From: Marispirochaeta sp.
GTDB lineage: Bacteria; Spirochaetota; Spirochaetia; JC444; Marispirochaetaceae
DNA: 64,000 nt
Assembly: GCA_963676835.2 (NCBI GenBank)
Contig: CAXXFF010000002.1
Location: 928,001-992,000, forward strand
Direction of reading: 5' to 3'
The notes beneath the pieces were generated by a model that was given only the letters and a program-made list of their open reading frames with translations, was not told where the DNA came from and ran no database searches. Below are positions 1-64,000 of this stretch, piece after piece. A program made the translations under genes and the position numbers. The stretch's first letter is position 1. Each line of letters starts with the position of its first letter.

Positions 1-12
1 AATCAAGGTCTG

Positions 13-3000
13 CTATTTTCCGTAATAGACAAAGGGCGCCCAGTAAAAGGGGTGAGTATATGCTCCTCCGTTTTGGATAAACTCCCGCTTTGTTTGCGCC
101 GCAGCCCTTCCCCAGTCTTCGCCGTTTTCCGCTGCCCGGCTGTACATGCTGCTCATAAAGCGAACGGTAGATTCATCCGCAACCTGCCAGAGGGATACGG
201 AGAGGCTGTTGGCGCCGGCAACAAGAAATGCCTGGGTCAGACCGACCACGCCTTCGCCTCCGTAGATCTTTCCCAGGCCGGTTTCACAGGCAGAAAGATT
301 CACAAAGTCCGCTTCAAGATTCAGTTCCGAGATCTCCTTCATGGTCAGATATCCGTCTTCGCCATTTTCTTTCCCGTCTTTGTCCGGGGCAGCAAGAGAG
401 AGAACAAGGGCCGAGAGTTCCGGAACTTCGGGAACAACCAGGCCGTGAACGGCAAAGTGGAGATTCCTGTACCGCTTCAGCTCACCCGAGGCGGAATCTG
501 ATTTTAGTGTTGCCTCACTCACCTTTTTTCCGGTTACCGTAACCGAGCCGGGTATGATCTTTCCAATCTGCTGAACTTCCTTGAGGCTTCCCGGCAGGTT
601 CTGCCATTGCGACAGTCCCAGGTGATCAAAGGCTCCCCGGGTACTCTCTCCCCGTGCAATTGTATCGAGAGTTCCCGATATGAAGCCCGACAGTTCTCCG
701 CTGCTGCCGATTGCAGACTCTCCGGTTCCACTGTTCTCATACACTGCACCGCCGAAAGCAATCAGCGGCTTTCTCGAATCCGGATAAATCCGTGAGGATG
801 TCAACTCCGAGAGCGCGAAGCTCTGGGTGTAGCGGATGGTGTATTTCTCTGCCATGTAATGTCCGTCGGGCATGATCAGGGTTTCAAAGGGAAGAAAGGC
901 AAGGATGCCGTCGGGCCGGATAATCAGATTGTCTTTATCTGCAATCTGCTGCTCTATGTCGCCGAACAGGAATGTATAAAGCCGGGAGGCGATAAACTCT
1001 CTCTTTCTTTTCTGCTCCGCTGATTCACCGGGAGAGGTGAGCAGCTTGCGGTAGTAAGTGACAATTTTTTCCAGATCCTCCAGGGATGAATTATCCGAAC
1101 TCTCTTCTTGTTGCTCATGGCTGACTTTCACCCCTCGCAGGCTGTCGTAGAGTGCAGCGATTTCATTTTGATGAAGGGCGTTGACCTGTGAGATGAAATC
1201 ACTGCTGTTGGTTCTTGCTCCGCTGATATTGCGGTTATCAGCAGCTATGCGGACGCTGTTTTTCCATCCGGTATTTGCAAATGAAATTACCACGGTAGAG
1301 TTGTCCAGGGTCTTGCGGAGCTGATCGATACCTGAAAAATCCGCAGCCCTTCTGTCCTCTTCCGCACCAATCTGTTCCCTTAAGTAAAGGGCTGCAGAAT
1401 TCTCTATTGAGTCAAAAGCTGCTGCAAAATCCCCGGTACGGACAAGTGCGGCGGTCAGCCATTGATAGGTATTCATTGTGGAAGAGAGGTAATCCCTGCG
1501 GAGAGTGCCTTTGGCTGTGATGCGCAGTTTATCTTTTATCTCAAGACTTTGCCTGAAGGACTTAAGGGCGGCATCCAGTTTGCTGATTCTGAAATAGCAG
1601 ACGCCAATGTTGTTGAGCACTGCAGCTTCATCCGGCAGGGCACCGATTTCTCTGTTTATTTTCAGCGCTGCAATGTGATATTCCAGAGCTTCGGCATTAT
1701 TATCTCTTTTTTCTTCCACCAGACCAAGCAGACCCAGTGCAAAAGCTTCCTGGTCCCGGATCCCTGTCTCCTTGCAGATAGTCAGGGATTTTCTGAAGAA
1801 TTCTTCTGCTGTCTCCAGTTTTCCTTTCTGGGCCATCCAGTATCCGAGATTGTTTAAAAAGAGCGGGAGGTCGTGCTGTTTTCCCCTCCTCTCCATCTGT
1901 TCAAGAGCAAGGGTGAAGTAGTCTACAGCTTTCTTCTCATCATTCAGGGAGCTGTAAACTACCCCTAAATTGTTATAGTCCATGGCGATATTTCCGGGGC
2001 TGTTGCGTGTTTTGTCTATTTCCAGTGCCCGGAAATGGTATTCCAGGGCTTTGTCGTATTTGCCCCATTTCTGGTAGACAATACCTATGCTGGACAAGGT
2101 ATCGCTTACGGATTGTTCATCTCCCGCTGCTTCCGCCATGGCGAGGGCCTTGTGGAAATAGTCCATGGCGGTGTCGTATTTTCCCGCGTTTCTATAGGCG
2201 GAACCCAGATCGGCCATAACACCGGCTATCTCCGACTCATCGGAAATCTGCTGCGCCAGAACCAGCGCCTCCCTGTGAAAATCAAGGGCAGTTGAAGAAA
2301 GACCCATATCCGAGTAGAGCCTTCCCAGACGGGTCAGCATTTCCAGGATGTCTTCGTTCCTCTCCAGATCCCTGTTCAGTTGCAGGGCGTGCCGGTATTT
2401 TTCTACCGCTTCTTCATATTTGCCCCGGGCCCACAAAAGGGTTCCTATATTCTGTATGTCCCAGGCTAACCTTCCCTGGTTTTCCAGCTCTTCATCGAGA
2501 GCAAGGGCCTTCTGGTATGCAGCCATGGCTTCGTTGGTGCGGTTCAGCACCCTGAAGCAGTCCCCCATGTTCCGGTAGCTGATAGCCAGGGCATCTTTGC
2601 TTTCAAGGCCTTCCATAATGGCAATGCCTTCCCGGTAATGTTCTATGGCTTTCAGGTCTTCACCCTTCCATGATCTTATTGCCGCAAGATTGGCAAGAAT
2701 ATTTGCCAGTTCACTCTGATTTTTTCCATCCCTGAACATGGGCAGGGCCTCCTCGTAATAGGGGAGGGCTTCATTGTACTGGTCATTATCCAGCAGGACC
2801 CAGCCTATTCCCTTCAGGTCGTGGGCAACTGTATCGGAGGAGGCGCTTTTTCTGTCGATTTTCAAAAGCTTTTTGTAGTGTTCCACATGGTCATACCACT
2901 GGCCGCCGCGTTCTGCGAGATCTACAGCTTCCTTCAGCAGCTCCCGGGCGGATGCTTCGTCACCGCTGGCCGTGCGGATATCTGCGAGAAGGCTCAGGTC

Positions 3001-4455
3001 CCATGCCTGGCTTCCTTTCCGGTCAAGCTCCCGGTTGATGGCCAGGGCCTCCTGAAGCGGTTCTTCCGCTTCGCTGTATCTGGTAAGGAGGATCCGGGCT
3101 TTTCCAAGGTCGTTCAGAACCGCAGCTGCCCTGCCGGAATCTTCAAGCCGGCGGAAAATTGCAAGGGCACTGTTAAGGTGAGTTTCGGCCTCCTCCGCCC
3201 GGACCAGATCCATACAGCATTGAGCCATGTAATGGAGTTCGATGGCTTCATCTTTTTCGGAATTTATCACCCGGGCTGCATCCCGTGATTCTGTAAAAAG
3301 GTCCAGCGCCTCATCGATTGAGCCGAGGTCCCGCAGGGCTACTCCTGCATTGTGAGCCCTGTAACAGACCGCCTTCGGGTCACTCAGCTCTTTTCCGATT
3401 GCCAAAGCCCTGCGGTAGAGGGGAAGGGCACTTTCGTAATCCTTCAGGGCTGCAAATGTGAGGCCGGCTCTGTTGGCGGTTGATCCTGTCCACTCTTTGC
3501 GGGGGTCTTGTGCCTTGTCCTCCATTTTTATCGCCTGAAGAAATCGCCTTGCTGCTTGTTGGCTGCTGCCATTGTCACGAAGGATTGTGCCCAGTGCATA
3601 GAATCGGTCCGCAAGATAGTGTTCGTCAAAAAGGTATTCGTGGTCATTAACGGGATGCAGCTCGAGGGTATAGTCTGTCATCTGATCCGGCCCGGGGGCA
3701 ACGGCATAATCTGTCTCATCGGCAGCTGTTATCGATTCCTCTGCTGCGGTAACGGTAAGTCTGTTGACGGCGACCTTAAGATTGCCCAGAAGCTGGATGC
3801 CGGTATTGCCGCCGGTGATGCCGGAAAAAGGGATCTCCCCGATATAGTGACGGTTAATAAAGAGTTCCAGTACATCGCCCCGCTGCTTTACCGCTATGAG
3901 ATTTGCTGCATCGTCGCGGTTTATATAGCTGTTCTGTATCCACTCACTCCCTTTCTGGGGAGATCCGTTCAGCCATGTTCCATGGGAGTAATAACCGTTG
4001 GCGCTGATAAGAAAGGTGAAGCCTTCACTGTTTTCGCCGAATCCCCAGGAGAGTCCATAGACTCCATTTTCCTGGCCGCTTAACTTGGTAATTTCCGCTT
4101 CGATAATAGTGGTTCCCGATTCGGGAAGTTCTGCATTATCCCATATGCACCAGGGGCCGCTCTCCCGGCGGTGCTCAAAAATAAGCTGTCCGTTTTCTAT
4201 GGTGGAGAAAACCTTGGAGTTGTCGTATTCAGGCCAGTTGCTGCTCTTGTCGGAAAAATCCTCATTATAGAGGAGAGTCTCCCTGATGGAGACCCCGGGC
4301 TCTTCGGTTTTCTTAGAAGCCTCACCTGCTTCACGATCCGGCCCGCTTGCACAGGAAATAATCAGCAGTGAAAGAAGCAATGGCAGAATAATTTTAACCG
4401 GTCCCGGTCTTCGACCGCTGATTTTTATATGAGTATACCGGTTGAATCTTTTCAT
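13..4455 (-). CDS. Lipoprotein with N-terminal beta-sandwich (DUF1080/LamG-like) domain, long TPR array and C-terminal CHAT (caspase-like) protease domain
   Basis: 1480 aa. Hydrophobic signal ending LIISC35. Many ~40-aa TPR-like repeats (e.g. NLGVVY..L...KAVDYF..AL). CHAT motifs PDGILAFLPFE, LHFAVHG (His), LSACETG (Cys), SLWQVAD, HPFYWAPF. Confidence 0.9.
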   Translation of the reverse strand: MKRFNRYTHIKISGRRPGPVKIILPLLLSLLIISCASGPDREAGEASKKTEEPGVSIRETLLYNEDFSDKSSNWPEYDNSKVFSTIENGQLIFEHRRESGPWCIWDNAELPESGTTIIEAEITKLSGQENGVYGLSWGFGENSEGFTFLISANGYYSHGTWLNGSPQKGSEWIQNSYINRDDAANLIAVKQRGDVLELFINRHYIGEIPFSGITGGNTGIQLLGNLKVAVNRLTVTAAEESITAADETDYAVAPGPDQMTDYTLELHPVNDHEYLFDEHYLADRFYALGTILRDNGSSQQAARRFLQAIKMEDKAQDPRKEWTGSTANRAGLTFAALKDYESALPLYRRALAIGKELSDPKAVCYRAHNAGVALRDLGSIDEALDLFTESRDAARVINSEKDEAIELHYMAQCCMDLVRAEEAETHLNSALAIFRRLEDSGRAAAVLNDLGKARILLTRYSEAEEPLQEALAINRELDRKGSQAWDLSLLADIRTASGDEASARELLKEAVDLAERGGQWYDHVEHYKKLLKIDRKSASSDTVAHDLKGIGWVLLDNDQYNEALPYYEEALPMFRDGKNQSELANILANLAAIRSWKGEDLKAIEHYREGIAIMEGLESKDALAISYRNMGDCFRVLNRTNEAMAAYQKALALDEELENQGRLAWDIQNIGTLLWARGKYEEAVEKYRHALQLNRDLERNEDILEMLTRLGRLYSDMGLSSTALDFHREALVLAQQISDESEIAGVMADLGSAYRNAGKYDTAMDYFHKALAMAEAAGDEQSVSDTLSSIGIVYQKWGKYDKALEYHFRALEIDKTRNSPGNIAMDYNNLGVVYSSLNDEKKAVDYFTLALEQMERRGKQHDLPLFLNNLGYWMAQKGKLETAEEFFRKSLTICKETGIRDQEAFALGLLGLVEEKRDNNAEALEYHIAALKINREIGALPDEAAVLNNIGVCYFRISKLDAALKSFRQSLEIKDKLRITAKGTLRRDYLSSTMNTYQWLTAALVRTGDFAAAFDSIENSAALYLREQIGAEEDRRAADFSGIDQLRKTLDNSTVVISFANTGWKNSVRIAADNRNISGARTNSSDFISQVNALHQNEIAALYDSLRGVKVSHEQQEESSDNSSLEDLEKIVTYYRKLLTSPGESAEQKRKREFIASRLYTFLFGDIEQQIADKDNLIIRPDGILAFLPFETLIMPDGHYMAEKYTIRYTQSFALSELTSSRIYPDSRKPLIAFGGAVYENSGTGESAIGSSGELSGFISGTLDTIARGESTRGAFDHLGLSQWQNLPGSLKEVQQIGKIIPGSVTVTGKKVSEATLKSDSASGELKRYRNLHFAVHGLVVPEVPELSALVLSLAAPDKDGKENGEDGYLTMKEISELNLEADFVNLSACETGLGKIYGGEGVVGLTQAFLVAGANSLSVSLWQVADESTVRFMSSMYSRAAENGEDWGRAAAQTKREFIQNGGAYTHPFYWAPFVYYGK

Positions 4456-4610
4456 ATGCAGCTCCTTTTTCCGGCTAATCTACTTAAGTTGTTAATCGAT
4501 ATTTTTATGGATCTCAGATGTAAGTTTATCACGAAATTCTTAAGTGTCCTTTACTCATCTTACCGGCTTCTGCTATGAAACTTTTTCTTCCGTCATTCGC
4601 AGACAGGGTC

Positions 4611-4633
4611 TATAATATTTCTTGCATGCAACG
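4611..4633 (+). promoter_or_regulatory. -10 box (TATAAT 4611-4616) followed by palindromic operator TTGCATGCAA (4622-4631)
   Basis: Same 10-bp palindrome occurs at 41022, 41086, 46356 and 46376. Here it overlaps the expected transcription start of the ECF operon. Confidence 0.7.
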
Positions 4634-4671
4634 TTTGACATCTGAGGAGAAAAACAGTTCAGGAGGATCAA

Positions 4672-5292
4672 ATGGCAGATTCTGTAAATGATGGAAAATC
4701 CGTATGGGAAGTTCAGGAAGGTGAACGCCGCTCCATAGGAGTTATTCACATTGTAATTACTGCCCTGCTTATCGGTGTCGGTTTTGTTGTCGGTGCTTTC
4801 GGAAGTATCAGTTTCCCCCTTGGTTTCGGTGTAAACTTTTTCTGGACGGGAATTGCTGTACAGCAGGTTGGACCTATCTGGTTCGGCGCCTGGGGTATAA
4901 TTGCGGGAACCGTTTTCCCCTTCTTTTCCAACGCAATTGCCGGTACTCCCTTCTATGTCTCTCTGGCATATATTCCGGCAAACCTGGTACAGGCCCTTCT
5001 TCCTGCGCTGCTCTTCAAGAAATTCGGTTGTGACCCCCGCCTTAAGAGCGCCAGGGATTTCGCGATTCTTCTGCTTGCAATGCTTGTCTCTTCCGCTTTC
5101 GGCGCCCTCTGGTCTCCTCTGGTTGTTCTCCGCAGCTTCGGTCTGCTGACTGCAGAGTCTGTACCCCTCTTTATCTGGGGCTGGTTCGGCGGTAATGTTG
5201 TGGCTGGACTGGTGTTCAACTTTGTTCTCTTAAAAGCACTGTCAGGTGTTGTTATAAAGACTCCGGCATTTGTTAAACGCTGGTGGGCCTGA
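4672..5292 (+). CDS. ECF transporter substrate-specific (S) component, unknown substrate
   Basis: 206 aa, about 6 TM helices, FGAWGIIAG motif, AGGAGG RBS. Lies directly upstream of ECF T, A and A' genes. Confidence 0.75.
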   Translation: MADSVNDGKSVWEVQEGERRSIGVIHIVITALLIGVGFVVGAFGSISFPLGFGVNFFWTGIAVQQVGPIWFGAWGIIAGTVFPFFSNAIAGTPFYVSLAYIPANLVQALLPALLFKKFGCDPRLKSARDFAILLLAMLVSSAFGALWSPLVVLRSFGLLTAESVPLFIWGWFGGNVVAGLVFNFVLLKALSGVVIKTPAFVKRWWA

Positions 5293-5310
5293 TACGCAAC
5301 TGTTAACTAG

Positions 5311-5340
5311 CGGGCGGTAATCTTGCCGCCCGATTTTTTC
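5311..5340 (+). terminator. Intrinsic terminator or stabilising hairpin between S and T genes
   Basis: CGGGCGGTAA-TC-TTGCCGCCCG stem (one G:U) followed by ATTTTTT. Confidence 0.7.
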
Positions 5341-5363
5341 TACAAGCTAAGAGGTTACCCTCA

Positions 5364-6230
5364 ATGAATAAGACGCTTCTCGGATATGTTCCCGAAGCGT
5401 CCTTCATCTACCGGGTTCATCCCACGGTGAAGGTGCTTTTTCTTTTAATAGTCAGTCTGTTTCCCATGTTTATAAGTGCGGTTGAGTGGAATGTGCTTCT
5501 CATAGGTGTTCTGCTTTTTCTCATAGTAGTCAGCCGGGTTGATATGCGCAGTCTGCGTATGTACGTGCCGGTGGCAATCTCCATGGGTACAATTATTCTT
5601 CTTTCTTATACGGTACTCGGCGGAAGGCATCCCCAGTATCAGGTGGTGGCACAGCTTTTGGGTGTGCCCTTCTACTGGGAACGGATCCGCGATGCCCTGG
5701 TGGTCTATTTCCGGATTCTTCCCATGATTCTTACTATGGTCTTTTTCCTGAGCACTACCCGGGAGCGGGAGATAATTGCCGCCTTCCGGGCTGTACGTAT
5801 ACCTTTTGTAATAACTTACGTAATGGCAATGTCCATGCGGGCTGCCGGTATGGTGCTTGAGGATTTCCGTATTGTACGCCAGGCGGAGCAGGCCCGGGGC
5901 TTCGATACAAAAGGAAAATCAATAGGCTATAAAATCCGAAAGTATGTAATGTACATGATTCCCCTCTTTGCACTGTCTCTCAGGCGGTCAGAAGAGTTTA
6001 CCAACGCCCTGGTTGCCAGGGGTTACAGCTTCAGGTCGAAGATAAAGCGGCCGGATTATATCCTCAGCCGGTATACCTTCGCCTGGTGGGACGGCTTTGC
6101 CTGTCTTTTGCTGATTGCGCTTTTCATCGTTCTGCTCGTGGCCCGTTACCGTTACGGCCGTTTTACCATGGAAGATTCAATTCTGCTTGCCTGGCTTAAG
6201 ACGCTGCTTTTAAAAGGAAAACAGCTATGA
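5364..6230 (+). CDS. ecfT: ECF transporter transmembrane T component (CbiQ family)
   Basis: HPTVK N-terminal motif and two conserved ARG motifs (QARGF, VARGY). Confidence 0.9.
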   Translation: MNKTLLGYVPEASFIYRVHPTVKVLFLLIVSLFPMFISAVEWNVLLIGVLLFLIVVSRVDMRSLRMYVPVAISMGTIILLSYTVLGGRHPQYQVVAQLLGVPFYWERIRDALVVYFRILPMILTMVFFLSTTREREIIAAFRAVRIPFVITYVMAMSMRAAGMVLEDFRIVRQAEQARGFDTKGKSIGYKIRKYVMYMIPLFALSLRRSEEFTNALVARGYSFRSKIKRPDYILSRYTFAWWDGFACLLLIALFIVLLVARYRYGRFTMEDSILLAWLKTLLLKGKQL

Positions 6231-7087
6231 GTAACACCGCAGTTAAAATTACCGGCTATACCTGGAAGTATCTTCACAGTGATTCCGAAGCCCTCAGAAA
6301 TATCGATTTTGAGATTTTCACCGGAGAGTGTGTGGGGCTTATCGGGTCAAACGGCTCGGGGAAAACAACTTTAGCCAACTCCATCGACGGTCTTGTCCCG
6401 GGGCAGTACCACGGTATAAAAAAAGGACGCGTGGAAGTTTTCGGTACGGAAGTTGAGGAGTACGAACGGGGCGAACTCCAGCGTACTGTTGGGTTGGTCT
6501 TTTCCGACCCGGAAGCACAGTTTACCGCCATGACCGTGGAGGATGAACTGGTATTCGGGCTGGAAAATCTGGGGCTGCCCATTCCTGAAATTCAGAAGCG
6601 CCTTGACTGGGCCTGTGAGCTTGCGGATCTGACACCCCTGCTGGATAAACCGCCCTATGAGATATCCGGCGGGCAGAAGCAGCGGGTGGCCCTGGCGGCA
6701 ATGCTTGCCATGCAGCCGAAGATTCTTATTCTGGATGAACCCACCGCCATGCTTGATCCGGTATCCCGGCAGAAGATATTTGATGTTCTTGCCCGGCTGC
6801 GGGAAGAGCGGGAAATTACCATGATACTCATAGAGCACAGCCTGGAGCATATTATTCCTCTGGCAGACCGGATGGTGCTGCTGGGGGATGGTAAAATAGT
6901 ACATCAGGCGCCTGTCCGGGACTTCTTTAATGATCTTGCCCGGGTTAAAGCCGAAGGGATTCATCTGCCCGGAGCAGTAGGCTTTTCCGGCTGGCTGCGG
7001 GAGCAGGGCCTGGCAGAGACAGAGCCTGCAATAAGTGTTGAAGAAGCAGCAGGTCAGGTACGGCAGGCTCTTGGAGGAAAGGTATGA
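6227..7087 (+). CDS. ecfA: ECF transporter ATPase
   Basis: Walker A GSNGSGKTT, signature ISGGQKQR, Walker B ILILDEPT. ATGA overlap with the T gene. Confidence 0.9.
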   Translation: MSNTAVKITGYTWKYLHSDSEALRNIDFEIFTGECVGLIGSNGSGKTTLANSIDGLVPGQYHGIKKGRVEVFGTEVEEYERGELQRTVGLVFSDPEAQFTAMTVEDELVFGLENLGLPIPEIQKRLDWACELADLTPLLDKPPYEISGGQKQRVALAAMLAMQPKILILDEPTAMLDPVSRQKIFDVLARLREEREITMILIEHSLEHIIPLADRMVLLGDGKIVHQAPVRDFFNDLARVKAEGIHLPGAVGFSGWLREQGLAETEPAISVEEAAGQVRQALGGKV

Positions 7088-7917
7088 GCTACATTGAAGT
7101 TACCGATCTTGTCTATACCTATCCCGACGGCACCAATGCAATTAAAGATGTAAGCCTGCGGATCGAATCCGGGGAGATGCTGGCATTGATCGGCCAGAAC
7201 GGTTCGGGGAAGACAACCCTTTCAAAGTGCCTCAACGGTCTCTTGATGCCAAGCTCCGGCTCCGTTGTGGTTGACGGACATGATTCCAGAAAAACCTCCA
7301 TTTCCGATATGGTCCGCCGGGTTGGCTATGTATTCCAGAATCCGGATCACCAGCTCTTCAACGCAACCTGCAGAGATGAAATTGCCTACGGGCCGAAGAA
7401 TATCGGTATAAATAAAGAGGAGACCGCCGAGCGGGTTGCCGAAGCCGCCGAGGTTGTCGGCCTGGCAGCGGAACATCTGGAGGAGCACCCCTTTTTCCTG
7501 CCCAAGGGCTTACGGCAGCGGGTAGCCATTGCCGCTATTCTTGCGCTCCGTCCCCAGGTAATAATTGTAGATGAGCCCACTACGGGACAGGATGCCCGGC
7601 AGGCCCGGGAAATTATGGAGTTTTTAACCCGGCTGAACCGGGAGCACGGGCATACGGTTATTATCATTACCCACGATATGGATATTGTTGCGACCTATAC
7701 AACGCGCATCCTTGCCATGGCGAACGGCCTTCTGGTGGCCGATGGAGATTCCCGGGATATTTTCTCCAATCAGGAAATCCTTACCCTGGCCTCCCTTGCG
7801 CCTCCCCAGATTACCCGGCTGGCCCAGGCTCTGGGTGATATGGGCTTTGGGAGAGGTATACTCTCTGTGGATGAGATGGTTGAGGCTTTCAGTCGCCGCA
7901 AAAAGGCAGCGGGATAA
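7084..7917 (+). CDS. ecfA: ECF transporter ATPase (A')
   Basis: Walker A GQNGSGKTT, FQNPDHQ Q-loop, degenerate signature LPKGLRQR, VDEPTTGQD. Confidence 0.9.
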   Translation: MSYIEVTDLVYTYPDGTNAIKDVSLRIESGEMLALIGQNGSGKTTLSKCLNGLLMPSSGSVVVDGHDSRKTSISDMVRRVGYVFQNPDHQLFNATCRDEIAYGPKNIGINKEETAERVAEAAEVVGLAAEHLEEHPFFLPKGLRQRVAIAAILALRPQVIIVDEPTTGQDARQAREIMEFLTRLNREHGHTVIIITHDMDIVATYTTRILAMANGLLVADGDSRDIFSNQEILTLASLAPPQITRLAQALGDMGFGRGILSVDEMVEAFSRRKKAAG

Positions 7918-7922
7918 AGGCC

Positions 7923-8450
7923 ATGCAGTTTGTCCAGGTGTTCGGGAAAGATGAGCTTCTGGACCGGATAAAAGAGGGCGGCAGTACCGGAAGCCACCTG
8001 ATTTCAATTAATGACCCCGGTGATAACGATACTCCTGAAGTCTTTACAGAGCAATTTCAATCTATACTGCGTCTGGAATTCTGGGATGCTGAAACGGTTG
8101 AGGAACTGTCCGATAAATATGTTCCAAAGCGTATACCGCAACGGCAGGATGCAGAAGCAGTAATAGAATTCTTCAATAACACAGAAGAGGTCGCCTCGGG
8201 CTATACCCTTCACTGCCGCCGGGGTATTTCCCGCAGTCCCGCTGCAGCCCTGGGGCTCTGGTATCTGATACTCGGTGAAGAACGGGCCGCCTCGGATGCC
8301 CTGATAGCCCAGCGCCGCCAGGCCGTTCCGAACAGAACCTTTGTAGCTTTCTTTGATGAGATTCTCGGGAGCCGTCTGCAGGACTTCCGGAATACCGTCT
8401 ATGCATCACGCATGGCGGCGGTGCGGAAGAATTTTCTGAAAGACAAATAA
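7923..8450 (+). CDS. Protein-tyrosine/dual-specificity phosphatase-like protein
   Basis: HCRRGISRS (CX5R P-loop), LISINDP and LRLEFWD motifs, PN near C-terminus. Confidence 0.8.
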   Translation: MQFVQVFGKDELLDRIKEGGSTGSHLISINDPGDNDTPEVFTEQFQSILRLEFWDAETVEELSDKYVPKRIPQRQDAEAVIEFFNNTEEVASGYTLHCRRGISRSPAAALGLWYLILGEERAASDALIAQRRQAVPNRTFVAFFDEILGSRLQDFRNTVYASRMAAVRKNFLKDK

Positions 8451-8471
8451 AAATATTGATTAATGAATAAC

Positions 8472-8514
8472 TTGGTGTATAATTGACACTATAAAAGTGT
8501 AAAAATTACACTAA
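8472..8514. promoter_or_regulatory. Two tandem NrtR operators (GT-N7-AC core)
   Basis: GTGT-ATAATTG-ACAC (8475-8489) and GTGT-AAAAATT-ACAC (8497-8511), 22 bp apart, abutting the nrtR RBS. Confidence 0.8.
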
Positions 8515-8524
8515 GGAGGTGGGT

Positions 8525-9205
8525 ATGTACTCATACAAATACCCCCATCCGGCGGTAACCGTGGACTGTGTGGTTTTCGGCCTGGATGATGACGAACTGA
8601 AAATACTGCTTGTTCGCAGAAAGCTGGAGCCCTATAAAAACTGCTGGGCCCTTCCGGGAGGCTTTGTGCAGATGGATGAGGATCTTGCTGCTGCCGCCCG
8701 CCGGGAGCTTCAGGAAGAGACCGGAGTAAAGGACATTTATCTGGAGCAGCTGGGAGCCTACGGCACTCCGGAGCGTGACCCGCGGGAGCGGGTAATTACC
8801 ATCGCTCATCTGGCCATCGTCAACCTCTTTGATCACCCCGTACAGCCCGATACGGACGCTGAAGAGGCCGCCTGGTTTTCCCTGGATGACCTGCCGGAAC
8901 CCGCCTTTGACCACTGCCGCATTATTAAAGACGGCCTTGAACGGCTTCAGCAGAAGGCCGGGGAGGAGCCGCTGGTTTTTGCTTTTCTGCCGGAAGAGTT
9001 TACCCTGAGCCAGGTTCAGACGGTCTATGAGGCAGTGCTGTGCAAAAGTCTGGATAAACGGAATTTCCGCAAGAAGCTCCTCGCCACCGGTCTTGTTATG
9101 GAAACGGAGCATTACGAAATAGATGTTTCTCACCGGGCTGCCAGATTCTACCGCTTTGACCGGGAAGGTTTCCGGGCGGGAGACGAGTTCCGGGTCAGGA
9201 TCTGA
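8525..9205 (+). CDS. nrtR: NrtR-family regulator (NUDIX domain plus winged HTH)
   Basis: VTVDCVVF, WALPGGF, Nudix box RRELQEETG, RDPRER, LPEEFTLSQ, DKRNFRKK. ATG at 8525 follows AGGAGG; the ORF track starts at GTG 8519. Confidence 0.9.
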   Translation: MYSYKYPHPAVTVDCVVFGLDDDELKILLVRRKLEPYKNCWALPGGFVQMDEDLAAAARRELQEETGVKDIYLEQLGAYGTPERDPRERVITIAHLAIVNLFDHPVQPDTDAEEAAWFSLDDLPEPAFDHCRIIKDGLERLQQKAGEEPLVFAFLPEEFTLSQVQTVYEAVLCKSLDKRNFRKKLLATGLVMETEHYEIDVSHRAARFYRFDREGFRAGDEFRVRI

Positions 9206-9220
9206 TAGGGAGGTATAAAT

Positions 9221-9883
9221 ATGCTAACAAGTAATGGTGCTGCTATAAGCAAGGATGCTGTACACACAATCGAGGTCTTCGGGTCTGATACTGTACTGAT
9301 CCCTGCAGATATGGCTGTATTCACCTTTTCCGCGGTTGCCGAAAATATCAATGTAAAAATGGCTACCGCCGAAGTCTATCAATTGACTAAAGAAATTGAT
9401 GAAGTTCTGAAAGACTGGAGTACCGTAAAGATAGAAACATCACGGATACAGCTGCAGAGGAATTATAATCAGCGGCAGCACAATGATTCGATGAGTTTTA
9501 TAGCTGCAATCAGATACCGGATTACTCTTATCGATTTCGATGAGATAGCAGATCTCACCGACCTGGTTATTTCTCTTGGTATTACCGAAGTCGGCGCTCC
9601 CCGGTTCATGACATCAAAGCTGAAGAAATATCGGGCACTGGCGCGGACAAATGCGATAAAAGCCGCTCGGGAAAAGGCTGAAATATACTGCGCGCAGGAA
9701 AATATGAAAGTAGGATTTCCTGTCAAAATTGTCGATCAGAATCCGGACTATCTTGAAGGCCGTAGTCACAGTGAAACCGCATATCTTCTTGATCAGATCT
9801 CGGGGAAATCCCCCGAGTTTGCAGAAAGCGATACAATTACCGTAAGTGGAGCGGTGAAGGTGCTGTATGAACTCCAGCGATGA
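9221..9883 (+). CDS. SIMPL/DUF541-family protein
   Basis: TIEVFG..PADMA N-terminus, ARTNAIKAAREKAE helix, ITVSGAVKVLYEL C-terminus. No clear signal peptide. Confidence 0.75.
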   Translation: MLTSNGAAISKDAVHTIEVFGSDTVLIPADMAVFTFSAVAENINVKMATAEVYQLTKEIDEVLKDWSTVKIETSRIQLQRNYNQRQHNDSMSFIAAIRYRITLIDFDEIADLTDLVISLGITEVGAPRFMTSKLKKYRALARTNAIKAAREKAEIYCAQENMKVGFPVKIVDQNPDYLEGRSHSETAYLLDQISGKSPEFAESDTITVSGAVKVLYELQR

Positions 9884-11135
9884 AATATATGAGCTGGAAG
9901 AGCTGCAGGAAGATTATGAACTCCTGGTTGATATCGACGAGGAAGAGTTCAGAAAGAAGTATGCTCAAGTAACGGAGCAGATGAAAGCAAGCGGTTCCTG
10001 GTATTATCTGAAGAATTCCTTCAAAGGAAGTCTTCCCCTGGATTTTACCAACCCTCAATTTGATGAAGTCCAGGGAGAAAAACACCTTGGGCTGGGGCGC
10101 AGTTCATTTTATGATCAGTTTCTGGACGAGGTTTCCATTCTCTGCAACCACAAGGTTCATCAGAGTGATTACATGCTCTGGATAAATCCGGCAGATCCTT
10201 ATGAATCATTAAACTACTATATTGATACTGCAGAAGCAATCGAGTTCAGTCTCGAGGGGGTTGCCCTTGAAGATATCAGAAAAGCATCTGCGATCGGATA
10301 CCGGGCGCCGGACCGGCGTGAACTTGGTACCAGCTATATGACTGTCTGGGAAATTAATCAGATTCTGTTTTCCCCGGCTGTGGAAAAAACAGTCTTTCAT
10401 TTGCGGGGAGGCCTTAAAGGTGGGGATGTCCGGAAGGTCCTGGGAGATCTCGTTGGAGAGGACAGGATAGTTGAAGATGAACTTTGGGATTTTGAGTTCA
10501 GGACAGAAAGGCATAAAAGTCTGCTTACACCAAAGAAATATTGGCCTCTGGAAAACCAGCCGGTTATTTTTCTTGCCGGTCCTTTAAACTCCGCGCCTCA
10601 ATGGCAGCGACAGGCTTCATGCATGATTTTCAACAGGATGAAAAAGGTTACGGTCTGTTCTCCCAGAATGATTTCCCATGAGGAGCAGGGGTGTGACTAT
10701 ACCTTTACCCGGCAACGTGCCTGGGAACGGTATTATATGGACAGGGCGGCGGAGTACGGCACAATTTTGTTCTGGATGCCGGAAGTTGATCCGCAGCATG
10801 ACTACAAAGGATTAACCTACGGTGCAACCACACGGTTTGAACTGGGGGAGTGGATGACCCGTGCCTCCCTGGATAAGAGCATCAATGTGGAGATCGGGGC
10901 ACAGGAGGGGTTTAACACCATTCACACCATAGCCTACGATATGCAGAGGCTTCTGCCGGAAAAGGTTCTGCATACGAGTCTAAGCAGTCTTGTGGATGCG
11001 GCAATTGAACATGCCGGGAAGAAATTCACCGGCCGCAGGGTAAGAAACGATAACCCCGGTGAGATAGCAGATTTAATTCCCATAAGAGATAAACCACGTT
11101 CCGCAGGGCGTGCTGACCCTGCGGGCGGTGTATAA
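9867..11135 (+). CDS. Protein with unknown acidic N-terminal region and C-terminal nucleoside 2-deoxyribosyltransferase-like domain
   Basis: VIFLAGP..WQ, VCSPR, QRAWERYYMDRA, ILFWMP and TTRFELGEW match NDT-like motifs. Overlaps the SIMPL gene. Confidence 0.65.
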   Translation: MNSSDEIYELEELQEDYELLVDIDEEEFRKKYAQVTEQMKASGSWYYLKNSFKGSLPLDFTNPQFDEVQGEKHLGLGRSSFYDQFLDEVSILCNHKVHQSDYMLWINPADPYESLNYYIDTAEAIEFSLEGVALEDIRKASAIGYRAPDRRELGTSYMTVWEINQILFSPAVEKTVFHLRGGLKGGDVRKVLGDLVGEDRIVEDELWDFEFRTERHKSLLTPKKYWPLENQPVIFLAGPLNSAPQWQRQASCMIFNRMKKVTVCSPRMISHEEQGCDYTFTRQRAWERYYMDRAAEYGTILFWMPEVDPQHDYKGLTYGATTRFELGEWMTRASLDKSINVEIGAQEGFNTIHTIAYDMQRLLPEKVLHTSLSSLVDAAIEHAGKKFTGRRVRNDNPGEIADLIPIRDKPRSAGRADPAGGV

Positions 11136-11185
11136 TGTGCTGGTTGTCGGCGGGAGAGATGACAGCCCTCTGAAAGAGCTGCAGC

Positions 11186-12532
11186 TCAGGGCATCCAGCC
11201 GCCGATGTCCCGGAAAAAGTGGTTGAGCATTCCCGGATACTCCGGATGATGTTCTACCGATGAATCCGCGGCAGTCTGGAGTCCCTTCTGCGGATCAAGG
11301 TCATATATCTGATAGGCTGTTTCCCGGATCATCTGCCACTGGGGGTAGTCTTCCATCAGCGGCCAGCCGTTTTCTTTCCCCCAACTATAGGCTTCATCCA
11401 TGCTTGCCAGGAGACTGCTGTACAGCGATTTGAAACTGTAGTCACCCTGTTCCATGCTGTTTACAATTTCAAGGCGGCGTTCCATCTCCATTTTCAGCAT
11501 GAAAAATTCCGGTTTTCCGGCGGCATCAATTACTGCCTGAATGACGGATTTATCTCTTAACTTCTGTACTGCCTGAATAAAGAGGGAAATATTACCATTT
11601 ACACTCTCTTCTATTGCTATGCGTGCAATAGCTTCCTGATCCTCAAGGTTGTCCAGGGCTGCCTGGCGTTCCCAGGACTGGTAGTTCGCGGACATTCCTG
11701 CAAGGCTTGAAGACTGATTAAGGGCAATATCCTTAAGGATCTTCTGGTCTTGTATACGGCGGATTAAAACATCCGTATGCACTCCCATCAGGGTTACACC
11801 CATGCCGGGCCGGGTAATCTTGCGGATTATCGATTCTTCTGTTTCTGTCATCAATGCCCGTGCTGTTGACATTATGATAGTGGTGCGGCCATTAAGAGAC
11901 AGGTATTCAAGAGCTTTTTTCTCTGTAATACGGCCAAGGGCTACATTCTGAACAAAACCGCCGCTGTCCACCATTGCGAGCTCTTTGAGCAGGTCCTGGT
12001 CCTCAAGTTTGCTCACCATGGTGTAGCGGATGCTCGAATCCTCTTCTTTTTTTATCAGCCGGGCAAGCAGGTCCTGCCGGGTGATTTTGGCTGCGGCGAT
12101 TTTGCGGATAAAAGACTCCTTCTCTTTTTCCACAAATTCGGCCAGGGTCTGCTGGTCGTTAATTCTGATTACTGCATCCACCCGGACTGCGGCTTCCCTG
12201 TCGTTCAGGGCAATCTTATGCAGGATATCTGTATTGCGCAGCAGTTTTACTGCCTCGACTCTTTTGCCAAGTACTGTGTTTTTTTCTGCAATTTCAGTAA
12301 TGCGGCGGTCCGCAGCCCTGCGTATCTCCGGGTTAGGGCTTTTTTGTCGTAAGTGTGAAAGAAGTTTGGGTGAGTTCGATTTCTTCAGGGCAACAAGAAG
12401 TATTCCTTCGTCTGTTTCGCTGGTCAGAATCTTATCAAGGATTTTATCATCCTGAATTTTTTCGACCGCCTGCCTACGGATGGAAACATCCGGGTTTTTC
12501 CATTTAGGCTTAAATAAATCTGCTAATCCCAT
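11186..12532 (-). CDS. HEAT-like short helical repeat protein
   Basis: Repeated ~25-aa units (vR..Av.ki.Dq..L..ia), N-terminal FKPKWKNPD. Confidence 0.65.
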   Translation of the reverse strand: MGLADLFKPKWKNPDVSIRRQAVEKIQDDKILDKILTSETDEGILLVALKKSNSPKLLSHLRQKSPNPEIRRAADRRITEIAEKNTVLGKRVEAVKLLRNTDILHKIALNDREAAVRVDAVIRINDQQTLAEFVEKEKESFIRKIAAAKITRQDLLARLIKKEEDSSIRYTMVSKLEDQDLLKELAMVDSGGFVQNVALGRITEKKALEYLSLNGRTTIIMSTARALMTETEESIIRKITRPGMGVTLMGVHTDVLIRRIQDQKILKDIALNQSSSLAGMSANYQSWERQAALDNLEDQEAIARIAIEESVNGNISLFIQAVQKLRDKSVIQAVIDAAGKPEFFMLKMEMERRLEIVNSMEQGDYSFKSLYSSLLASMDEAYSWGKENGWPLMEDYPQWQMIRETAYQIYDLDPQKGLQTAADSSVEHHPEYPGMLNHFFRDIGGWMP

Positions 12533-12618
12533 TTTTTATCTCCATATTTTTTGGTAGATAAATCCTAACGTAGAAAATGGGATAATGCACGTGAAAAATT
12601 ATCGCAGTAACTAAAGGC

Positions 12619-14385
12619 CTAGTCCGTCTCCACCGGAATAGAAAGACTGAACACCGGATGCGGAGATCGCTCTATGCGGAGGTCGCCGCCTATCTGCTGG
12701 ACCAGGGTCGAAATAAGCCGCAGGCCCAGGGTTGTGCCCTTTTCGAAATCAACGTCTTCAGCAATAGGATCCCCGTTATTTGAGAATGTGACCAGGTAGT
12801 TTGTATCCTGCTGACGAATGTCGATCTTAATCTTCGGATCGTCATTATCGGTAAATCCGTGTTTAACTGCATTGGTTGCAAGTTCGTTGATTATCAGTCC
12901 CAGGGTAACCGCCCTGCGGGTATCGATGTTGAGGTCGGTAACGTTAAAGTTAATGCCGATTTTACGGTTGAAATTATGTACCGCGGTAAAGATAACCTGA
13001 CGGATATAGGGGCCCAGAGGAATTGAGCTGATATTTGCGGAGTCCTGCAGCTGCTGATGCAGGGAGGTTATGGCCTGTACCCGGGAGAGAAGGTCCGCCA
13101 GATCGGCAGTTTCCCCCAGTTCCGCATTTTTCAGGCTTATAAGGGATCCCACCATCATAAGGTTGTTTTTTACCCGGTGATTCAGTTCTTCCCGGAGCAG
13201 CTTTTCCTCAGACAGGGTCTGGAGCAGTTGTCTTTCTGCTTCTTTCTGCTCATTGATCAGTATTGCAGTAATATAAATAAGGTGGGTATCTCGCAGTTCA
13301 ATTAGCTCAAAAGATGCCAGAACTTCAAGTGATGTTCCATATTTTGTTTGAATGGTGATTTCCTTGTTTCGCAGGAACCCTTTATCTTGAAGGATATTTA
13401 TGATCCATGATTCCGTCTCCCGTGACACTCCCAGTATATCAGCAGCTCTGTTCTGATTGACTTCTTTCCATGAGTATCCGGTATGTTTGGAAAATGAAGG
13501 GTTTACATCCACCCATCCCAGAGTCTCCATCTCTATCAGTCCTATCATGGCAGGACTGGTTTCAAAGAGTTTTGTATATTTTTCTTCGGACAATACCAGG
13601 GCAGTAATATCCCTGCTTACCCCGAAGACCGCAGGATTACCGTTCCATACCGCCATGGAAACACGCGTTTCCACGGGGATAGTTCTGCCGCTTTTAGAAA
13701 CAAGGGGTATGCTGCATTTATCCTTTGTTCCTGAAAGCATTTCCTGTACTGTATGCAGTGCTTCTTCCCTTCTTGGTTCCGGGTGGACCTGCAGTACCGA
13801 TTTGCCGATGAGCTCTTCTCTCGAATAATCGAGATTGGTAAGGGAAGTACTGTTTGTATCGATTATATTGCCCTGTTCATCCAGTACCCAGAGATAGTCG
13901 AGGCTTCCGTTAAAGAATGCCCGGAAATTATTTTCACTCTGTTCTATTCTGGATTTCATGTTTTCCTGATCTGAAACATCCCGGTGTGTCCCGTACAGCC
14001 ATTCCGGCCGGCCTTCGGGGGTGCGGCTTACAACCGCTGCCCGTGCATCAATCCAGAGCCAGTGACCTTTTCTGTGTTTCATGCGCACGGTGCACTGGTA
14101 CGAATCTGTTTCGCCGGCCAGGTAGCGTGCTATTGCTGCATCCGAACGTTTCAGATCTTCAGGATGTACATGCTGATGCCAGGCGACAACAGAAAGAGGA
14201 GCAAGTTCTTTTAATGTATACCCGAGCATATTCGCCCAGCTTTCATTAAAGAAGACTTCCTCAGTTAACAAATTAAACTCCCATGTTCCAATCCCCGTCA
14301 GTTCAAGAGCTGCCTGTATGCGGCTTTCTTTGTCTGACGGAAGATTTGAGGGTGTATTACTGACGGAAGAAGTCCTTTGCTTCAT
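12619..14385 (-). CDS. Cytoplasmic multi-PAS histidine kinase (HisKA_2 type)
   Basis: Three PAS domains, ELNHRVKNNL H-box, NELATNAVKHG N-box, TLGLRLI G2 box. Confidence 0.9.
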   Translation of the reverse strand: MKQRTSSVSNTPSNLPSDKESRIQAALELTGIGTWEFNLLTEEVFFNESWANMLGYTLKELAPLSVVAWHQHVHPEDLKRSDAAIARYLAGETDSYQCTVRMKHRKGHWLWIDARAAVVSRTPEGRPEWLYGTHRDVSDQENMKSRIEQSENNFRAFFNGSLDYLWVLDEQGNIIDTNSTSLTNLDYSREELIGKSVLQVHPEPRREEALHTVQEMLSGTKDKCSIPLVSKSGRTIPVETRVSMAVWNGNPAVFGVSRDITALVLSEEKYTKLFETSPAMIGLIEMETLGWVDVNPSFSKHTGYSWKEVNQNRAADILGVSRETESWIINILQDKGFLRNKEITIQTKYGTSLEVLASFELIELRDTHLIYITAILINEQKEAERQLLQTLSEEKLLREELNHRVKNNLMMVGSLISLKNAELGETADLADLLSRVQAITSLHQQLQDSANISSIPLGPYIRQVIFTAVHNFNRKIGINFNVTDLNIDTRRAVTLGLIINELATNAVKHGFTDNDDPKIKIDIRQQDTNYLVTFSNNGDPIAEDVDFEKGTTLGLRLISTLVQQIGGDLRIERSPHPVFSLSIPVETD

Positions 14386-14587
14386 TAGGTACCTGTTACA
14401 TAAGTTATAGCTATTGGTAATAAAATTTCAAACGGAAACTACTATTCTAAGGTGAAAAGAAGCACGGGTCAATTTGAAATATGTTGCAGAGTGTTTTAAT
14501 TCCCTCCTGTTATGCAAAAAATGGAATAAGCGATGATTGGGATTAAATAATTGATAATCAGAGGATACATCATATACAATTAACAGA

Positions 14588-15811
14588 ATGAGACGCTCCG
14601 AACTCAAGCGCTTTTCTCTCAGTTTCTTCGACGGAGATACTGAACGGCAGTTTCAGCAGGTCCATCAGAATCCCCGGGAGATTCGGGCTATCTTTATAAT
14701 CTCCGTAAGTTTCTACATGCTCTATACAGCCCTGGATTTTGTTCTGTTTCCGGATCTTGTAGTAAAGCTTATCCTTATTCGGGTGTTGTTTTTTCTCCCT
14801 GTGGTTGCATTGCTGTACTCCCTTACCTTTACCAAAATCTATTACAAAATTGCCACATCCATTCTAATTGTTCTTGCCATTTCCAGTGCCGCCGGTGTTC
14901 TCTATATGTTGTATCTTGTCCGGGACAACCGGTATGCCTGGTTGTTTTACTTCGGCGTAGCTCAGATAATGCTCATGTTCTTCGGTATAGGCAGGGCGAA
15001 TGTCGTTCCTTCTGCAATAACAGGGCTTGCCATTATTTCAGCTTCAGTAGTTGTTGATACAGTTTTTGTTGAAACCGACAGTAAGGCCACCCTCATTAAG
15101 GTGGTTTATCTGGTAACCATGGGAGGCATGGGGCTTTCTATCTGCGGGATTATTCAGTACAGAGCCCGGGAGAACTTCTGGTCCATGCGCAAGGTGGAGG
15201 AAATCTCCATAACTGATACTCTCACCGGGCTGCACAACCGGCGCTACTTTCAGCAGGAACTCGAAAAAGAAGTGGTTAACTATGCCAATAAGTATCCTTC
15301 ATCAGAACACCAGACTTACGAACGTGCAAAGGAGTGGCCCCTTAACCGGCAGTACGGCATAGTGCTCCTCGACCTGGACAAGTTTAAGCGTATTAACGAC
15401 AAATACGGCCACGCCGCAGGCGATGTGGTCCTGGTGGAATTTACCCGTAGAATACGCAGTATAATCCGCAATACCGACGCCTTTATCCGCTGGGGAGGTG
15501 AGGAGTTTCTGCTGATCCTGCGGAATACCCATATTGATTTTATAAATAAATTTTCAGTGATGATTCAGCGGGAAATAAGCAGCAAGCCTTTTAATATTGG
15601 ATCAGAGCAGCTGCGGGTAACAACATCCGGGGGTGTTATGCTGATTCCGGTTCATTCCGAGGAGAACCTGAAAAGTTCCGAGCTGCTTATTCGTCTGGTG
15701 GATAAGGCCCTCTATCATGCCAAAGAAAACGGGCGCAACCGGATAAGCCTGGTTACGCCCGAGGATTCGCTTCAGGAAGAAAAGATAAGCTTCAGCTTTC
15801 TTCCTCAATAA
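14588..15811 (+). CDS. Membrane-bound diguanylate cyclase
   Basis: About 6 TM helices, DTLTGLHNRR, DLDKFKRIND, RNTD I-site, RWGGEEF. Confidence 0.9.
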   Translation: MRRSELKRFSLSFFDGDTERQFQQVHQNPREIRAIFIISVSFYMLYTALDFVLFPDLVVKLILIRVLFFLPVVALLYSLTFTKIYYKIATSILIVLAISSAAGVLYMLYLVRDNRYAWLFYFGVAQIMLMFFGIGRANVVPSAITGLAIISASVVVDTVFVETDSKATLIKVVYLVTMGGMGLSICGIIQYRARENFWSMRKVEEISITDTLTGLHNRRYFQQELEKEVVNYANKYPSSEHQTYERAKEWPLNRQYGIVLLDLDKFKRINDKYGHAAGDVVLVEFTRRIRSIIRNTDAFIRWGGEEFLLILRNTHIDFINKFSVMIQREISSKPFNIGSEQLRVTTSGGVMLIPVHSEENLKSSELLIRLVDKALYHAKENGRNRISLVTPEDSLQEEKISFSFLPQ

Positions 15812-15834
15812 ACTTTACTTCTTCTCTTTCCGGT

Positions 15835-16842
15835 TTATTCGATAACCTCTTTGGCCTTTTCCAGAACTTCAGCAGGAAAATCAATGCCAATCTGCTTTGC
15901 AACCGCGGCGTTAACAATCATTTCCATATGGGCAGGATCGCTGACAACTGTTGTGGGCATGGATTCGGGTTTTTCACCTTTGATAATTTTATCCATAATG
16001 CGTCCCGTTTCCTGGCCGATGAAGTACCAGTCAAATCCCCAGGCAATATAGATGGGATTGTCCTTTGCAGATGCTGTGTCCGCAGAAAGTACGGGAACCT
16101 TGTTGTCGATGGCTGTCTGAGCCAGCCCGCCCAGGGCGGAAACAACGGTGTTGTCGTTGGTCACATAGATTGCATCAACCCGCTTGATAATGGATTCGGT
16201 GGCAGATTTTACTTCTGCAGAGGAGGTGATGGAGGTTCCGAGGTATTCGATTCCCAGTTCTGCACAGGCTTTCTTTACCTGTTCAGCCTGGAACATGGCA
16301 TTGTCTTCATTTCCGGTATACACCTGTCCAAGAACCTTTACCTCGTGGAATGACATAAGAAACTCAATCTGTTCCTTGAAGGGGTTTTTGTAGGACGTGC
16401 CGTTTATGCCGGGGTCTCCCATATCCAGGGATTTTACCAGTCCAGCAGAGACGGGGTCGGTAATGGCTGCGTACACCACCGGAGCGTTGGTTACCCCGTT
16501 TTTCAGTGCCTGAGCATTGGGGGTGGCAATTCCTACAACCAGGTCCATCTTTTTGGACTGAAAAAGGGATGCAATCTGACGGGTGGTGGAAACATCGGCA
16601 TTGGAGTTCTGGTAATCATACTCGATGTCCGCATGACCAAGGGCTGCCAGTTCATCCTGTATGCCTTTATATACTGCATCAAGTGCAGGGTGCTGAACAA
16701 ACTGGCTTACGCCGATTTTCAGGCTCTTTTTTGCTTCTGCTGCTGGCTGTGCTGCGGACGCTTCCTTTTTTCCGCTGCAGCCGGTCAGGGCAAGAGCGGC
16801 AATCAGGGTAATAATCATGGCTGAAAGTAGAGTCTTTTTCAT
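15835..16842 (-). CDS. ABC transporter substrate-binding lipoprotein (ABC_sub_bind family)
   Basis: Lipobox LTGC; QFVQHPALD, IATPNAQ, AITDPVSAGLV, NDNTVVSA. No permease gene adjacent. Confidence 0.88.
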   Translation of the reverse strand: MKKTLLSAMIITLIAALALTGCSGKKEASAAQPAAEAKKSLKIGVSQFVQHPALDAVYKGIQDELAALGHADIEYDYQNSNADVSTTRQIASLFQSKKMDLVVGIATPNAQALKNGVTNAPVVYAAITDPVSAGLVKSLDMGDPGINGTSYKNPFKEQIEFLMSFHEVKVLGQVYTGNEDNAMFQAEQVKKACAELGIEYLGTSITSSAEVKSATESIIKRVDAIYVTNDNTVVSALGGLAQTAIDNKVPVLSADTASAKDNPIYIAWGFDWYFIGQETGRIMDKIIKGEKPESMPTTVVSDPAHMEMIVNAAVAKQIGIDFPAEVLEKAKEVIE

Positions 16843-16971
16843 GGTTCCTCTCTTTATCTCGCTATCTCGCGATATTCTCTGTATGAGAATCGATTCATAT
16901 GTTTCTATGTGAAGAATCGTACTTGTACTATGCTGTAATCAAGTGTTTCTGTCAATAGGAACATTCGGTGT

Positions 16972-17000
16972 TTGACTTATTTAGATCCCGGCTGTACTCT
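16972..17000 (+). promoter_or_regulatory. Sigma70-type promoter for larA-like gene, probably leaderless
   Basis: TTGACT (16972-16977)-N17-TACTCT (16995-17000). In-frame GTG 6 nt downstream at 17007 with no SD. Confidence 0.5.
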
Positions 17001-17006
17001 CTCTCT

Positions 17007-18287
17007 GTGAAAAGCATAAATCTGGCATTCGGACAGACCGGGCTTAGCGGTACTCTTCCGGAAAACTGGCATCCCGAGACAATAGAATCGGAATATAGCG
17101 AGAGCTCTCTCTCGTTAAAAGAGATGGTACAACAGGCCCTGCAGAACCCTGTGGGGACACCCGCTTTACGGGATATTGTCCAACCCGGGGAGACTGTCTG
17201 TATTGTATTTTCCGATATAACCCGGTCATGGCAGAAGACCGAAGAGTACCTGCCATTAATTGTTGAAGAACTTGAAGCGGCGGGTATCGATCCTTCGGAT
17301 ATAACCCTTTTGAGTGCATTAGGAACCCACCGGAAGCAGACAGAGGAAGAGCATCGGCGTATGACCGGCGATCTCTACGACCGCTGTACTGTATTTGACC
17401 ACGACTGCGATGATGCAGCTAATATGGTAAAAGTGGGTACCACCAGCCGGGGTACGGTGGTTGAACTGAACCGGGCGGCGGTGGAAGCGGACCGGCTGAT
17501 ACTGACCGGGGGCATTGTTTTCCACCTGATGGCAGGATACAGCGCCGGCCGCAAGGCTCTGGTTCCGGGAATTGCGAGCCGCAAAACCATCATGCAGAAC
17601 CATTCCTTAAGTCTCTCTCCGGAGAAGGGAGGAGGCTCTCACCCGCTCATCGGCTGCGACAGGGTTCTCGATAATCCTCTCCATGAAGATCTGATGGAGG
17701 CCCAGGAGTTTGTCAAACCTGACTTTATTGTCAATATTGTTCCGGGAAAGAGCTCTCCCGGTGCAGCTGTGGCTGGGCATTATATAAAGGCCCACGAAGA
17801 GGGGATTCGGATTCTCCGTGAGCAGTTTCTTATTCCCATTTCAGATAAACGTGACCTTGTTATCGCTTCCGCCGGCGGGTTTCCCGGGGACATAAACTTC
17901 TATCAGTCCGTAAAGTCCATGATTAATGCCGGTCAGGCTTTGAATGAGGGGGGCACCATGATTCTCTCTATCCGCTCTCAGGAGGGGCTGGGTAATCCTC
18001 TCATGGAGGAGATGATCGGAGACTTTTCCAATATTACAGAACGGGAAGCCTTTTTGCGGGATAACTATACTATCGGCCGCTTTATTGCCTACTACGGCTG
18101 TGAGCTTGCCGACCGGTTCCGGGTTATCCTTGTAACAGAAATGGATGAGCCATCCCTGAGCCGGGCGGGTATTTCCTGGTACGGTGACCTGCAGCAGGCC
18201 ATAGATGCCGCCGCGGAGATCCACGGAAGCACTCCTTTAAAGTGCTGGCATATTCCCGATGCTTCCCATTCATTTCCGAAGGTTTAA
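17007..18287 (+). CDS. larA: Nickel-pincer-dependent lactate racemase family (LarA/DUF2088) protein
   Basis: SDITR, LGTHR, GTTSRGT, FHLMAGYSAGRKALVPG, NH and YQSVK motifs. ORF track starts at 16968; GTG 17007 gives the typical N-terminus. Substrate not established. Confidence 0.85.
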   Translation: MKSINLAFGQTGLSGTLPENWHPETIESEYSESSLSLKEMVQQALQNPVGTPALRDIVQPGETVCIVFSDITRSWQKTEEYLPLIVEELEAAGIDPSDITLLSALGTHRKQTEEEHRRMTGDLYDRCTVFDHDCDDAANMVKVGTTSRGTVVELNRAAVEADRLILTGGIVFHLMAGYSAGRKALVPGIASRKTIMQNHSLSLSPEKGGGSHPLIGCDRVLDNPLHEDLMEAQEFVKPDFIVNIVPGKSSPGAAVAGHYIKAHEEGIRILREQFLIPISDKRDLVIASAGGFPGDINFYQSVKSMINAGQALNEGGTMILSIRSQEGLGNPLMEEMIGDFSNITEREAFLRDNYTIGRFIAYYGCELADRFRVILVTEMDEPSLSRAGISWYGDLQQAIDAAAEIHGSTPLKCWHIPDASHSFPKV

Positions 18288-18299
18288 ATGCCTCCCGGC

Positions 18300-18836
18300 T
18301 TACCTGCTGTGTGATGACAGCCTGCTGTACACCTCTGGTAGTCTGTTTTTCAGCAGAATCTTTTCCATAATAAGGGCTACTGCCAGGTAGACGGTAATGC
18401 CGGTAAGTACGTGTATGCCGGTAAACAGTGGACCGAAAAACCCCAGTTCATACATGGATATGGGAAGCTTCGTCGAAGTCCAGATACCTAACAGAAAAAT
18501 TATATAAGCCATGCGGGCCCCTTTTTTTGCAAGAAAGGCGGCTACGGGAAATGCCGCATAGAGGGGGCCTGCGGCAACGGTACCCAGGGCGAAGGCCCAG
18601 AGAAATCCCCGAACTCCTGCATCGTCGCCCATATGCCGTACTATTACCTCCCGGGGAACCCAGGTATCCAGCAGGTTAACAATAAGCAGAATCGGCGGAA
18701 GAATCCCCAGCATGGTAAAGGCGCTTTTCAGGGAAATCCCCGATGCTTTCAGCGCAATTTCTCTCTGAAAAAAAAAGAGGACAATAAATACCCCGAGGGT
18801 AATCAGGGTGTAGCGGTACTGCTTAAGGATTTTCAC
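18300..18836 (-). CDS. Small permease (DUF318/ArsP-like half)
   Basis: LLDTWVPRE, GPLYAAFPVA..L.KKGA motifs, hydrophobic. Confidence 0.75.
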   Translation of the reverse strand: MKILKQYRYTLITLGVFIVLFFFQREIALKASGISLKSAFTMLGILPPILLIVNLLDTWVPREVIVRHMGDDAGVRGFLWAFALGTVAAGPLYAAFPVAAFLAKKGARMAYIIFLLGIWTSTKLPISMYELGFFGPLFTGIHVLTGITVYLAVALIMEKILLKNRLPEVYSRLSSHSR

Positions 18837-19324
18837 ACCATTCCTCCTGTTAGCAGGCCGGCAATAAGGGCGATGAATATAATGGTCATAATAAGGCTTC
18901 CCAGATTCCGGTAAACAGCGAAAGGGGTGCCGAAGAAATCCTTCTCCATGGAGAAGGTGACAATGCCGATGCCCATGAGGGATGAGATGAATCCGGCAAT
19001 CTGGACGATTCCGGCGCCCTGTTCAAGCAGGGTTGCTCCCAGGGGAAAGGCGATGAAGCTGGGGAGAAACGAAACAGAACCGACACCAATGGCAATGAGT
19101 ATGCCTTTTAAGCCGGAAGAACTGCCCAGCATTGATGAAATGGATTCCGGAGAAATAACCGCAAGGCTCAGTCCTATAAGGAGGATTATAAAGCTCATCT
19201 GGGGAAGCAGTCGCAGTATTCCTTTTAAAGTCTTTTTCAAAGAGATAAGGGTTTTTTCCCTGCTGCGGAGCAGTGATAAAATGAGCAGCACAGTCGCAAT
19301 AGAGTAGAAAACAATAAAGTACAT
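18833..19324 (-). CDS. Small permease (DUF318/ArsP-like half), paired with the preceding gene
   Basis: PSFIAFPLGATLLEQGAG and EKDFFG..FA..RN motifs. 4-bp overlap with its partner. Confidence 0.75.
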   Translation of the reverse strand: MYFIVFYSIATVLLILSLLRSREKTLISLKKTLKGILRLLPQMSFIILLIGLSLAVISPESISSMLGSSSGLKGILIAIGVGSVSFLPSFIAFPLGATLLEQGAGIVQIAGFISSLMGIGIVTFSMEKDFFGTPFAVYRNLGSLIMTIIFIALIAGLLTGGMV

Positions 19325-19421
19325 TGGCGTTGTCCTCTTCGCTGAAAGCGGTAATCCGCCGGCAGATTTAGCCTATAGTTCAAGAGGGTACGAAAAATAG
19401 GGGATGATGTTAAGTCTATGT

Positions 19422-19793
19422 CTAAGGCTCCTGAATCAGCAGGGGGAGAATGTCGGCAATATGCACAGGCTTGACGAAAAATCCCAGTGGCTTGAATGCT
19501 TCTGCACGGCTGCGGGTGGATTCGTCAAAATTACCGGTGACAAAAATAAACTCTGTGGGAAGTTTCAGGTTTCTGCAATCTCCTACAAAATCAATTCCGT
19601 CCCGGCTGCCCTTAAGATGAATGTCAACCAGAGCGAAATCCGGCGAAGTCTGCTGTATACAATCTAATGCGGATTTCGCATCGGGAGAGATGCCCACCAC
19701 TTCAAATCCTCTGTCTTTCAACTCCATTTCGTAGGTAAGGGCAATAAGCATCTCATCTTCTACGATCAGTACTTTATTGCTCATTCGCGTCAT
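19422..19793 (-). CDS. Single-domain response regulator (receiver)
   Basis: VLIVEDE, LVDIHL (phospho-Asp), FVTG, KP. Confidence 0.9.
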   Translation of the reverse strand: MTRMSNKVLIVEDEMLIALTYEMELKDRGFEVVGISPDAKSALDCIQQTSPDFALVDIHLKGSRDGIDFVGDCRNLKLPTEFIFVTGNFDESTRSRAEAFKPLGFFVKPVHIADILPLLIQEP

Positions 19794-22059
19794 TCTCCTG
19801 AGGAATTCTGATTGAATAGGATGTTCCGGTGGAAGATGATAGTGTTCTGCTTTCCGCCTGCAGCTGTTTGACCAGGGTATCGATTATGGTAAGCCCCATG
19901 CTCTGCCGTTTTTCCGCTGCCGCCCGCTCTTCCGCGGAAAATCCCTTGCCGTTATCCTTGATCGTCAGCCGAATAAAAGATATTTCATGCTCCACCCGGA
20001 CCGATATGACAGGCTGTTCCTCCATAGTTGGAGAAAACGCGTGCTTCAGTGAGTTGCTTACGATCTCATTAACAATCAGTCCCAGGGGAATAATAAGGTC
20101 CCGGCTGGCAAAAACTGTATCCGATTCAATGGCTAACTGTACCTGCTGATTTTCTGTTGAGTAGGCGGAAATCAGATCTCCTATAAGATCCTTGAGATAA
20201 TCATGCAGATTAATAGTATCAAGAGATCTGCTGTTATACAGCTTACGGTGCACCAGGGAAATAGTCTTGATTCTGTACATGCTTTCCTTAAGCACCTGGA
20301 TTGTATCCGGACGATCCGATTTCATAATCTCCAGATTAAGAATGGAAGAAATCAGCGCCAGGTTGTTGTTTACCCGGTGGTGTATTTCTTTCAGGAGCAC
20401 TTCCTTCTCTGTCAGACTCTCTTCCAGCCGCATCTGGGATTGCTTGATTTCGCTGATATTTTCGATACCCACATAGACTCTGTCCCAGGGCTCTTCGTCG
20501 GGAGGGGCAACTATTGCATGAATATTGGTCCAGATGGTATTGCCTTTATGGGTTTTCCGAATTGTTTCTCCGGAGTATTTGTGGCTGTCGAAGTAGAGTG
20601 TACAGAGTTCTTTGCGGAATGGTTTATTGCTGCCTTCCGGAAGCATCCGTTGAATATCCAGAAAAACCTGCTGTTTTGATTTTGCTTCAAGCAGATTTAC
20701 CGCTTCATTATTAACATCTATAAGCTTTACCAGGGATAAGCATTTCTGCAGTGCTTCCGGATGCTTTATCAGGTAGCGGTTCATCTCTTTTTTTGATTTC
20801 AGGCTGTGGGCTACGGCGATGGCATCCAGATATTTTTTTATCTCTGAAAAATCTTCCTCAAAAAGGGCAACTGGAGCAAATTTGAAGAGGTTTCGGAAAC
20901 TCTCCTCACTTTTTCTGAGGTTGCGAGCATACAGTTTATTACGGGTAACAGAAATAACCAGAAATACAATAAGCACCGTCTGGCTGATTACCACCAGCCC
21001 GATTGAGGCAATCAGTTTCAGATTGGACCGTATAAAAGAAAAGGGCTGATTTATAATAATGCTATTATCCGGGAGACTCCAGGAGTGGACTCCAAAGCGT
21101 TCCAGTTCCTTATGATCAAACATATATACATTCGGGCTTGTCTCCACCACGGCAATCTGTGAAATTGCCTTATTCTGATAAAGCACTTCTTTTAAGATAA
21201 GAGCAGCGGTTTTTGCCTGATCGTACTGGCTTATTATCTTCCCTCCCAGGATGCCTTCTCCCAGGCCATGCTCCCAGAGATGAAACAGCGGTACCGCTGC
21301 ATTTTCGCGGATTAGTGCCAGGCTGTCTGAAAAGTCCACTGTTTTTCCTGTTCTGTCTACATAGGCGGAAAGAAGCAGCACGGCGGAGTCCTCGGGCAGC
21401 TCCCGTATAAGAGTTCCCAGTTCATAAAAACTGTACTGCTCCAAAGAGAGCACAGAAAGTGGGAAGCTGGTTCGATATTTCTGAAATGTTGCCAGATCTC
21501 CTTTTCCGCTGGCGGTTGAATCGGAGATTGCAAAGATCTTTGTAGTTTCCGGGAAGAGATCGAGGATCAGCTGAAGGGTCTCTTCCATGGAGACTGCTTC
21601 AACCACACCGGTGACAAAAGGGTTCCCGTTCTGTTTTTGTGCCCGGTCCTGATCGTTTACTCCGCAGAAAACTACAGGGATTCCCGGAAACAGTATGGGC
21701 TGATACTCATTGATAAAAAGCAGGGCATTATCATCGGTGGTGATAATGCCGTCGTAGGGTTTCAGGTTAAGAAATTTATAGCGCAAAAGATCGCGGAACA
21801 GCTGGCGGGCGGTTTCGGTGGTAAAGCGCTTGCTGTCGAGGAATTCCACATCGATAAGAATATTGCTACCGGCAAAGGTTTCTGTAACCGCCTGAATCTG
21901 ACTGTTATAGGTGGGGAATGAAGGGTGATAGCTGGAGAGTACAAGAATGTGTTTCTGCTCTTCTTCGGCAGAGAGCAGCAAGGATGCTGAAAGAAAATAG
22001 AAGCCCAGAAATAGTTTCAGGACTTTTTTAAATCGAGTCTTCCCCATTTGAAGAATCAT
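19774..22059 (-). CDS. Membrane sensor histidine kinase (periplasmic binding-protein-like sensor, PAS, HisKA_2)
   Basis: Signal peptide, ILVLSSYH..EFLDSKR..PVVFCGVN sensor, TM helix, EIHHRVNNNL, NEIVSNSLKHAF, DNGKG. Confidence 0.88.
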   Translation of the reverse strand: MILQMGKTRFKKVLKLFLGFYFLSASLLLSAEEEQKHILVLSSYHPSFPTYNSQIQAVTETFAGSNILIDVEFLDSKRFTTETARQLFRDLLRYKFLNLKPYDGIITTDDNALLFINEYQPILFPGIPVVFCGVNDQDRAQKQNGNPFVTGVVEAVSMEETLQLILDLFPETTKIFAISDSTASGKGDLATFQKYRTSFPLSVLSLEQYSFYELGTLIRELPEDSAVLLLSAYVDRTGKTVDFSDSLALIRENAAVPLFHLWEHGLGEGILGGKIISQYDQAKTAALILKEVLYQNKAISQIAVVETSPNVYMFDHKELERFGVHSWSLPDNSIIINQPFSFIRSNLKLIASIGLVVISQTVLIVFLVISVTRNKLYARNLRKSEESFRNLFKFAPVALFEEDFSEIKKYLDAIAVAHSLKSKKEMNRYLIKHPEALQKCLSLVKLIDVNNEAVNLLEAKSKQQVFLDIQRMLPEGSNKPFRKELCTLYFDSHKYSGETIRKTHKGNTIWTNIHAIVAPPDEEPWDRVYVGIENISEIKQSQMRLEESLTEKEVLLKEIHHRVNNNLALISSILNLEIMKSDRPDTIQVLKESMYRIKTISLVHRKLYNSRSLDTINLHDYLKDLIGDLISAYSTENQQVQLAIESDTVFASRDLIIPLGLIVNEIVSNSLKHAFSPTMEEQPVISVRVEHEISFIRLTIKDNGKGFSAEERAAAEKRQSMGLTIIDTLVKQLQAESRTLSSSTGTSYSIRIPQENDANEQ

Positions 22060-22098
22060 AAAAGAGGTTGCAGGAAGTTGTCAAATTTTAAAGTTCTG

Positions 22099-23337
22099 TC
22101 AGCCCTTATATCGGATCATCAGCAGAGAAACATCATCATGCAGGGGGGTCTGATTTCTGAAGGCATGGAAACCTTCAAGCAGTTCAATACGTCGGGTCTT
22201 CAGATTTTTGCCGCTGCTGCCAGTAAGGTATTCCTGTACCGGTGCAAGGCCGTACTCCTGATTATCATCGTTTTTCTGTTCAATCAATCCATCGGTAAAA
22301 AAGAGAAGATCATCCCCCGGCTGCAGCTGGAGCCGGCCGATTTCCGGGTTCATCGTTTCTACCACTCCCACGGGCATGTTCCTTTCTCCTGCATTGAGTT
22401 TGATCATTGAGTTCTTCCGGATCAGATACGAATGGCCGTGGCCCATATCTGCCAGCAGGAGCTCTCCCGTAGATGGGTCAAGCTGAATAAAAACACCGGT
22501 AACGTATTTCTGCAGCTCGAAGGTGGAAACAAATACTTGGTTCAGGGTTTTTACCAGCCTTTTTATTCCAAGCTCATAATCAAAGGTGCTGAATGAACCC
22601 CACAATGCAGTGGTAACCAGAGATGCGGCCATTCCTTTTCCGGAAACATCGCAGAGGCAGAACATGTGCTGATCATTGCTGTATTTAGCTTCGGCATAAA
22701 AGTCGCCCCCCACACCCTTGGCCATGGTACTCGAGCCGGCGTACTCCAGGTGTTCATCTTCATAATAGGTGAACTCCTTTACAATGCGGCTCTGAATAGT
22801 TGAGGCCAGATCGATATCTTCCCTGGTGATGGATGAGAGGTAGATCAGCATATCCTGGGAGCTGAAAATTCCCGCAAAGTATCCTTCCCGGGTTTTGAGG
22901 GGGTAATAATGTATCCTGTCATCTGACTGGATGCGGTCGAGTATTTCACTTACGGAGAAGATATTGGTGTAGTGGAAGAAGCTGCGGATTTTTCTGGTTA
23001 CCTTTTCCACCGATTCGCGGCGCATTACCTCCCGCCCGAAGGGGCGTCCTAAAAGGTCAAAGAGGTCGCGGCGGATAATTATTCCCCCGATTTTTCCGGT
23101 TTCCTCAATTATGCCTACCGCCTGAATATCCGGGCGGGCGGTAAGGTCATCGGAGAGATCGAGAATATTGGTGTCGGAGGTAATGTACCAGCGGTTTTTT
23201 ACCAGCTTTGCAATTGATTCCCCACCGGCTTTGGGGACTTCAATCTGCCGTATTACACTTAAGCCTGTTTCCGGTGATTGTTCTGTAGTTTTGGAAATGT
23301 CTTCAGCTGAATTAAGCAGTAAATCTATCTCGTCCAT
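22099..23337 (-). CDS. SpoIIE/RsbU-type PP2C phosphatase with N-terminal CBS-like pair
   Basis: VGGDFY, CDVSGKG, FFTDGLIE, HDDVS. N-terminus has GGIIIRRDL and AGIFSSQD CBS-like motifs. Confidence 0.85.
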   Translation of the reverse strand: MDEIDLLLNSAEDISKTTEQSPETGLSVIRQIEVPKAGGESIAKLVKNRWYITSDTNILDLSDDLTARPDIQAVGIIEETGKIGGIIIRRDLFDLLGRPFGREVMRRESVEKVTRKIRSFFHYTNIFSVSEILDRIQSDDRIHYYPLKTREGYFAGIFSSQDMLIYLSSITREDIDLASTIQSRIVKEFTYYEDEHLEYAGSSTMAKGVGGDFYAEAKYSNDQHMFCLCDVSGKGMAASLVTTALWGSFSTFDYELGIKRLVKTLNQVFVSTFELQKYVTGVFIQLDPSTGELLLADMGHGHSYLIRKNSMIKLNAGERNMPVGVVETMNPEIGRLQLQPGDDLLFFTDGLIEQKNDDNQEYGLAPVQEYLTGSSGKNLKTRRIELLEGFHAFRNQTPLHDDVSLLMIRYKG

Positions 23338-23351
23338 ACTGAATCTCCGCC

Positions 23352-23906
23352 CTATGCCTCAGCTGAATTGTCCCGGACCAGATGATTCTGCGGATATTTT
23401 CGTTTTGCAGCAACACAGTTCTTTTTCGAGGTAAATACAAAGCCTTCATTCCAGAATTCCACCGCGGCGAAAAGCGCATTGCCGCCGTCCTCGGGCCGTG
23501 ACTGCTGTGTTCGGTAGCTTACAAAGTTTACCATACGTTCGTAGTCTTCCGTGGACAGGCATTCATAGCGCTCACGGTTGAACCGGTTCCATTTCTCAAT
23601 GTCCTGAAACCCCGGGCCTTCATCTTCAACAATAATATGGGCCTCCTCTTCCGTAAAGCGGTACCAGATTTTCACCATTTTTTCGGGATCAGATTCATTC
23701 CCATGTTTCACGGCGTTCTTTATTACTTCGCTGATCTGCTGTTCAAGGAGATTCAGTTCCCGTATTACCGCAGGTGCCTTCTGGACAACAAGCAGGGTAA
23801 AGTAGCGTATCTGCTGGAAGTCTGAAGGAAACTCTTTGTAGAACATCTCCTTCCGGTTGAATAGGGGGCTCGTATCATCAATGGCGATATATTTTGGTTC
23901 GATCAT
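23352..23906 (-). CDS. Anti-sigma-factor-like Ser/Thr kinase (RsbW/SpoIIAB-like GHKL domain)
   Basis: SEVIKNAVKHGN N-box, VEDEGPGF G1 box, divergent G2 (DGGNALF). Lies between STAS and PP2C genes. Confidence 0.75.
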   Translation of the reverse strand: MIEPKYIAIDDTSPLFNRKEMFYKEFPSDFQQIRYFTLLVVQKAPAVIRELNLLEQQISEVIKNAVKHGNESDPEKMVKIWYRFTEEEAHIIVEDEGPGFQDIEKWNRFNRERYECLSTEDYERMVNFVSYRTQQSRPEDGGNALFAAVEFWNEGFVFTSKKNCVAAKRKYPQNHLVRDNSAEA

Positions 23907-24268
23907 CAGGACTCTCCTGCAGTGCTGTGTTCAGGTGATAGAAACTTGATGGCTTCTTTACAGTTTTGTTTAATGGGAAAGTAGTTGGTTAGTTTGGTCA
24001 GCTCCATTACTTTCAACGGGGTACCCTGTACGCTGCACAGGGCAAATCCAAGCTCTTTTTTCTGAAACATATTATAAATCGACAGGAGGCTTCCCACTCC
24101 GCTGGAATCGAGGTAGCTGACAGCTTCCATGTTTATAATCAGATTGGTAATGCCTTTTTCAATAATTCTATTCGAGAGTTCCGTAAGCTTTACGGTGTTG
24201 TACAGATCAAGTTCTCCGCTGATATCCAGAATATAGATATCGTTATAGCGCCGTAGTTTAAGTTCCAT
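23906..24268 (-). CDS. STAS-domain anti-sigma factor antagonist
   Basis: ISGELDLY and YLDSSGVG (phospho-Ser), 120 aa. Confidence 0.9.
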   Translation of the reverse strand: MELKLRRYNDIYILDISGELDLYNTVKLTELSNRIIEKGITNLIINMEAVSYLDSSGVGSLLSIYNMFQKKELGFALCSVQGTPLKVMELTKLTNYFPIKQNCKEAIKFLSPEHSTAGES

Positions 24269-24278
24269 AATCGTGCCT

Positions 24279-25958
24279 CTATTTAATTTTCAGTATAAGA
24301 AGAGTCTGGTCATCATGGTTGCCTGCATCCTCTTCAAAATGTTCAATATCTTCACGTAATGCCTGAAGAATCATCTCTGCGGTAAACTGGTGATTGGTTT
24401 TCAGCAGTTCCTCCATGAATTTTACCGAATACTGCTGTCCCGCGGGATTCATGGTTTCCACCACTCCGTCGGTAAAGGCAAGCAGCAGATCTCCGCTGTC
24501 CATCTGCAGCAGCCGGTTGCTGTATAAACTGTTGGGGTTAATTCCCAGAGGCGGCTGGTTTGACTGCACCCGTTCAACGGTGCCGGTTTCCAGTCGGTAA
24601 ATCAGAATATGCTGGTGCCCCGCGCCGGCGTAGTCTATGGTTCTGTTTTCCGGATTAAAATTAAAATAGAGAAGGTTGGCAAAACGATCGAGATTAATAC
24701 GCAGGGTAATGGCTCTGTTCAGCTGACTGACAATCTTTGCAGCATCATGTTTTTTACCACCGATTATATTGGCCACAGTTCGGATAATGGTCATGGTTAT
24801 GGCGGCAAGAATACCTTTGCCGGCAATGTCGCACATAATAAAAGCTGTATTATTATGCTTCCCCGAAAAAGTATCCCAGTAGTCTGAATGTATCCCCTTT
24901 GCGGATCGGGAGAAGACAGCATAATCCAGTCCGGCGGAAGCTGCTTTTTCTCTGGGTGCAAGCTGTTTCTGGATATCTCCTACAAGCACAGTTTCCGCTT
25001 CCAGCAGGCCGTTTTCCCGGGACTGAATTAATGAATAGACGCCGTCGGTTATTGTTCCCGCATGGTTAAGGTACTCTTCAAGAAGATCCCTTGATGGACT
25101 CTTTTCAAACGCAGTTCCGGCATTCAGGAGAATGATAATAAGGCCGAATACCTTTTTTCCGTTGGTTAAGGGCTGCAGAAGCAGCTTTCTCTGATCCTGT
25201 CCGCTGTTTTGAATAATTGCCCCTGCTCCGCCCTGCAGGCATTCTGTCAGTTCCTCGACCGGCTGAAGCAGTATGTGCCCTGTTGCCAATGTCTCCGGGC
25301 TGTTTACTGTACCGCCGCTGTTCAGCAATGATACCGGTAATTCTCCGGTCACCGCAGAAGCGTGGAGAGTTCCCACGGCGCCATCCTCGATGAGCAGCAC
25401 CGCACCGGTGTCTGCCTGAATAACCCGGAGAGCACCCTGAAGCACTGCATGGTAAAAGCTGTGGTTTTTTCTGTGCAGAGATTGGAGGGTATCCATTGAC
25501 TGCAGGGTAAGGTGATCCAGCTGTACACTCTCATTAAGCTGCTCTATTTTACGCATCAGGTGACGGGATTCTCTGCGGACTTTTCTGTGAAGAAACAGAG
25601 ATAGAGTCATGAGCAGCATGGGGGATAGAATCAGGCGGTGTGCCGGACTTCCCGGACCAAGTAAGGCTGCAGCGGCAGCAAACAGAATCAGAGATATTAT
25701 CCCCGGAAGGAAATCTTCCGGCATAAGAATTTTCAGGGAAACTGCGAAAAATAGTATGCCGGCACCCTCAAAAATCAGATACCAGTCCAGTGCCTCTGCC
25801 ATACCTGAAAGTTCCCTGACCAGAAAAATGGCGGCGGCAATAATAAAGTATGCATAACCCCTCTGGCGATGAAGGGTGGAAACACTGATTCCGTATAGAA
25901 TCAGCCCGAAGGATATAAGCCCCCGGAACAGATACGGTAAGGGAATGGTTGAAAGCAT
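24279..25958 (-). CDS. Membrane-anchored GAF plus PP2C (SpoIIE) phosphatase
   Basis: N-terminal TM helices, GAF-like middle, SDYWD, CDIAGKG, FTDGVVE, HDDQT. Confidence 0.85.
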   Translation of the reverse strand: MLSTIPLPYLFRGLISFGLILYGISVSTLHRQRGYAYFIIAAAIFLVRELSGMAEALDWYLIFEGAGILFFAVSLKILMPEDFLPGIISLILFAAAAALLGPGSPAHRLILSPMLLMTLSLFLHRKVRRESRHLMRKIEQLNESVQLDHLTLQSMDTLQSLHRKNHSFYHAVLQGALRVIQADTGAVLLIEDGAVGTLHASAVTGELPVSLLNSGGTVNSPETLATGHILLQPVEELTECLQGGAGAIIQNSGQDQRKLLLQPLTNGKKVFGLIIILLNAGTAFEKSPSRDLLEEYLNHAGTITDGVYSLIQSRENGLLEAETVLVGDIQKQLAPREKAASAGLDYAVFSRSAKGIHSDYWDTFSGKHNNTAFIMCDIAGKGILAAITMTIIRTVANIIGGKKHDAAKIVSQLNRAITLRINLDRFANLLYFNFNPENRTIDYAGAGHQHILIYRLETGTVERVQSNQPPLGINPNSLYSNRLLQMDSGDLLLAFTDGVVETMNPAGQQYSVKFMEELLKTNHQFTAEMILQALREDIEHFEEDAGNHDDQTLLILKIK

Positions 25959-26224
25959 AGGGCAACGTAATTGTCCATTGTTAGATAATGATTAAAGCTT
26001 TGTTTGGAGATATCGCGAAAAATCGGGAATTATTTTCAGTTTGCTGCCGCTGGAAAATCTATCTTCCCTGGCTATGGCAAAAGTTCCACGTTTTCAGAGG
26101 TGCCCTATAAATTAGAAAAAGGTTAATAAAGCTGGTTTCCCTTGCGCAAGAAACTTTCTGATTTTACTATTCTGCGGGATGAGCCGATTTCAGGCTCTCA
26201 CTTCTACAAAGAGACAGCACTGGA

Positions 26225-27406
26225 ATGGCGGGAACAACATTAAAGCTGGAAAAGAGCACCTCCGGAACCCTCAGCGATTCCATGGTTCTTTCCGGCAAAT
26301 ATCTGCTTACACATATTGGCCAACGGTATTGCACCAGCAGGCGTATTCCCCTTCGCGATCTGCGTCTGCATTCAGGTGTATCCGGAACCGGGTTCGCCTG
26401 GAATAATTTCAGGCCTGTTTTTACCCAGCAGCTTGTTTCTCATTCTCTCCTGTCCGATGTTGATCTGGAACGTCTTGAGTTTATGAGCAAACGTTCGGAG
26501 CTGATCAAGGCAACTACCCATATTTCGCGTGGTTTTCTTCAATGGCGGTTCAAGTTGGAGATGAAGAACTTTGTAGAGAACACCAGTGTGATTAAATCCC
26601 TCTACAGCAGTCCTGCGGCAAAGCGGATCAGTACAGATAAAATCGCCGCTTTTCTTAAAAGCCGGAAGCAGGAAATTCTCCTGCTTCAGCAGCATCTGTT
26701 TTCTACTGTTTCAGCTTTAATGGATAAAAAGAAGCCCTGCGCCGACAAGCTGCGGACGGAGCGGAAGCAGAGTCTGGGAGTTTTTCTTGCCAGTTTAAGT
26801 GGTGAATCCTGGTTTTTCCTCACCCTGATATTCCGGTCCAGGAGCAGTGATTTCTTTATGTCCATGCTTGCAGATTATCTTCTGCTTTCCATCGAACGGC
26901 TGGAAATTTCCGACTATATTTCACTGCTGCTGGTTGAGTTTGTGCAGCATGCCGAACGGGCCCATCTGGTAAACCTCGGGGAGCGCGACCAGTATGTCCG
27001 AACCCATCCTGAGGAGTTGAACCGCCTGCTGGCGGATCCACGTTTCCGGGAAAGGCTGATTCAGCGTGCAGAACGAAAAAGCGAACTGGTGAATGTTCAT
27101 TATGGTTTTTCCGCGCCGGAACAGACCGGCAATGAACTCTTTTCCATTTCCGTACGGAATAAAGGTCTTATCGGATATAAATCCCGGGCGGAAGTTGTAA
27201 ACAAGCGGAGTAAACAGTTGGTGAATACCCCGCTGAAGCAGTTTCTTAAAGAGTCGCAGTTCGGTGCCGGCACCGACAGTATGGCCGCTTTGTATGTAAC
27301 CAGCCTTGAAAATGCCTGCAGCAGTGCAAACATCTGTTTCGACTCCCATGTCTGCAGGGATGAACGCAAGGACGAGACAGTTTCCCGGATCAGCTTACAT
27401 ATGTAA
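26225..27406 (+). CDS. Hypothetical protein with possible degenerate GHKL-like C-terminus
   Basis: 393-aa ORF preceded by TTGCGC-N17-TACTAT (26142-26170). LVEFVQHAE and ISVRNKG resemble N and G1 boxes. Confidence 0.6.
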   Translation: MAGTTLKLEKSTSGTLSDSMVLSGKYLLTHIGQRYCTSRRIPLRDLRLHSGVSGTGFAWNNFRPVFTQQLVSHSLLSDVDLERLEFMSKRSELIKATTHISRGFLQWRFKLEMKNFVENTSVIKSLYSSPAAKRISTDKIAAFLKSRKQEILLLQQHLFSTVSALMDKKKPCADKLRTERKQSLGVFLASLSGESWFFLTLIFRSRSSDFFMSMLADYLLLSIERLEISDYISLLLVEFVQHAERAHLVNLGERDQYVRTHPEELNRLLADPRFRERLIQRAERKSELVNVHYGFSAPEQTGNELFSISVRNKGLIGYKSRAEVVNKRSKQLVNTPLKQFLKESQFGAGTDSMAALYVTSLENACSSANICFDSHVCRDERKDETVSRISLHM

Positions 27407-28378
27407 GGATCTGTACCAGTTTATAGTCTCTTCTATGCCTTCCTTCAGACCGGTAACCGCAAAATTGAACTTCTCTGCAAAGGCTGAACCATCCACCACG
27501 TAGGCTTCTTCCTTCTGATAGAGCATTTCCGGCAGTTCCCGGATTACCGGATCAAAGAGTCCCAGTGCTTTCAGGACAAATCCGGGGATGCTTGAGAAAT
27601 TGCCTTCTCTTCCAATACGTTCTGCAAACATGGCTGCAATTTCCCGGGTGCTGGTGGTTTCTCTGTTGGCAACAATCCATGGACTGCCCAGAGCCTCTTC
27701 TGTGTGTGCGGCCAGAGCCAGGGCGCGGCCGAAGTCTTTTACGAAGGTGTAGGTGTGGGGACTGTCCAGCTTGCCGATAAAAACTCCTTTGCCTTTTTTA
27801 AAAAGCGGATTCAGGAAGCGGTCTGTTCCGAACATGCTCTGATCCGTCGCTCCCGGACCGTAATAGTCGGATCCCCGGACAGACGTCCATCTTAGCCCCC
27901 GGTTTTTTGCTGTGGTGACCAGTTCTCCGTGCAGCCTTTCCCGGATTGCCCCCTTTTTGGAAGGGGGATCAACCGGCGATTCTGTGTTTATGACGGAAAT
28001 GCCCCGTTTATACATATAGAGGTTTTCGGAGAGCGCCAGTACCGCATTCTGCTGCAGAGCTGCCTCAATCATGTTTTCCTGTACCACCGGAAGAATGCTG
28101 TTCCACTGGTGGTAAAGTGGATTGACGCAGTGAAAAATATGAGAAGCCCCTTCTGCCGCGTGTAATACCTCTTCCCTGTTGAGGGCATCGACCTTAACAA
28201 TCTCCAGTAAAGATGCATAGGCAGGATCCTGTAGTTCTCTGGCGACTGATCTCCGCAGAGGGGAAAGATCTCCGCTTCTGTTTGCCATGCGGACCTTGTG
28301 TCCCTCTTTTATCAATGATGCTGCGGTGTGCAGTCCAATCGGCCCGGTTCCAAAAACAACCTGTAAACCCATAAACAT
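27395..28378 (-). CDS. NAD-dependent epimerase/dehydratase (extended SDR)
   Basis: VVFGTGPIG, ENLYMY, KKGAIR, RGSDYYGPG. Confidence 0.85.
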   Translation of the reverse strand: MFMGLQVVFGTGPIGLHTAASLIKEGHKVRMANRSGDLSPLRRSVARELQDPAYASLLEIVKVDALNREEVLHAAEGASHIFHCVNPLYHQWNSILPVVQENMIEAALQQNAVLALSENLYMYKRGISVINTESPVDPPSKKGAIRERLHGELVTTAKNRGLRWTSVRGSDYYGPGATDQSMFGTDRFLNPLFKKGKGVFIGKLDSPHTYTFVKDFGRALALAAHTEEALGSPWIVANRETTSTREIAAMFAERIGREGNFSSIPGFVLKALGLFDPVIRELPEMLYQKEEAYVVDGSAFAEKFNFAVTGLKEGIEETINWYRSLHM

Positions 28379-28401
28379 GCTCCTTAATGCTCTCTGTTTG
28401 T

Positions 28402-28475
28402 TGTTGGCGGCGCCAACATTGAGATGAATATACCTCCTAAAGTAGGCGGTGTCAACATTGTTGGCAAAGTTTACA
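28402..28475. promoter_or_regulatory. Three related 17-bp palindromes, probable TetR operators
   Basis: TGTTGGCGGCGCCAACA (28402-28418, perfect), AGTAGGCGGTGTCAACA (28441-28457) and TGTTGGCAAAGTTTACA (28459-28475), in the divergent gap between epimerase and TetR. Confidence 0.7.
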
Positions 28476-28517
28476 TTGCCTATTCAGTTTTTATGTTTCT
28501 CTGGTTATACTGTAGCT

Positions 28518-29099
28518 ATGTCTGAGACACAGCGGTATCATCATGGAAATCTGCGGCAGGCTCTGATCGATGCCGGCCTTTCTGCTCTGGAAGAATCCGG
28601 GCTGGATGAACTCAGCCTGCGGGCTCTGGCGGAATCTCTGGGGGTATCCAAGGCTGCACCCTACCGCCACTTTAAGACCAAGAATGAACTGCTTGCGGCC
28701 CTGGCGGCAGAGGGCTACCAGCTTTTGGCGGATCTTCTGGAGAACAGTGAAGAGAAGCTTCTTAAGCTTGAGGGTGCTGAGGTTTCCCGGGAGATGTACC
28801 GGATCTACGGTGATTTTGCCCTGTCCCGGCCGGAGCTCTACCGCCTTATGTTTTCCCGTCTTGGTAACAGTCTGCATTCAGAACGCTGCCGTCTGAACGG
28901 GGAGCGTGCCTTTGCCAGCTTGGGCCGGCTGGCTTCAAGAATTCAGGGAACTGCTGAGGATCCGCGAAAACTGATACTCTCCCTCTATGCTTCCCTTCAC
29001 GGCTGGGTCATGCTCCTTATGGACGATCTTATTCCCCCCGAAGTTGGTGTGACTCCGGAAAACTGGCAGGCCTTCGCTCTTCTTCCACAAGAACAATGA
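28518..29099 (+). CDS. TetR/AcrR-family regulator (WHG-type C-terminus)
   Basis: YHHGNLRQAL, LSLRALAESLGVSKAAPYRHF, PELYRLMF, ASLHG. ATG 28518 lies 6 nt after TATACT; ORF track starts at 28449. Confidence 0.9.
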   Translation: MSETQRYHHGNLRQALIDAGLSALEESGLDELSLRALAESLGVSKAAPYRHFKTKNELLAALAAEGYQLLADLLENSEEKLLKLEGAEVSREMYRIYGDFALSRPELYRLMFSRLGNSLHSERCRLNGERAFASLGRLASRIQGTAEDPRKLILSLYASLHGWVMLLMDDLIPPEVGVTPENWQAFALLPQEQ

Positions 29100-29112
29100 A
29101 AGGATAATTTAG

Positions 29113-30228
29113 ATGCATCAGGGTTTTTTCGAGAAATACAATATTGATCCCCTTCAGTTCGACCGCAGCGGTCTGCGCTGGAATGAGCTTGAGTCCATAT
29201 CTGAACATTACAGCTCAGTCCGCAAGGATCTGGAGGCAACCGCCCGTTACACGGTGGATAATATCCTGAGCTGTTCCCTGGTGCACTCCATCAACTACCG
29301 CATCAAGGACAATGAACATCTTCTGGAGAAGATTATCAGAAAGTGTGTGGCCGACCCCGAGCGCTGCATTACCCTGGAGAATTACCAGCAGGAGATATCC
29401 GATCTTATCGGAGTCCGGGTTCTCCATCTCTTCAAGGAGGACTGGAGCGGCATCCATGAGTTTATCAGCCGCTCCTGGGAGCTGGCGGAGGCGCCGGTTG
29501 CCTATGTCCGCAAAGGGGACAGCCGCAGAATTGTGGATTTCTACCAGGAAAACAACTGCCGTATCGAGGAGCATCCCCATGGTTACCGCTCTGTCCACTA
29601 TCTGATTCAGTCCGGCAGCGGCAAGCGTTCATTTACCGTGGAACTTCAGGTGCGAACTCTCTTCGAGGAGGCCTGGGGGGAGATTGATCATGTTGTCCGC
29701 TATCCCTATCACAGAAACAACGAGCTGCTTGTCCGCCTTTCATCCATCCTGAACCGTCTTTCCGGAGATGCCGATGAGTTAGGTACCTACATGCGTTATC
29801 TCAACCATCAGATGCAGACGACAGAAGAGATTCACCGCAAGGAGATTGAGAATAAAAACCGCCTTATCGACTCCCTGAAGGAGAGTATTGAAAATCTCAA
29901 GATTGACTCCGCAGAAAAGCATACCCTTACCAGTACCCTGAATGCCCTTGAGGCTGAGCAGGCGAATGCGGCCAGGGAAGAAGAGAGTTTTATGTGGCTG
30001 AACTCTTTTCTGGAGACTGATCTCTTTAAAAGCCTGAGTTCCCGTATTAATGAGATTGTCTCATCAGCAGATTTTGATCCCATCGAGGTCAGTGAGGAGG
30101 ATATTGAAATCCTTGGAAATGCCCAGGGAGAGCTTTTACAGATACTGGGAAACAAAGAGAAGATGCAGAAGTTTCTGGAAGACAAGCATGTGCAGACCCT
30201 TATGAATCAGATAGGCGATGAAAGCTGA
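29113..30228 (+). CDS. RelA/SpoT nucleotidyltransferase-domain protein (small alarmone synthetase-like) with coiled-coil tail
   Basis: YRIKD..HL.EKI.RK, DLIGVR, GYRSVHY, ELQVRTLFEEAWGEIDH. No HD hydrolase, TGS or ACT domains. Confidence 0.85.
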   Translation: MHQGFFEKYNIDPLQFDRSGLRWNELESISEHYSSVRKDLEATARYTVDNILSCSLVHSINYRIKDNEHLLEKIIRKCVADPERCITLENYQQEISDLIGVRVLHLFKEDWSGIHEFISRSWELAEAPVAYVRKGDSRRIVDFYQENNCRIEEHPHGYRSVHYLIQSGSGKRSFTVELQVRTLFEEAWGEIDHVVRYPYHRNNELLVRLSSILNRLSGDADELGTYMRYLNHQMQTTEEIHRKEIENKNRLIDSLKESIENLKIDSAEKHTLTSTLNALEAEQANAAREEESFMWLNSFLETDLFKSLSSRINEIVSSADFDPIEVSEEDIEILGNAQGELLQILGNKEKMQKFLEDKHVQTLMNQIGDES

Positions 30229-30464
30229 TGGACGACCTTTTTTCCCCCGACGCCCTGATCAAACTCGCCAACTTCCGTATGCCCTTCGGCAAGTATGCCG
30301 ACAGGCTGCTGCTGGAGATTCCCGAAGAGTACTACATCTGGTTCAAGGAAAAGGGCTTTCCCGATGGGGATTTGGGCCGGCAGATGGAAGCCATCCTTGA
30401 TATAAAGTGCAACGGCCTTGAGTATCTTCTGCGACCCCTTGTTAAGCCCCGCCGGGATTATTAA
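30228..30464 (+). CDS. DUF3820-family small protein
   Basis: MPFGKY..R.L..IPEEY..WF.EKGFP.G.LG. TGATG coupling to the upstream gene. Confidence 0.8.
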   Translation: MDDLFSPDALIKLANFRMPFGKYADRLLLEIPEEYYIWFKEKGFPDGDLGRQMEAILDIKCNGLEYLLRPLVKPRRDY

Positions 30465-30518
30465 GCTTACAAAATAAATAATCTATAGACTTTTTGATCA
30501 TTTCTCACTATCTTCACT

Positions 30519-30539
30519 ACATACCCCTGGGGGGTATGT
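30519..30539. promoter_or_regulatory. CsoR-type operator upstream of copA
   Basis: ACATACCCC-TGG-GGGGTATGT, perfect 9-bp arms with the C-tract/G-tract pattern of CsoR boxes, 11 bp before the likely start. Confidence 0.8.
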
Positions 30540-30550
30540 CTGGAGCTTGT

Positions 30551-33010
30551 ATGGATAGTCCTGCGAAAATAGTTCAATTAGATATTGAGGGAATGACCTG
30601 CGCATCCTGCGTGGCTCATGTTGAGAAGGCGATAAAAAAGCATGCCGGTATCGATATGGCGGCGGTCAACCTTGCAACAGAAAAAGCGACGGTAAGCTAT
30701 GATCCCGCAGAAGTGGATTTGAATACCATTATTCAGAGTGTTTCCGATGCAGGCTACTCTGCTGCGGAATATTCCGGCGAAGAGAGCGATGAAGCTGCTG
30801 CGGGAAAAAAGCGGGAAGCCCGGCTGCTTGGTATGGAAACCCTTGCTTCGCTTATTCTCAGTGCTCCCCTTGTTCTGGCTATGGCTGCAGGTATGTTGAG
30901 AATCGAGCCCCTGATGTTTCTTCACAATCCGCTCCTTCAGCTTCTCCTGGCAACTCCGGTGCAGTTCTGGATCGGAAGACGTTTTTATATACCCGCGTTC
31001 CGGTCTCTCAAATCCCTCAATCCGGGGATGGATGTACTGGTCGTTATGGGAACCTCCGCGGCCTATCTTTTCAGTATTTTCAATGGATTCTTTGCGGCTT
31101 CCCTTGGAATCGAGTCCGGAGGGCTCTATTTTGAAGCCTCTTCCGTAATTATTACCCTGGTGCTGCTGGGGCGCTTTCTCGAACAGCGGGCAAAGGGAAA
31201 AACCTCGGAGGCTCTTAAGAAATTAATGGGGCTGCAGCCGAAAACCGCCCGGGTGGAACGGGACGGCGAAGTTATTACAGTTCCTGCGGCGGATGTGGAA
31301 GCCGGTGATATTCTGCATATCAAGCCCGGAGAAAGGTTTCCCGTGGACGGTTCCGTTACAGAAGGCCTTACCACAGCCGATGAAAGCATGATAAGCGGTG
31401 AGAGTCTTCCGGTAGATAAAACCATCGGCGATAAAGTACTGAGCGGGACAATAAACGGTTACGGTTCCATCCGCTACCGGGCCGAGCAGGTGGGAAGCGA
31501 ATCGGTACTCAGCCGGATTATAGCTGTTGTGGAAGAGGCCCAGGGGTCGAAAGCACCCATTCAGAAGCTTGCCGATAAAATTGCCGCAGTATTTGTTCCT
31601 GTGGTTCTGGGCATAGCTCTGCTTACCTTTCTTGTCTGGTGGCTTTGGGCCGGAACATTTCAGGATGGTCTTATTGCGGCAGTTGCGGTGCTGGTTATTG
31701 CCTGTCCCTGCGCTCTCGGACTTGCCACTCCCACGGCGATTATGGTGGGTACCGGGGTTGGTGCAGGCCGGGGAATTCTGATTCGCAACGGTGAAGTTCT
31801 GCAGCAGGCCGGCCGGATAGATACGGTTGTACTGGACAAGACAGGCACTATCACCATGGGAAAACCCAGGCTGCAGCATGTGTATGCCGGCGAAGGAGCT
31901 GAAACCGGCGGACTTCTGTCTGTTGCAGCATCGCTGGAGGCACATTCCGAACATCCTCTGGCTCTGGCGATTGTTGACGCTGCAGAGAAGCAGGGCCTGA
32001 ACCCTTCTTTTACAGCAGAATATTTTACCGCAGTTCCGGGAAAGGGTATCCGCGGCAGTGTGAAGGGTGTTGAGTATGTAATTGGTACCGAGCTTTTTAT
32101 GGCAGATAAAGGTATTGATTGTGAGGCGTTGAAGGATAAAAAAAAGGAGTTTGAAGCTCTTGGGCATACGGTTATCATACTTGCCGATACCTCTAAGGCT
32201 TTGGCTCTATTTTCAATTTCCGACAGTATCCGCGATAAGTCAGTAGCGGGCATTGCCGCTTTAAAAGACATGGGTATAAGCGTTCACATGATAACCGGGG
32301 ACAACCGGCGTACCGCGGAGGCCATAGCGGCTGAAGCGGGTATCGATAACATCCTTGCCGAAGTGCTTCCGGAGCAGAAGGCGGAAGAGGTTAAAAAACT
32401 TCAGGCCGAAGGCAGGGTTGTTGCCATGGCAGGGGATGGTATTAATGATGCCCCTGCACTGGCGGTTGCAGATGTGGGAATCGCAATGGCGGAAGGTACG
32501 GACATTGCCATGGAGTCGGCGGATATAACCCTGATGCGCAGTGACCTTTCAGAAATTGCTGTAACGATTCTCTTGTCAAGAAAGACCATGTCCAAGATCA
32601 GGCAGAACCTGTTCTGGGCGTTCTTCTATAATTCAGTTGGAATCCCTTTTGCCGCCCTGGGGATGCTGAACCCGGTTATTGCCGGTGCTGCCATGGCCTT
32701 CAGCTCCGTCTCGGTGGTGAGCAATTCCCTGAGTCTCAAACAGTTTAAACTCCGGAATAATAGTTCCCGAGCCAGCAAAGGTAGGAATAGTCATAAGGAG
32801 TCAAATATGACCGAAATAATTACCGTGGATGGAATGTCCTGTAATCACTGTAAGATGAGTGTGGAAAAAGCTGCACTTTCCGTTGAGGGTGTAAGCGCCG
32901 CAGAGGTTAACCTGGAAAAGAAGGAATTAGCCGTCTCTTTTTCTGATGGAGCGGAGAATATGCAGGCGGTACGCACGGCGGTGGAGGAGGCGGGCTACTC
33001 TCCCTTATAA
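30551..33010 (+). CDS. copA: Cu(I)-translocating P1B-type ATPase with N-terminal and C-terminal HMA domains
   Basis: GMTCASC, SGES, CPCALGLATP, DKTGT, SEHP, GDGINDAP, YN, MAFSS, C-terminal GMSCNHC. ATG 30551 follows GGAG; ORF track starts at 30494. Confidence 0.93.
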   Translation: MDSPAKIVQLDIEGMTCASCVAHVEKAIKKHAGIDMAAVNLATEKATVSYDPAEVDLNTIIQSVSDAGYSAAEYSGEESDEAAAGKKREARLLGMETLASLILSAPLVLAMAAGMLRIEPLMFLHNPLLQLLLATPVQFWIGRRFYIPAFRSLKSLNPGMDVLVVMGTSAAYLFSIFNGFFAASLGIESGGLYFEASSVIITLVLLGRFLEQRAKGKTSEALKKLMGLQPKTARVERDGEVITVPAADVEAGDILHIKPGERFPVDGSVTEGLTTADESMISGESLPVDKTIGDKVLSGTINGYGSIRYRAEQVGSESVLSRIIAVVEEAQGSKAPIQKLADKIAAVFVPVVLGIALLTFLVWWLWAGTFQDGLIAAVAVLVIACPCALGLATPTAIMVGTGVGAGRGILIRNGEVLQQAGRIDTVVLDKTGTITMGKPRLQHVYAGEGAETGGLLSVAASLEAHSEHPLALAIVDAAEKQGLNPSFTAEYFTAVPGKGIRGSVKGVEYVIGTELFMADKGIDCEALKDKKKEFEALGHTVIILADTSKALALFSISDSIRDKSVAGIAALKDMGISVHMITGDNRRTAEAIAAEAGIDNILAEVLPEQKAEEVKKLQAEGRVVAMAGDGINDAPALAVADVGIAMAEGTDIAMESADITLMRSDLSEIAVTILLSRKTMSKIRQNLFWAFFYNSVGIPFAALGMLNPVIAGAAMAFSSVSVVSNSLSLKQFKLRNNSSRASKGRNSHKESNMTEIITVDGMSCNHCKMSVEKAALSVEGVSAAEVNLEKKELAVSFSDGAENMQAVRTAVEEAGYSPL

Positions 33011-33046
33011 AAACTCTGACAAACTCTGGTAAGACCGTGTAAGAAT

Positions 33047-33075
33047 TTGACAGATCTTCTCTTAGCGAATACTCT
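33047..33075 (+). promoter_or_regulatory. Sigma70 promoter (copy 1)
   Basis: TTGACA-N17-TACTCT. The sequence GTAAGAATTTGACAGAT is shared with the copy at 33995-34011. Confidence 0.65.
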
Positions 33076-33109
33076 TGTATAGTGAAGTCTATACAAGGGT
33101 TGGAAAGTA

Positions 33110-33898
33110 TTGGAATCAAGTAAGGCCGATAAGGATAAAACAATACTCCTGGTGGAGGATGAAGCCCTCATTGCCATGAGTGAAGCCCAAATGCTTCAAC
33201 AGCGTGGCTACTCAGTCCTGCAGGCCTACAACGGCGAGGATGCTGTACTTAAGGTCCATGAAAACCAGGTAGACCTTATTCTGATGGATATTGATCTGGG
33301 CAAGAACAGAATGAACGGAACCCAGGCGGCCCGGAAGATCCTTAAAGACCATACCCTCCCGATTGTTTTTCTCACCAGTCATACTGAAAAAGATGTTGTT
33401 GATCAGGTAAAGAATATTACCCGTTACGGCTACGTTATAAAAAACTCCGGCGAGTTTGTTCTGCTGGAAGCCATTACCATGGCGTTTGAATTGTTTAATT
33501 CCCATCAACGGCTGCATGAGAGTGAAGATCGTTACCGCACCGCCTTTATGACAAGTCCGGATGCAATTAATATCAATCGTATCGATGGTCTCTATGTTGA
33601 CGTGAACGAGGGCTTTACTTCTCTCACCGGTTTTACCCGGGATGAAGTGATAGGCCGGAACTCGGCGGAGATAGAGATCTGGGCTATTCCGGAAGACAGG
33701 GAACGGTTGATTAAAGGTCTTCAGGAAACGGGCTATGTGGAGAATCTTGAAACAATGTTCCGTTTAAAAAGCGGTGAAACGAGGAAAGGGCTCATGTCGG
33801 CCCGGGTTCTGCAGATGGACGGCCAGCCCCATATTCTTTCCATTACCAGAGATATCTCCCGCCGGCACGAAGCAGGACAAGCTGTAGATACTGAGTAA
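33110..33898 (+). CDS. Receiver plus PAS protein (no output domain)
   Basis: ILLVEDE, ILMDIDLG, VFLTSH, PAS domain after SEDRYRTAF. Confidence 0.85.
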   Translation: MESSKADKDKTILLVEDEALIAMSEAQMLQQRGYSVLQAYNGEDAVLKVHENQVDLILMDIDLGKNRMNGTQAARKILKDHTLPIVFLTSHTEKDVVDQVKNITRYGYVIKNSGEFVLLEAITMAFELFNSHQRLHESEDRYRTAFMTSPDAININRIDGLYVDVNEGFTSLTGFTRDEVIGRNSAEIEIWAIPEDRERLIKGLQETGYVENLETMFRLKSGETRKGLMSARVLQMDGQPHILSITRDISRRHEAGQAVDTE

Positions 33899-34002
33899 CC
33901 TGTTTCGGTCTGTTGTCCTGCCTGGACAATACTCTTAAGCTGTTTCCGGTGCAGACTGTTGCATCTAAAGGCCCTGTTTTTCAGCAGCAGGTGCGTAAGA
34001 AT

Positions 34003-34031
34003 TTGACAGATAAGTAATTAGCCTGTACTCT
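34003..34031 (+). promoter_or_regulatory. Sigma70 promoter (copy 2)
   Basis: TTGACA-N17-TACTCT, homologous to the copy at 33047. Confidence 0.65.
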
Positions 34032-34064
34032 TTTATAAAGCTAAGTTCATACAGGCGTAAGTAG

Positions 34065-35183
34065 TTGGTTAACACTGCGGAAAGTAAAAAAATCCTTCTC
34101 GTCGAAGATGAAGCAATTATTGCACTGAACGAAACTGCAATGCTTGAATCCCACGGCTATTCTGTTGTGCATGCATACAGCGGAGCAAAAGCTGTTCAGA
34201 AGGTTCATGAAACCCCTGTAGACCTGATCCTGATGGATATTGACCTCGGCCTGGGTTTGATGAGCGGAACTGAGGCAGCTCAGGCAATTCTTAAAGAACA
34301 TGACATTCCGATTGTTTTTCTTACCAGCCATACTGAAAAAGATATTGTTGAAAAGGTGAGAAACATCACCAGCTACGGATATGTAGTGAAGAATTCCGGG
34401 GAGTTTGTATTGCACGAAGCCATCATCATGGCTTTCGAACTTTTTAATTCCCACCGGAAACTTCACGAAAGCGAGGAAAAATACCGGGCCGCTTTTACCA
34501 CCAGTCCTGATGCCATATCTATAAGTACACTGGATGGAGTCTGCATTGATATAAACGAAGGGTATGTCAGAATGTCCGGATATACCTGCGAGGAAGTTCT
34601 CGGCAGAAATGTTGAAGAACTGGGAGCATGGGCGAACCTTGAGGACAGAGCAATGTTTGTCCGCATGCTGAAGCAGGATGGGGTGGTCGACGGTTTTGAA
34701 ACCGGGTTCTGTCACAGCAGTGGAGAAATTATAAGGTGTTTGCTGTCAGCACGGATCCTTGATCTTGGCGGAGAGCAGTATATCCTCTCAATCGCCAGGG
34801 ATGTTACGGAATACCGGAAGGTTGAAGCCCGGCTGAGTGATAGTGAGAAACTTCACCGGTCACTGGTGCAGGCAAGTTTTGATGCCTACTTGCGGCACGA
34901 TTTCAACGGACATATCCGGGAAGTGAATAACGCCGCCTGTGCAGTAACCGGATATACCCGTGAAGAACTTGAATCCATGCGGATCTCCGATCTCGATGTC
35001 TACTTTTCTCTGGATGAACTTCAGCGTGGGGCAGAATATATCCGGAAGTGGGGCGGAGCTGTTGCTGAAAGCAGGCATAAAAGAAAGGATGGATCGGAAT
35101 ATACTGTATCAATTGTTGTTACCTGTCTGCCTTACGAAGGAGAGGATCACTTCGTATCCTTTTTCCGGGATCTTTCCAGATAA
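34065..35183 (+). CDS. Receiver plus two PAS domains (paralog of the preceding gene)
   Basis: Near-identical receiver (PIVFLTSHTEKD, YGYV.KNSGEFVL), then two PAS domains. Confidence 0.85.
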   Translation: MVNTAESKKILLVEDEAIIALNETAMLESHGYSVVHAYSGAKAVQKVHETPVDLILMDIDLGLGLMSGTEAAQAILKEHDIPIVFLTSHTEKDIVEKVRNITSYGYVVKNSGEFVLHEAIIMAFELFNSHRKLHESEEKYRAAFTTSPDAISISTLDGVCIDINEGYVRMSGYTCEEVLGRNVEELGAWANLEDRAMFVRMLKQDGVVDGFETGFCHSSGEIIRCLLSARILDLGGEQYILSIARDVTEYRKVEARLSDSEKLHRSLVQASFDAYLRHDFNGHIREVNNAACAVTGYTREELESMRISDLDVYFSLDELQRGAEYIRKWGGAVAESRHKRKDGSEYTVSIVVTCLPYEGEDHFVSFFRDLSR

Positions 35184-35200
35184 CAGGAATTATTATTTTC

Positions 35201-35229
35201 TTGTCATAAGCGCTTAGCGGGTTTAGGCT
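35201..35229 (+). promoter_or_regulatory. Promoter with LacI/cre-like operator in the spacer
   Basis: TTGTCA (35201-35206)-N17-TAGGCT (35224-35229), with palindrome TAAGCGCTTA at 35207-35216. Confidence 0.55.
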
Positions 35230-35246
35230 GATGTAAGGAGTTCCTT

Positions 35247-37595
35247 ATGATCCAGACAAGCGGGCGTATAAACCTTCTCAAAAAGCAGATAATCGAAAGC
35301 ATTCCCACCGTAAGCATTGAGCGGGCGCGGATTATTACCCGGGCCTATAAAGAATATGCGGACAAACCTGTTGTGGTTAAGCGTGCCCTGGGGCTGAAGA
35401 AAGTCCTTGAGGAGATGACCATCTATATTAACCCCGGGGATCTTCTTGCTGGAAACCAGTCGGAGAGCCTCCGCTGTCCGCCGGTCTATCCGGAAAACTT
35501 CTGCGCCTGGATGGCCGACCGGGAAGAGATGGACATGATGGAAAAGCGGACCCTCAATCCGCTGAAAATACCCGAATCACTCCGGGGAGAGCTGGAGGAA
35601 ATGGCGGAGTATTGGCAGGGGCAGACCCTGGTGGACCGCTGCTACGCGGTCTTTCCGGAAGACATAAAAGATGCACGAAAATCGCTGCTGTTTTCGGTCT
35701 CCCTGGAAAAGAACGCCATGGGACACTGCGTGCTGGATTATCCCAAACTGCTGACCCTGGGTTATGCGGGGCTGAAAAAAGAGATAGAAGAGAGGCTTAA
35801 GGATGCTGATCCGGATCAGCATGATTTTCTCAGTGCCGCGGCAATTGTCTGTGACGGCATTATCGCCTTTTCCAACCGCTACGCGGACCTCGCGATGGCC
35901 GAAGCCGCAGCGGAACAAAATCCGGTCAGGAAGAATGAGCTTATAAAGATTGCCGATGTTTGTCGTAAGGTTCCTGCCGCGCCTGCGGAAACATTCCATG
36001 AGGCCCTGCAGTCGGTCTATCTGGCTCATACGGTCAACATGATTGAGACCAATGCCTACTCCATGAGCTACGGCCGCTTTGACCAGTACATGTATCCTTT
36101 CTTTCGCTCTGATATTGATTCAGGCAGGGAAACGGAAACCACCGTTCAGGAGCTGATCGACTGCTTCTGGTGCAAGACCAACGAGGTTATGCATGTGGAC
36201 GATTCGGAGATGGTCTATTTTCACGGCGGCCATCCCTTCGGACAGCATCTGACTGTAGGGGGAGTGAGCCGCGCCGGTGAGGATGCGGTAAATGAACTCT
36301 CCTACATGTGCCTCGATGCCCATGAAAATGTAGGGCTCTATCAGCCCGACTTCAGTGTCAGGTTTCACCGCGGTACCGCAGACGCTTTTCGCAGGCGGAC
36401 GGCGGAGGTTATTAAACTCGGCTACGGTCTGCCCCAGATTTTCAACGATGAAGTAATTATCGAATCCCTGGAAAACGACGGACTGCCGAAAGACGAAGCC
36501 CGGGATTATACCCCTACAGGCTGCGTGGAATATGCCACGCCGAAATGCTGGATCCGTGCGCCCGGCGGCTGGTTCAATGTACCCAAGGTTCTGGAGCTTG
36601 CGCTTCACCAGGGGCGCTGCGGTGTTACGGGAAAGCAGATAACCAGGGAGACGAAACCGGTTGAAGAGATTCTCAGTTACGATGAACTCTATGAAATATT
36701 TACCGAACACTTTCGTAAGGCGGTGGCCCTGCATGTGGAGTGGAGTAACCTCATCGACGGTGTTCATGAAACCACCATGCCCCAGCCCTCGGTCTCGGTG
36801 CTTACCGATGACTGCATTGCTTCCGGCAGAGACGTGGTAAACGGCGGGGCCCGCTATAACTTCACCAGCCCCCTCCTGGTAGGAATAGCCAATATTGCCG
36901 ACTCCCTGGCAATTATCAAGCGCATGGTTTTCCAGCAGCGGAAGCTTGGTCTGCCGGAGTTAGTTGCAGCCCTGGACAGTAACTTCGAGGGCCATGAGAT
37001 TCTGCACGCCCGGCTCTTGAACTTTCCCGAGCGCTACGGCAATGACATTGAGTTTGTGGATGCCATAGCCCGGGATATTTCGGTTCTCTTCTGCGATGAG
37101 TTTGAAAAATACATCAATACCCGGGGAGGAAAGTTCCGGGCAGGATTCTGGTCGGTAACTGCCAACTTCAACCTGGGTTCCAATACAGCGGCGACTCCCG
37201 ATGGAAGAAAGGCCTTCGAGCCCCTCTCTGATTCAATCTCTCCCAATGCAGGCAAGGATCTTACCGGCCTGACGGCGTCATTCAACTCCGCGGCGAAGCT
37301 CGATCAGCGCCGGGCATCAAGCGGTACGGTGCTGAACCGGCATATTTCTCCTGCGGATATGGAGGGGCCGGGAAAGCTGGATAAGTTTATTAACCTGGTG
37401 GAAGGATATTTCGAACTGGGCGGCACCAACCTGGGATTCAATATCATCTCCCGGGATACCCTGGTTGATGCCCAGGAGCACCCCGATAACTATGCGGACC
37501 TTATGGTTAAGGTTGCAGGTTATGCCGCCTTTTTCACAGAGCTCGGCAAAGGCTGTCAGGATGCTCTGATAGAACGGACTGAACACCACGTATGA
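35247..37595 (+). CDS. Glycyl radical enzyme (PFL2/eliminase-like), substrate unknown
   Basis: 782 aa. SIERA, LLAGNQ, GRFDQY, TGCVEY (thiyl Cys plus Glu), YGND, ATPDGR, LMVKVAGY glycyl loop. Confidence 0.92.
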   Translation: MIQTSGRINLLKKQIIESIPTVSIERARIITRAYKEYADKPVVVKRALGLKKVLEEMTIYINPGDLLAGNQSESLRCPPVYPENFCAWMADREEMDMMEKRTLNPLKIPESLRGELEEMAEYWQGQTLVDRCYAVFPEDIKDARKSLLFSVSLEKNAMGHCVLDYPKLLTLGYAGLKKEIEERLKDADPDQHDFLSAAAIVCDGIIAFSNRYADLAMAEAAAEQNPVRKNELIKIADVCRKVPAAPAETFHEALQSVYLAHTVNMIETNAYSMSYGRFDQYMYPFFRSDIDSGRETETTVQELIDCFWCKTNEVMHVDDSEMVYFHGGHPFGQHLTVGGVSRAGEDAVNELSYMCLDAHENVGLYQPDFSVRFHRGTADAFRRRTAEVIKLGYGLPQIFNDEVIIESLENDGLPKDEARDYTPTGCVEYATPKCWIRAPGGWFNVPKVLELALHQGRCGVTGKQITRETKPVEEILSYDELYEIFTEHFRKAVALHVEWSNLIDGVHETTMPQPSVSVLTDDCIASGRDVVNGGARYNFTSPLLVGIANIADSLAIIKRMVFQQRKLGLPELVAALDSNFEGHEILHARLLNFPERYGNDIEFVDAIARDISVLFCDEFEKYINTRGGKFRAGFWSVTANFNLGSNTAATPDGRKAFEPLSDSISPNAGKDLTGLTASFNSAAKLDQRRASSGTVLNRHISPADMEGPGKLDKFINLVEGYFELGGTNLGFNIISRDTLVDAQEHPDNYADLMVKVAGYAAFFTELGKGCQDALIERTEHHV

Positions 37596-38527
37596 GTTCC
37601 GGCTGGATATTCAAGATCCAGCGGCACTGTATTCACGACGGCCCCGGCATCCGTACCACGGTATTTTTCAAGGGCTGCCCTCTATCCTGCCTCTGGTGTT
37701 TTAACCCCGAGTCCCAGAACCCCCGGCCGGAAGTGGTCCACTCGCCGGATAAGTGTATTGTCTGCGGTCTCTGTCTCAAGGAGTGTCCTGTGCCGGGCGC
37801 TCTTCAGCCGGATGTTCATGAACCGGAAGGACCAATAGGCAAAAGTAAAATCACCCACAATAAACAACTCTGTACTGATTGCGGCAGCTGTCTGGAGGTG
37901 TGTCCCACCGGGGCTTTGAGTCTCATCGGCTATCAGATATCTTCAGAGGAAGTAGTGGAGACTGTTCTGCGGGACAGGGTCTTTTACGAAAAATCCGGGG
38001 GCGGCGTAACCCTTTCCGGCGGAGAGGTTGCTCTCCAGCCGGATTTTGCCCGGGAAATACTGAAGGGCTGCCGGGATAAGGGGATTCATACCGCCATAGA
38101 AACCTGCGGCCATGCTCCCTGGCGGGAAATGGAGAAGGTGCTGGAGTATACCGATACGGTACTCTACGATCTGAAGATTGTGAATTCTAAGAAGCATCTG
38201 GAATTTACCGGGGTGTCCAGTGAGCTGATTTTTGCAAATATGCGGAAGATAAGCGATGCTGGAAAAGAGCTTGTGCTGCGGCTGCCGCTGATACCGGGCC
38301 TGAACGACGGGGAGGATGATCTGTCCGCCGCGGCTGAGCTTATCCTCAGTCTGCCCGCCTGTGCCGGGGTACACCTGCTCCCCTATGAGCTTTTAGGGGT
38401 GGACAAGTATAAAAAGCTCGGCCGGGGTTATGAGCTGGATAAGATACGTCCCCCGGGGGAAGATTTTCTGGAGAAAGTGCAGAGCTTTTTTGCTGCCAGG
38501 GGGATTGATGTGCAGATCGGGGGATAG
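37592..38527 (+). CDS. Glycyl-radical enzyme activating enzyme (radical SAM with ferredoxin insert)
   Basis: HDGPGIRTTVFFKGCPLSCLWCFNPESQ, two CxxCxxCxxxCP motifs, GGGVTLSGGE. ATGA overlap. Confidence 0.93.
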   Translation: MSSGWIFKIQRHCIHDGPGIRTTVFFKGCPLSCLWCFNPESQNPRPEVVHSPDKCIVCGLCLKECPVPGALQPDVHEPEGPIGKSKITHNKQLCTDCGSCLEVCPTGALSLIGYQISSEEVVETVLRDRVFYEKSGGGVTLSGGEVALQPDFAREILKGCRDKGIHTAIETCGHAPWREMEKVLEYTDTVLYDLKIVNSKKHLEFTGVSSELIFANMRKISDAGKELVLRLPLIPGLNDGEDDLSAAAELILSLPACAGVHLLPYELLGVDKYKKLGRGYELDKIRPPGEDFLEKVQSFFAARGIDVQIGG

Positions 38528-38547
38528 GCCCTCTTTCTCCGTGTTTG

Positions 38548-39939
38548 TTACATCCCCGAAAAAAACGTCAGATACGGTCTGCCTTCAGCGAGTCTCTTCA
38601 CATACACCGCCAGTTCCAGCAGATGATAGTCCCCCCACATCGCTGATTCCCCGTGAGGTACAGCGCTGCCTTCGGGGATGTAGTCCCAGCCGTTGGGGCG
38701 GTGATAGACTGTATGAATCAGTATCCCTTCGTGGTCCGGACCCTCAGCAAGGTAGGGTCCTGTAAACAGAGTCTCACAGACCCGCAGTGCCGCTGCGGAG
38801 TACCGTTCTCCTACCGGTGAAGCTGATCCCATATAACGGCCCAGACGAAAAAGGCCCTGGGCAGAGATTGCTGCGGCGGAGGAATCCACAGGTTCAAACC
38901 GATTGAAGGGGTCCGCCGGTTTATCGAGATAATCCGGCAGACTAACCAGTCCCGGGGCACCGGTGTCCCAGTAGCAGATGCCGTCGGTGGGTGTCTGCTC
39001 AATATAGAAATCAGCAGCTGCTTTGGCAGTCTCCAGGCAACGGTTCAGGGCCTCTTCTTTGGTGCTCATCCCCGGAACCGCAGCCTCGACAAACTCATCT
39101 TCCCCCCGTGTATCAAGCCATTCCAAAAGTTCTGCATAGCCCAGGAGTACCCAGGCATGTCCCCGTGTCCAGGTGGTGTAGGGGGAGTAGCCCTGCTGGG
39201 TCGAGGGGCAGCGGTAGCTGCCGTTGGATGTATTGAAAAGCGATTCGTGGGCCACCCGGCCGCGGATATCATAGCTGTCCCGGCGGGTTCCGAAATAGAC
39301 GGTAAAGCGGGAGGTTGTTTCCATGTGCTGAAGAAGCCGTCTGAAAAGGGATATCTTCTCATCCTGCTCGCCCATCAGAACATGGCCGAATTGATGAGCC
39401 AGTGCCAGTACCCGCAGGGTGCGGATGGTATCGGCAAATAGAGAATGTCCGCCGTTGAAGGAGTAGATATAGCCGAGGCCGTCGGCCGCCTGAGTCCAGC
39501 GGGAGGCCTGTACAGCACCGGAAATCATAATCGCCGAGCGGTACATCTTTTTTTCCGTTTCCGGAATAGAGATCAGCCCTTCCCCGGCAAGGCGCAGCAG
39601 GTTCCCGTAGGTGCTGACAGTGTTAAACCCGTGATCATGGACGCCGGTGTGGGTAAGGTGGGGTGTCATACGGCTAAGGATCTCTGCTTTGCCCCATTGA
39701 AGCATATCCTTCTCTCCGCTTGCTTCGTACAGATAGAGGGCATTCCCAAACTGAAATCCCTGAGTCCATTCGGTCCATCCCCGGGATGTATATTCTCCCT
39801 GTACAGTAAATACCGGTGTTCCTTCAGAGGGATTCTGCCTGTTTATCAGCCTTCTGGTCGATTTAAGGCCTGTTTTGATTACTTTTTCTGTTCCCGCTGC
39901 GAGGTCGTCCAGGGCCGGGGGATTGATGGTATGTATCAT
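38548..39939 (-). CDS. Glycoside hydrolase family 88-like (unsaturated uronyl hydrolase fold)
   Basis: WTQGF, HDHGF, FADTI, QGY..TTWTRGHAW, YWD, DSSAAAI, WGDYHLLE. No signal peptide. Confidence 0.8.
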   Translation of the reverse strand: MIHTINPPALDDLAAGTEKVIKTGLKSTRRLINRQNPSEGTPVFTVQGEYTSRGWTEWTQGFQFGNALYLYEASGEKDMLQWGKAEILSRMTPHLTHTGVHDHGFNTVSTYGNLLRLAGEGLISIPETEKKMYRSAIMISGAVQASRWTQAADGLGYIYSFNGGHSLFADTIRTLRVLALAHQFGHVLMGEQDEKISLFRRLLQHMETTSRFTVYFGTRRDSYDIRGRVAHESLFNTSNGSYRCPSTQQGYSPYTTWTRGHAWVLLGYAELLEWLDTRGEDEFVEAAVPGMSTKEEALNRCLETAKAAADFYIEQTPTDGICYWDTGAPGLVSLPDYLDKPADPFNRFEPVDSSAAAISAQGLFRLGRYMGSASPVGERYSAAALRVCETLFTGPYLAEGPDHEGILIHTVYHRPNGWDYIPEGSAVPHGESAMWGDYHLLELAVYVKRLAEGRPYLTFFSGM

Positions 39940-39966
39940 TCCGAAACCTCCTGAAAGATGAACTGC

Positions 39967-40962
39967 TTATATAGTTTCACCTTCTACATATTGGACAGGA
40001 AGAATTTCCTGCATCGGGCTGTTATCCTTGTCTATAATTGCTGTATTCAGCCATTCTCCGGCTTTTACTCCGAGTTCGGGAATGGAAAGATTCATGGTAC
40101 TTATTTTTCTTTCAATCATTTTCAACAGGGGAGAGTTGTCGAAGCCCGTCAGGGATATCTCTTCCGGAACCCGTATATTTCGTGCAGTAAATGACTGCAG
40201 AAGGGAAAGGGCGAAAAAATCGTTAAAGGCAAAGACTGTGTTGAATCTGTTCTGCTCTATCCAGGGAATGGCTGTGGTGCTGATGGCCTGAAGATCATCA
40301 ACAAAATAGAGATTCTCTTTTCCGAAGGGAACAGCATGGGAGGCAAAGGCCTTCTCAACTCCTGCAAACCGCTCCAGAGAAAGTTTCTTCAGACTGCTGA
40401 AGGCAATGTAGCAGGGGCGGATATCTTTTCCTTTTTTCTCGTAAACAAGATTCGCAAGGGACCGCATTGCGTCACCGGTGTCATAGCAGACAAAGGAGTG
40501 GTCCGGGCTTTGTCTGTTCAAAAGCACTACAGGAATCTCCCGCTCGTTAAGGGCATTTGAGAGCTCTTCTCCGGGGGTTGTGAACGCGAAGATACAACCG
40601 TCGATATGGCCTGTTTTCTTGAAAGAGAGAAACTCCATATTTCCGTCATTTATACGGGTGGTAATATTAAGCCTGACACTGCCGAATCCTTCCTGAATGG
40701 AATCGATCAGTTCGGAAAGGTTGTAGAAAAAATGAATAAGGGTGTTTCCCGCCCGGGGAAGAAACAGATGAATATTCAGGATTGCCCGGCTTACCTGCTT
40801 TTTTATTGCCCTTCTGCGGTAGCCCATCTCTTCCGCAGCCTGACGGATCTGGCGGGTGCGTTCATCGCTTATAAGGCTTGAGTTGTTAAGAACCCTGGAG
40901 ACAGTGCTGGGTGAAATATCAAGTTTGCGGGCAATATCATATACAGTAACGCGTTTCGCCAT
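39967..40962 (-). CDS. LacI-family transcriptional regulator
   Basis: TVYDIARKLDISPSTVSRVLN HTH; FAFND and VPEEISLTGFDN. Atypical hinge region. Confidence 0.9.
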   Translation of the reverse strand: MAKRVTVYDIARKLDISPSTVSRVLNNSSLISDERTRQIRQAAEEMGYRRRAIKKQVSRAILNIHLFLPRAGNTLIHFFYNLSELIDSIQEGFGSVRLNITTRINDGNMEFLSFKKTGHIDGCIFAFTTPGEELSNALNEREIPVVLLNRQSPDHSFVCYDTGDAMRSLANLVYEKKGKDIRPCYIAFSSLKKLSLERFAGVEKAFASHAVPFGKENLYFVDDLQAISTTAIPWIEQNRFNTVFAFNDFFALSLLQSFTARNIRVPEEISLTGFDNSPLLKMIERKISTMNLSIPELGVKAGEWLNTAIIDKDNSPMQEILPVQYVEGETI

Positions 40963-41021
40963 TCTGCCGGGTACCTCATATTCTTGCTTATCAGCCTTTT
41001 TATATCATATTTCAGCAATTG

Positions 41022-41097
41022 TTGCATGCAAATTATTCAACTATTTTCTTGACAGAAAAAAGAAAGCACCTCTATACTTGTTTTGTTGCATGCAACA
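41022..41097. promoter_or_regulatory. Divergent promoter with two TTGCATGCAA operators
   Basis: Operators at 41022-41031 and 41086-41095 (TGTTGCATGCAACA is a perfect 14-mer) flank TTGACA (41049-41054)-N18-TATACT (41073-41078). Confidence 0.8.
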
Positions 41098-41117
41098 TTA
41101 ACCTATAGGATGTATCG

Positions 41118-42513
41118 GTGGCAGATTTTAAACGTTTTAATTTGAACAGTCCGGAAGATTTAAAAAGAGAACTCTCAGCATTATCACTTGAACTGCCAAT
41201 GAGTGAAAATATTGGCCTTCTTGGCGACACGGTGCCCCTGGGACGGGCAGAAAAAAAAGAAGAAAGGCAAATGGCAGCTTCCCAACCGCTTTGTAACCCA
41301 GCCAATGGAAGGATTTGATGCACTTGAGGAGGACTCATCCCCTTCGGAGCTTACCTTTCGACGGTACAAACGCTTCGCCGCTGGTGGAGCGGGACTTATC
41401 TGGTTTGAGGCCGCTGTAATATGCTCCGACGGCCGAAGTAATCCCCGTCAGCTTATGCTGACGGAAAAGAATCTTGATACCTGGAAGCGCCTGGTGGACG
41501 AAACAAGGCAGGCTGCCATGGACCGGTGGGGACACGAAATTGTAACCGTACTGCAGCTTGCTCACTCCGGACGCTGGAGTAAGCCTGAAGGCCGGCCGAA
41601 ACCGGTTCTGATCCACCACAACCCGGTGCTTGATGCTGCGGTGGGCAGCAGCGCCGAGGATGCCCTGATTAATGATGATGAGCTGAAGCGTCTCAGTGAT
41701 CTGTTCATCGAAAACAGCATACTTGCTACCCGGGCTGGTTTTGACGGGGTGGAAATGAAGGCCGTCCACGGATATCTTTCCGCGGAACTGCTCTGCGCTC
41801 ATACCCGGCCGGGGCGCTACGGCGGCAGCTATGAAAACCGGACCCGGTTTGTAAGGGACTGTACCGAAGGCATGCGTCAGGCAATGAGTTCCGACCATTT
41901 TGTAACCGCCAGGCTTACCCTGTACGAACCATCGGCTTACCCCTACGGATGGGGAACAAAGACAGAGACCGGTTCGCTTGAAACAGATTTTTCCGAGCCC
42001 ATCAGATTTGCTAGGGAACTGGCAGCCCTTGGGGAGATGCCGGTGTTTAACTATTCCCTGGGGTATCCCCGTTTCCAGCCCTATATTACCCGTCCATATA
42101 ACAATCCTATTGCCGGTGATTCCGTCTCTCCCGAGCACCCCCTGGAGGGAATTGTACGATTCCAGAACGCCGGCAGGGATCTTCAGGCCGAACTTGGTGA
42201 GGTACCGCTGGTGACCGCCGCCCTGGGCTGGCTCCAGCATCTGATGCCCGTTGTTGCTGCAGGGCTTGTGAAGCAGGACTGGGTTCGTCTGATAGGCCAG
42301 GGACGGCAGAGTTTCGCCTATCCGGAATCGGTGGCAGATATTCTTACCAAAGGGAAAATGGAGCCCCGCAGATGCTGCATTACCTGTTCGCTCTGCTCCC
42401 AGATAATGAAAGACGGTCTCGGCCGAACAGGGTGTCCCGTTAAGGATGGGGAAATTTACCGGAAGGAGCTGCAGAAAGGGCGGGCGGCAGCAAGGGCGCG
42501 GGGTCTTAAATGA
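41118..42513 (+). pseudogene. NADH:flavin oxidoreductase (OYE-like) with C-terminal Fe-S motif, split by a +1 frameshift at an A8 tract
   Basis: GTG 41118 with AGGA RBS opens a 66-aa ORF. The body (PNRF..QPMEG.D, GGAGLIWFEA, QLAHSGR, GFDGVEMKAVHGYL, YGGSYENR, CITCSLC..C) is in ORF 41203-42513. Removing one A from 41251-41258 fuses them. May be intact in vivo. Confidence 0.75.
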
Positions 42514-44552
42514 AGAGTCAAAATTACCGGCGGCAGCTTGACCCGGTCTCAGTTGGAAAGAGCAGTATTGCCTGTTTCTACTATCATACTCTGATAATAG
42601 GCAGCGGCGGAGCAACCCTGAGTGCGGCGGTGAGGCTGAAGAGAGCAGGAGTGAGTGATATCTGTGTTCTCACCGACGATCTTCAGGGGGGAACATCCCG
42701 CAATACCGGTTCGGACAAACAGACCTACTATAAACTGTCCGATTCGGGAAGAACTCCCGATTCTCCCTACAGCATGGCGGAATCTCTTTATGCAGGCGGT
42801 GCCATGCATGGAGATATTGCCCTTATCGAAGCCATTGGATCGGAGAACAGTTTTTATAATCTTGTCTCTCTGGGAGTTCCCTTTCCCCATAACCGGTGGG
42901 GGGGCTATACGGGATACAAGACTGATCATGATCCTCAGACCCGGGGGATGTCTCTGGGACCGTATACATCAAAAAAAATGGTGGAAGCCCTGGAGTCAGA
43001 ATGCCGCATACTGGATATAGAAATCAGGGACAGGCATGAGTGTGTACGGCTTATCCGCTCAGGCGACAGGATTGCCGGAGCAGTTATTCTGACAGCAGCA
43101 GCCCAGTCCGGTGCCGACAGGGATAACCCGCAAGGAAGACTGAAGATCTTTCTCTGCGACAACATGGTTTTCGGCCCCGGGGGACCTGCGGGGCTCTATG
43201 AGGCATCGGTGTATCCTCCGCGGCATACCGGTGCCATAGGCCTGGCTCTGGAAATAGGGGCGGAGGCGGTAAACCTCACCGAATCCCAGTACGGTATTAC
43301 CAGTACGGAATTCCGCTGGAATCTATCCGGAAGTTTTCAGCAGGTTATACCCCATTACTACAGCCGGGATCCGCTGACGGGCAACACATACTGCTTTTTA
43401 AATGACTATTTTCCTTCCATGAAAAAGCTTTCCCTGGCCATTTTTCAGAAGGGGTATCAGTGGCCCTTCGATGCACGCAAGGTATTTGACTACGGTTCTT
43501 CGCTTATTGATATTCTGGTGTATCAGGAGTCGGTCATCCGGGGGCGGGAAGTCTTTATGGACTTCAGATGTAATCTGCAGGGGGATAAAAAGATCGGCCT
43601 GTTCAATCCAGCTGGTCTGGCTGAAGAAGCCGCACACTACTGGCGCCGTTCCGGGCTGACCGGGGAAACCCCGGTGGAGCGTCTTAAGCAGATGAATCCC
43701 AAGGCGCTGCAGCTGTATAGATCCCATAACATCGATCTGTATTCTCAGCCCTTAAAGATTGCAGTATCGGCCCAGCATAATAACGGCGGGCTTGCGGGGG
43801 ACATCTGGTGGGAGTCTACAAATATCAGACACCTCTTTCCTGTAGGTGAGGTAAACGGCGCCCACGGGGTTGCCCGCCCCGGCGGCAGCGCTCTTAATTC
43901 CGGACAGGTTGGTGCCCTGCGGGCGGCGCAGAAAATTGCCAATGTCTATGGGGAAAACAGTCTTGACCTGGACGAGGCCCGCTCCGCTGCAGGCCGGGAT
44001 GCGGGCTTGCTGTTGGAGACTATCGGGGAAATCCTGGGAACCGCCGCAGACCGGGAGTCTCTCAAGGCCTTCCGCCGTGAGTTCCGGATGCGGATGAGCA
44101 GTTCTGCCGGGCTCATTCGAAGCCCAGGCAAAATTGATAAGGTCTGCAGGGATGCAGCGGTTCAGCAGAATAATTTTAAGCGACTGCAGGTGGATGGTGT
44201 CCGCCTTACGACAGCCCTCCGGCTGCGGCATCAGGTAATATCCCATCGGATTTATCTGGAAGCAGTTCGTCATTATCTCTCTTCAGGCGGAGGAAGCAGG
44301 GGCTCCTTTCTTGTTGCCCTTGAATCGGATGCAGCGGAGGAAGAAGGTATTCCCCTGGTTCCGGAGATCGGTTTTATCCCCGGTATCCGTCCTGAGAACC
44401 CCGGTCTGCGGGATAGTCTGCAGATTATCAGATTTAACAGTGACAGCGGTGAGCTTGAGTTCTCCTGGACAGACCGCCGGTCTGTTCCGGAAGAAGATGA
44501 CTGGTTTGAGAATGTCTGGGCCCGTTATAACAGCGGCGAAATCTTTACATAA
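42510..44552 (+). CDS. FAD-binding oxidoreductase of SdhA/FrdA/NadB fold, function unknown
   Basis: IIGSGGA dinucleotide fold, GYKTDHD, AQHNNGG, LFPVGEVNGAHGVARPGGSALNSGQVG, GGGSRG. Confidence 0.8.
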   Translation: MKSQNYRRQLDPVSVGKSSIACFYYHTLIIGSGGATLSAAVRLKRAGVSDICVLTDDLQGGTSRNTGSDKQTYYKLSDSGRTPDSPYSMAESLYAGGAMHGDIALIEAIGSENSFYNLVSLGVPFPHNRWGGYTGYKTDHDPQTRGMSLGPYTSKKMVEALESECRILDIEIRDRHECVRLIRSGDRIAGAVILTAAAQSGADRDNPQGRLKIFLCDNMVFGPGGPAGLYEASVYPPRHTGAIGLALEIGAEAVNLTESQYGITSTEFRWNLSGSFQQVIPHYYSRDPLTGNTYCFLNDYFPSMKKLSLAIFQKGYQWPFDARKVFDYGSSLIDILVYQESVIRGREVFMDFRCNLQGDKKIGLFNPAGLAEEAAHYWRRSGLTGETPVERLKQMNPKALQLYRSHNIDLYSQPLKIAVSAQHNNGGLAGDIWWESTNIRHLFPVGEVNGAHGVARPGGSALNSGQVGALRAAQKIANVYGENSLDLDEARSAAGRDAGLLLETIGEILGTAADRESLKAFRREFRMRMSSSAGLIRSPGKIDKVCRDAAVQQNNFKRLQVDGVRLTTALRLRHQVISHRIYLEAVRHYLSSGGGSRGSFLVALESDAAEEEGIPLVPEIGFIPGIRPENPGLRDSLQIIRFNSDSGELEFSWTDRRSVPEEDDWFENVWARYNSGEIFT

Positions 44553-44567
44553 AAAGGCGGAATCCTG

Positions 44568-45350
44568 ATGAAGAAGGCAGGTAATGCGGTACTGGTTACC
44601 GGAGGAAGTCGGGGTATCGGCAGGGGCATAGCGGTACAACTTGCATCTGCGGGTTTTTCGGTGGCGGTAAATTTTGCCGGAAACAGGGCTGCTGCGGAAG
44701 AGACGGTAAAAATCTGCCGAAACAATGCGCAAAATACGGAACAGCAGTTTGACCTGTTTCAGGCGGATATCTCCCTGGCAGAAGACCGGGAACGTCTTAT
44801 AGATGAGGTAGCAGCCCGCTTTGGGAAGTTGCGCGGTTTGGTAAATAACGCCGGGGTTGCGCCTCTTGAAAGGGGAGACTTGCTTGATCTCAAGGAGGAG
44901 TCCCTGGACAGGCTGATAGGTATAAACCTCAAGGGGGCATTCTTTCTTACCCAGTCTGTAGCCCGCAGGTGGACAGGGGAAGAAGAGCCCGGAGGGCGGA
45001 ATATTGTGTTTATTACCTCCGTCTCTTCTGAGATGGTCTCTGTAAACAGAGGCGATTACTGCATGACAAAATCCGCTCTCTCCATGGCGGTTCAGCTCTA
45101 TGCCCGGCGTCTGGCAGCAGAGGGTATCGGAGTCTTTGAAATCCGTCCGGGAATAATCCGCACCGACATGACCGCGGGAGTACAGGAAAAGTATGACCGG
45201 CTTATAGCTGAAGGACTGGTACCGCAGAAACGCTGGGGAACCCCGGAAGACATCGGCACTGCTGTTGCCTCCCTGATGCGCGGTGATTTCGGCTATGCAA
45301 CTGGTTCTGTGATTCATCTTGATGGCGGCCTGCATATTCCTGAGCTGTAG
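44568..45350 (+). CDS. Short-chain dehydrogenase/reductase
   Basis: TGGSRGIG, NNAG, TSVSS, YCMTK, RPGIIRTDMT. Confidence 0.9.
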   Translation: MKKAGNAVLVTGGSRGIGRGIAVQLASAGFSVAVNFAGNRAAAEETVKICRNNAQNTEQQFDLFQADISLAEDRERLIDEVAARFGKLRGLVNNAGVAPLERGDLLDLKEESLDRLIGINLKGAFFLTQSVARRWTGEEEPGGRNIVFITSVSSEMVSVNRGDYCMTKSALSMAVQLYARRLAAEGIGVFEIRPGIIRTDMTAGVQEKYDRLIAEGLVPQKRWGTPEDIGTAVASLMRGDFGYATGSVIHLDGGLHIPEL

Positions 45351-45418
45351 ACGGATCCATTTTGACGGTGATGTTACCTGTTTTGTGCGGAAATTTTCTA
45401 AAGCGGGGGGGCTGAAGT

Positions 45419-46297
45419 ATGATTCTTACCGGGTTCACTGATGAAGTATCGCCGGATTTTAGCAGGCAGGTTGACGCCTGCCGTGTTCTGTCATGGGACT
45501 GGATTGATCTGAGAACAGTTGGCGACAAGAATATATGCCACCTTGAAACAGGTGAAATGGAAAATCTGCTGGAGGTTTTACGCGATTCAGGCATTCGCAT
45601 CGCATCCTTCGGCAGTCCAGTGGCCAACTGGTCCCGTTCTCTGGATTACCCCTTAAAAGATGAGATCCGGGAGCTTGAGCATGCTGCCGGGCTTATGCGC
45701 ATGGCTGATGTGAAGGGAATCAGGATAATGAGCTACCAAACAGATGCCCCAATACCCCTCCATGATCCTGTTAGAGATAAGGTTTTAAACAGACTGAAGG
45801 AATTGTCCCGGGTTGCCGGGAACGAGGGGATTGTCCTGCTTCATGAAAACTGTGAAACCTGGGGAGGTCAGAGCCTTGAGCACACTCTCTTTCTTCTGGA
45901 TAACATCCATTTACCGGCTTTTCGACTCATTTTTGACACTGGTAATCCTCCTGGCTCACCGGACATCCGGGGAACGGTTCCATTTAAACGACAGAACAGT
46001 CTGGAGTTTCTGAAAGCTGTTTATGAGGCTGTAGATATGGTTCATATAAAGGATGCGCGGTTCAGCAAAGAGGACGGTACTGTCTACACCTGGCCTGGAG
46101 AGGGTGACGCCGGACTGTCCGGGATTTTTTCATGGCTCAAAAAACAGGAATACTCCGGTCCGTTCTCAATAGAGCCCCATCTTGCTGTGGTCTACCATGA
46201 CGAGTCCGTAAAATCGGATGAAAAGAAGCGGTGGGACATGTTTATTGAATATGCCCGTAGAAGCAGCAGGCTGCTTAAGGCTGCCGGCTTTACGTGA
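45419..46297 (+). CDS. Sugar phosphate isomerase/epimerase (AP endonuclease 2 TIM barrel)
   Basis: GFTDE, LHEN, FDTGN, HIKD, PGEGD and SIEPH metal-binding motifs. Confidence 0.85.
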   Translation: MILTGFTDEVSPDFSRQVDACRVLSWDWIDLRTVGDKNICHLETGEMENLLEVLRDSGIRIASFGSPVANWSRSLDYPLKDEIRELEHAAGLMRMADVKGIRIMSYQTDAPIPLHDPVRDKVLNRLKELSRVAGNEGIVLLHENCETWGGQSLEHTLFLLDNIHLPAFRLIFDTGNPPGSPDIRGTVPFKRQNSLEFLKAVYEAVDMVHIKDARFSKEDGTVYTWPGEGDAGLSGIFSWLKKQEYSGPFSIEPHLAVVYHDESVKSDEKKRWDMFIEYARRSSRLLKAAGFT

Positions 46298-46324
46298 CAA
46301 AAGGATGCTCTGTAAAGATTTATC

Positions 46325-46387
46325 TTGACAGATTCGAAATTTGCTCCCTATAATGTTGCATGCAACAAAAAACTTTTGCATGCAACT
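46325..46387 (+). promoter_or_regulatory. Consensus promoter followed by two tandem TTGCATGCAA operators
   Basis: TTGACA (46325-46330)-N18-TATAAT (46349-46354); operators at 46356-46365 and 46376-46385. Confidence 0.85.
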
Positions 46388-46434
46388 ATTCTGTTTGTAA
46401 AAGTGAAAACGCGGGAAAAAAAAGGAGAGGAGAA

Positions 46435-47457
46435 ATGAAAAAAACTGTTGTTGTTCTGCTGGTATTTTTTATTGCTTTAGGTCTTTCTGCGGAAGGAAAA
46501 AAGGAATCCGCCGGAGGCTATGAATGGCAGCCCGGCAAACCGGTCAACCTGGTTGTGCCCTGGGGCGCTGGAGGCTCAACCGACCGTTCTGCACGTACCA
46601 CAGCTGGTATTGTTGAGGGACCTCTGGGCCAGAAGATTGTTATTGTAAACCAGGCTGGTGCTTCCGGGTCGGTAGGAACCAAGAATGTACTTGATGCTCC
46701 CAAGGACGGACTGAAATGGGTGGCCGGAGCAGTTAAGGATCTTGGTGTGTATAAGGTTCAGGGAATGATTGATACAACCCTGGATGACTGGCACCTCTAC
46801 CTTAATGTAGCTATGCCCAATGTGGTTGCCGTAAGTGCTGACTCGCCTTACAACGATTTCGGTGAGCTTATTGCTGCAATGAAAGCCAATCCCGGAAAGA
46901 TGAAAGTGGCAACCGCCGGTGTAAACTCCGCCGGTCATACCGCCATTGAGCTCATTAAAAAATATGCCGGAATTGAGTACACCCATGTAACCTATGATGG
47001 TGGAAACCCTGCGGTAATAGCCACGGTCGGCGGTGAAGCGGATGTTGTAACCCAGCTTTCTGTTGAAGAAGTTGACATGCTTAAAGCAGGAAAACTGAAG
47101 GCCCTCTGTGTTATGACAGACAAACCCCTTGTTGTAGATGGAATGTCCGGAGAAATTCCTCCCATTACCAACTGGATAAAGGATTTTGCATCTGCCCCCA
47201 TCTATTTCGGTATTTTTGTACCCAAGGGAGTACCTGCAGAAGTTACCAATACCCTGGATCAGATCTGGGAAGATACGGTAATGGACTCTGCGGAGCTGAA
47301 AGACTGGGCCGCCAAAAATGCGGTTGTCTTTGACCCCTGCTATGGTGAAGAGGCTCTGAAGAAATCCTTCCCCATGGTTCAGATCAGTGCATGGCTGAAA
47401 GTTGAATCCGGTGATGCGGTGGTAGATCCTGCCAGCATTGGAATCCCCAAACCCTGA
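46435..47457 (+). CDS. tctC: Tripartite tricarboxylate transporter substrate-binding protein
   Basis: VVPWGAGGSTD, NQAGASG, YDGG. Signal peptide from ATG 46435 after AGGAGAGGAG; ORF track starts at 46360. Confidence 0.88.
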   Translation: MKKTVVVLLVFFIALGLSAEGKKESAGGYEWQPGKPVNLVVPWGAGGSTDRSARTTAGIVEGPLGQKIVIVNQAGASGSVGTKNVLDAPKDGLKWVAGAVKDLGVYKVQGMIDTTLDDWHLYLNVAMPNVVAVSADSPYNDFGELIAAMKANPGKMKVATAGVNSAGHTAIELIKKYAGIEYTHVTYDGGNPAVIATVGGEADVVTQLSVEEVDMLKAGKLKALCVMTDKPLVVDGMSGEIPPITNWIKDFASAPIYFGIFVPKGVPAEVTNTLDQIWEDTVMDSAELKDWAAKNAVVFDPCYGEEALKKSFPMVQISAWLKVESGDAVVDPASIGIPKP

Positions 47458-47471
47458 TTATTGTGCATCCG

Positions 47472-47522
47472 GTCCCTCTCTTCCTCTCTTTTCCCCCTTT
47501 TTAGAGGGGCGAAGAGAGGGAC
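47472..47522 (+). other. Intercistronic stem-loop after tctC
   Basis: GTCCCTCTCTTC (47472-47483) and GAAGAGAGGGAC (47511-47522) form a perfect 12-bp inverted repeat; only a short U-run follows. Confidence 0.6.
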
Positions 47523-47548
47523 ATTTCTACTAAAACAGGAAAAATCAT

Positions 47549-48064
47549 ATGAACGATCAACAAATGAAAAAGGCGGATTTCTTAACCTCAGTTGTTCTGC
47601 TTGTTTTCGGAACCGGCGTAACCTGGATATCCTTTACCATGCCCCGTCTGGAAGAGAAGGGCATTAACCCTTACACAGCCCCTGGAGTAGTCCCTGCAAT
47701 ACTGGGCATTATTATCCTCTTTCTGGCTCTTGTTATGTTTATCAGAACAATAAAGCAAGGAGATTTTCTCCCCGTCTTTTCCGGCGGCGATCTGAAATCC
47801 TTTATCCTCAATGGAGGAACCCTTCGCCTGACTGTCGCTCTTGTTCTCAGTCTTATCTATGCCCTGGGAATGGTTGGGAGGGTCCCGTACCCCCTGGCAA
47901 CCTTCCTCTTTATCTTTGCCTTTATCCTCTGTTTCGACCTGAAATTTGATGCAATTCCGGGCAGTAAAAAAAGAATAATACTGGTGGCCTTTATTGAAGC
48001 TCTCATTACAGCTGCAGTTGTAAGTACCGCTTTTCAATATCTCTTTCTCGTCGATCTGCCTTAA
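47549..48064 (+). CDS. tctB: Tripartite tricarboxylate transporter small membrane subunit
   Basis: 4-5 TM helices, APGVVP, C-terminal FQYLFLVDLP. Confidence 0.85.
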   Translation: MNDQQMKKADFLTSVVLLVFGTGVTWISFTMPRLEEKGINPYTAPGVVPAILGIIILFLALVMFIRTIKQGDFLPVFSGGDLKSFILNGGTLRLTVALVLSLIYALGMVGRVPYPLATFLFIFAFILCFDLKFDAIPGSKKRIILVAFIEALITAAVVSTAFQYLFLVDLP

Positions 48065-48076
48065 GGAGTTTCCTCT

Positions 48077-49603
48077 ATGTTTGAAGGACTTAGAATGTTT
48101 CTGGAGAGCCTTGGTGGATTCTTATCTCTCAAGATTCTTTTTGATGTATTATGGAGTACCCAGTTAGGCATTATCGTAGGAATGCTTCCCGGCCTGACAG
48201 CCACCATGGGTGTTGCCCTTATGACCACCCTCACCTACAAGATGTCCGCCGATAATGCGGTGCTTATTCTTATGTGTATGTACATCGGCGCCATATACGG
48301 CGGAAGCCGGTCGGCAATTCTGCTTAACATTCCCGGTACCCCCGCCAATGCGGCTACTTCTGTCGATGGTCATCCCCTGGCGCGGCAGGGCAGGGCTGGA
48401 GAAGCAATCGGGATAGGCACAACCGGAAGTTTTCTCGGCTCTGTTGTGGGCATGCTGATGCTGGCTCTGTTTACCCCTATTCTGGGAAACTTTGCCCTCG
48501 ATTTTCAGTCCTATGAGTTCTTCTGGCTGGCTATTTTCGGCATTATTATTTCCGGCAACCTGACTGCTCCCAAGGATCCTCTTAAGGGATGGATTTCGGG
48601 CTTCCTCGGACTCTTTGTTGCCATGATAGGCATGGAGGGTATCCACGCCCACATCCGTTTCGCCTTCGGCAATGTTAATCTTTCCGGAGGAATTGATCTG
48701 TTACCCGCCATGGTCGGCGCCTTCGGTATGGCTGAGATTCTTTCTCTTATGAAGAGTCCACGGTCTGAAGTAATCAACACGGAGATAAAAAATGTCCTGC
48801 CCCGGCCGAAGCAGATTCTCAAATACAAGAAGACCATCCTCCGCTCAGGGATTATCGGTACCTTTGTCGGTGCCATCCCCGGGGTGGGTGAAGATATTGC
48901 CGCCTGGGTAAGCTATGATTTTGCCAAGCGGGGAAGCAAGGAGAAGGAGCTCTTCGGCAAGGGAAGTACCGAAGGCCTTATCGCCTCGGAAACCGGGAAC
49001 AATGCAGCTGCTGCCGGGGCGGTTATTCCGGTACTTTCCCTGGCTATTCCCGGTTCTGCCCCGGCTGCGGTACTGCTTGCAGCCATGTTTATTCATGGTA
49101 TCCGTCCGGGGCCGCTGATTATGATCGAGTCTCCGGAGTTTGTGTATAAAGTTGTGGCCATGGTTTTTCTGGCAACCTTTGCCATGTTTATTCTTGGGCT
49201 CTCCATGGTCCGTACCCTGGTGAAGGTTCTGCAGGTGCCGAGGACAAAACTGATTCCGGTAATATTTACCCTCTGTGTTATCGGTTCCTATGCCCTTGCC
49301 AGCCGCACCTTCGATGTCCGGGTAATGATATTCTTCGGTGTTCTCGGGTTTCTTATGCGGGAGATGGAGTATCCTGTGGCTCCCATGATTCTGGGAATTA
49401 TTCTGGGGGGGATTCTGGATAAAAACCTGCGCCGAGCCCTGGTAATTTCCGACGGAAATTTCTGGCCTTTCGTAACCCGTCCCATATGTCTGGTGCTGAT
49501 GGTTTTTATTCTCTTTGCCATCGTCGGCCGTATGAACTGGTTTATAAAATTAAAAAATGCCCTGTTTGCAAAGCTGGGGCGGGGAGAACGTTCAAATGCA
49601 TAA
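48077..49603 (+). CDS. tctA: Tripartite tricarboxylate transporter large permease
   Basis: GMLPGL, YGGSRSAILLNIPGTP, DGHPLARQG, ETGNNA, IPGS. Confidence 0.92.
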   Translation: MFEGLRMFLESLGGFLSLKILFDVLWSTQLGIIVGMLPGLTATMGVALMTTLTYKMSADNAVLILMCMYIGAIYGGSRSAILLNIPGTPANAATSVDGHPLARQGRAGEAIGIGTTGSFLGSVVGMLMLALFTPILGNFALDFQSYEFFWLAIFGIIISGNLTAPKDPLKGWISGFLGLFVAMIGMEGIHAHIRFAFGNVNLSGGIDLLPAMVGAFGMAEILSLMKSPRSEVINTEIKNVLPRPKQILKYKKTILRSGIIGTFVGAIPGVGEDIAAWVSYDFAKRGSKEKELFGKGSTEGLIASETGNNAAAAGAVIPVLSLAIPGSAPAAVLLAAMFIHGIRPGPLIMIESPEFVYKVVAMVFLATFAMFILGLSMVRTLVKVLQVPRTKLIPVIFTLCVIGSYALASRTFDVRVMIFFGVLGFLMREMEYPVAPMILGIILGGILDKNLRRALVISDGNFWPFVTRPICLVLMVFILFAIVGRMNWFIKLKNALFAKLGRGERSNA

Positions 49604-50774
49604 AAAATCCATTAAGGCAGGAATTCTGGGAAGCGGCTTTTCTGCAAAGTTTCATTACGAAGCATTGTTGCGGGTATACGGTGCAGATATCGAGGTTGCC
49701 GGTGTTTACTCACCTAACCCGAAGAACTGCGGCGGTTTTGCAGAAGAGCGGGGATTGAAGGCGTTCAGTTCGGCGGAGGCGCTGATGGAAGCCTGCGATG
49801 TGGTACATATCTGTACGCCTCCTTCAACCCACGAGGATTTAGCCGTAAAAGCTCTAAGACTGGGAAAATATGCCATTGTAGAAAAGCCTTTTACCGGATT
49901 TTTTGGTAAGGGCGTGGAGAACTTCAACGGTGATACCTTCGACCGTGAGTATGGACTCAACCAGGCCATGGAAAGTCTTCAGCGTGTTCTTGAGGCGGAA
50001 AAGAGCAGTTCCGCCAGGATTCTTTACGCTGAGAACTGGGTGTATGCTCCTGCTGTTCAGAAGGAGCGGGAAGTGCTGGAAAAAACCGGCGGGCAGATTC
50101 TCTGGCTCCATGGACAGGAGAGCCACAGCGGTTCACACTCCGATTTCTACGGTGACTGGTCATTTTCCGGCGGCGGATCCATTATGGGGAAATCAGTCCA
50201 TCCCCTGACGGCATCACTCTATCTGAAGAGCGTTGAAGGCCGTGTCCGGGGGGAGGCGATTCGACCTGTAACGGTGAGTGCAAGAACCCATGCCCTTACC
50301 AGGCTGGATAATTTTCAGAACGACGGATTCCTGCGCACAGGCTACAAGGACATAGAAGATTTCGGTGCCCTGCATATTACTTTTTCCGACGGAACTGTGG
50401 CCGATATTTTTTCCTGTGAACTTATCATGGGGGGTGTCTATAACCATCTGGAGGTAAGCGCAAGCAATCACCGAACCATCATCAACATCAATCCCAATAC
50501 TGCAATGCAGACCTACAATCCCAAAGCATCCCAATTTAACGACATCTATGTGGTGGAGAAAATCGGGACAAAAGAAGGCTGGGCATGTACATCTCCCGAT
50601 GAGGACTGGTTTACCGGCTATCAAAACGAGATGGAGAGCTTTTACCACAACGCCCTTGAGAACACGGTACCGGAATCGGACAGCAGGCTGGCTTCAGATA
50701 CCATTGCGGTGGTCTATGCAGCCTACCTTTCCGCGGAGCGGAAGGGGCAGGAGGTGAAAATTCCCTTGATATAG
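49596..50774 (+). CDS. Gfo/Idh/MocA-family NAD(P)-dependent oxidoreductase
   Basis: GILGSGF, ICTPPSTH, VEKP, GGGSIM...HP. ATG 49596; ORF track starts at 49557. Confidence 0.88.
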   Translation: MHKKSIKAGILGSGFSAKFHYEALLRVYGADIEVAGVYSPNPKNCGGFAEERGLKAFSSAEALMEACDVVHICTPPSTHEDLAVKALRLGKYAIVEKPFTGFFGKGVENFNGDTFDREYGLNQAMESLQRVLEAEKSSSARILYAENWVYAPAVQKEREVLEKTGGQILWLHGQESHSGSHSDFYGDWSFSGGGSIMGKSVHPLTASLYLKSVEGRVRGEAIRPVTVSARTHALTRLDNFQNDGFLRTGYKDIEDFGALHITFSDGTVADIFSCELIMGGVYNHLEVSASNHRTIININPNTAMQTYNPKASQFNDIYVVEKIGTKEGWACTSPDEDWFTGYQNEMESFYHNALENTVPESDSRLASDTIAVVYAAYLSAERKGQEVKIPLI

Positions 50775-50895
50775 GGCTGTTTATATTGGAAAATACACAG
50801 AGAGCACACCAACCCGGGAAAAACGATTTTTATTGACCGTTAAATATATAGAAATTACTATATAAGTATCAAATTGGAAAAAAGGTAACAGTCAG

Positions 50896-52254
50896 ATGAA
50901 ACCAATGGTTTCTGTTGCCCTCCTGGCCGGCGTGCTCTTTGTTACTCCCTCCGCTGCACTTGATTTTCCCACAGTGTCCGGACAGGTCGATGCAACCTTC
51001 GATGTAATTGCCGCACAGATAGAGCTTGAACAGGCGCAAAAGAGTGTTCAGCTCCAGCGCTATCCGGAGGATTATTCTCTTTCTCTGAACCCCACAACAA
51101 AGGTTACCAGTCTGGTTGATGGTGATTTTGGGGAAGAGGTAGCGGTAAGCGCCAATATCCAGATTAAAGCGCCGGTGGGCATGTCGGCCCTGGAAAAAGA
51201 GAGGCTTGCTTTTGCCCTGGACTCTCTAGAAATCGCTGATACTTCTCTGTCGATTGTGCAGTTCCAGGCCTATGAAAAACTTTTCAGCTTGTACCAGGCA
51301 GCCTGGCTGCTTCAGCAGGAACAGTCTGTAATAGAGCTGGAACTCGGGGCGGCTGAATTATACCGGGAAACCCTGCTTGAACAGTTTCAGGCGGGCCGGG
51401 CCAATATGGCAGGTTTATCCTCCGCGGAGGAGGACTACGCCGAACTGGAGAATGCCCTTACCCAGAACCAGCTGGAACAGCGCCTTGCCTGGTTTGCCCT
51501 GGTCTCATACGGCCAGATGAATCTTGAGCCGGAAAAGCTGGACAGTTTCAGCCTTCAGACAGAAGAGATCCCGGAACCCCCGGAACTTGCAGTTTGGCTT
51601 AAAGAGAATCACCCCTCGCTTAAAGGTGAGTATGTAAAGGTCCGGCAGCTGCAGCAGACCATGGAGCGGCTTGAATCTCCGGATATCGGCGTTGGGATCA
51701 AGCCCTTCTATACCTATGAGGACCATTCCGCTTCTTTAACCTTCGATCCCTACAATCCGGGATTTACCGGTTCCTACAGTTTTCCCCTGCAGACCTTCGG
51801 AGAGATTCCGTCCGGTTCGGGAAGCTCGGTGAGTACCTGGAGCACCGGCCTGACTGTGGAGTTTTCCATTGGGTCCAACAAAAATGATTCTCTGGAAGCA
51901 GAGGTTCTATCCCTGGATCTTAAAACCGCTGAGAGCAGAATTGCCTATCTTACGGATTCCCTTAATCTGAGTCTGAGGTCTGCATATCAGAAATACCTGC
52001 GCAGTCAGGATCTTCTGGAGCAGGCCAGGATGAATCTCCTCCGCAGTGAAAGCAACCTTCGCCTTGTAGGTGAAATGGACCGGTCCGGCAGAGTAACGGT
52101 TTACGACCGGCGCGAAGCTGAGGCTGTTGCCGCCAGAGACCGCTGGAAGATTGAATCTGCCCGGATCGAAACAGAAAAGGCCTGGCTGGATCTTCTGGAT
52201 CAGGCCGTATGGTTTGATCAGGTCTCTATTCCCGGGAGGGTGAACAATGAGTGA
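50896..52254 (+). CDS. TolC-like outer membrane efflux protein
   Basis: Signal peptide, duplicated helical repeats (QFQAGRA, DRSGRVT). First gene of the RND operon; TTGACC-N17-TACTAT promoter at 50833-50861. Confidence 0.7.
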   Translation: MKPMVSVALLAGVLFVTPSAALDFPTVSGQVDATFDVIAAQIELEQAQKSVQLQRYPEDYSLSLNPTTKVTSLVDGDFGEEVAVSANIQIKAPVGMSALEKERLAFALDSLEIADTSLSIVQFQAYEKLFSLYQAAWLLQQEQSVIELELGAAELYRETLLEQFQAGRANMAGLSSAEEDYAELENALTQNQLEQRLAWFALVSYGQMNLEPEKLDSFSLQTEEIPEPPELAVWLKENHPSLKGEYVKVRQLQQTMERLESPDIGVGIKPFYTYEDHSASLTFDPYNPGFTGSYSFPLQTFGEIPSGSGSSVSTWSTGLTVEFSIGSNKNDSLEAEVLSLDLKTAESRIAYLTDSLNLSLRSAYQKYLRSQDLLEQARMNLLRSESNLRLVGEMDRSGRVTVYDRREAEAVAARDRWKIESARIETEKAWLDLLDQAVWFDQVSIPGRVNNE

Positions 52255-55200
52255 AAAACAGAATTTCTTAAGCAGAATCTCAGCGGTTTCAGTCGACCGT
52301 TACCGAATAGTCTATCTCCTTATGATCCTGCTGGTTATGGCAGGATTTTTTTATTACACAATCCTTCCCCGGGAATCGAAGCCCGAGGTTGTCTTTCCCA
52401 AAATCAAGGTGAACGTAAATTATCCGGGAGCATCTCCGGTGGATGTAGAGGCTCTGATTACCAACCGGCTGGAGGCTGTGCTGTCTACCGTGGAAGATGT
52501 GGAGTTTATGACCTCTTCGTCCCTGGCAGGAAGGTCGGAGATTCAGCTTGATTTCTTTCCCGAAGCAGACATAGCGGAAAAGCTCAACGAGGTAAACCAG
52601 GCGGTCTTTTCCATCCAGGATTTTCCCGATGAGGCTGAAGCGCCGGCGGTAAAGGTCTCTACCACGGCCAACCGGGCCTTTATGGTTCTCAGTCTGAGCG
52701 GAGATCTCAGCCCCTCGGAGCTGAAAACAGCTGCCGACTCCCTTTTTGATGAGCTTCTGAGTATAAAGGGAGTTAACGATGTGCGTATGTCCGGAGACCG
52801 CAAGGAGGAACTCCGGGTAACGGTTGACCCTGCCAGGCTTGCCGAGTTTAACCTGACCATGGACAGTCTTGTTCAGGCTATTCGGCTGCGCCATAAAGAT
52901 ACCCCCGCCGGAGACGCTATTCTTGACGGCAGTCATTATTACATCCGGGTTATGGGAACCTACAACGGGGCAGATGAATTGGGGCGCACCCTGATTAACC
53001 TGCCCGGAGGGGGAACCATTTTTCTTAAGGATCTTGCTGCTGTAGAAGAGACCTACGAGCCGGTAAAAACCTATTCGCGCCGATCGGTAAACCTGGGAAC
53101 TGACAGCGCAGCCATGAAATCGGCTATTACCCTCTCCCTCTACCGGGATGGGGGCACGGACATCATCGGACCCAGCCAGGCGGTGAAGGATCTTATCAGC
53201 GGCGATAAGGCCGCATCTTTCCCGGAGGGGCTGGATATTCAGGTGATTCAGGATGATGCTGTTACAGTCCAGGAAGATCTGGATGCGGTGCTGGAGAATG
53301 CCGTCTCCGGTCTGCTTATTGTTGTGCTGGTTCTCTTTCTCTTTCTGGGGTTGAGGGAAGCGCTTATAACTGCTCTGATAATTCCCTTCTCCCTGTTTAT
53401 TGCATTCTTTGCAATGAACAGCATCGGTATGACTTTTAACACCATGACCCTGCTGGCCATGATAATCGCCCTGGGTCTGCTGGTGGATAACGCAATTGTG
53501 GTAATGGAGAATATCGCCATCTACCGCGAACGGGGTCTTTCCCGCTACCAGGCTGCCCGGCAGGGAAGCGCCGAGGTTGCACCATCTATTTTCGCCGCTA
53601 CTCTTACCACTATGGTTGCCTTTATTCCCATCGCGTTTATGGGCGGACGCATTGGTCTTATTGTAAGCGTAATTCCCGTGACCATTATTTTTATCATCGG
53701 GGCGTCCCTGCTGATTGCCCTTACGGTAACTCCAACCTTAAGTTCCCGGATGCTGAAGAAGGTCCATAGTTCGCATAGTGAACCCCGTCAGTTCTCCCTT
53801 GCCCGGGAACTTACGGAAGGGTTTATTGTTCTGGTTCTTTTTTCCGCTGCTTTTACCAGCAAGGGCCGGCCGGGGCTTTTGTCCCTTACGACGGGTCTGG
53901 TAATGGCTGTAATTCTCGGGGTTAGAATTTTCTCCCGTTACAAACAGGTCAACCTTTTTGACAAAATCGCGGATCTATACCGGCAGACCCTTACCCGGCT
54001 TGTGTCGAAAAAACGCAACAGGGTGCTTGTTCCTCTGGTTACCCTGTTTGCCCTTGTTGCGGTTCTGTCCACACTGCCTCTTGGTTTGTTGAAGATCGAA
54101 CTCTTTCCGGTAATGGATGAATCGTCCCTCTATATTACCCTCACAACTCCCCAGTACAGCACTCTGGAGGACACCGACCAAGCGGCTCGCAAAATAGAAG
54201 CGTCAGTCCTGTCCTTAAGCGGCATAAGTTCCATTTACTCGGAAGTGGGCGTAGACAGCCTGCGGGAAGCTGAAGTGATCCTCAATCTTAAGCCCCGGGA
54301 GGAACGCTCCTGGACCACCAAAGAGATGGTCTCCCAGCTGATGAAAGAGTTTCTGACCATTCCCGGTATCAAGGTGACCATCGGAACCTCCGCCGGAGGC
54401 AAGACCGCGAACAGTCCCGTACAGATACGGCTGACAGGTACCGGAGGGGATATAGAGTCTCTGTACTCCTCTGCGGGAGAAACCTTGAAGCTTCTGGCAC
54501 AGGTTGAAGGCATCGGTAACCCGGTTACCGATATTGAGCCAGGGTATCCGGAGGTTCAGGTTCTTGTCCGCCAGCTTGAAGCCGCCGATCTCGGCCTCGA
54601 TTCAACGACGATAGGAAATCTGGTAAAGACCGTGGTCAACGGACAGACCGCAGGAACTCTCCTTGCGGGAGAACAGGAAATTCCCATCCGTTTTACCATC
54701 ACTGATGACAAACTGGATTCGGTGCAGGATCTTGAAAAGATTATTGTTACCCTGAAGGACGGCAGCCGGGTTCCCCTGACTCAGGTTGTCTCAATCGCCG
54801 AAACAAGCGGTATCGGCACCATCCGGCACAATGGAGGCGACCGGGCGGTGATGCTCTATGCCCAGCTGCTGCCGGATGCAAACCTGAAGGATATTGTAAA
54901 CAGCTTTGACAGGATCGCCGCAGAACAGGGTCTTCCCGGAGGCATCTCTTATGAGTGGTCCGGAGATGCCGCCGATCTTGACTCCTCTTTCAGTGAGATG
55001 ACGGTAAACCTGATAATAGCCCTGCTTGCGGTATTTCTGATTCTCACCATTCAGTTCGATTCACTAATGCAGTCTCTGGTAATTCTGCTCTCAGTTCCCA
55101 TGTCGGTAATCGGCGTCTTTTCCGGGCTGCTATTAACGGGTAATAATTTCGGCCTCTATGCCTTCATGGGGGTAATTGCTCTTGTGGGTATTGCCGTCAA

Positions 55201-55516
55201 CGATGCCATCGTTCTGGTTGATACGGTCAACCGAAACCGCAGCGGGGGCATGGCCATGCTCGATGCCCTGACGGATGCAGGCAAAAGCAGGTTCGGCCCG
55301 GTACTTGCCACAACCCTGACCACCATCGGCGGAATCCTTCCCCTGGCATTCAAGGATGAGAACTTCGCCCAGCTGAGCATTACCCTGATTTCCGGACTTA
55401 TCGCGTCCACAGTGCTGACCCTGGTGGTACTTCCAACTATCTATTCCATAGTGGAGGAGTCCAAGGTCCGCTTTAAAAAAGTTATTCCCGTTTTTACCGA
55501 GGAGGAAAAAGGATGA
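52247..55516 (+). CDS. RND efflux permease (AcrB/AcrD/AcrF family)
   Basis: 1089 aa. YPGASP.DVE, GLLVDNAIVV.ENI, GIAVNDAIVLVD, RFGPVLATTLTT. Confidence 0.92.
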   Translation: MSEKQNFLSRISAVSVDRYRIVYLLMILLVMAGFFYYTILPRESKPEVVFPKIKVNVNYPGASPVDVEALITNRLEAVLSTVEDVEFMTSSSLAGRSEIQLDFFPEADIAEKLNEVNQAVFSIQDFPDEAEAPAVKVSTTANRAFMVLSLSGDLSPSELKTAADSLFDELLSIKGVNDVRMSGDRKEELRVTVDPARLAEFNLTMDSLVQAIRLRHKDTPAGDAILDGSHYYIRVMGTYNGADELGRTLINLPGGGTIFLKDLAAVEETYEPVKTYSRRSVNLGTDSAAMKSAITLSLYRDGGTDIIGPSQAVKDLISGDKAASFPEGLDIQVIQDDAVTVQEDLDAVLENAVSGLLIVVLVLFLFLGLREALITALIIPFSLFIAFFAMNSIGMTFNTMTLLAMIIALGLLVDNAIVVMENIAIYRERGLSRYQAARQGSAEVAPSIFAATLTTMVAFIPIAFMGGRIGLIVSVIPVTIIFIIGASLLIALTVTPTLSSRMLKKVHSSHSEPRQFSLARELTEGFIVLVLFSAAFTSKGRPGLLSLTTGLVMAVILGVRIFSRYKQVNLFDKIADLYRQTLTRLVSKKRNRVLVPLVTLFALVAVLSTLPLGLLKIELFPVMDESSLYITLTTPQYSTLEDTDQAARKIEASVLSLSGISSIYSEVGVDSLREAEVILNLKPREERSWTTKEMVSQLMKEFLTIPGIKVTIGTSAGGKTANSPVQIRLTGTGGDIESLYSSAGETLKLLAQVEGIGNPVTDIEPGYPEVQVLVRQLEAADLGLDSTTIGNLVKTVVNGQTAGTLLAGEQEIPIRFTITDDKLDSVQDLEKIIVTLKDGSRVPLTQVVSIAETSGIGTIRHNGGDRAVMLYAQLLPDANLKDIVNSFDRIAAEQGLPGGISYEWSGDAADLDSSFSEMTVNLIIALLAVFLILTIQFDSLMQSLVILLSVPMSVIGVFSGLLLTGNNFGLYAFMGVIALVGIAVNDAIVLVDTVNRNRSGGMAMLDALTDAGKSRFGPVLATTLTTIGGILPLAFKDENFAQLSITLISGLIASTVLTLVVLPTIYSIVEESKVRFKKVIPVFTEEEKG

Positions 55517-56850
55517 ACCATAAATTAACCATACCCATGATAATTCTTACCGGACTTCTGTTTTTTACTGCTTCCTGCAGTCAGTCCGAACCGGCAGCAT
55601 CTTCGGATACAGCTAAGGCTCCTGCTGCAGCCCCGGCAGTTGATCTCTCTGTTCCCCCTCCCGGTTCAAGTGCTGACCAGGCCAAGTGGGATTCCTTTAC
55701 GGCTGAGAAAAAGCAGGAGTCCTGGGATAAGTACCTTGCATCTCTGGAAGCTGCAGCCCCTGACTCTGCGGCAGCAGAAGCTGCACCGGTGGAGGAAAAG
55801 AAACCCGGGAGCCGGGCCAGTGTAGTTGCGGTAGCGGTGGGAAAGTTAACCAGAGCTCCCATGGAGGTTTTTTACTATAACCTCGGCGAACTGCGGGCCG
55901 GGGGCGAAATGCGCATCAATCCCCAGTCCACAGGAATAGTTGCTTCTCTGTATGTTAGGGAAGGTGACTTTGTCGAACCCGGTGACCTCCTCTTTTCCCT
56001 CGATAACAACGATCTGGTAAAAAGCATGGAGCGTACCTCGGAGAAATGGAACACCGATCTTGAACTTGCGGAGATAAAGCTGAACGAGGCCCTGGAGAAT
56101 TATGAGACAACCAACAGCCTCTACGCAAAAGAGCTGGTCTCCCGGTCGGAGTTTGAGAAGGCAAAACAGGCCTACGATGAAGCTCAGCTGAATTTTGAGA
56201 AAACCCAGCTGGGGAAAACATCGGAGCTTGAGAATCTGCAGGAAAATCTGCGGACTACTCTGGCGATAAGTCCCGGAAGAGGATATGTCTCGGAGATCTC
56301 CTTTTCCCGGGGAGAAACGGTTAACTCTGCTGACTACGTGGAAATTATTGATATTGAAAAGATAGCAGTGAGCATAAGGGTTCCGGAAAATATTATTACC
56401 AGAGTAAAACCGGGCCAGCAGGTTTTTGCCAAGAAGGCTTCGGCCCCGGATTATGTGCTGGAAGGCACTGTCAGCTTTGTCGGCCTCAAAGCGGACAGTA
56501 ACCGCAGCTATGAGGTCGTAGCGGAGTTTGACAACAGCAGCCAGAAACTGCTTCCGGGAATGCTTATTGAAGCCCAGATCAAGCTGATGCAGTACAGTCC
56601 CAATTTTGTGGTTCCCAAGTCCAGCGTGGTTATGGAAAGCGCCGGGCAGTTTATTTTCAGGATTAAGGATAACGCAGCAGAAAAGGTTCCTGTGGAACTG
56701 GGCCGTACCCGGGGCGAGCTGATACAGGTAAGCGGCCCGCTGAAAGAGGGTGATGTTTTTGTTCTTTCCGGCCAGACCTATCTGCAGAAGGGAACGTCTG
56801 TTACCGTCTCAGAGGAGCGGGAATACCTGCCTGCCAGGGCGGAGCTTTAG
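55513..56850 (+). CDS. RND periplasmic adaptor (membrane fusion) lipoprotein
   Basis: Lipobox TASC, Pro/Ala linker, lipoyl half-motif VREGDFVEPGDLLF, coiled coil, LLPGM. Confidence 0.88.
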   Translation: MNHKLTIPMIILTGLLFFTASCSQSEPAASSDTAKAPAAAPAVDLSVPPPGSSADQAKWDSFTAEKKQESWDKYLASLEAAAPDSAAAEAAPVEEKKPGSRASVVAVAVGKLTRAPMEVFYYNLGELRAGGEMRINPQSTGIVASLYVREGDFVEPGDLLFSLDNNDLVKSMERTSEKWNTDLELAEIKLNEALENYETTNSLYAKELVSRSEFEKAKQAYDEAQLNFEKTQLGKTSELENLQENLRTTLAISPGRGYVSEISFSRGETVNSADYVEIIDIEKIAVSIRVPENIITRVKPGQQVFAKKASAPDYVLEGTVSFVGLKADSNRSYEVVAEFDNSSQKLLPGMLIEAQIKLMQYSPNFVVPKSSVVMESAGQFIFRIKDNAAEKVPVELGRTRGELIQVSGPLKEGDVFVLSGQTYLQKGTSVTVSEEREYLPARAEL

Positions 56851-56868
56851 GCAGATAAGTAGGCCGAG

Positions 56869-57216
56869 ATGTATTACCTCATAAAGCTTGCAGTTTCTGC
56901 AGTTATTATTGTGCTTGTAAGTGAAGTGGCAAAAAGAAGCTCCCTTTTCGGTGCCCTTATTGCCGCTTTACCTTTAACTTCCCTGCTTGCCATATTCTGG
57001 ATGAAAATGGAGAAGACGGAAGTCAGTACAATTTCCAGTCTTTCATACGCAATTTTCTGGCTGGTAATACCTTCACTTCTCTTCTTTCTTATTTTTCCCA
57101 TCCTTCTGAACAAAGGAATTGCTTTCTGGCTGAGTTTTACTGTGGCTTCGGTAAGTACCACTGCTGCGTACCTTTTGCTCGTAAGGATTTTAAAACTCTT
57201 TGGTATTGAGCTGTGA
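56869..57216 (+). CDS. Small membrane protein (DUF3147-like)
   Basis: SEVAKRS..GALIAALPLTSLL, 4 TM helices. Confidence 0.7.
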   Translation: MYYLIKLAVSAVIIVLVSEVAKRSSLFGALIAALPLTSLLAIFWMKMEKTEVSTISSLSYAIFWLVIPSLLFFLIFPILLNKGIAFWLSFTVASVSTTAAYLLLVRILKLFGIEL

Positions 57217-57381
57217 TGGAACTCTCCAAAGGCGGGGCAAAGATCGTGAGCTCCGCCTGTTCGGGGGAAGAGAGTATTCTGTATGCCCTTTCTATAAAAT
57301 GGTAATTACCAGCATCATATATACCATCTCCCTGCGGAACCGTTATACTGTTTACCTACAGAAGTTACAGGGAGATGAAAA

Positions 57382-58137
57382 ATGAGTAGCAGAAAGATCG
57401 TTCTTATTACCGGTGCAAGTCAGGGTATCGGAGCCGCCGTATCACGTGCTTTTGCGGAAAGCGGATTTACCGTAGTCCTGGCCGCCCGCAGGGAAGATAA
57501 ACTTAAAGAAGTGATTGCAGGTTTCGGCGAAGCCGGGAAAAACTGTCATGCTGTTCCCTGCGATGTATCTGATCCTGTCTCAGTGGACTCCCTCTATGCA
57601 GCCATACAGGAAAAGCTGGGACGTCTGGATGTAGTATTCAACAATGCCGGTATCAACTGTCCTCCCGACCTTGTGGGGGACGTTGAGTTTGAAAACTGGC
57701 GTAAAGTACTGTCGGTAAATCTCGATGGTTCTTTTCTTATCGCCCGGGGAGCTTTCCGCCTTATGCGGGATCAGAACCCTCAGGGCGGACGGATTATCAA
57801 TAACGGTTCCATCTCCGCCCACGCACCCCGGCCCGGGCAGGCTCCCTATACTGCATCCAAACACGCCATAACCGGCCTGACCAAGGCGATTGCTTTGGAC
57901 GGACGGCCCTTCAATATTGTCTGCAGCCAGATTGACATCGGCAATGCCGCATCGGCCATGACAGCCAGTATGGCCAACGGTGTGCTTCAGGCCGACGGCA
58001 GCATGAAGCCGGAACCTACCATGGATGTAAACGATGTCGCCCGTACTCTGGTTCACATGGCATCCATGCCTCTGGAATCGAATATGCTCTTTACCACCAT
58101 TATGGCAACCAAGGCTCCGTTTGTCGGCCGGGGATAA
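57382..58137 (+). CDS. Short-chain dehydrogenase/reductase
   Basis: TGASQGIG, FNNAG, NNGSIS, YTASK, QIDIGNA. Confidence 0.9.
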   Translation: MSSRKIVLITGASQGIGAAVSRAFAESGFTVVLAARREDKLKEVIAGFGEAGKNCHAVPCDVSDPVSVDSLYAAIQEKLGRLDVVFNNAGINCPPDLVGDVEFENWRKVLSVNLDGSFLIARGAFRLMRDQNPQGGRIINNGSISAHAPRPGQAPYTASKHAITGLTKAIALDGRPFNIVCSQIDIGNAASAMTASMANGVLQADGSMKPEPTMDVNDVARTLVHMASMPLESNMLFTTIMATKAPFVGRG

Positions 58138-58149
58138 GTAAAGAATATT

Positions 58150-60000
58150 ATGAGTCTGGCACACATCGAACTGCAGATCTTTGAACTGGGGCTGCTTGTC
58201 CTTGCAGCCTATTTCGGCGGACGGATTGCCCGGAAACTGCAGGTCGGCGAAGTTATCGGCCAGATTCTGGGGGGCATTATTGTCGGCCCCCACTTTCTCT
58301 ACCTGGTAAGTCATTGGCTGCAGGGACATCCGGGGCTATCTGCATTGCCACTTTTTGTCCCGGTCTCCCGCTTTTTTGAAACCCGCTTTACCGATTACGC
58401 TTCAATTATGGAAGATGCCCACTTCTTTGTATTTCTCTTTCTGGGGATTGTGGCCTTTTCTCTGGGTGAGGAACTTCACTGGAACCGGCTGAAGCAGGTG
58501 GGCATCCGGGCTTCTATAATCTGCATTATTCAGGCAGTACTGACCTGGGCACTTCTGGCCCTGGGATTCAGGTTTATATTTCATGCCCCCTGGATTGTTG
58601 CCATGCTTATCGGTTCAATAGGAATTGCAACGGCACCGGCGCTGACCTTTATATTAATGTCAAAGTTCCAGATTGAGGGAAGGCTGAAAAACCTGCTGGC
58701 AAACATAGTTGTGCTTGATGATGTTATCGAAGTAATTGTTTTTTCCATTACCCTTGGAGTTGCCGTCGGCCTGCGGGAAGAAGGGCACCTTTCACCGTCC
58801 CATGTTCTCGCCGAAGTGGGCACAGAGTTTGGACTTGCCCTGCTTCTGGGAGTTCTGCTTTTTGCAGTACTGCGCTTTGCCATACGCAGCTACGACCGGG
58901 ATCATGAAAACAGTCCTGAGCATGCGAACCGGGAGGGCTCACTGCTTTCCACGGTTCTTTCCGATCACCCGACTCCTTCTGTGGAAATCCTGCTGATTAT
59001 CATTGGTGCTATTGCCGTAGTTATATCAACGGCCATGCATTTTAACCTGCCCTTTCTGGTGGTTGCGGTAGTGGCGGGAATCCTTATTGCCAATTATCAC
59101 ACCAATGCCCTGTTCGACTCCCTCAAGCTCAAGGATGTGATGCCTCTTTTCAACCTGCTTTTTTTCGGCATTATCGGCGCAAGTATTCAGATAGAAACCT
59201 TTTCTCTGGACACCATCTTTCTGGTGCTTGGCTACTTTGTTCTCCGTGCAGCGGCAAAACTCGGGGGTAACTGGATCGGCTGTAAAATAACCGGTCAGGA
59301 TTTAAAGGTTACCGCCAGTATTCCCAAACTGATGCTGCCCCAGGCGGGAATGGCTGCGGTTGAGACAATCCTGGTGTCCCGGGTTCTCGGAGGCCCCGAG
59401 GGAGAAATGGTGTTCAATACCATTGTTCCCGCCCTTGTTCTGTTTGAACTTGTGGGCGCCTACCTGTCGGAAAAGACCCTTATACGCTGGAAGGAGTGGA
59501 CCACCGGAGAATCGGATGCCATCCGCGGAATTGAAACATCCTCCGGAGAGAATCAGCCACAGAACAGTCAGATGCAGCCGCCTATCGATCTGGATACCCT
59601 TATGCCCATACCCCTGCAGAGAATTACCGCAGAAGGGGACCTCTCTAAAACGGGTATTATAGATGATCTGATCAACTCGCTTGCTGCAGAGGGTTTTATA
59701 GAAGACAGGGAGTATACCCGCAACGCCATTATCGAGCGGGAGCAGCTTGGTTCGACAGTTCTGATAGATGGTATTGCCCTGCCTCATTGCCGCAGTGAAT
59801 CAATCGATACACCCGTGGCGGTCGCCTGTACCCTGGATACACCGGTGCTCTGGCAGCTGAAACCGGAGAAAAAAGTGCAGCTTGTGTTTCTGATTATCTC
59901 GCCCAAACAGAAACCCGATGAGCACTTGAAGGCGCTGCAGACAATTTCCCATGCCCTGAAGTTCGGCAGATTCAGTAATATGGTTACGGTGCCGGATTAA
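58150..60000 (+). CDS. Cation:proton antiporter (CPA2) fused to PTS EIIA (type 2) domain
   Basis: G.I.GGIIVGP, ATAPA, VLDD, PQAG; C-terminal IEREQLGST..GIALPHCR. Confidence 0.85.
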   Translation: MSLAHIELQIFELGLLVLAAYFGGRIARKLQVGEVIGQILGGIIVGPHFLYLVSHWLQGHPGLSALPLFVPVSRFFETRFTDYASIMEDAHFFVFLFLGIVAFSLGEELHWNRLKQVGIRASIICIIQAVLTWALLALGFRFIFHAPWIVAMLIGSIGIATAPALTFILMSKFQIEGRLKNLLANIVVLDDVIEVIVFSITLGVAVGLREEGHLSPSHVLAEVGTEFGLALLLGVLLFAVLRFAIRSYDRDHENSPEHANREGSLLSTVLSDHPTPSVEILLIIIGAIAVVISTAMHFNLPFLVVAVVAGILIANYHTNALFDSLKLKDVMPLFNLLFFGIIGASIQIETFSLDTIFLVLGYFVLRAAAKLGGNWIGCKITGQDLKVTASIPKLMLPQAGMAAVETILVSRVLGGPEGEMVFNTIVPALVLFELVGAYLSEKTLIRWKEWTTGESDAIRGIETSSGENQPQNSQMQPPIDLDTLMPIPLQRITAEGDLSKTGIIDDLINSLAAEGFIEDREYTRNAIIEREQLGSTVLIDGIALPHCRSESIDTPVAVACTLDTPVLWQLKPEKKVQLVFLIISPKQKPDEHLKALQTISHALKFGRFSNMVTVPD

Positions 60001-60186
60001 TAAATTGGTTTCTCACTATTTCCGGTTATTAAATTGACAGATTTTATTAATATGTTGCCATTTTTTGTGATACCTGTACGTAGTAAATCAAGTCAATAAA
60101 TAGAAAATATTCAGAATATCGAGAGTAGACAAAGCATGTAATACTTTTTTCAGCTTTTTGATCTGACAATACAGATCCTGATTGAG

Positions 60187-60717
60187 TTGGAGGAGTATTT
60201 GAAATCTTTTCTTTTACATTCCCTGGATGCAGTTTACTTACGATTATTAAAATTTATTGAATTTATAATTATGCTTTTCTCATCAATTCTGATACTTGTT
60301 GTCTTTAGCGGGGTTATAAGCAGGTATTTTTTAAATGCCTCACTGGCCTGGTCAGAAGAACTTTCACGGTTTTTATTTGTATGGATAATGCTGCTTGCTG
60401 CTGTTTTGGTCAATGAAAAGTCCGGCCATATGCGCTTTGATTATCTTGTTCAGCATGTCCCCCGGAAAGTTGCATCCTTCATAAGAATAGTGGCTCTTTT
60501 AATAGTTGCTTTGATTTCTCTTGTACTTATCCGGGGAGGCGTAACTATAACACTGGAAAGTACAGATTGGCTTTCGCCTGCTCTCCAGGTCCCTTATGCA
60601 GCAGTTAATTGTATCCTTGTAATTTCATTTACCTTGATTCTTTTTCAAACAATTCGGCGGCTCATTTCTCAGATTATCTCATTCTACAGCGATGTACGGA
60701 AAAATTCTCAGGCATAA
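60187..60717 (+). CDS. dctQ: TRAP transporter small permease
   Basis: SRY...WSEELSRFLFVW...HMRFD, 4 TM helices. Start uncertain. Confidence 0.88.
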   Translation: MEEYLKSFLLHSLDAVYLRLLKFIEFIIMLFSSILILVVFSGVISRYFLNASLAWSEELSRFLFVWIMLLAAVLVNEKSGHMRFDYLVQHVPRKVASFIRIVALLIVALISLVLIRGGVTITLESTDWLSPALQVPYAAVNCILVISFTLILFQTIRRLISQIISFYSDVRKNSQA

Positions 60718-60730
60718 GGGAGCTATTTAA

Positions 60731-62002
60731 ATGTTGATTCTTTTTCTTGGCGGATTATTTACTCTGATTGCAATAAATGTTCCCATCGGTTTTGCTTTGA
60801 TCGGAACATGCATTTTGTTAATGCTCAATATGAGCGGATTTGCACCCCAGACAATTACCCAGGGGGTTTACAGAGGCATAGATAATTTTCCGCTTCTGGC
60901 AATACCTTTCTTTATTTATGCCGGGGAGGTTATGAATGTCGGCGGCATTTCCAGGAGAATAGTTAATTTTGCAGATGCTGTTCTCGGACATATTGCCGGA
61001 GGGATCGGGTATGTCGGCATCCTCTCCAGTATGATTTTCGCTGGAGTTTCCGGTTCTGCAGTAGCGGACACTGCAGCTATGGGATCGATTCTTCTCCCGG
61101 TTATGAAGAAGAATGGCTATGACGTACCTAAAAGTACGGCCCTCATAGCAGCTTCCGGTTGTATCGGACCGATCATTCCTCCCAGCATACCTATGATTCT
61201 TTATGCGGTATACAGCGAAGTATCGGTGGCAGAGCTTTTTCTTGGGGGAATTATTCCCGGAGTTCTCGTAGGTGGAGCCCTCATGGTTGCGTGGTTTCTG
61301 CATAGTAGAAAAATGGGATATCCAAAACGTCAGCGAACACCGCTTAAGGAACTGTTTCAGAAAACGCTTGATGCTTTCTGGGCAATACTTCTGCCATTTA
61401 TCATTATCGGTGGAATTATTGCCGGTATTGTAACCCCGACAGAGTCTGCTGTCATTGCTGTGGTTTATGCTTTGATAGTTTCATTATTTGTCTACCGTGA
61501 AATGAAAATAAGCGATATACCAGCAGTTCTGGTAAATGGGTCAAAGATTGCAGCAACAACTATGTTTGTTGTTGGAGGTGCCGTTGCAACCGGGTATTAC
61601 ATCACCATTGCCCGTATTCCGGAACTTCTGACCCATCTTATTCTATCTTTTACTACCAATATTTATGTAATTCTCCTGCTTATTAATATTTTACTGCTTC
61701 TTGTAGGATGTGTGCTTTCTGTTGGTAGTGCAATTCTTATTCTGACACCGGTTCTGGTTCCGATTATTCTCTCTTTCAATCTGGATCCCGTCTATTTCGG
61801 CGTAATTATGGTTGTCAATTTGTGCCTTGGGCTTATGACCCCTCCTGTTGGTGCAGTTATGTATATAGGGTGCAGTCTTTCAGATATATCCATGGTTCAA
61901 TTTGTCAGAGCGGTATGGCCATTCCTTCTGGTTATGGCGGCGGTTCTGATTTTAATTACCTATACACCGGGTCTTGTTATGTTTATTCCTGGACTGCTTT
62001 GA
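60731..62002 (+). CDS. dctM: TRAP transporter large permease
   Basis: LLAIPFF, SGSAVAD, IIPPSIP, TPTES, TPPVG. Confidence 0.93.
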   Translation: MLILFLGGLFTLIAINVPIGFALIGTCILLMLNMSGFAPQTITQGVYRGIDNFPLLAIPFFIYAGEVMNVGGISRRIVNFADAVLGHIAGGIGYVGILSSMIFAGVSGSAVADTAAMGSILLPVMKKNGYDVPKSTALIAASGCIGPIIPPSIPMILYAVYSEVSVAELFLGGIIPGVLVGGALMVAWFLHSRKMGYPKRQRTPLKELFQKTLDAFWAILLPFIIIGGIIAGIVTPTESAVIAVVYALIVSLFVYREMKISDIPAVLVNGSKIAATTMFVVGGAVATGYYITIARIPELLTHLILSFTTNIYVILLLINILLLLVGCVLSVGSAILILTPVLVPIILSFNLDPVYFGVIMVVNLCLGLMTPPVGAVMYIGCSLSDISMVQFVRAVWPFLLVMAAVLILITYTPGLVMFIPGLL

Positions 62003-62049
62003 TGCAGATGAAACTTGGAATGGCAAATATATTTTATCAGGAGAAAAGA

Positions 62050-63108
62050 ATGAAAAAGGGAGTATTAGTTGTTTTAGCAGCAGTTGTTGCCCTGTCCTTG
62101 GGAAGCTGTATGAAATCCTCAGAAGTCAGTATTCCGAAGGATTCAGCATCGGCTGCAGCTGCGGGAACAGAGCAGTCTGTTATTACTATTCGTGTCGGAT
62201 TGGGAGGTCCGAAAACACTTCCGTCCTATAAGGCTATGGAGGAAATCCTTGTAAATGACCTGGGTGTTAAAACGAACGGACATCTTAAGTTTGAACTGTA
62301 TCCTGCGTCTCAGCTGGGAAGTGATGTTCAGGTTATCGCTGCTGTTCGTTCAGGTGTTCTGGAAATGGCTTCATGCGCTACTGCACCGCTTGTTGGTCTG
62401 GTTAAAGAATTTGCAATCTTTGATACACCGTTTCTTTTTACCAGTGCAGACACTGCTCATAAAATCCTCGATGGTGATATCGGAAATACCATTGTAGACT
62501 TGATAGGAGAAAAAGATATTTATCTGCTTGGCTGGTCTGAGTTGGGTTTCCGGCATCTGACAAACTCAGTCAGAGATGTAAGAACACCTGCTGATATCAA
62601 AGGCCTGAAAATACGGACCATGGAGAATCCCATTCATCTTGCCACCTGGCGGGCGCTTGGCGCCAACCCGACTCCGATGCCTATTTCTGAAGTGTATACA
62701 GCCATTCATCAGAAGGCAATTGACGGACAGGAAAATCCTGTAGCTGCATTTTTTGGATGGAAGATTCATGAAATAAATAAGCACATTTCTCTTACCGGTC
62801 ATGTGTACTCTCCTCAAACCTTTATCTTCAGCAAGAAAATACTCGATACACTTTCAAAGGAAGATCAGGATCTGATCCGGGAATATGTTAAGAAAGCCGC
62901 TCTGCGGGCCCGGGAAATAAACCGTGAGCAGGAAGGTGACTACCTTAGCAAAATCAAGGATTCCGGAGCTACGGTAATTGAACTGACTACTGAAGAAAAG
63001 GCAGCCTTTCAGGAAGCAACAAAGACAATCTGGAATACGGTAGGAGATACCGTAGGGGCAGATTTTATGAACAAATTGAAATCTGAGTTGGCAAAAGCCA
63101 ACGGATAA
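62050..63108 (+). CDS. dctP: TRAP transporter substrate-binding lipoprotein
   Basis: Lipobox LGSC, YPASQLG, GFR, KGLKIRT, GANPTPM, DGQENP. ATG 62050; ORF track starts at 61822. Confidence 0.92.
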   Translation: MKKGVLVVLAAVVALSLGSCMKSSEVSIPKDSASAAAAGTEQSVITIRVGLGGPKTLPSYKAMEEILVNDLGVKTNGHLKFELYPASQLGSDVQVIAAVRSGVLEMASCATAPLVGLVKEFAIFDTPFLFTSADTAHKILDGDIGNTIVDLIGEKDIYLLGWSELGFRHLTNSVRDVRTPADIKGLKIRTMENPIHLATWRALGANPTPMPISEVYTAIHQKAIDGQENPVAAFFGWKIHEINKHISLTGHVYSPQTFIFSKKILDTLSKEDQDLIREYVKKAALRAREINREQEGDYLSKIKDSGATVIELTTEEKAAFQEATKTIWNTVGDTVGADFMNKLKSELAKANG

Positions 63109-63116
63109 TTTTTACA

Positions 63117-63154
63117 GGTGCAGTGGATTTAATTCCGCTGCACCCGATATTTTT
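63117..63154 (+). terminator. Hairpin after dctP (weak terminator or stabiliser)
   Basis: GGTGCAGTGGA / TCCGCTGCACC stem, with a T-run at 63150-63154. Confidence 0.55.
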
Positions 63155-63183
63155 CAAGCAAATCACTTACGAAAGGTCAGAGA

Positions 63184-64000
63184 ATGAGTGCAGATATAAT
63201 CATCAGGAATGGATATGTTATAGATACCTTCGCCGGTGTAGAGGGTATCAAAGATATTGCAATAAAGGGTAACAGGATTATCGATTCATCAGCGGATGAA
63301 GCGGCTTCGGCCGAAGTCGAGATTGATGCAGCCGGTTGTATTGTTTCCCCCGGGTTGATCGACCATCATCTTCATATGAACTATGGTGGGAATGATGCAA
63401 GTGTACCTTCTGATGTATCTTTATTTCCGTCGGGAGTTACAACAGGTGCTGATGCGGGAAGTACCGGTGTCTCGTGTTTTGAATCATTCAGAAGAAACAT
63501 CATAGGCAGAAGTCTCCTCCGAATAAAAGCCTATATTAATGTCTGTTCTGCCGGGATGGCTACGAGGAAATATCCGGAAAATATCGATCCTCAGTTCTAT
63601 GACTTTGAGAGGATTCAGGAAATTGCAGAAAGGTATCCCGATACTTTTGCGGGACTTAAATTGAGGGTCAGTGAGGAGCTAAAAAGAGAATTCAGCAGGG
63701 ATCCGGTGGAGGAAACAATCCGGATGGCAGAGAAGCTTAACTGCCGGATTGTTGTGCATGTTACTAACCCATTTCTGGAATCAGAGAAACTTGCTGAGCT
63801 TCTGCGTCCCGGTGATGTTTTCTGTCACTGCTTTCATGGCAAAGGAAATACCATTATAGCTGAGAGCGGTAAAATCAAGAAAGGGATACAGTCTGCTGCG
63901 GAAAAAGGATTGATTTTTGATGCCTGCAACGGACGTTATAACTTTTCCTTTGATGTGGGGAAAAAGGCGATAGACCAGGGATTTTTCCCCCAGGTGATCA
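63184..64000 (+). CDS. Metal-dependent amidohydrolase (dihydroorotase/deacetylase-like), truncated by window end
   Basis: Not in the ORF track; manual translation gives MSADIIIRNG, PGLIDHHLH, GVTTGADAGSTG, GLKLR, VVH, LRPGDVFCHCFHG. Confidence 0.85.
   Translation, partial: MSADIIIRNGYVIDTFAGVEGIKDIAIKGNRIIDSSADEAASAEVEIDAAGCIVSPGLIDHHLHMNYGGNDASVPSDVSLFPSGVTTGADAGSTGVSCFESFRRNIIGRSLLRIKAYINVCSAGMATRKYPENIDPQFYDFERIQEIAERYPDTFAGLKLRVSEELKREFSRDPVEETIRMAEKLNCRIVVHVTNPFLESEKLAELLRPGDVFCHCFHGKGNTIIAESGKIKKGIQSAAEKGLIFDACNGRYNFSFDVGKKAIDQGFFPQVI

Follow-up and report, generated by a model that had tools for sequence, protein, structure and literature searches.

A LacI-regulated catabolic locus of Marispirochaeta and a possible hydration route for opening cyclic sugar acids

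Organization of the locus

The stretch of DNA analyzed here (the window) covers 64,000 nt of the Marispirochaeta sp. genome (assembly GCA_963676835.2, contig CAXXFF010000002.1, positions 928,001-992,000 of the forward strand), and the locus of interest occupies positions 38548..50774 of it. A first-pass annotation had listed nine genes with their families, and all nine ORFs are present. On the minus strand lie the genes for a GH88-like protein of 463 aa (38548..39939; a distant PF07470 match) and for a LacI-family repressor of 331 aa (39967..40962; Pfam LacI and Peripla_BP_3). A first arm on the plus strand encodes an OYE-family flavoenzyme of about 465 aa with a C-terminal four-Cys (Fe-S) motif (41118..42513; PF00724), an SdhA/NadB-fold flavoprotein of 680 aa from an unnamed family (42510..44552; PF00890), a 260-aa SDR of the PRK12745 family (44568..45350), and an accessory AP_endonuc_2 TIM-barrel protein, or TIM (292 aa, 45419..46297; PF01261). 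Downstream on the same strand are the transporter genes, encoding the TctC solute-binding protein (46435..47457; PF03401), whose start is probably, from inspection of the sequence, the ATG downstream of a ribosome-binding site, TctB (47549..48064; PF07331), and TctA (48077..49603; PF01970), followed by the gene for an accessory Gfo/Idh/MocA oxidoreductase, or Gfo, of about 392 aa (49596..50774; PF01408).

The four operator copies reported earlier were recovered exactly, with TTGCATGCAA at 41022, 41086, 46356, and 46376, and a fifth copy that had been missed lies in the window at 4622. Genome-wide, this sequence occurs 9 times in 4.43 Mb, for a Markov expectation of 2.3-4.2. Four copies fall within 5.4 kb, where simple arithmetic from the genome-wide rate predicts about 0.01, and the cluster is therefore far above chance. 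Operator 1 (41020..41033) overlaps a weak promoter-like site that points leftward (41032-41004, 9/12), while operator 2 (41084..41097), a perfect 14-bp palindrome, comes immediately past the -10 element of a sigma-70-like promoter (41049..41078, plus strand) predicted to drive the OYE-flavoprotein-SDR-TIM arm. Operators 3 and 4 (46354..46387), spaced 20 bp, likewise come immediately past the -10 element of a consensus sigma-70-like promoter (46325..46354, plus strand) that is predicted to serve the transport operon. Each operator pair is associated with a directly preceding near-consensus promoter-like site (11/12 and 12/12, respectively), the overall number of such matches not being enriched (15 versus 11.2 in shuffles).

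The OYE-family enzyme and the SDR

The start of the OYE gene is corrected here from 41203 to a GTG at 41118. In the window, its 5' part is read in a different frame from the rest, with a frame break at 41250-41259. This break is an assembly error: contigs of three of four sequencing runs, from two studies, carry two extra bases behind 41257 (run X3 is without coverage there), and the orthologue in the closest relative, G352, is a single 462-aa frame. The OYE barrel and the four-Cys motif, the latter present in 47 of 53 homologues, are features of BaiCD and 2,4-dienoyl-CoA reductase-type enzymes. The Marispirochaeta protein differs from these, however, in its length (about 465 versus about 640 aa) and in having only PF00724, without the C-terminal FAD/NAD(P)H domain, and it scores 55 bits against the BaiCD NCBIfam profile, whose cut-off is 825. 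The SDR reaches 328 bits against PRK12745 (NF009386; cut-off, 250 bits), a family name that is an annotation rather than an assayed activity, and its best PDB match is 4da9 (E 1e-66). It is the most constant gene across all locus variants.

Two candidate hydratases

The flavoprotein passes no NCBIfam equivalog profile (best score 77 bits, for cut-offs of 285-1100). Its fold resembles those of FrdA (5vpn; TM 0.68, 18% identity) and NadB (1knr; Z 41.7, rmsd 3.5 over 504 aligned residues), and it shares with SdhA, FrdA, and NadB the full fold, including the C-terminal helical domain, as well as His423 and Arg456, which match the HYxMGG and HGxNRLG motifs. Unlike these proteins, to which it is only 13-21% identical, it carries invariant GSDKQT, YxTDxD, and KGYQWPF motifs; it also differs from SdhA and FrdA by the absence of the covalent-FAD His (the aligned segment contains no His) and by an invariant Gly (G262) in place of the QFHPT His. 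The capping-domain proton-donor Arg position, which falls outside the HMMER alignments, seems aliphatic by eye. No Fe-S or anchor/membrane subunit cluster was found among the neighbours in flavoprotein loci. One carboxylate site is retained without the second-site SdhA His, in favour of a hydration reaction. Caa67, the 2-haloacrylate hydratase of Pseudomonas sp. YL, resembles NadB/SdhA. It is described as a reductant-dependent FAD enzyme that hydrates an alpha-heteroatom acrylate (PMC6100074). By analogy, the Marispirochaeta flavoprotein is proposed to be a flavin-dependent enol-ether hydratase; the Caa67 substrate is a three-carbon halo-acid with no sugar context. Of 5426 complete E. coli genomes, 3123 (58%) carry the flavoprotein gene, and its family extends to rhizobia and to anaerobes of many phyla. 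Relatives also occur in aerobes, and the qualification of the route as anaerobic in the first-pass annotation is not supported.

The GH88-like protein scores below the PF07470 gathering cut-off (24.6 versus 26.6 bits) and matches 1vd5 with an E value of 7e-11. Its top ten Foldseek matches are all UGL structures, led by 1vd5 (TM 0.83 on the target, 23% identity), in agreement with an (alpha/alpha)6 barrel. Eight residues, W58, F62, D102, D170, H231, Q249, W257, and R259, are invariant in 32 sequences. They include the equivalents of Trp42, Phe46, Asp88, Asp149, and His193 as described for the UGL of Bacillus sp. GL1 (1vd5; PMC4528949): W58, F62, and H231 align directly to 1vd5, and D102 and D170 were placed by motif via the 3wiw alignment. 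In contrast to UGL, the protein is about 85 residues longer and its gene sits with those of the SDR, the OYE, or Gfo/TIM; no polysaccharide lyase was found among the frequent neighbours of GH88-like genes in 80 loci. The protein belongs to a large subfamily that stands well apart from unsaturated glucuronyl hydrolase; a role as enol-ether hydratase, favoured by the invariance of the GH88 catalytic residues, is proposed for it.

Exchange of genes between loci

The first-pass annotation viewed the genes as one conserved set. The full nine-gene set was found in no other genome examined, the closest case being the eight genes of G352. Among 80 flavoprotein loci, the flavoprotein (80/80) forms a core with the PRK12745-type SDR (59/80) and the OYE (58/80), and 19 have a KDG kinase or KDPG aldolase; none has the GH88-like gene or the TIM of the Marispirochaeta locus, and one has its Gfo. 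Conversely, 80 GH88-like loci contain the same SDR (51), the OYE (11), the LacI operator, and a KDG kinase or aldolase (14), but no flavoprotein. These counts are inflated by kinship, and short contigs make up many of the loci. Among 16 spirochaete loci selected through the SDR only, the flavoprotein is found in 11 and the GH88-like gene in three, with both in none and neither in two. This exchange of flavoprotein and GH88-like protein in the common context of SDR, OYE, and KdgK/KdgA was counted in favour of a shared pathway step. The Marispirochaeta locus is unusual in that two of three alternative last-step genes are together. The obligate pairing of the two flavoenzymes is not supported either, as the flavoprotein is found without this OYE in loci of E. 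coli and Rhizobium and in three other members of the genus with near-complete genomes.

The third alternative is DUF993, annotated as DHDPS-family, which holds the equivalent position in proteobacterial loci, among them the 1,5-anhydrofructose reductase (afr) operon of Sinorhizobium. A Paraburkholderia locus (TetR, SDR, DUF993, TIM, CoA-transferase [CoAT], enoyl-CoA hydratase [ECH], and MFS) and an E. coli island (TetR, SDR, TIM, ECH, CoAT, flavoprotein, and TRAP) differ, transporter aside, solely by DUF993 versus the flavoprotein, which supports a common hydration step; alternatively, DUF993 could be an aldolase, replaced in E. coli by core kdgK/eda. Also in favour of hydration, a Gfo2 and TIM pair is found with DUF993 in G003 and with the GH88-like gene in L117-L119, flavoprotein loci contain an aldolase-kinase fusion that scores 947 bits against NF041633 (cut-off, 700), and the same operator stands beside LacI homologues in other genomes, in flavoprotein- and GH88-type loci alike.

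Other observations speak against this scheme. The OYE occurs together with CoAT and ECH in L246, and those modules are therefore not strictly exclusive; an IlvD-family dehydratase, for which the scheme has no need, is also encoded in L003 and in loci of the L457 type. Exclusion operates at the locus level only, since four of five other genomes of the genus hold both flavoprotein and GH88-like genes (unlinked in three of the four), as do two of the four genomes with a GH88-like gene in a phylum sample. In G351 and G355, both are kept while no SDR or OYE was found, and the two are therefore not simply redundant.

Close TctC homologues are found in a flavoprotein locus (L008, 64%) and in a GH88-like locus (L166, 55%). 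Close Gfo homologues are present in one of the 80 flavoprotein and three of the 80 GH88-like loci, plus L118 and L253, and the Gfo has no PDB match at E 1e-12. The TIM gene has no tblastn match in the 160 loci, and the G352 locus, syntenic in all other respects, lacks it, which argues against the dedicated Gfo and TIM oxidation-elimination pair suggested earlier. Such pairs cleave glycosides by oxidation-elimination; the Marispirochaeta proteins belong to the same broad families (Gfo/Idh/MocA, AP_endonuc_2), but with a TIM that is not conserved and a Gfo without a solved relative at that threshold.

A possible route through a cyclic enol ether

Tentatively, and with somewhat less than even confidence, the locus is read from these sequence data as a LacI regulon that imports and degrades a six-carbon acid whose ring lacks an anomeric hydroxyl, via enol-ether hydration. 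The regulatory signals, the gene families, and the way these co-occur and replace one another are observations; the substrate and reactions are what we infer from them, with the same degree of confidence. The substrate might be a 2,6- or 2,5-anhydro-aldonate, or a pyran-4-one-2-carboxylate, imported by the TTT system. The OYE and SDR would set the oxidation state at C2-C4, yielding the cyclic enol ether of a 2-keto-3-deoxy-hexonate (2,6-anhydro-3-deoxy-hex-2-enonate), and hydration of the latter at C2 would open the ring to a KDG-type acid. The hydratase could be the GH88-like protein, applying known GH88 chemistry to a monomer, or else the SdhA-fold flavoprotein, in the manner of flavin-dependent 2-haloacrylate hydratase. 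KdgK and KdgA, encoded elsewhere in the genome, would complete the route. Other bacteria may reach the same enol ether via CoAT and ECH, with or without an acyl-CoA dehydrogenase, or via a Gfo and TIM pair, and some may use DUF993 and glycerate kinase for the last steps.

The more general idea, already present in the first-pass annotation, that a LacI-controlled route degrades an acidic sugar derivative by way of an unsaturated intermediate agrees with an operator that travels with LacI homologues and with the KDG kinase and KDPG aldolase genes of the loci, and literature searches found no described pathway with this enzyme set. The absence of kduI, kdgK, and uxaC is true of the ORFs scanned in the window but not of the genome, where these genes and kduD are found elsewhere, kduI and kduD together.

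Operons headed by 1,5-anhydro-D-fructose reductase provide a link to anhydro sugars. The flavoprotein (L002) and the SDR (L204, L214) occur in such operons, in favour of the hydration route, next to a choline-dehydrogenase-like GMC protein and an aldehyde dehydrogenase that could oxidize C6 to the acid. In the Sinorhizobium/Ensifer Afr system (PDB 2glx/4koa), the S. meliloti afr operon has the same SDR family (47%), and that of Rhizobium sp. CCGE532 has the same flavoprotein family (35%). As presented in PMC12441222, the 1,5-anhydro-D-fructose route goes on by C1 hydroxylation by a still unidentified P450-like enzyme; the annotated afr operon lists no P450. The Marispirochaeta locus differs in having no afr, CoAT, ECH, aldehyde dehydrogenase, or GMC pair, with only the SDR and, via relatives, the flavoprotein in common, and tblastn found no afr orthologue (best match 26-29%), against the hydration route, and no GMC orthologue in the genome. 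The ether ring of 1,5-anhydrohexitols is also opened by glycyl-radical anhydroglycolysis (YbiW, PflD; Ma et al., 2024), described in PMC12441222 as radical chemistry on 6-phosphates after PTS uptake, unlike the route proposed here. A glycyl-radical gene does adjoin the Marispirochaeta locus but is not tied to it, recurring in 0 of the 160 loci.

Alternative explanations

About one chance in four seems a fair estimate for the flavoprotein being instead a true C=C oxidoreductase of an unsaturated monocarboxylate, after the models of urocanate reductase, TcuA, or ketosteroid dehydrogenase, with flavoprotein, GH88-like, and DUF993 loci as parallel routes sharing the SDR. All its structural neighbours are indeed redox enzymes, the OYE adjoins it in 58 of 80 loci, and the coexistence of flavoprotein and GH88-like genes in several genomes would be expected. 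However, the loci offer no Fe-S or membrane partner, the flavoprotein also occurs without the OYE, the obvious enzymes for C=C redox chemistry, an acyl-CoA dehydrogenase or OYE, accompany it and do not replace it (L011), and the one-for-one exchange with DUF993 better suits a non-redox step. Slightly less probable is the route favoured by the first-pass annotation, in which the Gfo would oxidize C3 of a uronide or lyase-derived 4,5-unsaturated uronide and the TIM eliminate the aglycone, giving a comenate-type pyrone that the OYE and SDR would reduce and a hydratase convert to KDG, with cleavage of unsaturated disaccharides as a possible further role of the GH88-like protein. The KduI/KduD route, which this one would bypass, also ends in KDG, and by reasoning the redox balance is the same. 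UxaC, UxaA, UxaE, GH28, and heparinase-II/III-like genes adjoin some loci; some TIM is found in 27 and some Gfo in 21 of the 80 flavoprotein loci, compared with 2.6% and 3.0% of random 20-kb segments of the Marispirochaeta genome, with profiles built in part from the loci themselves. Yet both occur together in just seven of the 80, the OYE is never with the Gfo2/TIM pair among GH88-like loci (0/10 versus 21), G352 lacks the TIM, the genome already has kduI-kduD, and the afr-operon and CoA variants are left unexplained.

It is improbable that the intermediate handled by the three exchangeable proteins is open-chain and not a ring ether, with a tautomerase, epimerase, or hydratase step on a diketo or deoxy-keto acid and an aldonate or keto-aldonate as substrate. 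Genes for an IlvD-family dehydratase, a Zn-dependent dehydrogenase, and ketose-3-epimerase-like and KduI/IolB-family proteins in some loci, and the DHDPS-family annotation of DUF993, would fit, but the stacking Trp and the two catalytic Asp that serve on a ring enol ether are retained in the GH88-like protein, and open-chain 2-keto acids need neither CoA activation nor an enoyl-CoA hydratase. Finally, the restricted distribution of the nine-gene set, with eight genes in G352 at most, might reflect a patchwork of unrelated catabolic genes sharing one regulator; this is very unlikely, as the SDR, OYE, LacI, operator, TTT clade, and Gfo recur with the flavoprotein or GH88-like gene across distant lineages.

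Significance

1,5-Anhydro sugars arise from starch and glycogen breakdown; according to PMC12441222, no pathway that oxidizes 1,5-anhydroglucitol aerobically has been described. Our reading, extended to all locus types, raises the rather speculative prospect of a widespread, previously undescribed mode of anhydro-sugar-acid ring opening without radicals or oxygenases, by formation and subsequent hydration of the alpha,beta-enol ether, in which three unrelated folds, the GH88 barrel, the SdhA-fold flavoprotein, and DUF993, would perform the same step. The swap pattern joins these three families, the PRK12745 SDR, and the short Fe-S OYE in a single pathway that can be tested and for which a candidate intermediate is named. 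If true, a function would be at hand for the flavoprotein family, DUF993, and PRK12745, together with another solution to the missing step that follows 1,5-anhydromannitol in Sinorhizobium, and it would be unusual for an SdhA-fold protein to have a non-redox role in sugar metabolism.

Operator and gene content of the locus

The nine-gene locus (38548..50774) contains, as the first-pass annotation had it, genes of the GH88-like, LacI, OYE, SdhA-fold flavoprotein (below, the flavoprotein), SDR (PRK12745), AP_endonuc_2 TIM-barrel, TctC/TctB/TctA (TTT) and Gfo/Idh/MocA families, and its four reported operator copies were likewise recovered, at 41022, 41086, 46356 and 46376. These are four of the nine copies of the palindrome TTGCATGCAA in the 4.43 Mb genome, that of a spirochaete judging from the labels of the nearest homologues. 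Two operators lie directly 3' of near-perfect sigma-70-like promoters (11/12 and 12/12), just after the promoter being the usual position of a repressor site. Since the same palindrome adjoins LacI homologues in eight loci fetched for comparison (L006, L008, L009, L076, L247, L251, L252 and L257), it is, on this sequence evidence, very probably the operator of the locus LacI.

Three of the five other copies precede genes or clusters and two lie inside coding regions. The fifth copy within the window, at 4622 (4611-4633, + strand), immediately follows a TATAAT and precedes an ECF-type transporter cluster, in which CbiQ and two ATPases are encoded with a 206-aa protein of unknown kind, and a gene for an NrtR-type regulator; it may mark a regulon member or be the site of another regulator. 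Others stand before a lone DctP gene (C2:536185) and before a LarA-like-looking gene (C4:50527). A wider LacI regulon was considered, but the gene surroundings of these five copies show no link to the pathway. The window also encodes a 1480-aa TPR and CHAT-domain protein (13-4455, - strand), a LarA (lactate racemase) family protein (16968-18287, + strand) and, in a lower-GC stretch (0.40-0.44), a TRAP transporter in the order dctQ-dctM-dctP (60187-63108, + strand).

The OYE gene starts at 41118, which corrects an earlier start. Contigs of three sequencing runs from two studies carry two additional bases behind 41257, and the orthologue in G352, the closest relative examined, is an unbroken frame; the frame break is therefore an assembly error, and both a programmed frameshift and a pseudogene are ruled out.

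A glycyl-radical enzyme and its activase (35247-38527, + strand) do not belong to the pathway, as they are found in none of the best 80 of 595 flavoprotein loci and none of 80 GH88-like loci, and the G352 copy (86% identical, beside a 4-oxalomesaconate tautomerase/LigK cluster) lies about 7 kb off its locus with a different cluster between. The enzyme scores below every equivalog cut-off (best 592 versus 1100, HypD), so it would belong to no class that these cover. At C2:1.90-1.91 Mb of the source genome (L202 2813-13642), a second one (33%) with activase shares a cluster with LacI, TRAP, CoA-transferase and enoyl-CoA hydratase genes; it is uncommon for a CoA module to be combined with such an enzyme. 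Its CoA-transferase is 44% identical to that of the E. coli island described below, and transketolase-like and sugar-kinase genes adjoin the cluster, as does a short tandem repeat translating to a repeated 24-residue unit (C2:1898201-1898548; L202 201-548).

A cluster family with exchangeable modules

The locus belongs to a cluster family that is widespread and has one SDR at its centre, with exchangeable modules around it. Flavoprotein loci span spirochaetes, Bacillota, Aminicenantes, KSB1, Bacteroidota, Planctomycetota and others; among the best 80 of 595 in GTDB, OYE occurs in 58, SDR in 59, TctA in five and the window-type Gfo in one, with the GH88-like and window-type TIM genes in none, and the 38 loci of at least 18 kb give the same picture (OYE 32, SDR 33, GH88-like 0). 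Conversely, the best 80 of 585 metagenome GH88-like loci, just 35 of which reach at least 10 kb, carry SDR (51/80), OYE (11/80), a different TIM barrel (18/80) and a different Gfo (21/80), and never the flavoprotein. The nine genes are thus not the single co-conserved set that a gene-neighbourhood check had been meant to find. Rather, the window combines two related locus types that have the SDR, OYE, regulator and transporter clade in common (L008, L166); the G352 locus is the window locus minus the TIM gene. An obligate two-subunit enzyme of OYE and flavoprotein is unsupported by their distribution. Among the 80 flavoprotein loci, none with OYE (58) has a CoA-transferase (3), but L246 contains both. 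KDG kinase or KDPG aldolase accompanies 19/80 flavoprotein and 14/80 GH88-like loci, a fused aldolase-kinase scoring above the NF041633 cut-off.

Six spirochaete flavoprotein loci (L101-L105, L107) share a conserved tail of a ThuA-like protein, Gfo, a sugar carrier and a 683-aa protein without a Pfam match; in the Aminicenantes loci L012, L014, L036 and L052, a 677-aa protein without a Pfam match adjoins a GH38 gene.

To keep the counted genes out of the selection, 400 spirochaete genomes were searched with the SDR only. Of the 16 loci so anchored, 11 carry the flavoprotein, three the GH88-like gene, none both and two neither (one of these being a 3.5-kb contig). In a larger, selection-biased set of 144 distinct SDR loci, 76 have the flavoprotein, 54 the GH88-like gene, seven a third exchangeable gene, DUF993, six none and a single one, G352, two; the window is the second such case. 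The exchange of DUF993 and flavoprotein is plain when the Paraburkholderia sp. 22B1P locus (TetR, SDR, DUF993, TIM, CoA-transferase, enoyl-CoA hydratase, MFS carrier) is set against an island in the ytfB-rplI interval of E. coli (TetR, SDR, TIM, enoyl-CoA hydratase, CoA-transferase, flavoprotein, TRAP carrier), whose flavoprotein gene is found in 3123 of 5426 complete E. coli genomes. The island DctP has 52 PDB relatives, the top ones of which presumably bind uronates. In genome G003, the order is Gfo2-DUF993-TIM (Gfo2 being a second Gfo type), versus GH88-like-TIM-Gfo2 elsewhere. Most DUF993 loci examined contain a glycerate kinase, with none seen in three, Paraburkholderia sp. 22B1P included. 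DUF993 occurs in one of 401 spirochaete genomes, and none was found in the source genome.

The exchange holds per locus, not per genome. The GH88-like gene is present in one of 50 flavoprotein genomes (50 of the 80 searched), and the flavoprotein in two of four GH88-like genomes of the phylum sample; within the genus, four of five other genomes have both, linked in G352 only. Three genomes that are 97-98% complete (G351, G353, G355) keep the flavoprotein alone: SDR and OYE were not found there, the OYE query (five genomes) having no positive control. The flavoprotein is hence useful by itself, as expected of a last-step enzyme, and is no plain duplicate of the GH88-like protein; the two may differ in the isomer or ring size that they accept. 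The lone flavoprotein gene in these genomes (L242-L244) sits at the end of a cluster in which an ABC importer, a glycerol-3-phosphate-dehydrogenase-like protein and a patatin-like protein are also encoded.

Two candidate hydratases

The predicted model of the GH88-like protein (pLDDT 87.6) has UGL as its best structural match, and the residues named for vinyl-ether hydration and stacking in PMC4528949 are invariant in 32 homologues. By analogy, GH88 chemistry, the addition of water onto an alpha-alkoxy acrylate, would be exactly the step proposed for this protein.

The flavoprotein model (pLDDT 91.4) reproduces the complete SdhA/NadB fold, with sequence identities of 13-21%. H423 and R456 are retained, neither the His for covalent FAD attachment nor that of the QFHPT motif is present, and the protein has invariant motifs of its own, a pattern that points to a monocarboxylate substrate and a chemistry other than fumarate reduction. 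Residues, equivalog scores and partner genes rule out a complex II subunit or NadB. Presumably, 2-haloacrylate hydratase also resembles NadB/SdhA. That enzyme uses reduced FAD to hydrate an alpha-substituted acrylate (PMC6100074), and the flavoprotein is likened to it by proposed function, not sequence.

A truncated second copy in the source genome (C2:1873134-1873982; L099 11132-14476) retains the C-terminal 287 aa (53%) and directly adjoins two ORFs, which we take to resemble an IS21 transposase pair. A less closely related SdhA-fold protein (24%; L004 10061-11773) is encoded on a plasmid of Agrobacterium pusense between CoA-transferase, AraD1 dehydratase and aldehyde dehydrogenase genes, possibly a sister pathway.

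Substrate and proposed route

A substrate clue comes from Rhizobium sp. CCGE532, where the flavoprotein gene belongs to an operon whose first gene matches 1,5-anhydro-D-fructose reductase (afr; E 1e-148). In the S. meliloti version, afr is joined by genes for CoA-transferase, enoyl-CoA hydratase, aldehyde dehydrogenase, an ABC importer, two GMC oxidoreductases, the SDR and glycerate kinase, and DUF993 is divergent to the operon; the operon's binding protein is presumably smc04396. This gene is induced by dextrin (PMC4960864), and the Afr product is 1,5-anhydromannitol, the next enzyme still to be identified according to PMC12441222. The rhizobial set could act by C6 oxidation to 2,6-anhydro-D-mannonate, CoA activation, dehydration to an enol ether and hydration to a 2-keto-3-deoxy-gluconate-type acid (KDG). 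C6-oxidising genes are missing where a locus has an acid carrier (TRAP, TTT or MFS), as expected if the acid itself is imported. A second proteobacterial and actinobacterial locus type has an extra acyl-CoA dehydrogenase, often with ETF; given a 3-deoxy substrate, this enzyme could introduce that same double bond. OYE and SDR could do likewise with no need for CoA or, working in reverse, could reduce a pyrone. No afr orthologue was found in the source genome.

The first-pass annotation had proposed an uncharacterised route for an acidic sugar or uronide. The former part stands: no published account of the gene set was found in a literature search covering few subscription journals, PMC13534727 having no bearing on it, so that an earlier description is possible; the same literature yielded no papers on DUF993, on comenic or kojic acid degradation, or under CFT073-style locus tags. 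The uronide substrate fared less well. The source genome encodes kduI-kduD (C2:54-56 kb), uxaC and uxaE (C3:794 kb) and uxaA, so it is already equipped to handle ordinary unsaturated uronates, and we consider a uronide pathway improbable. A redox role for the flavoprotein, whose ESM Atlas names are generic FAD-binding only, is unlikely too, if a little less so. Open-chain chemistry, with no ring to open, has a slim chance beside the GH88-type residues, and a patchwork of genes hardly any given the recurrent SDR.

With kdgK (C2:1217 kb) and kdgA (C4:439 kb) elsewhere in the genome, neither a kinase nor an aldolase is required within the locus. We tentatively favour a reading, each reaction step of which we infer, in which this spirochaete locus would open an anhydro-type acid ring by way of an enol ether.
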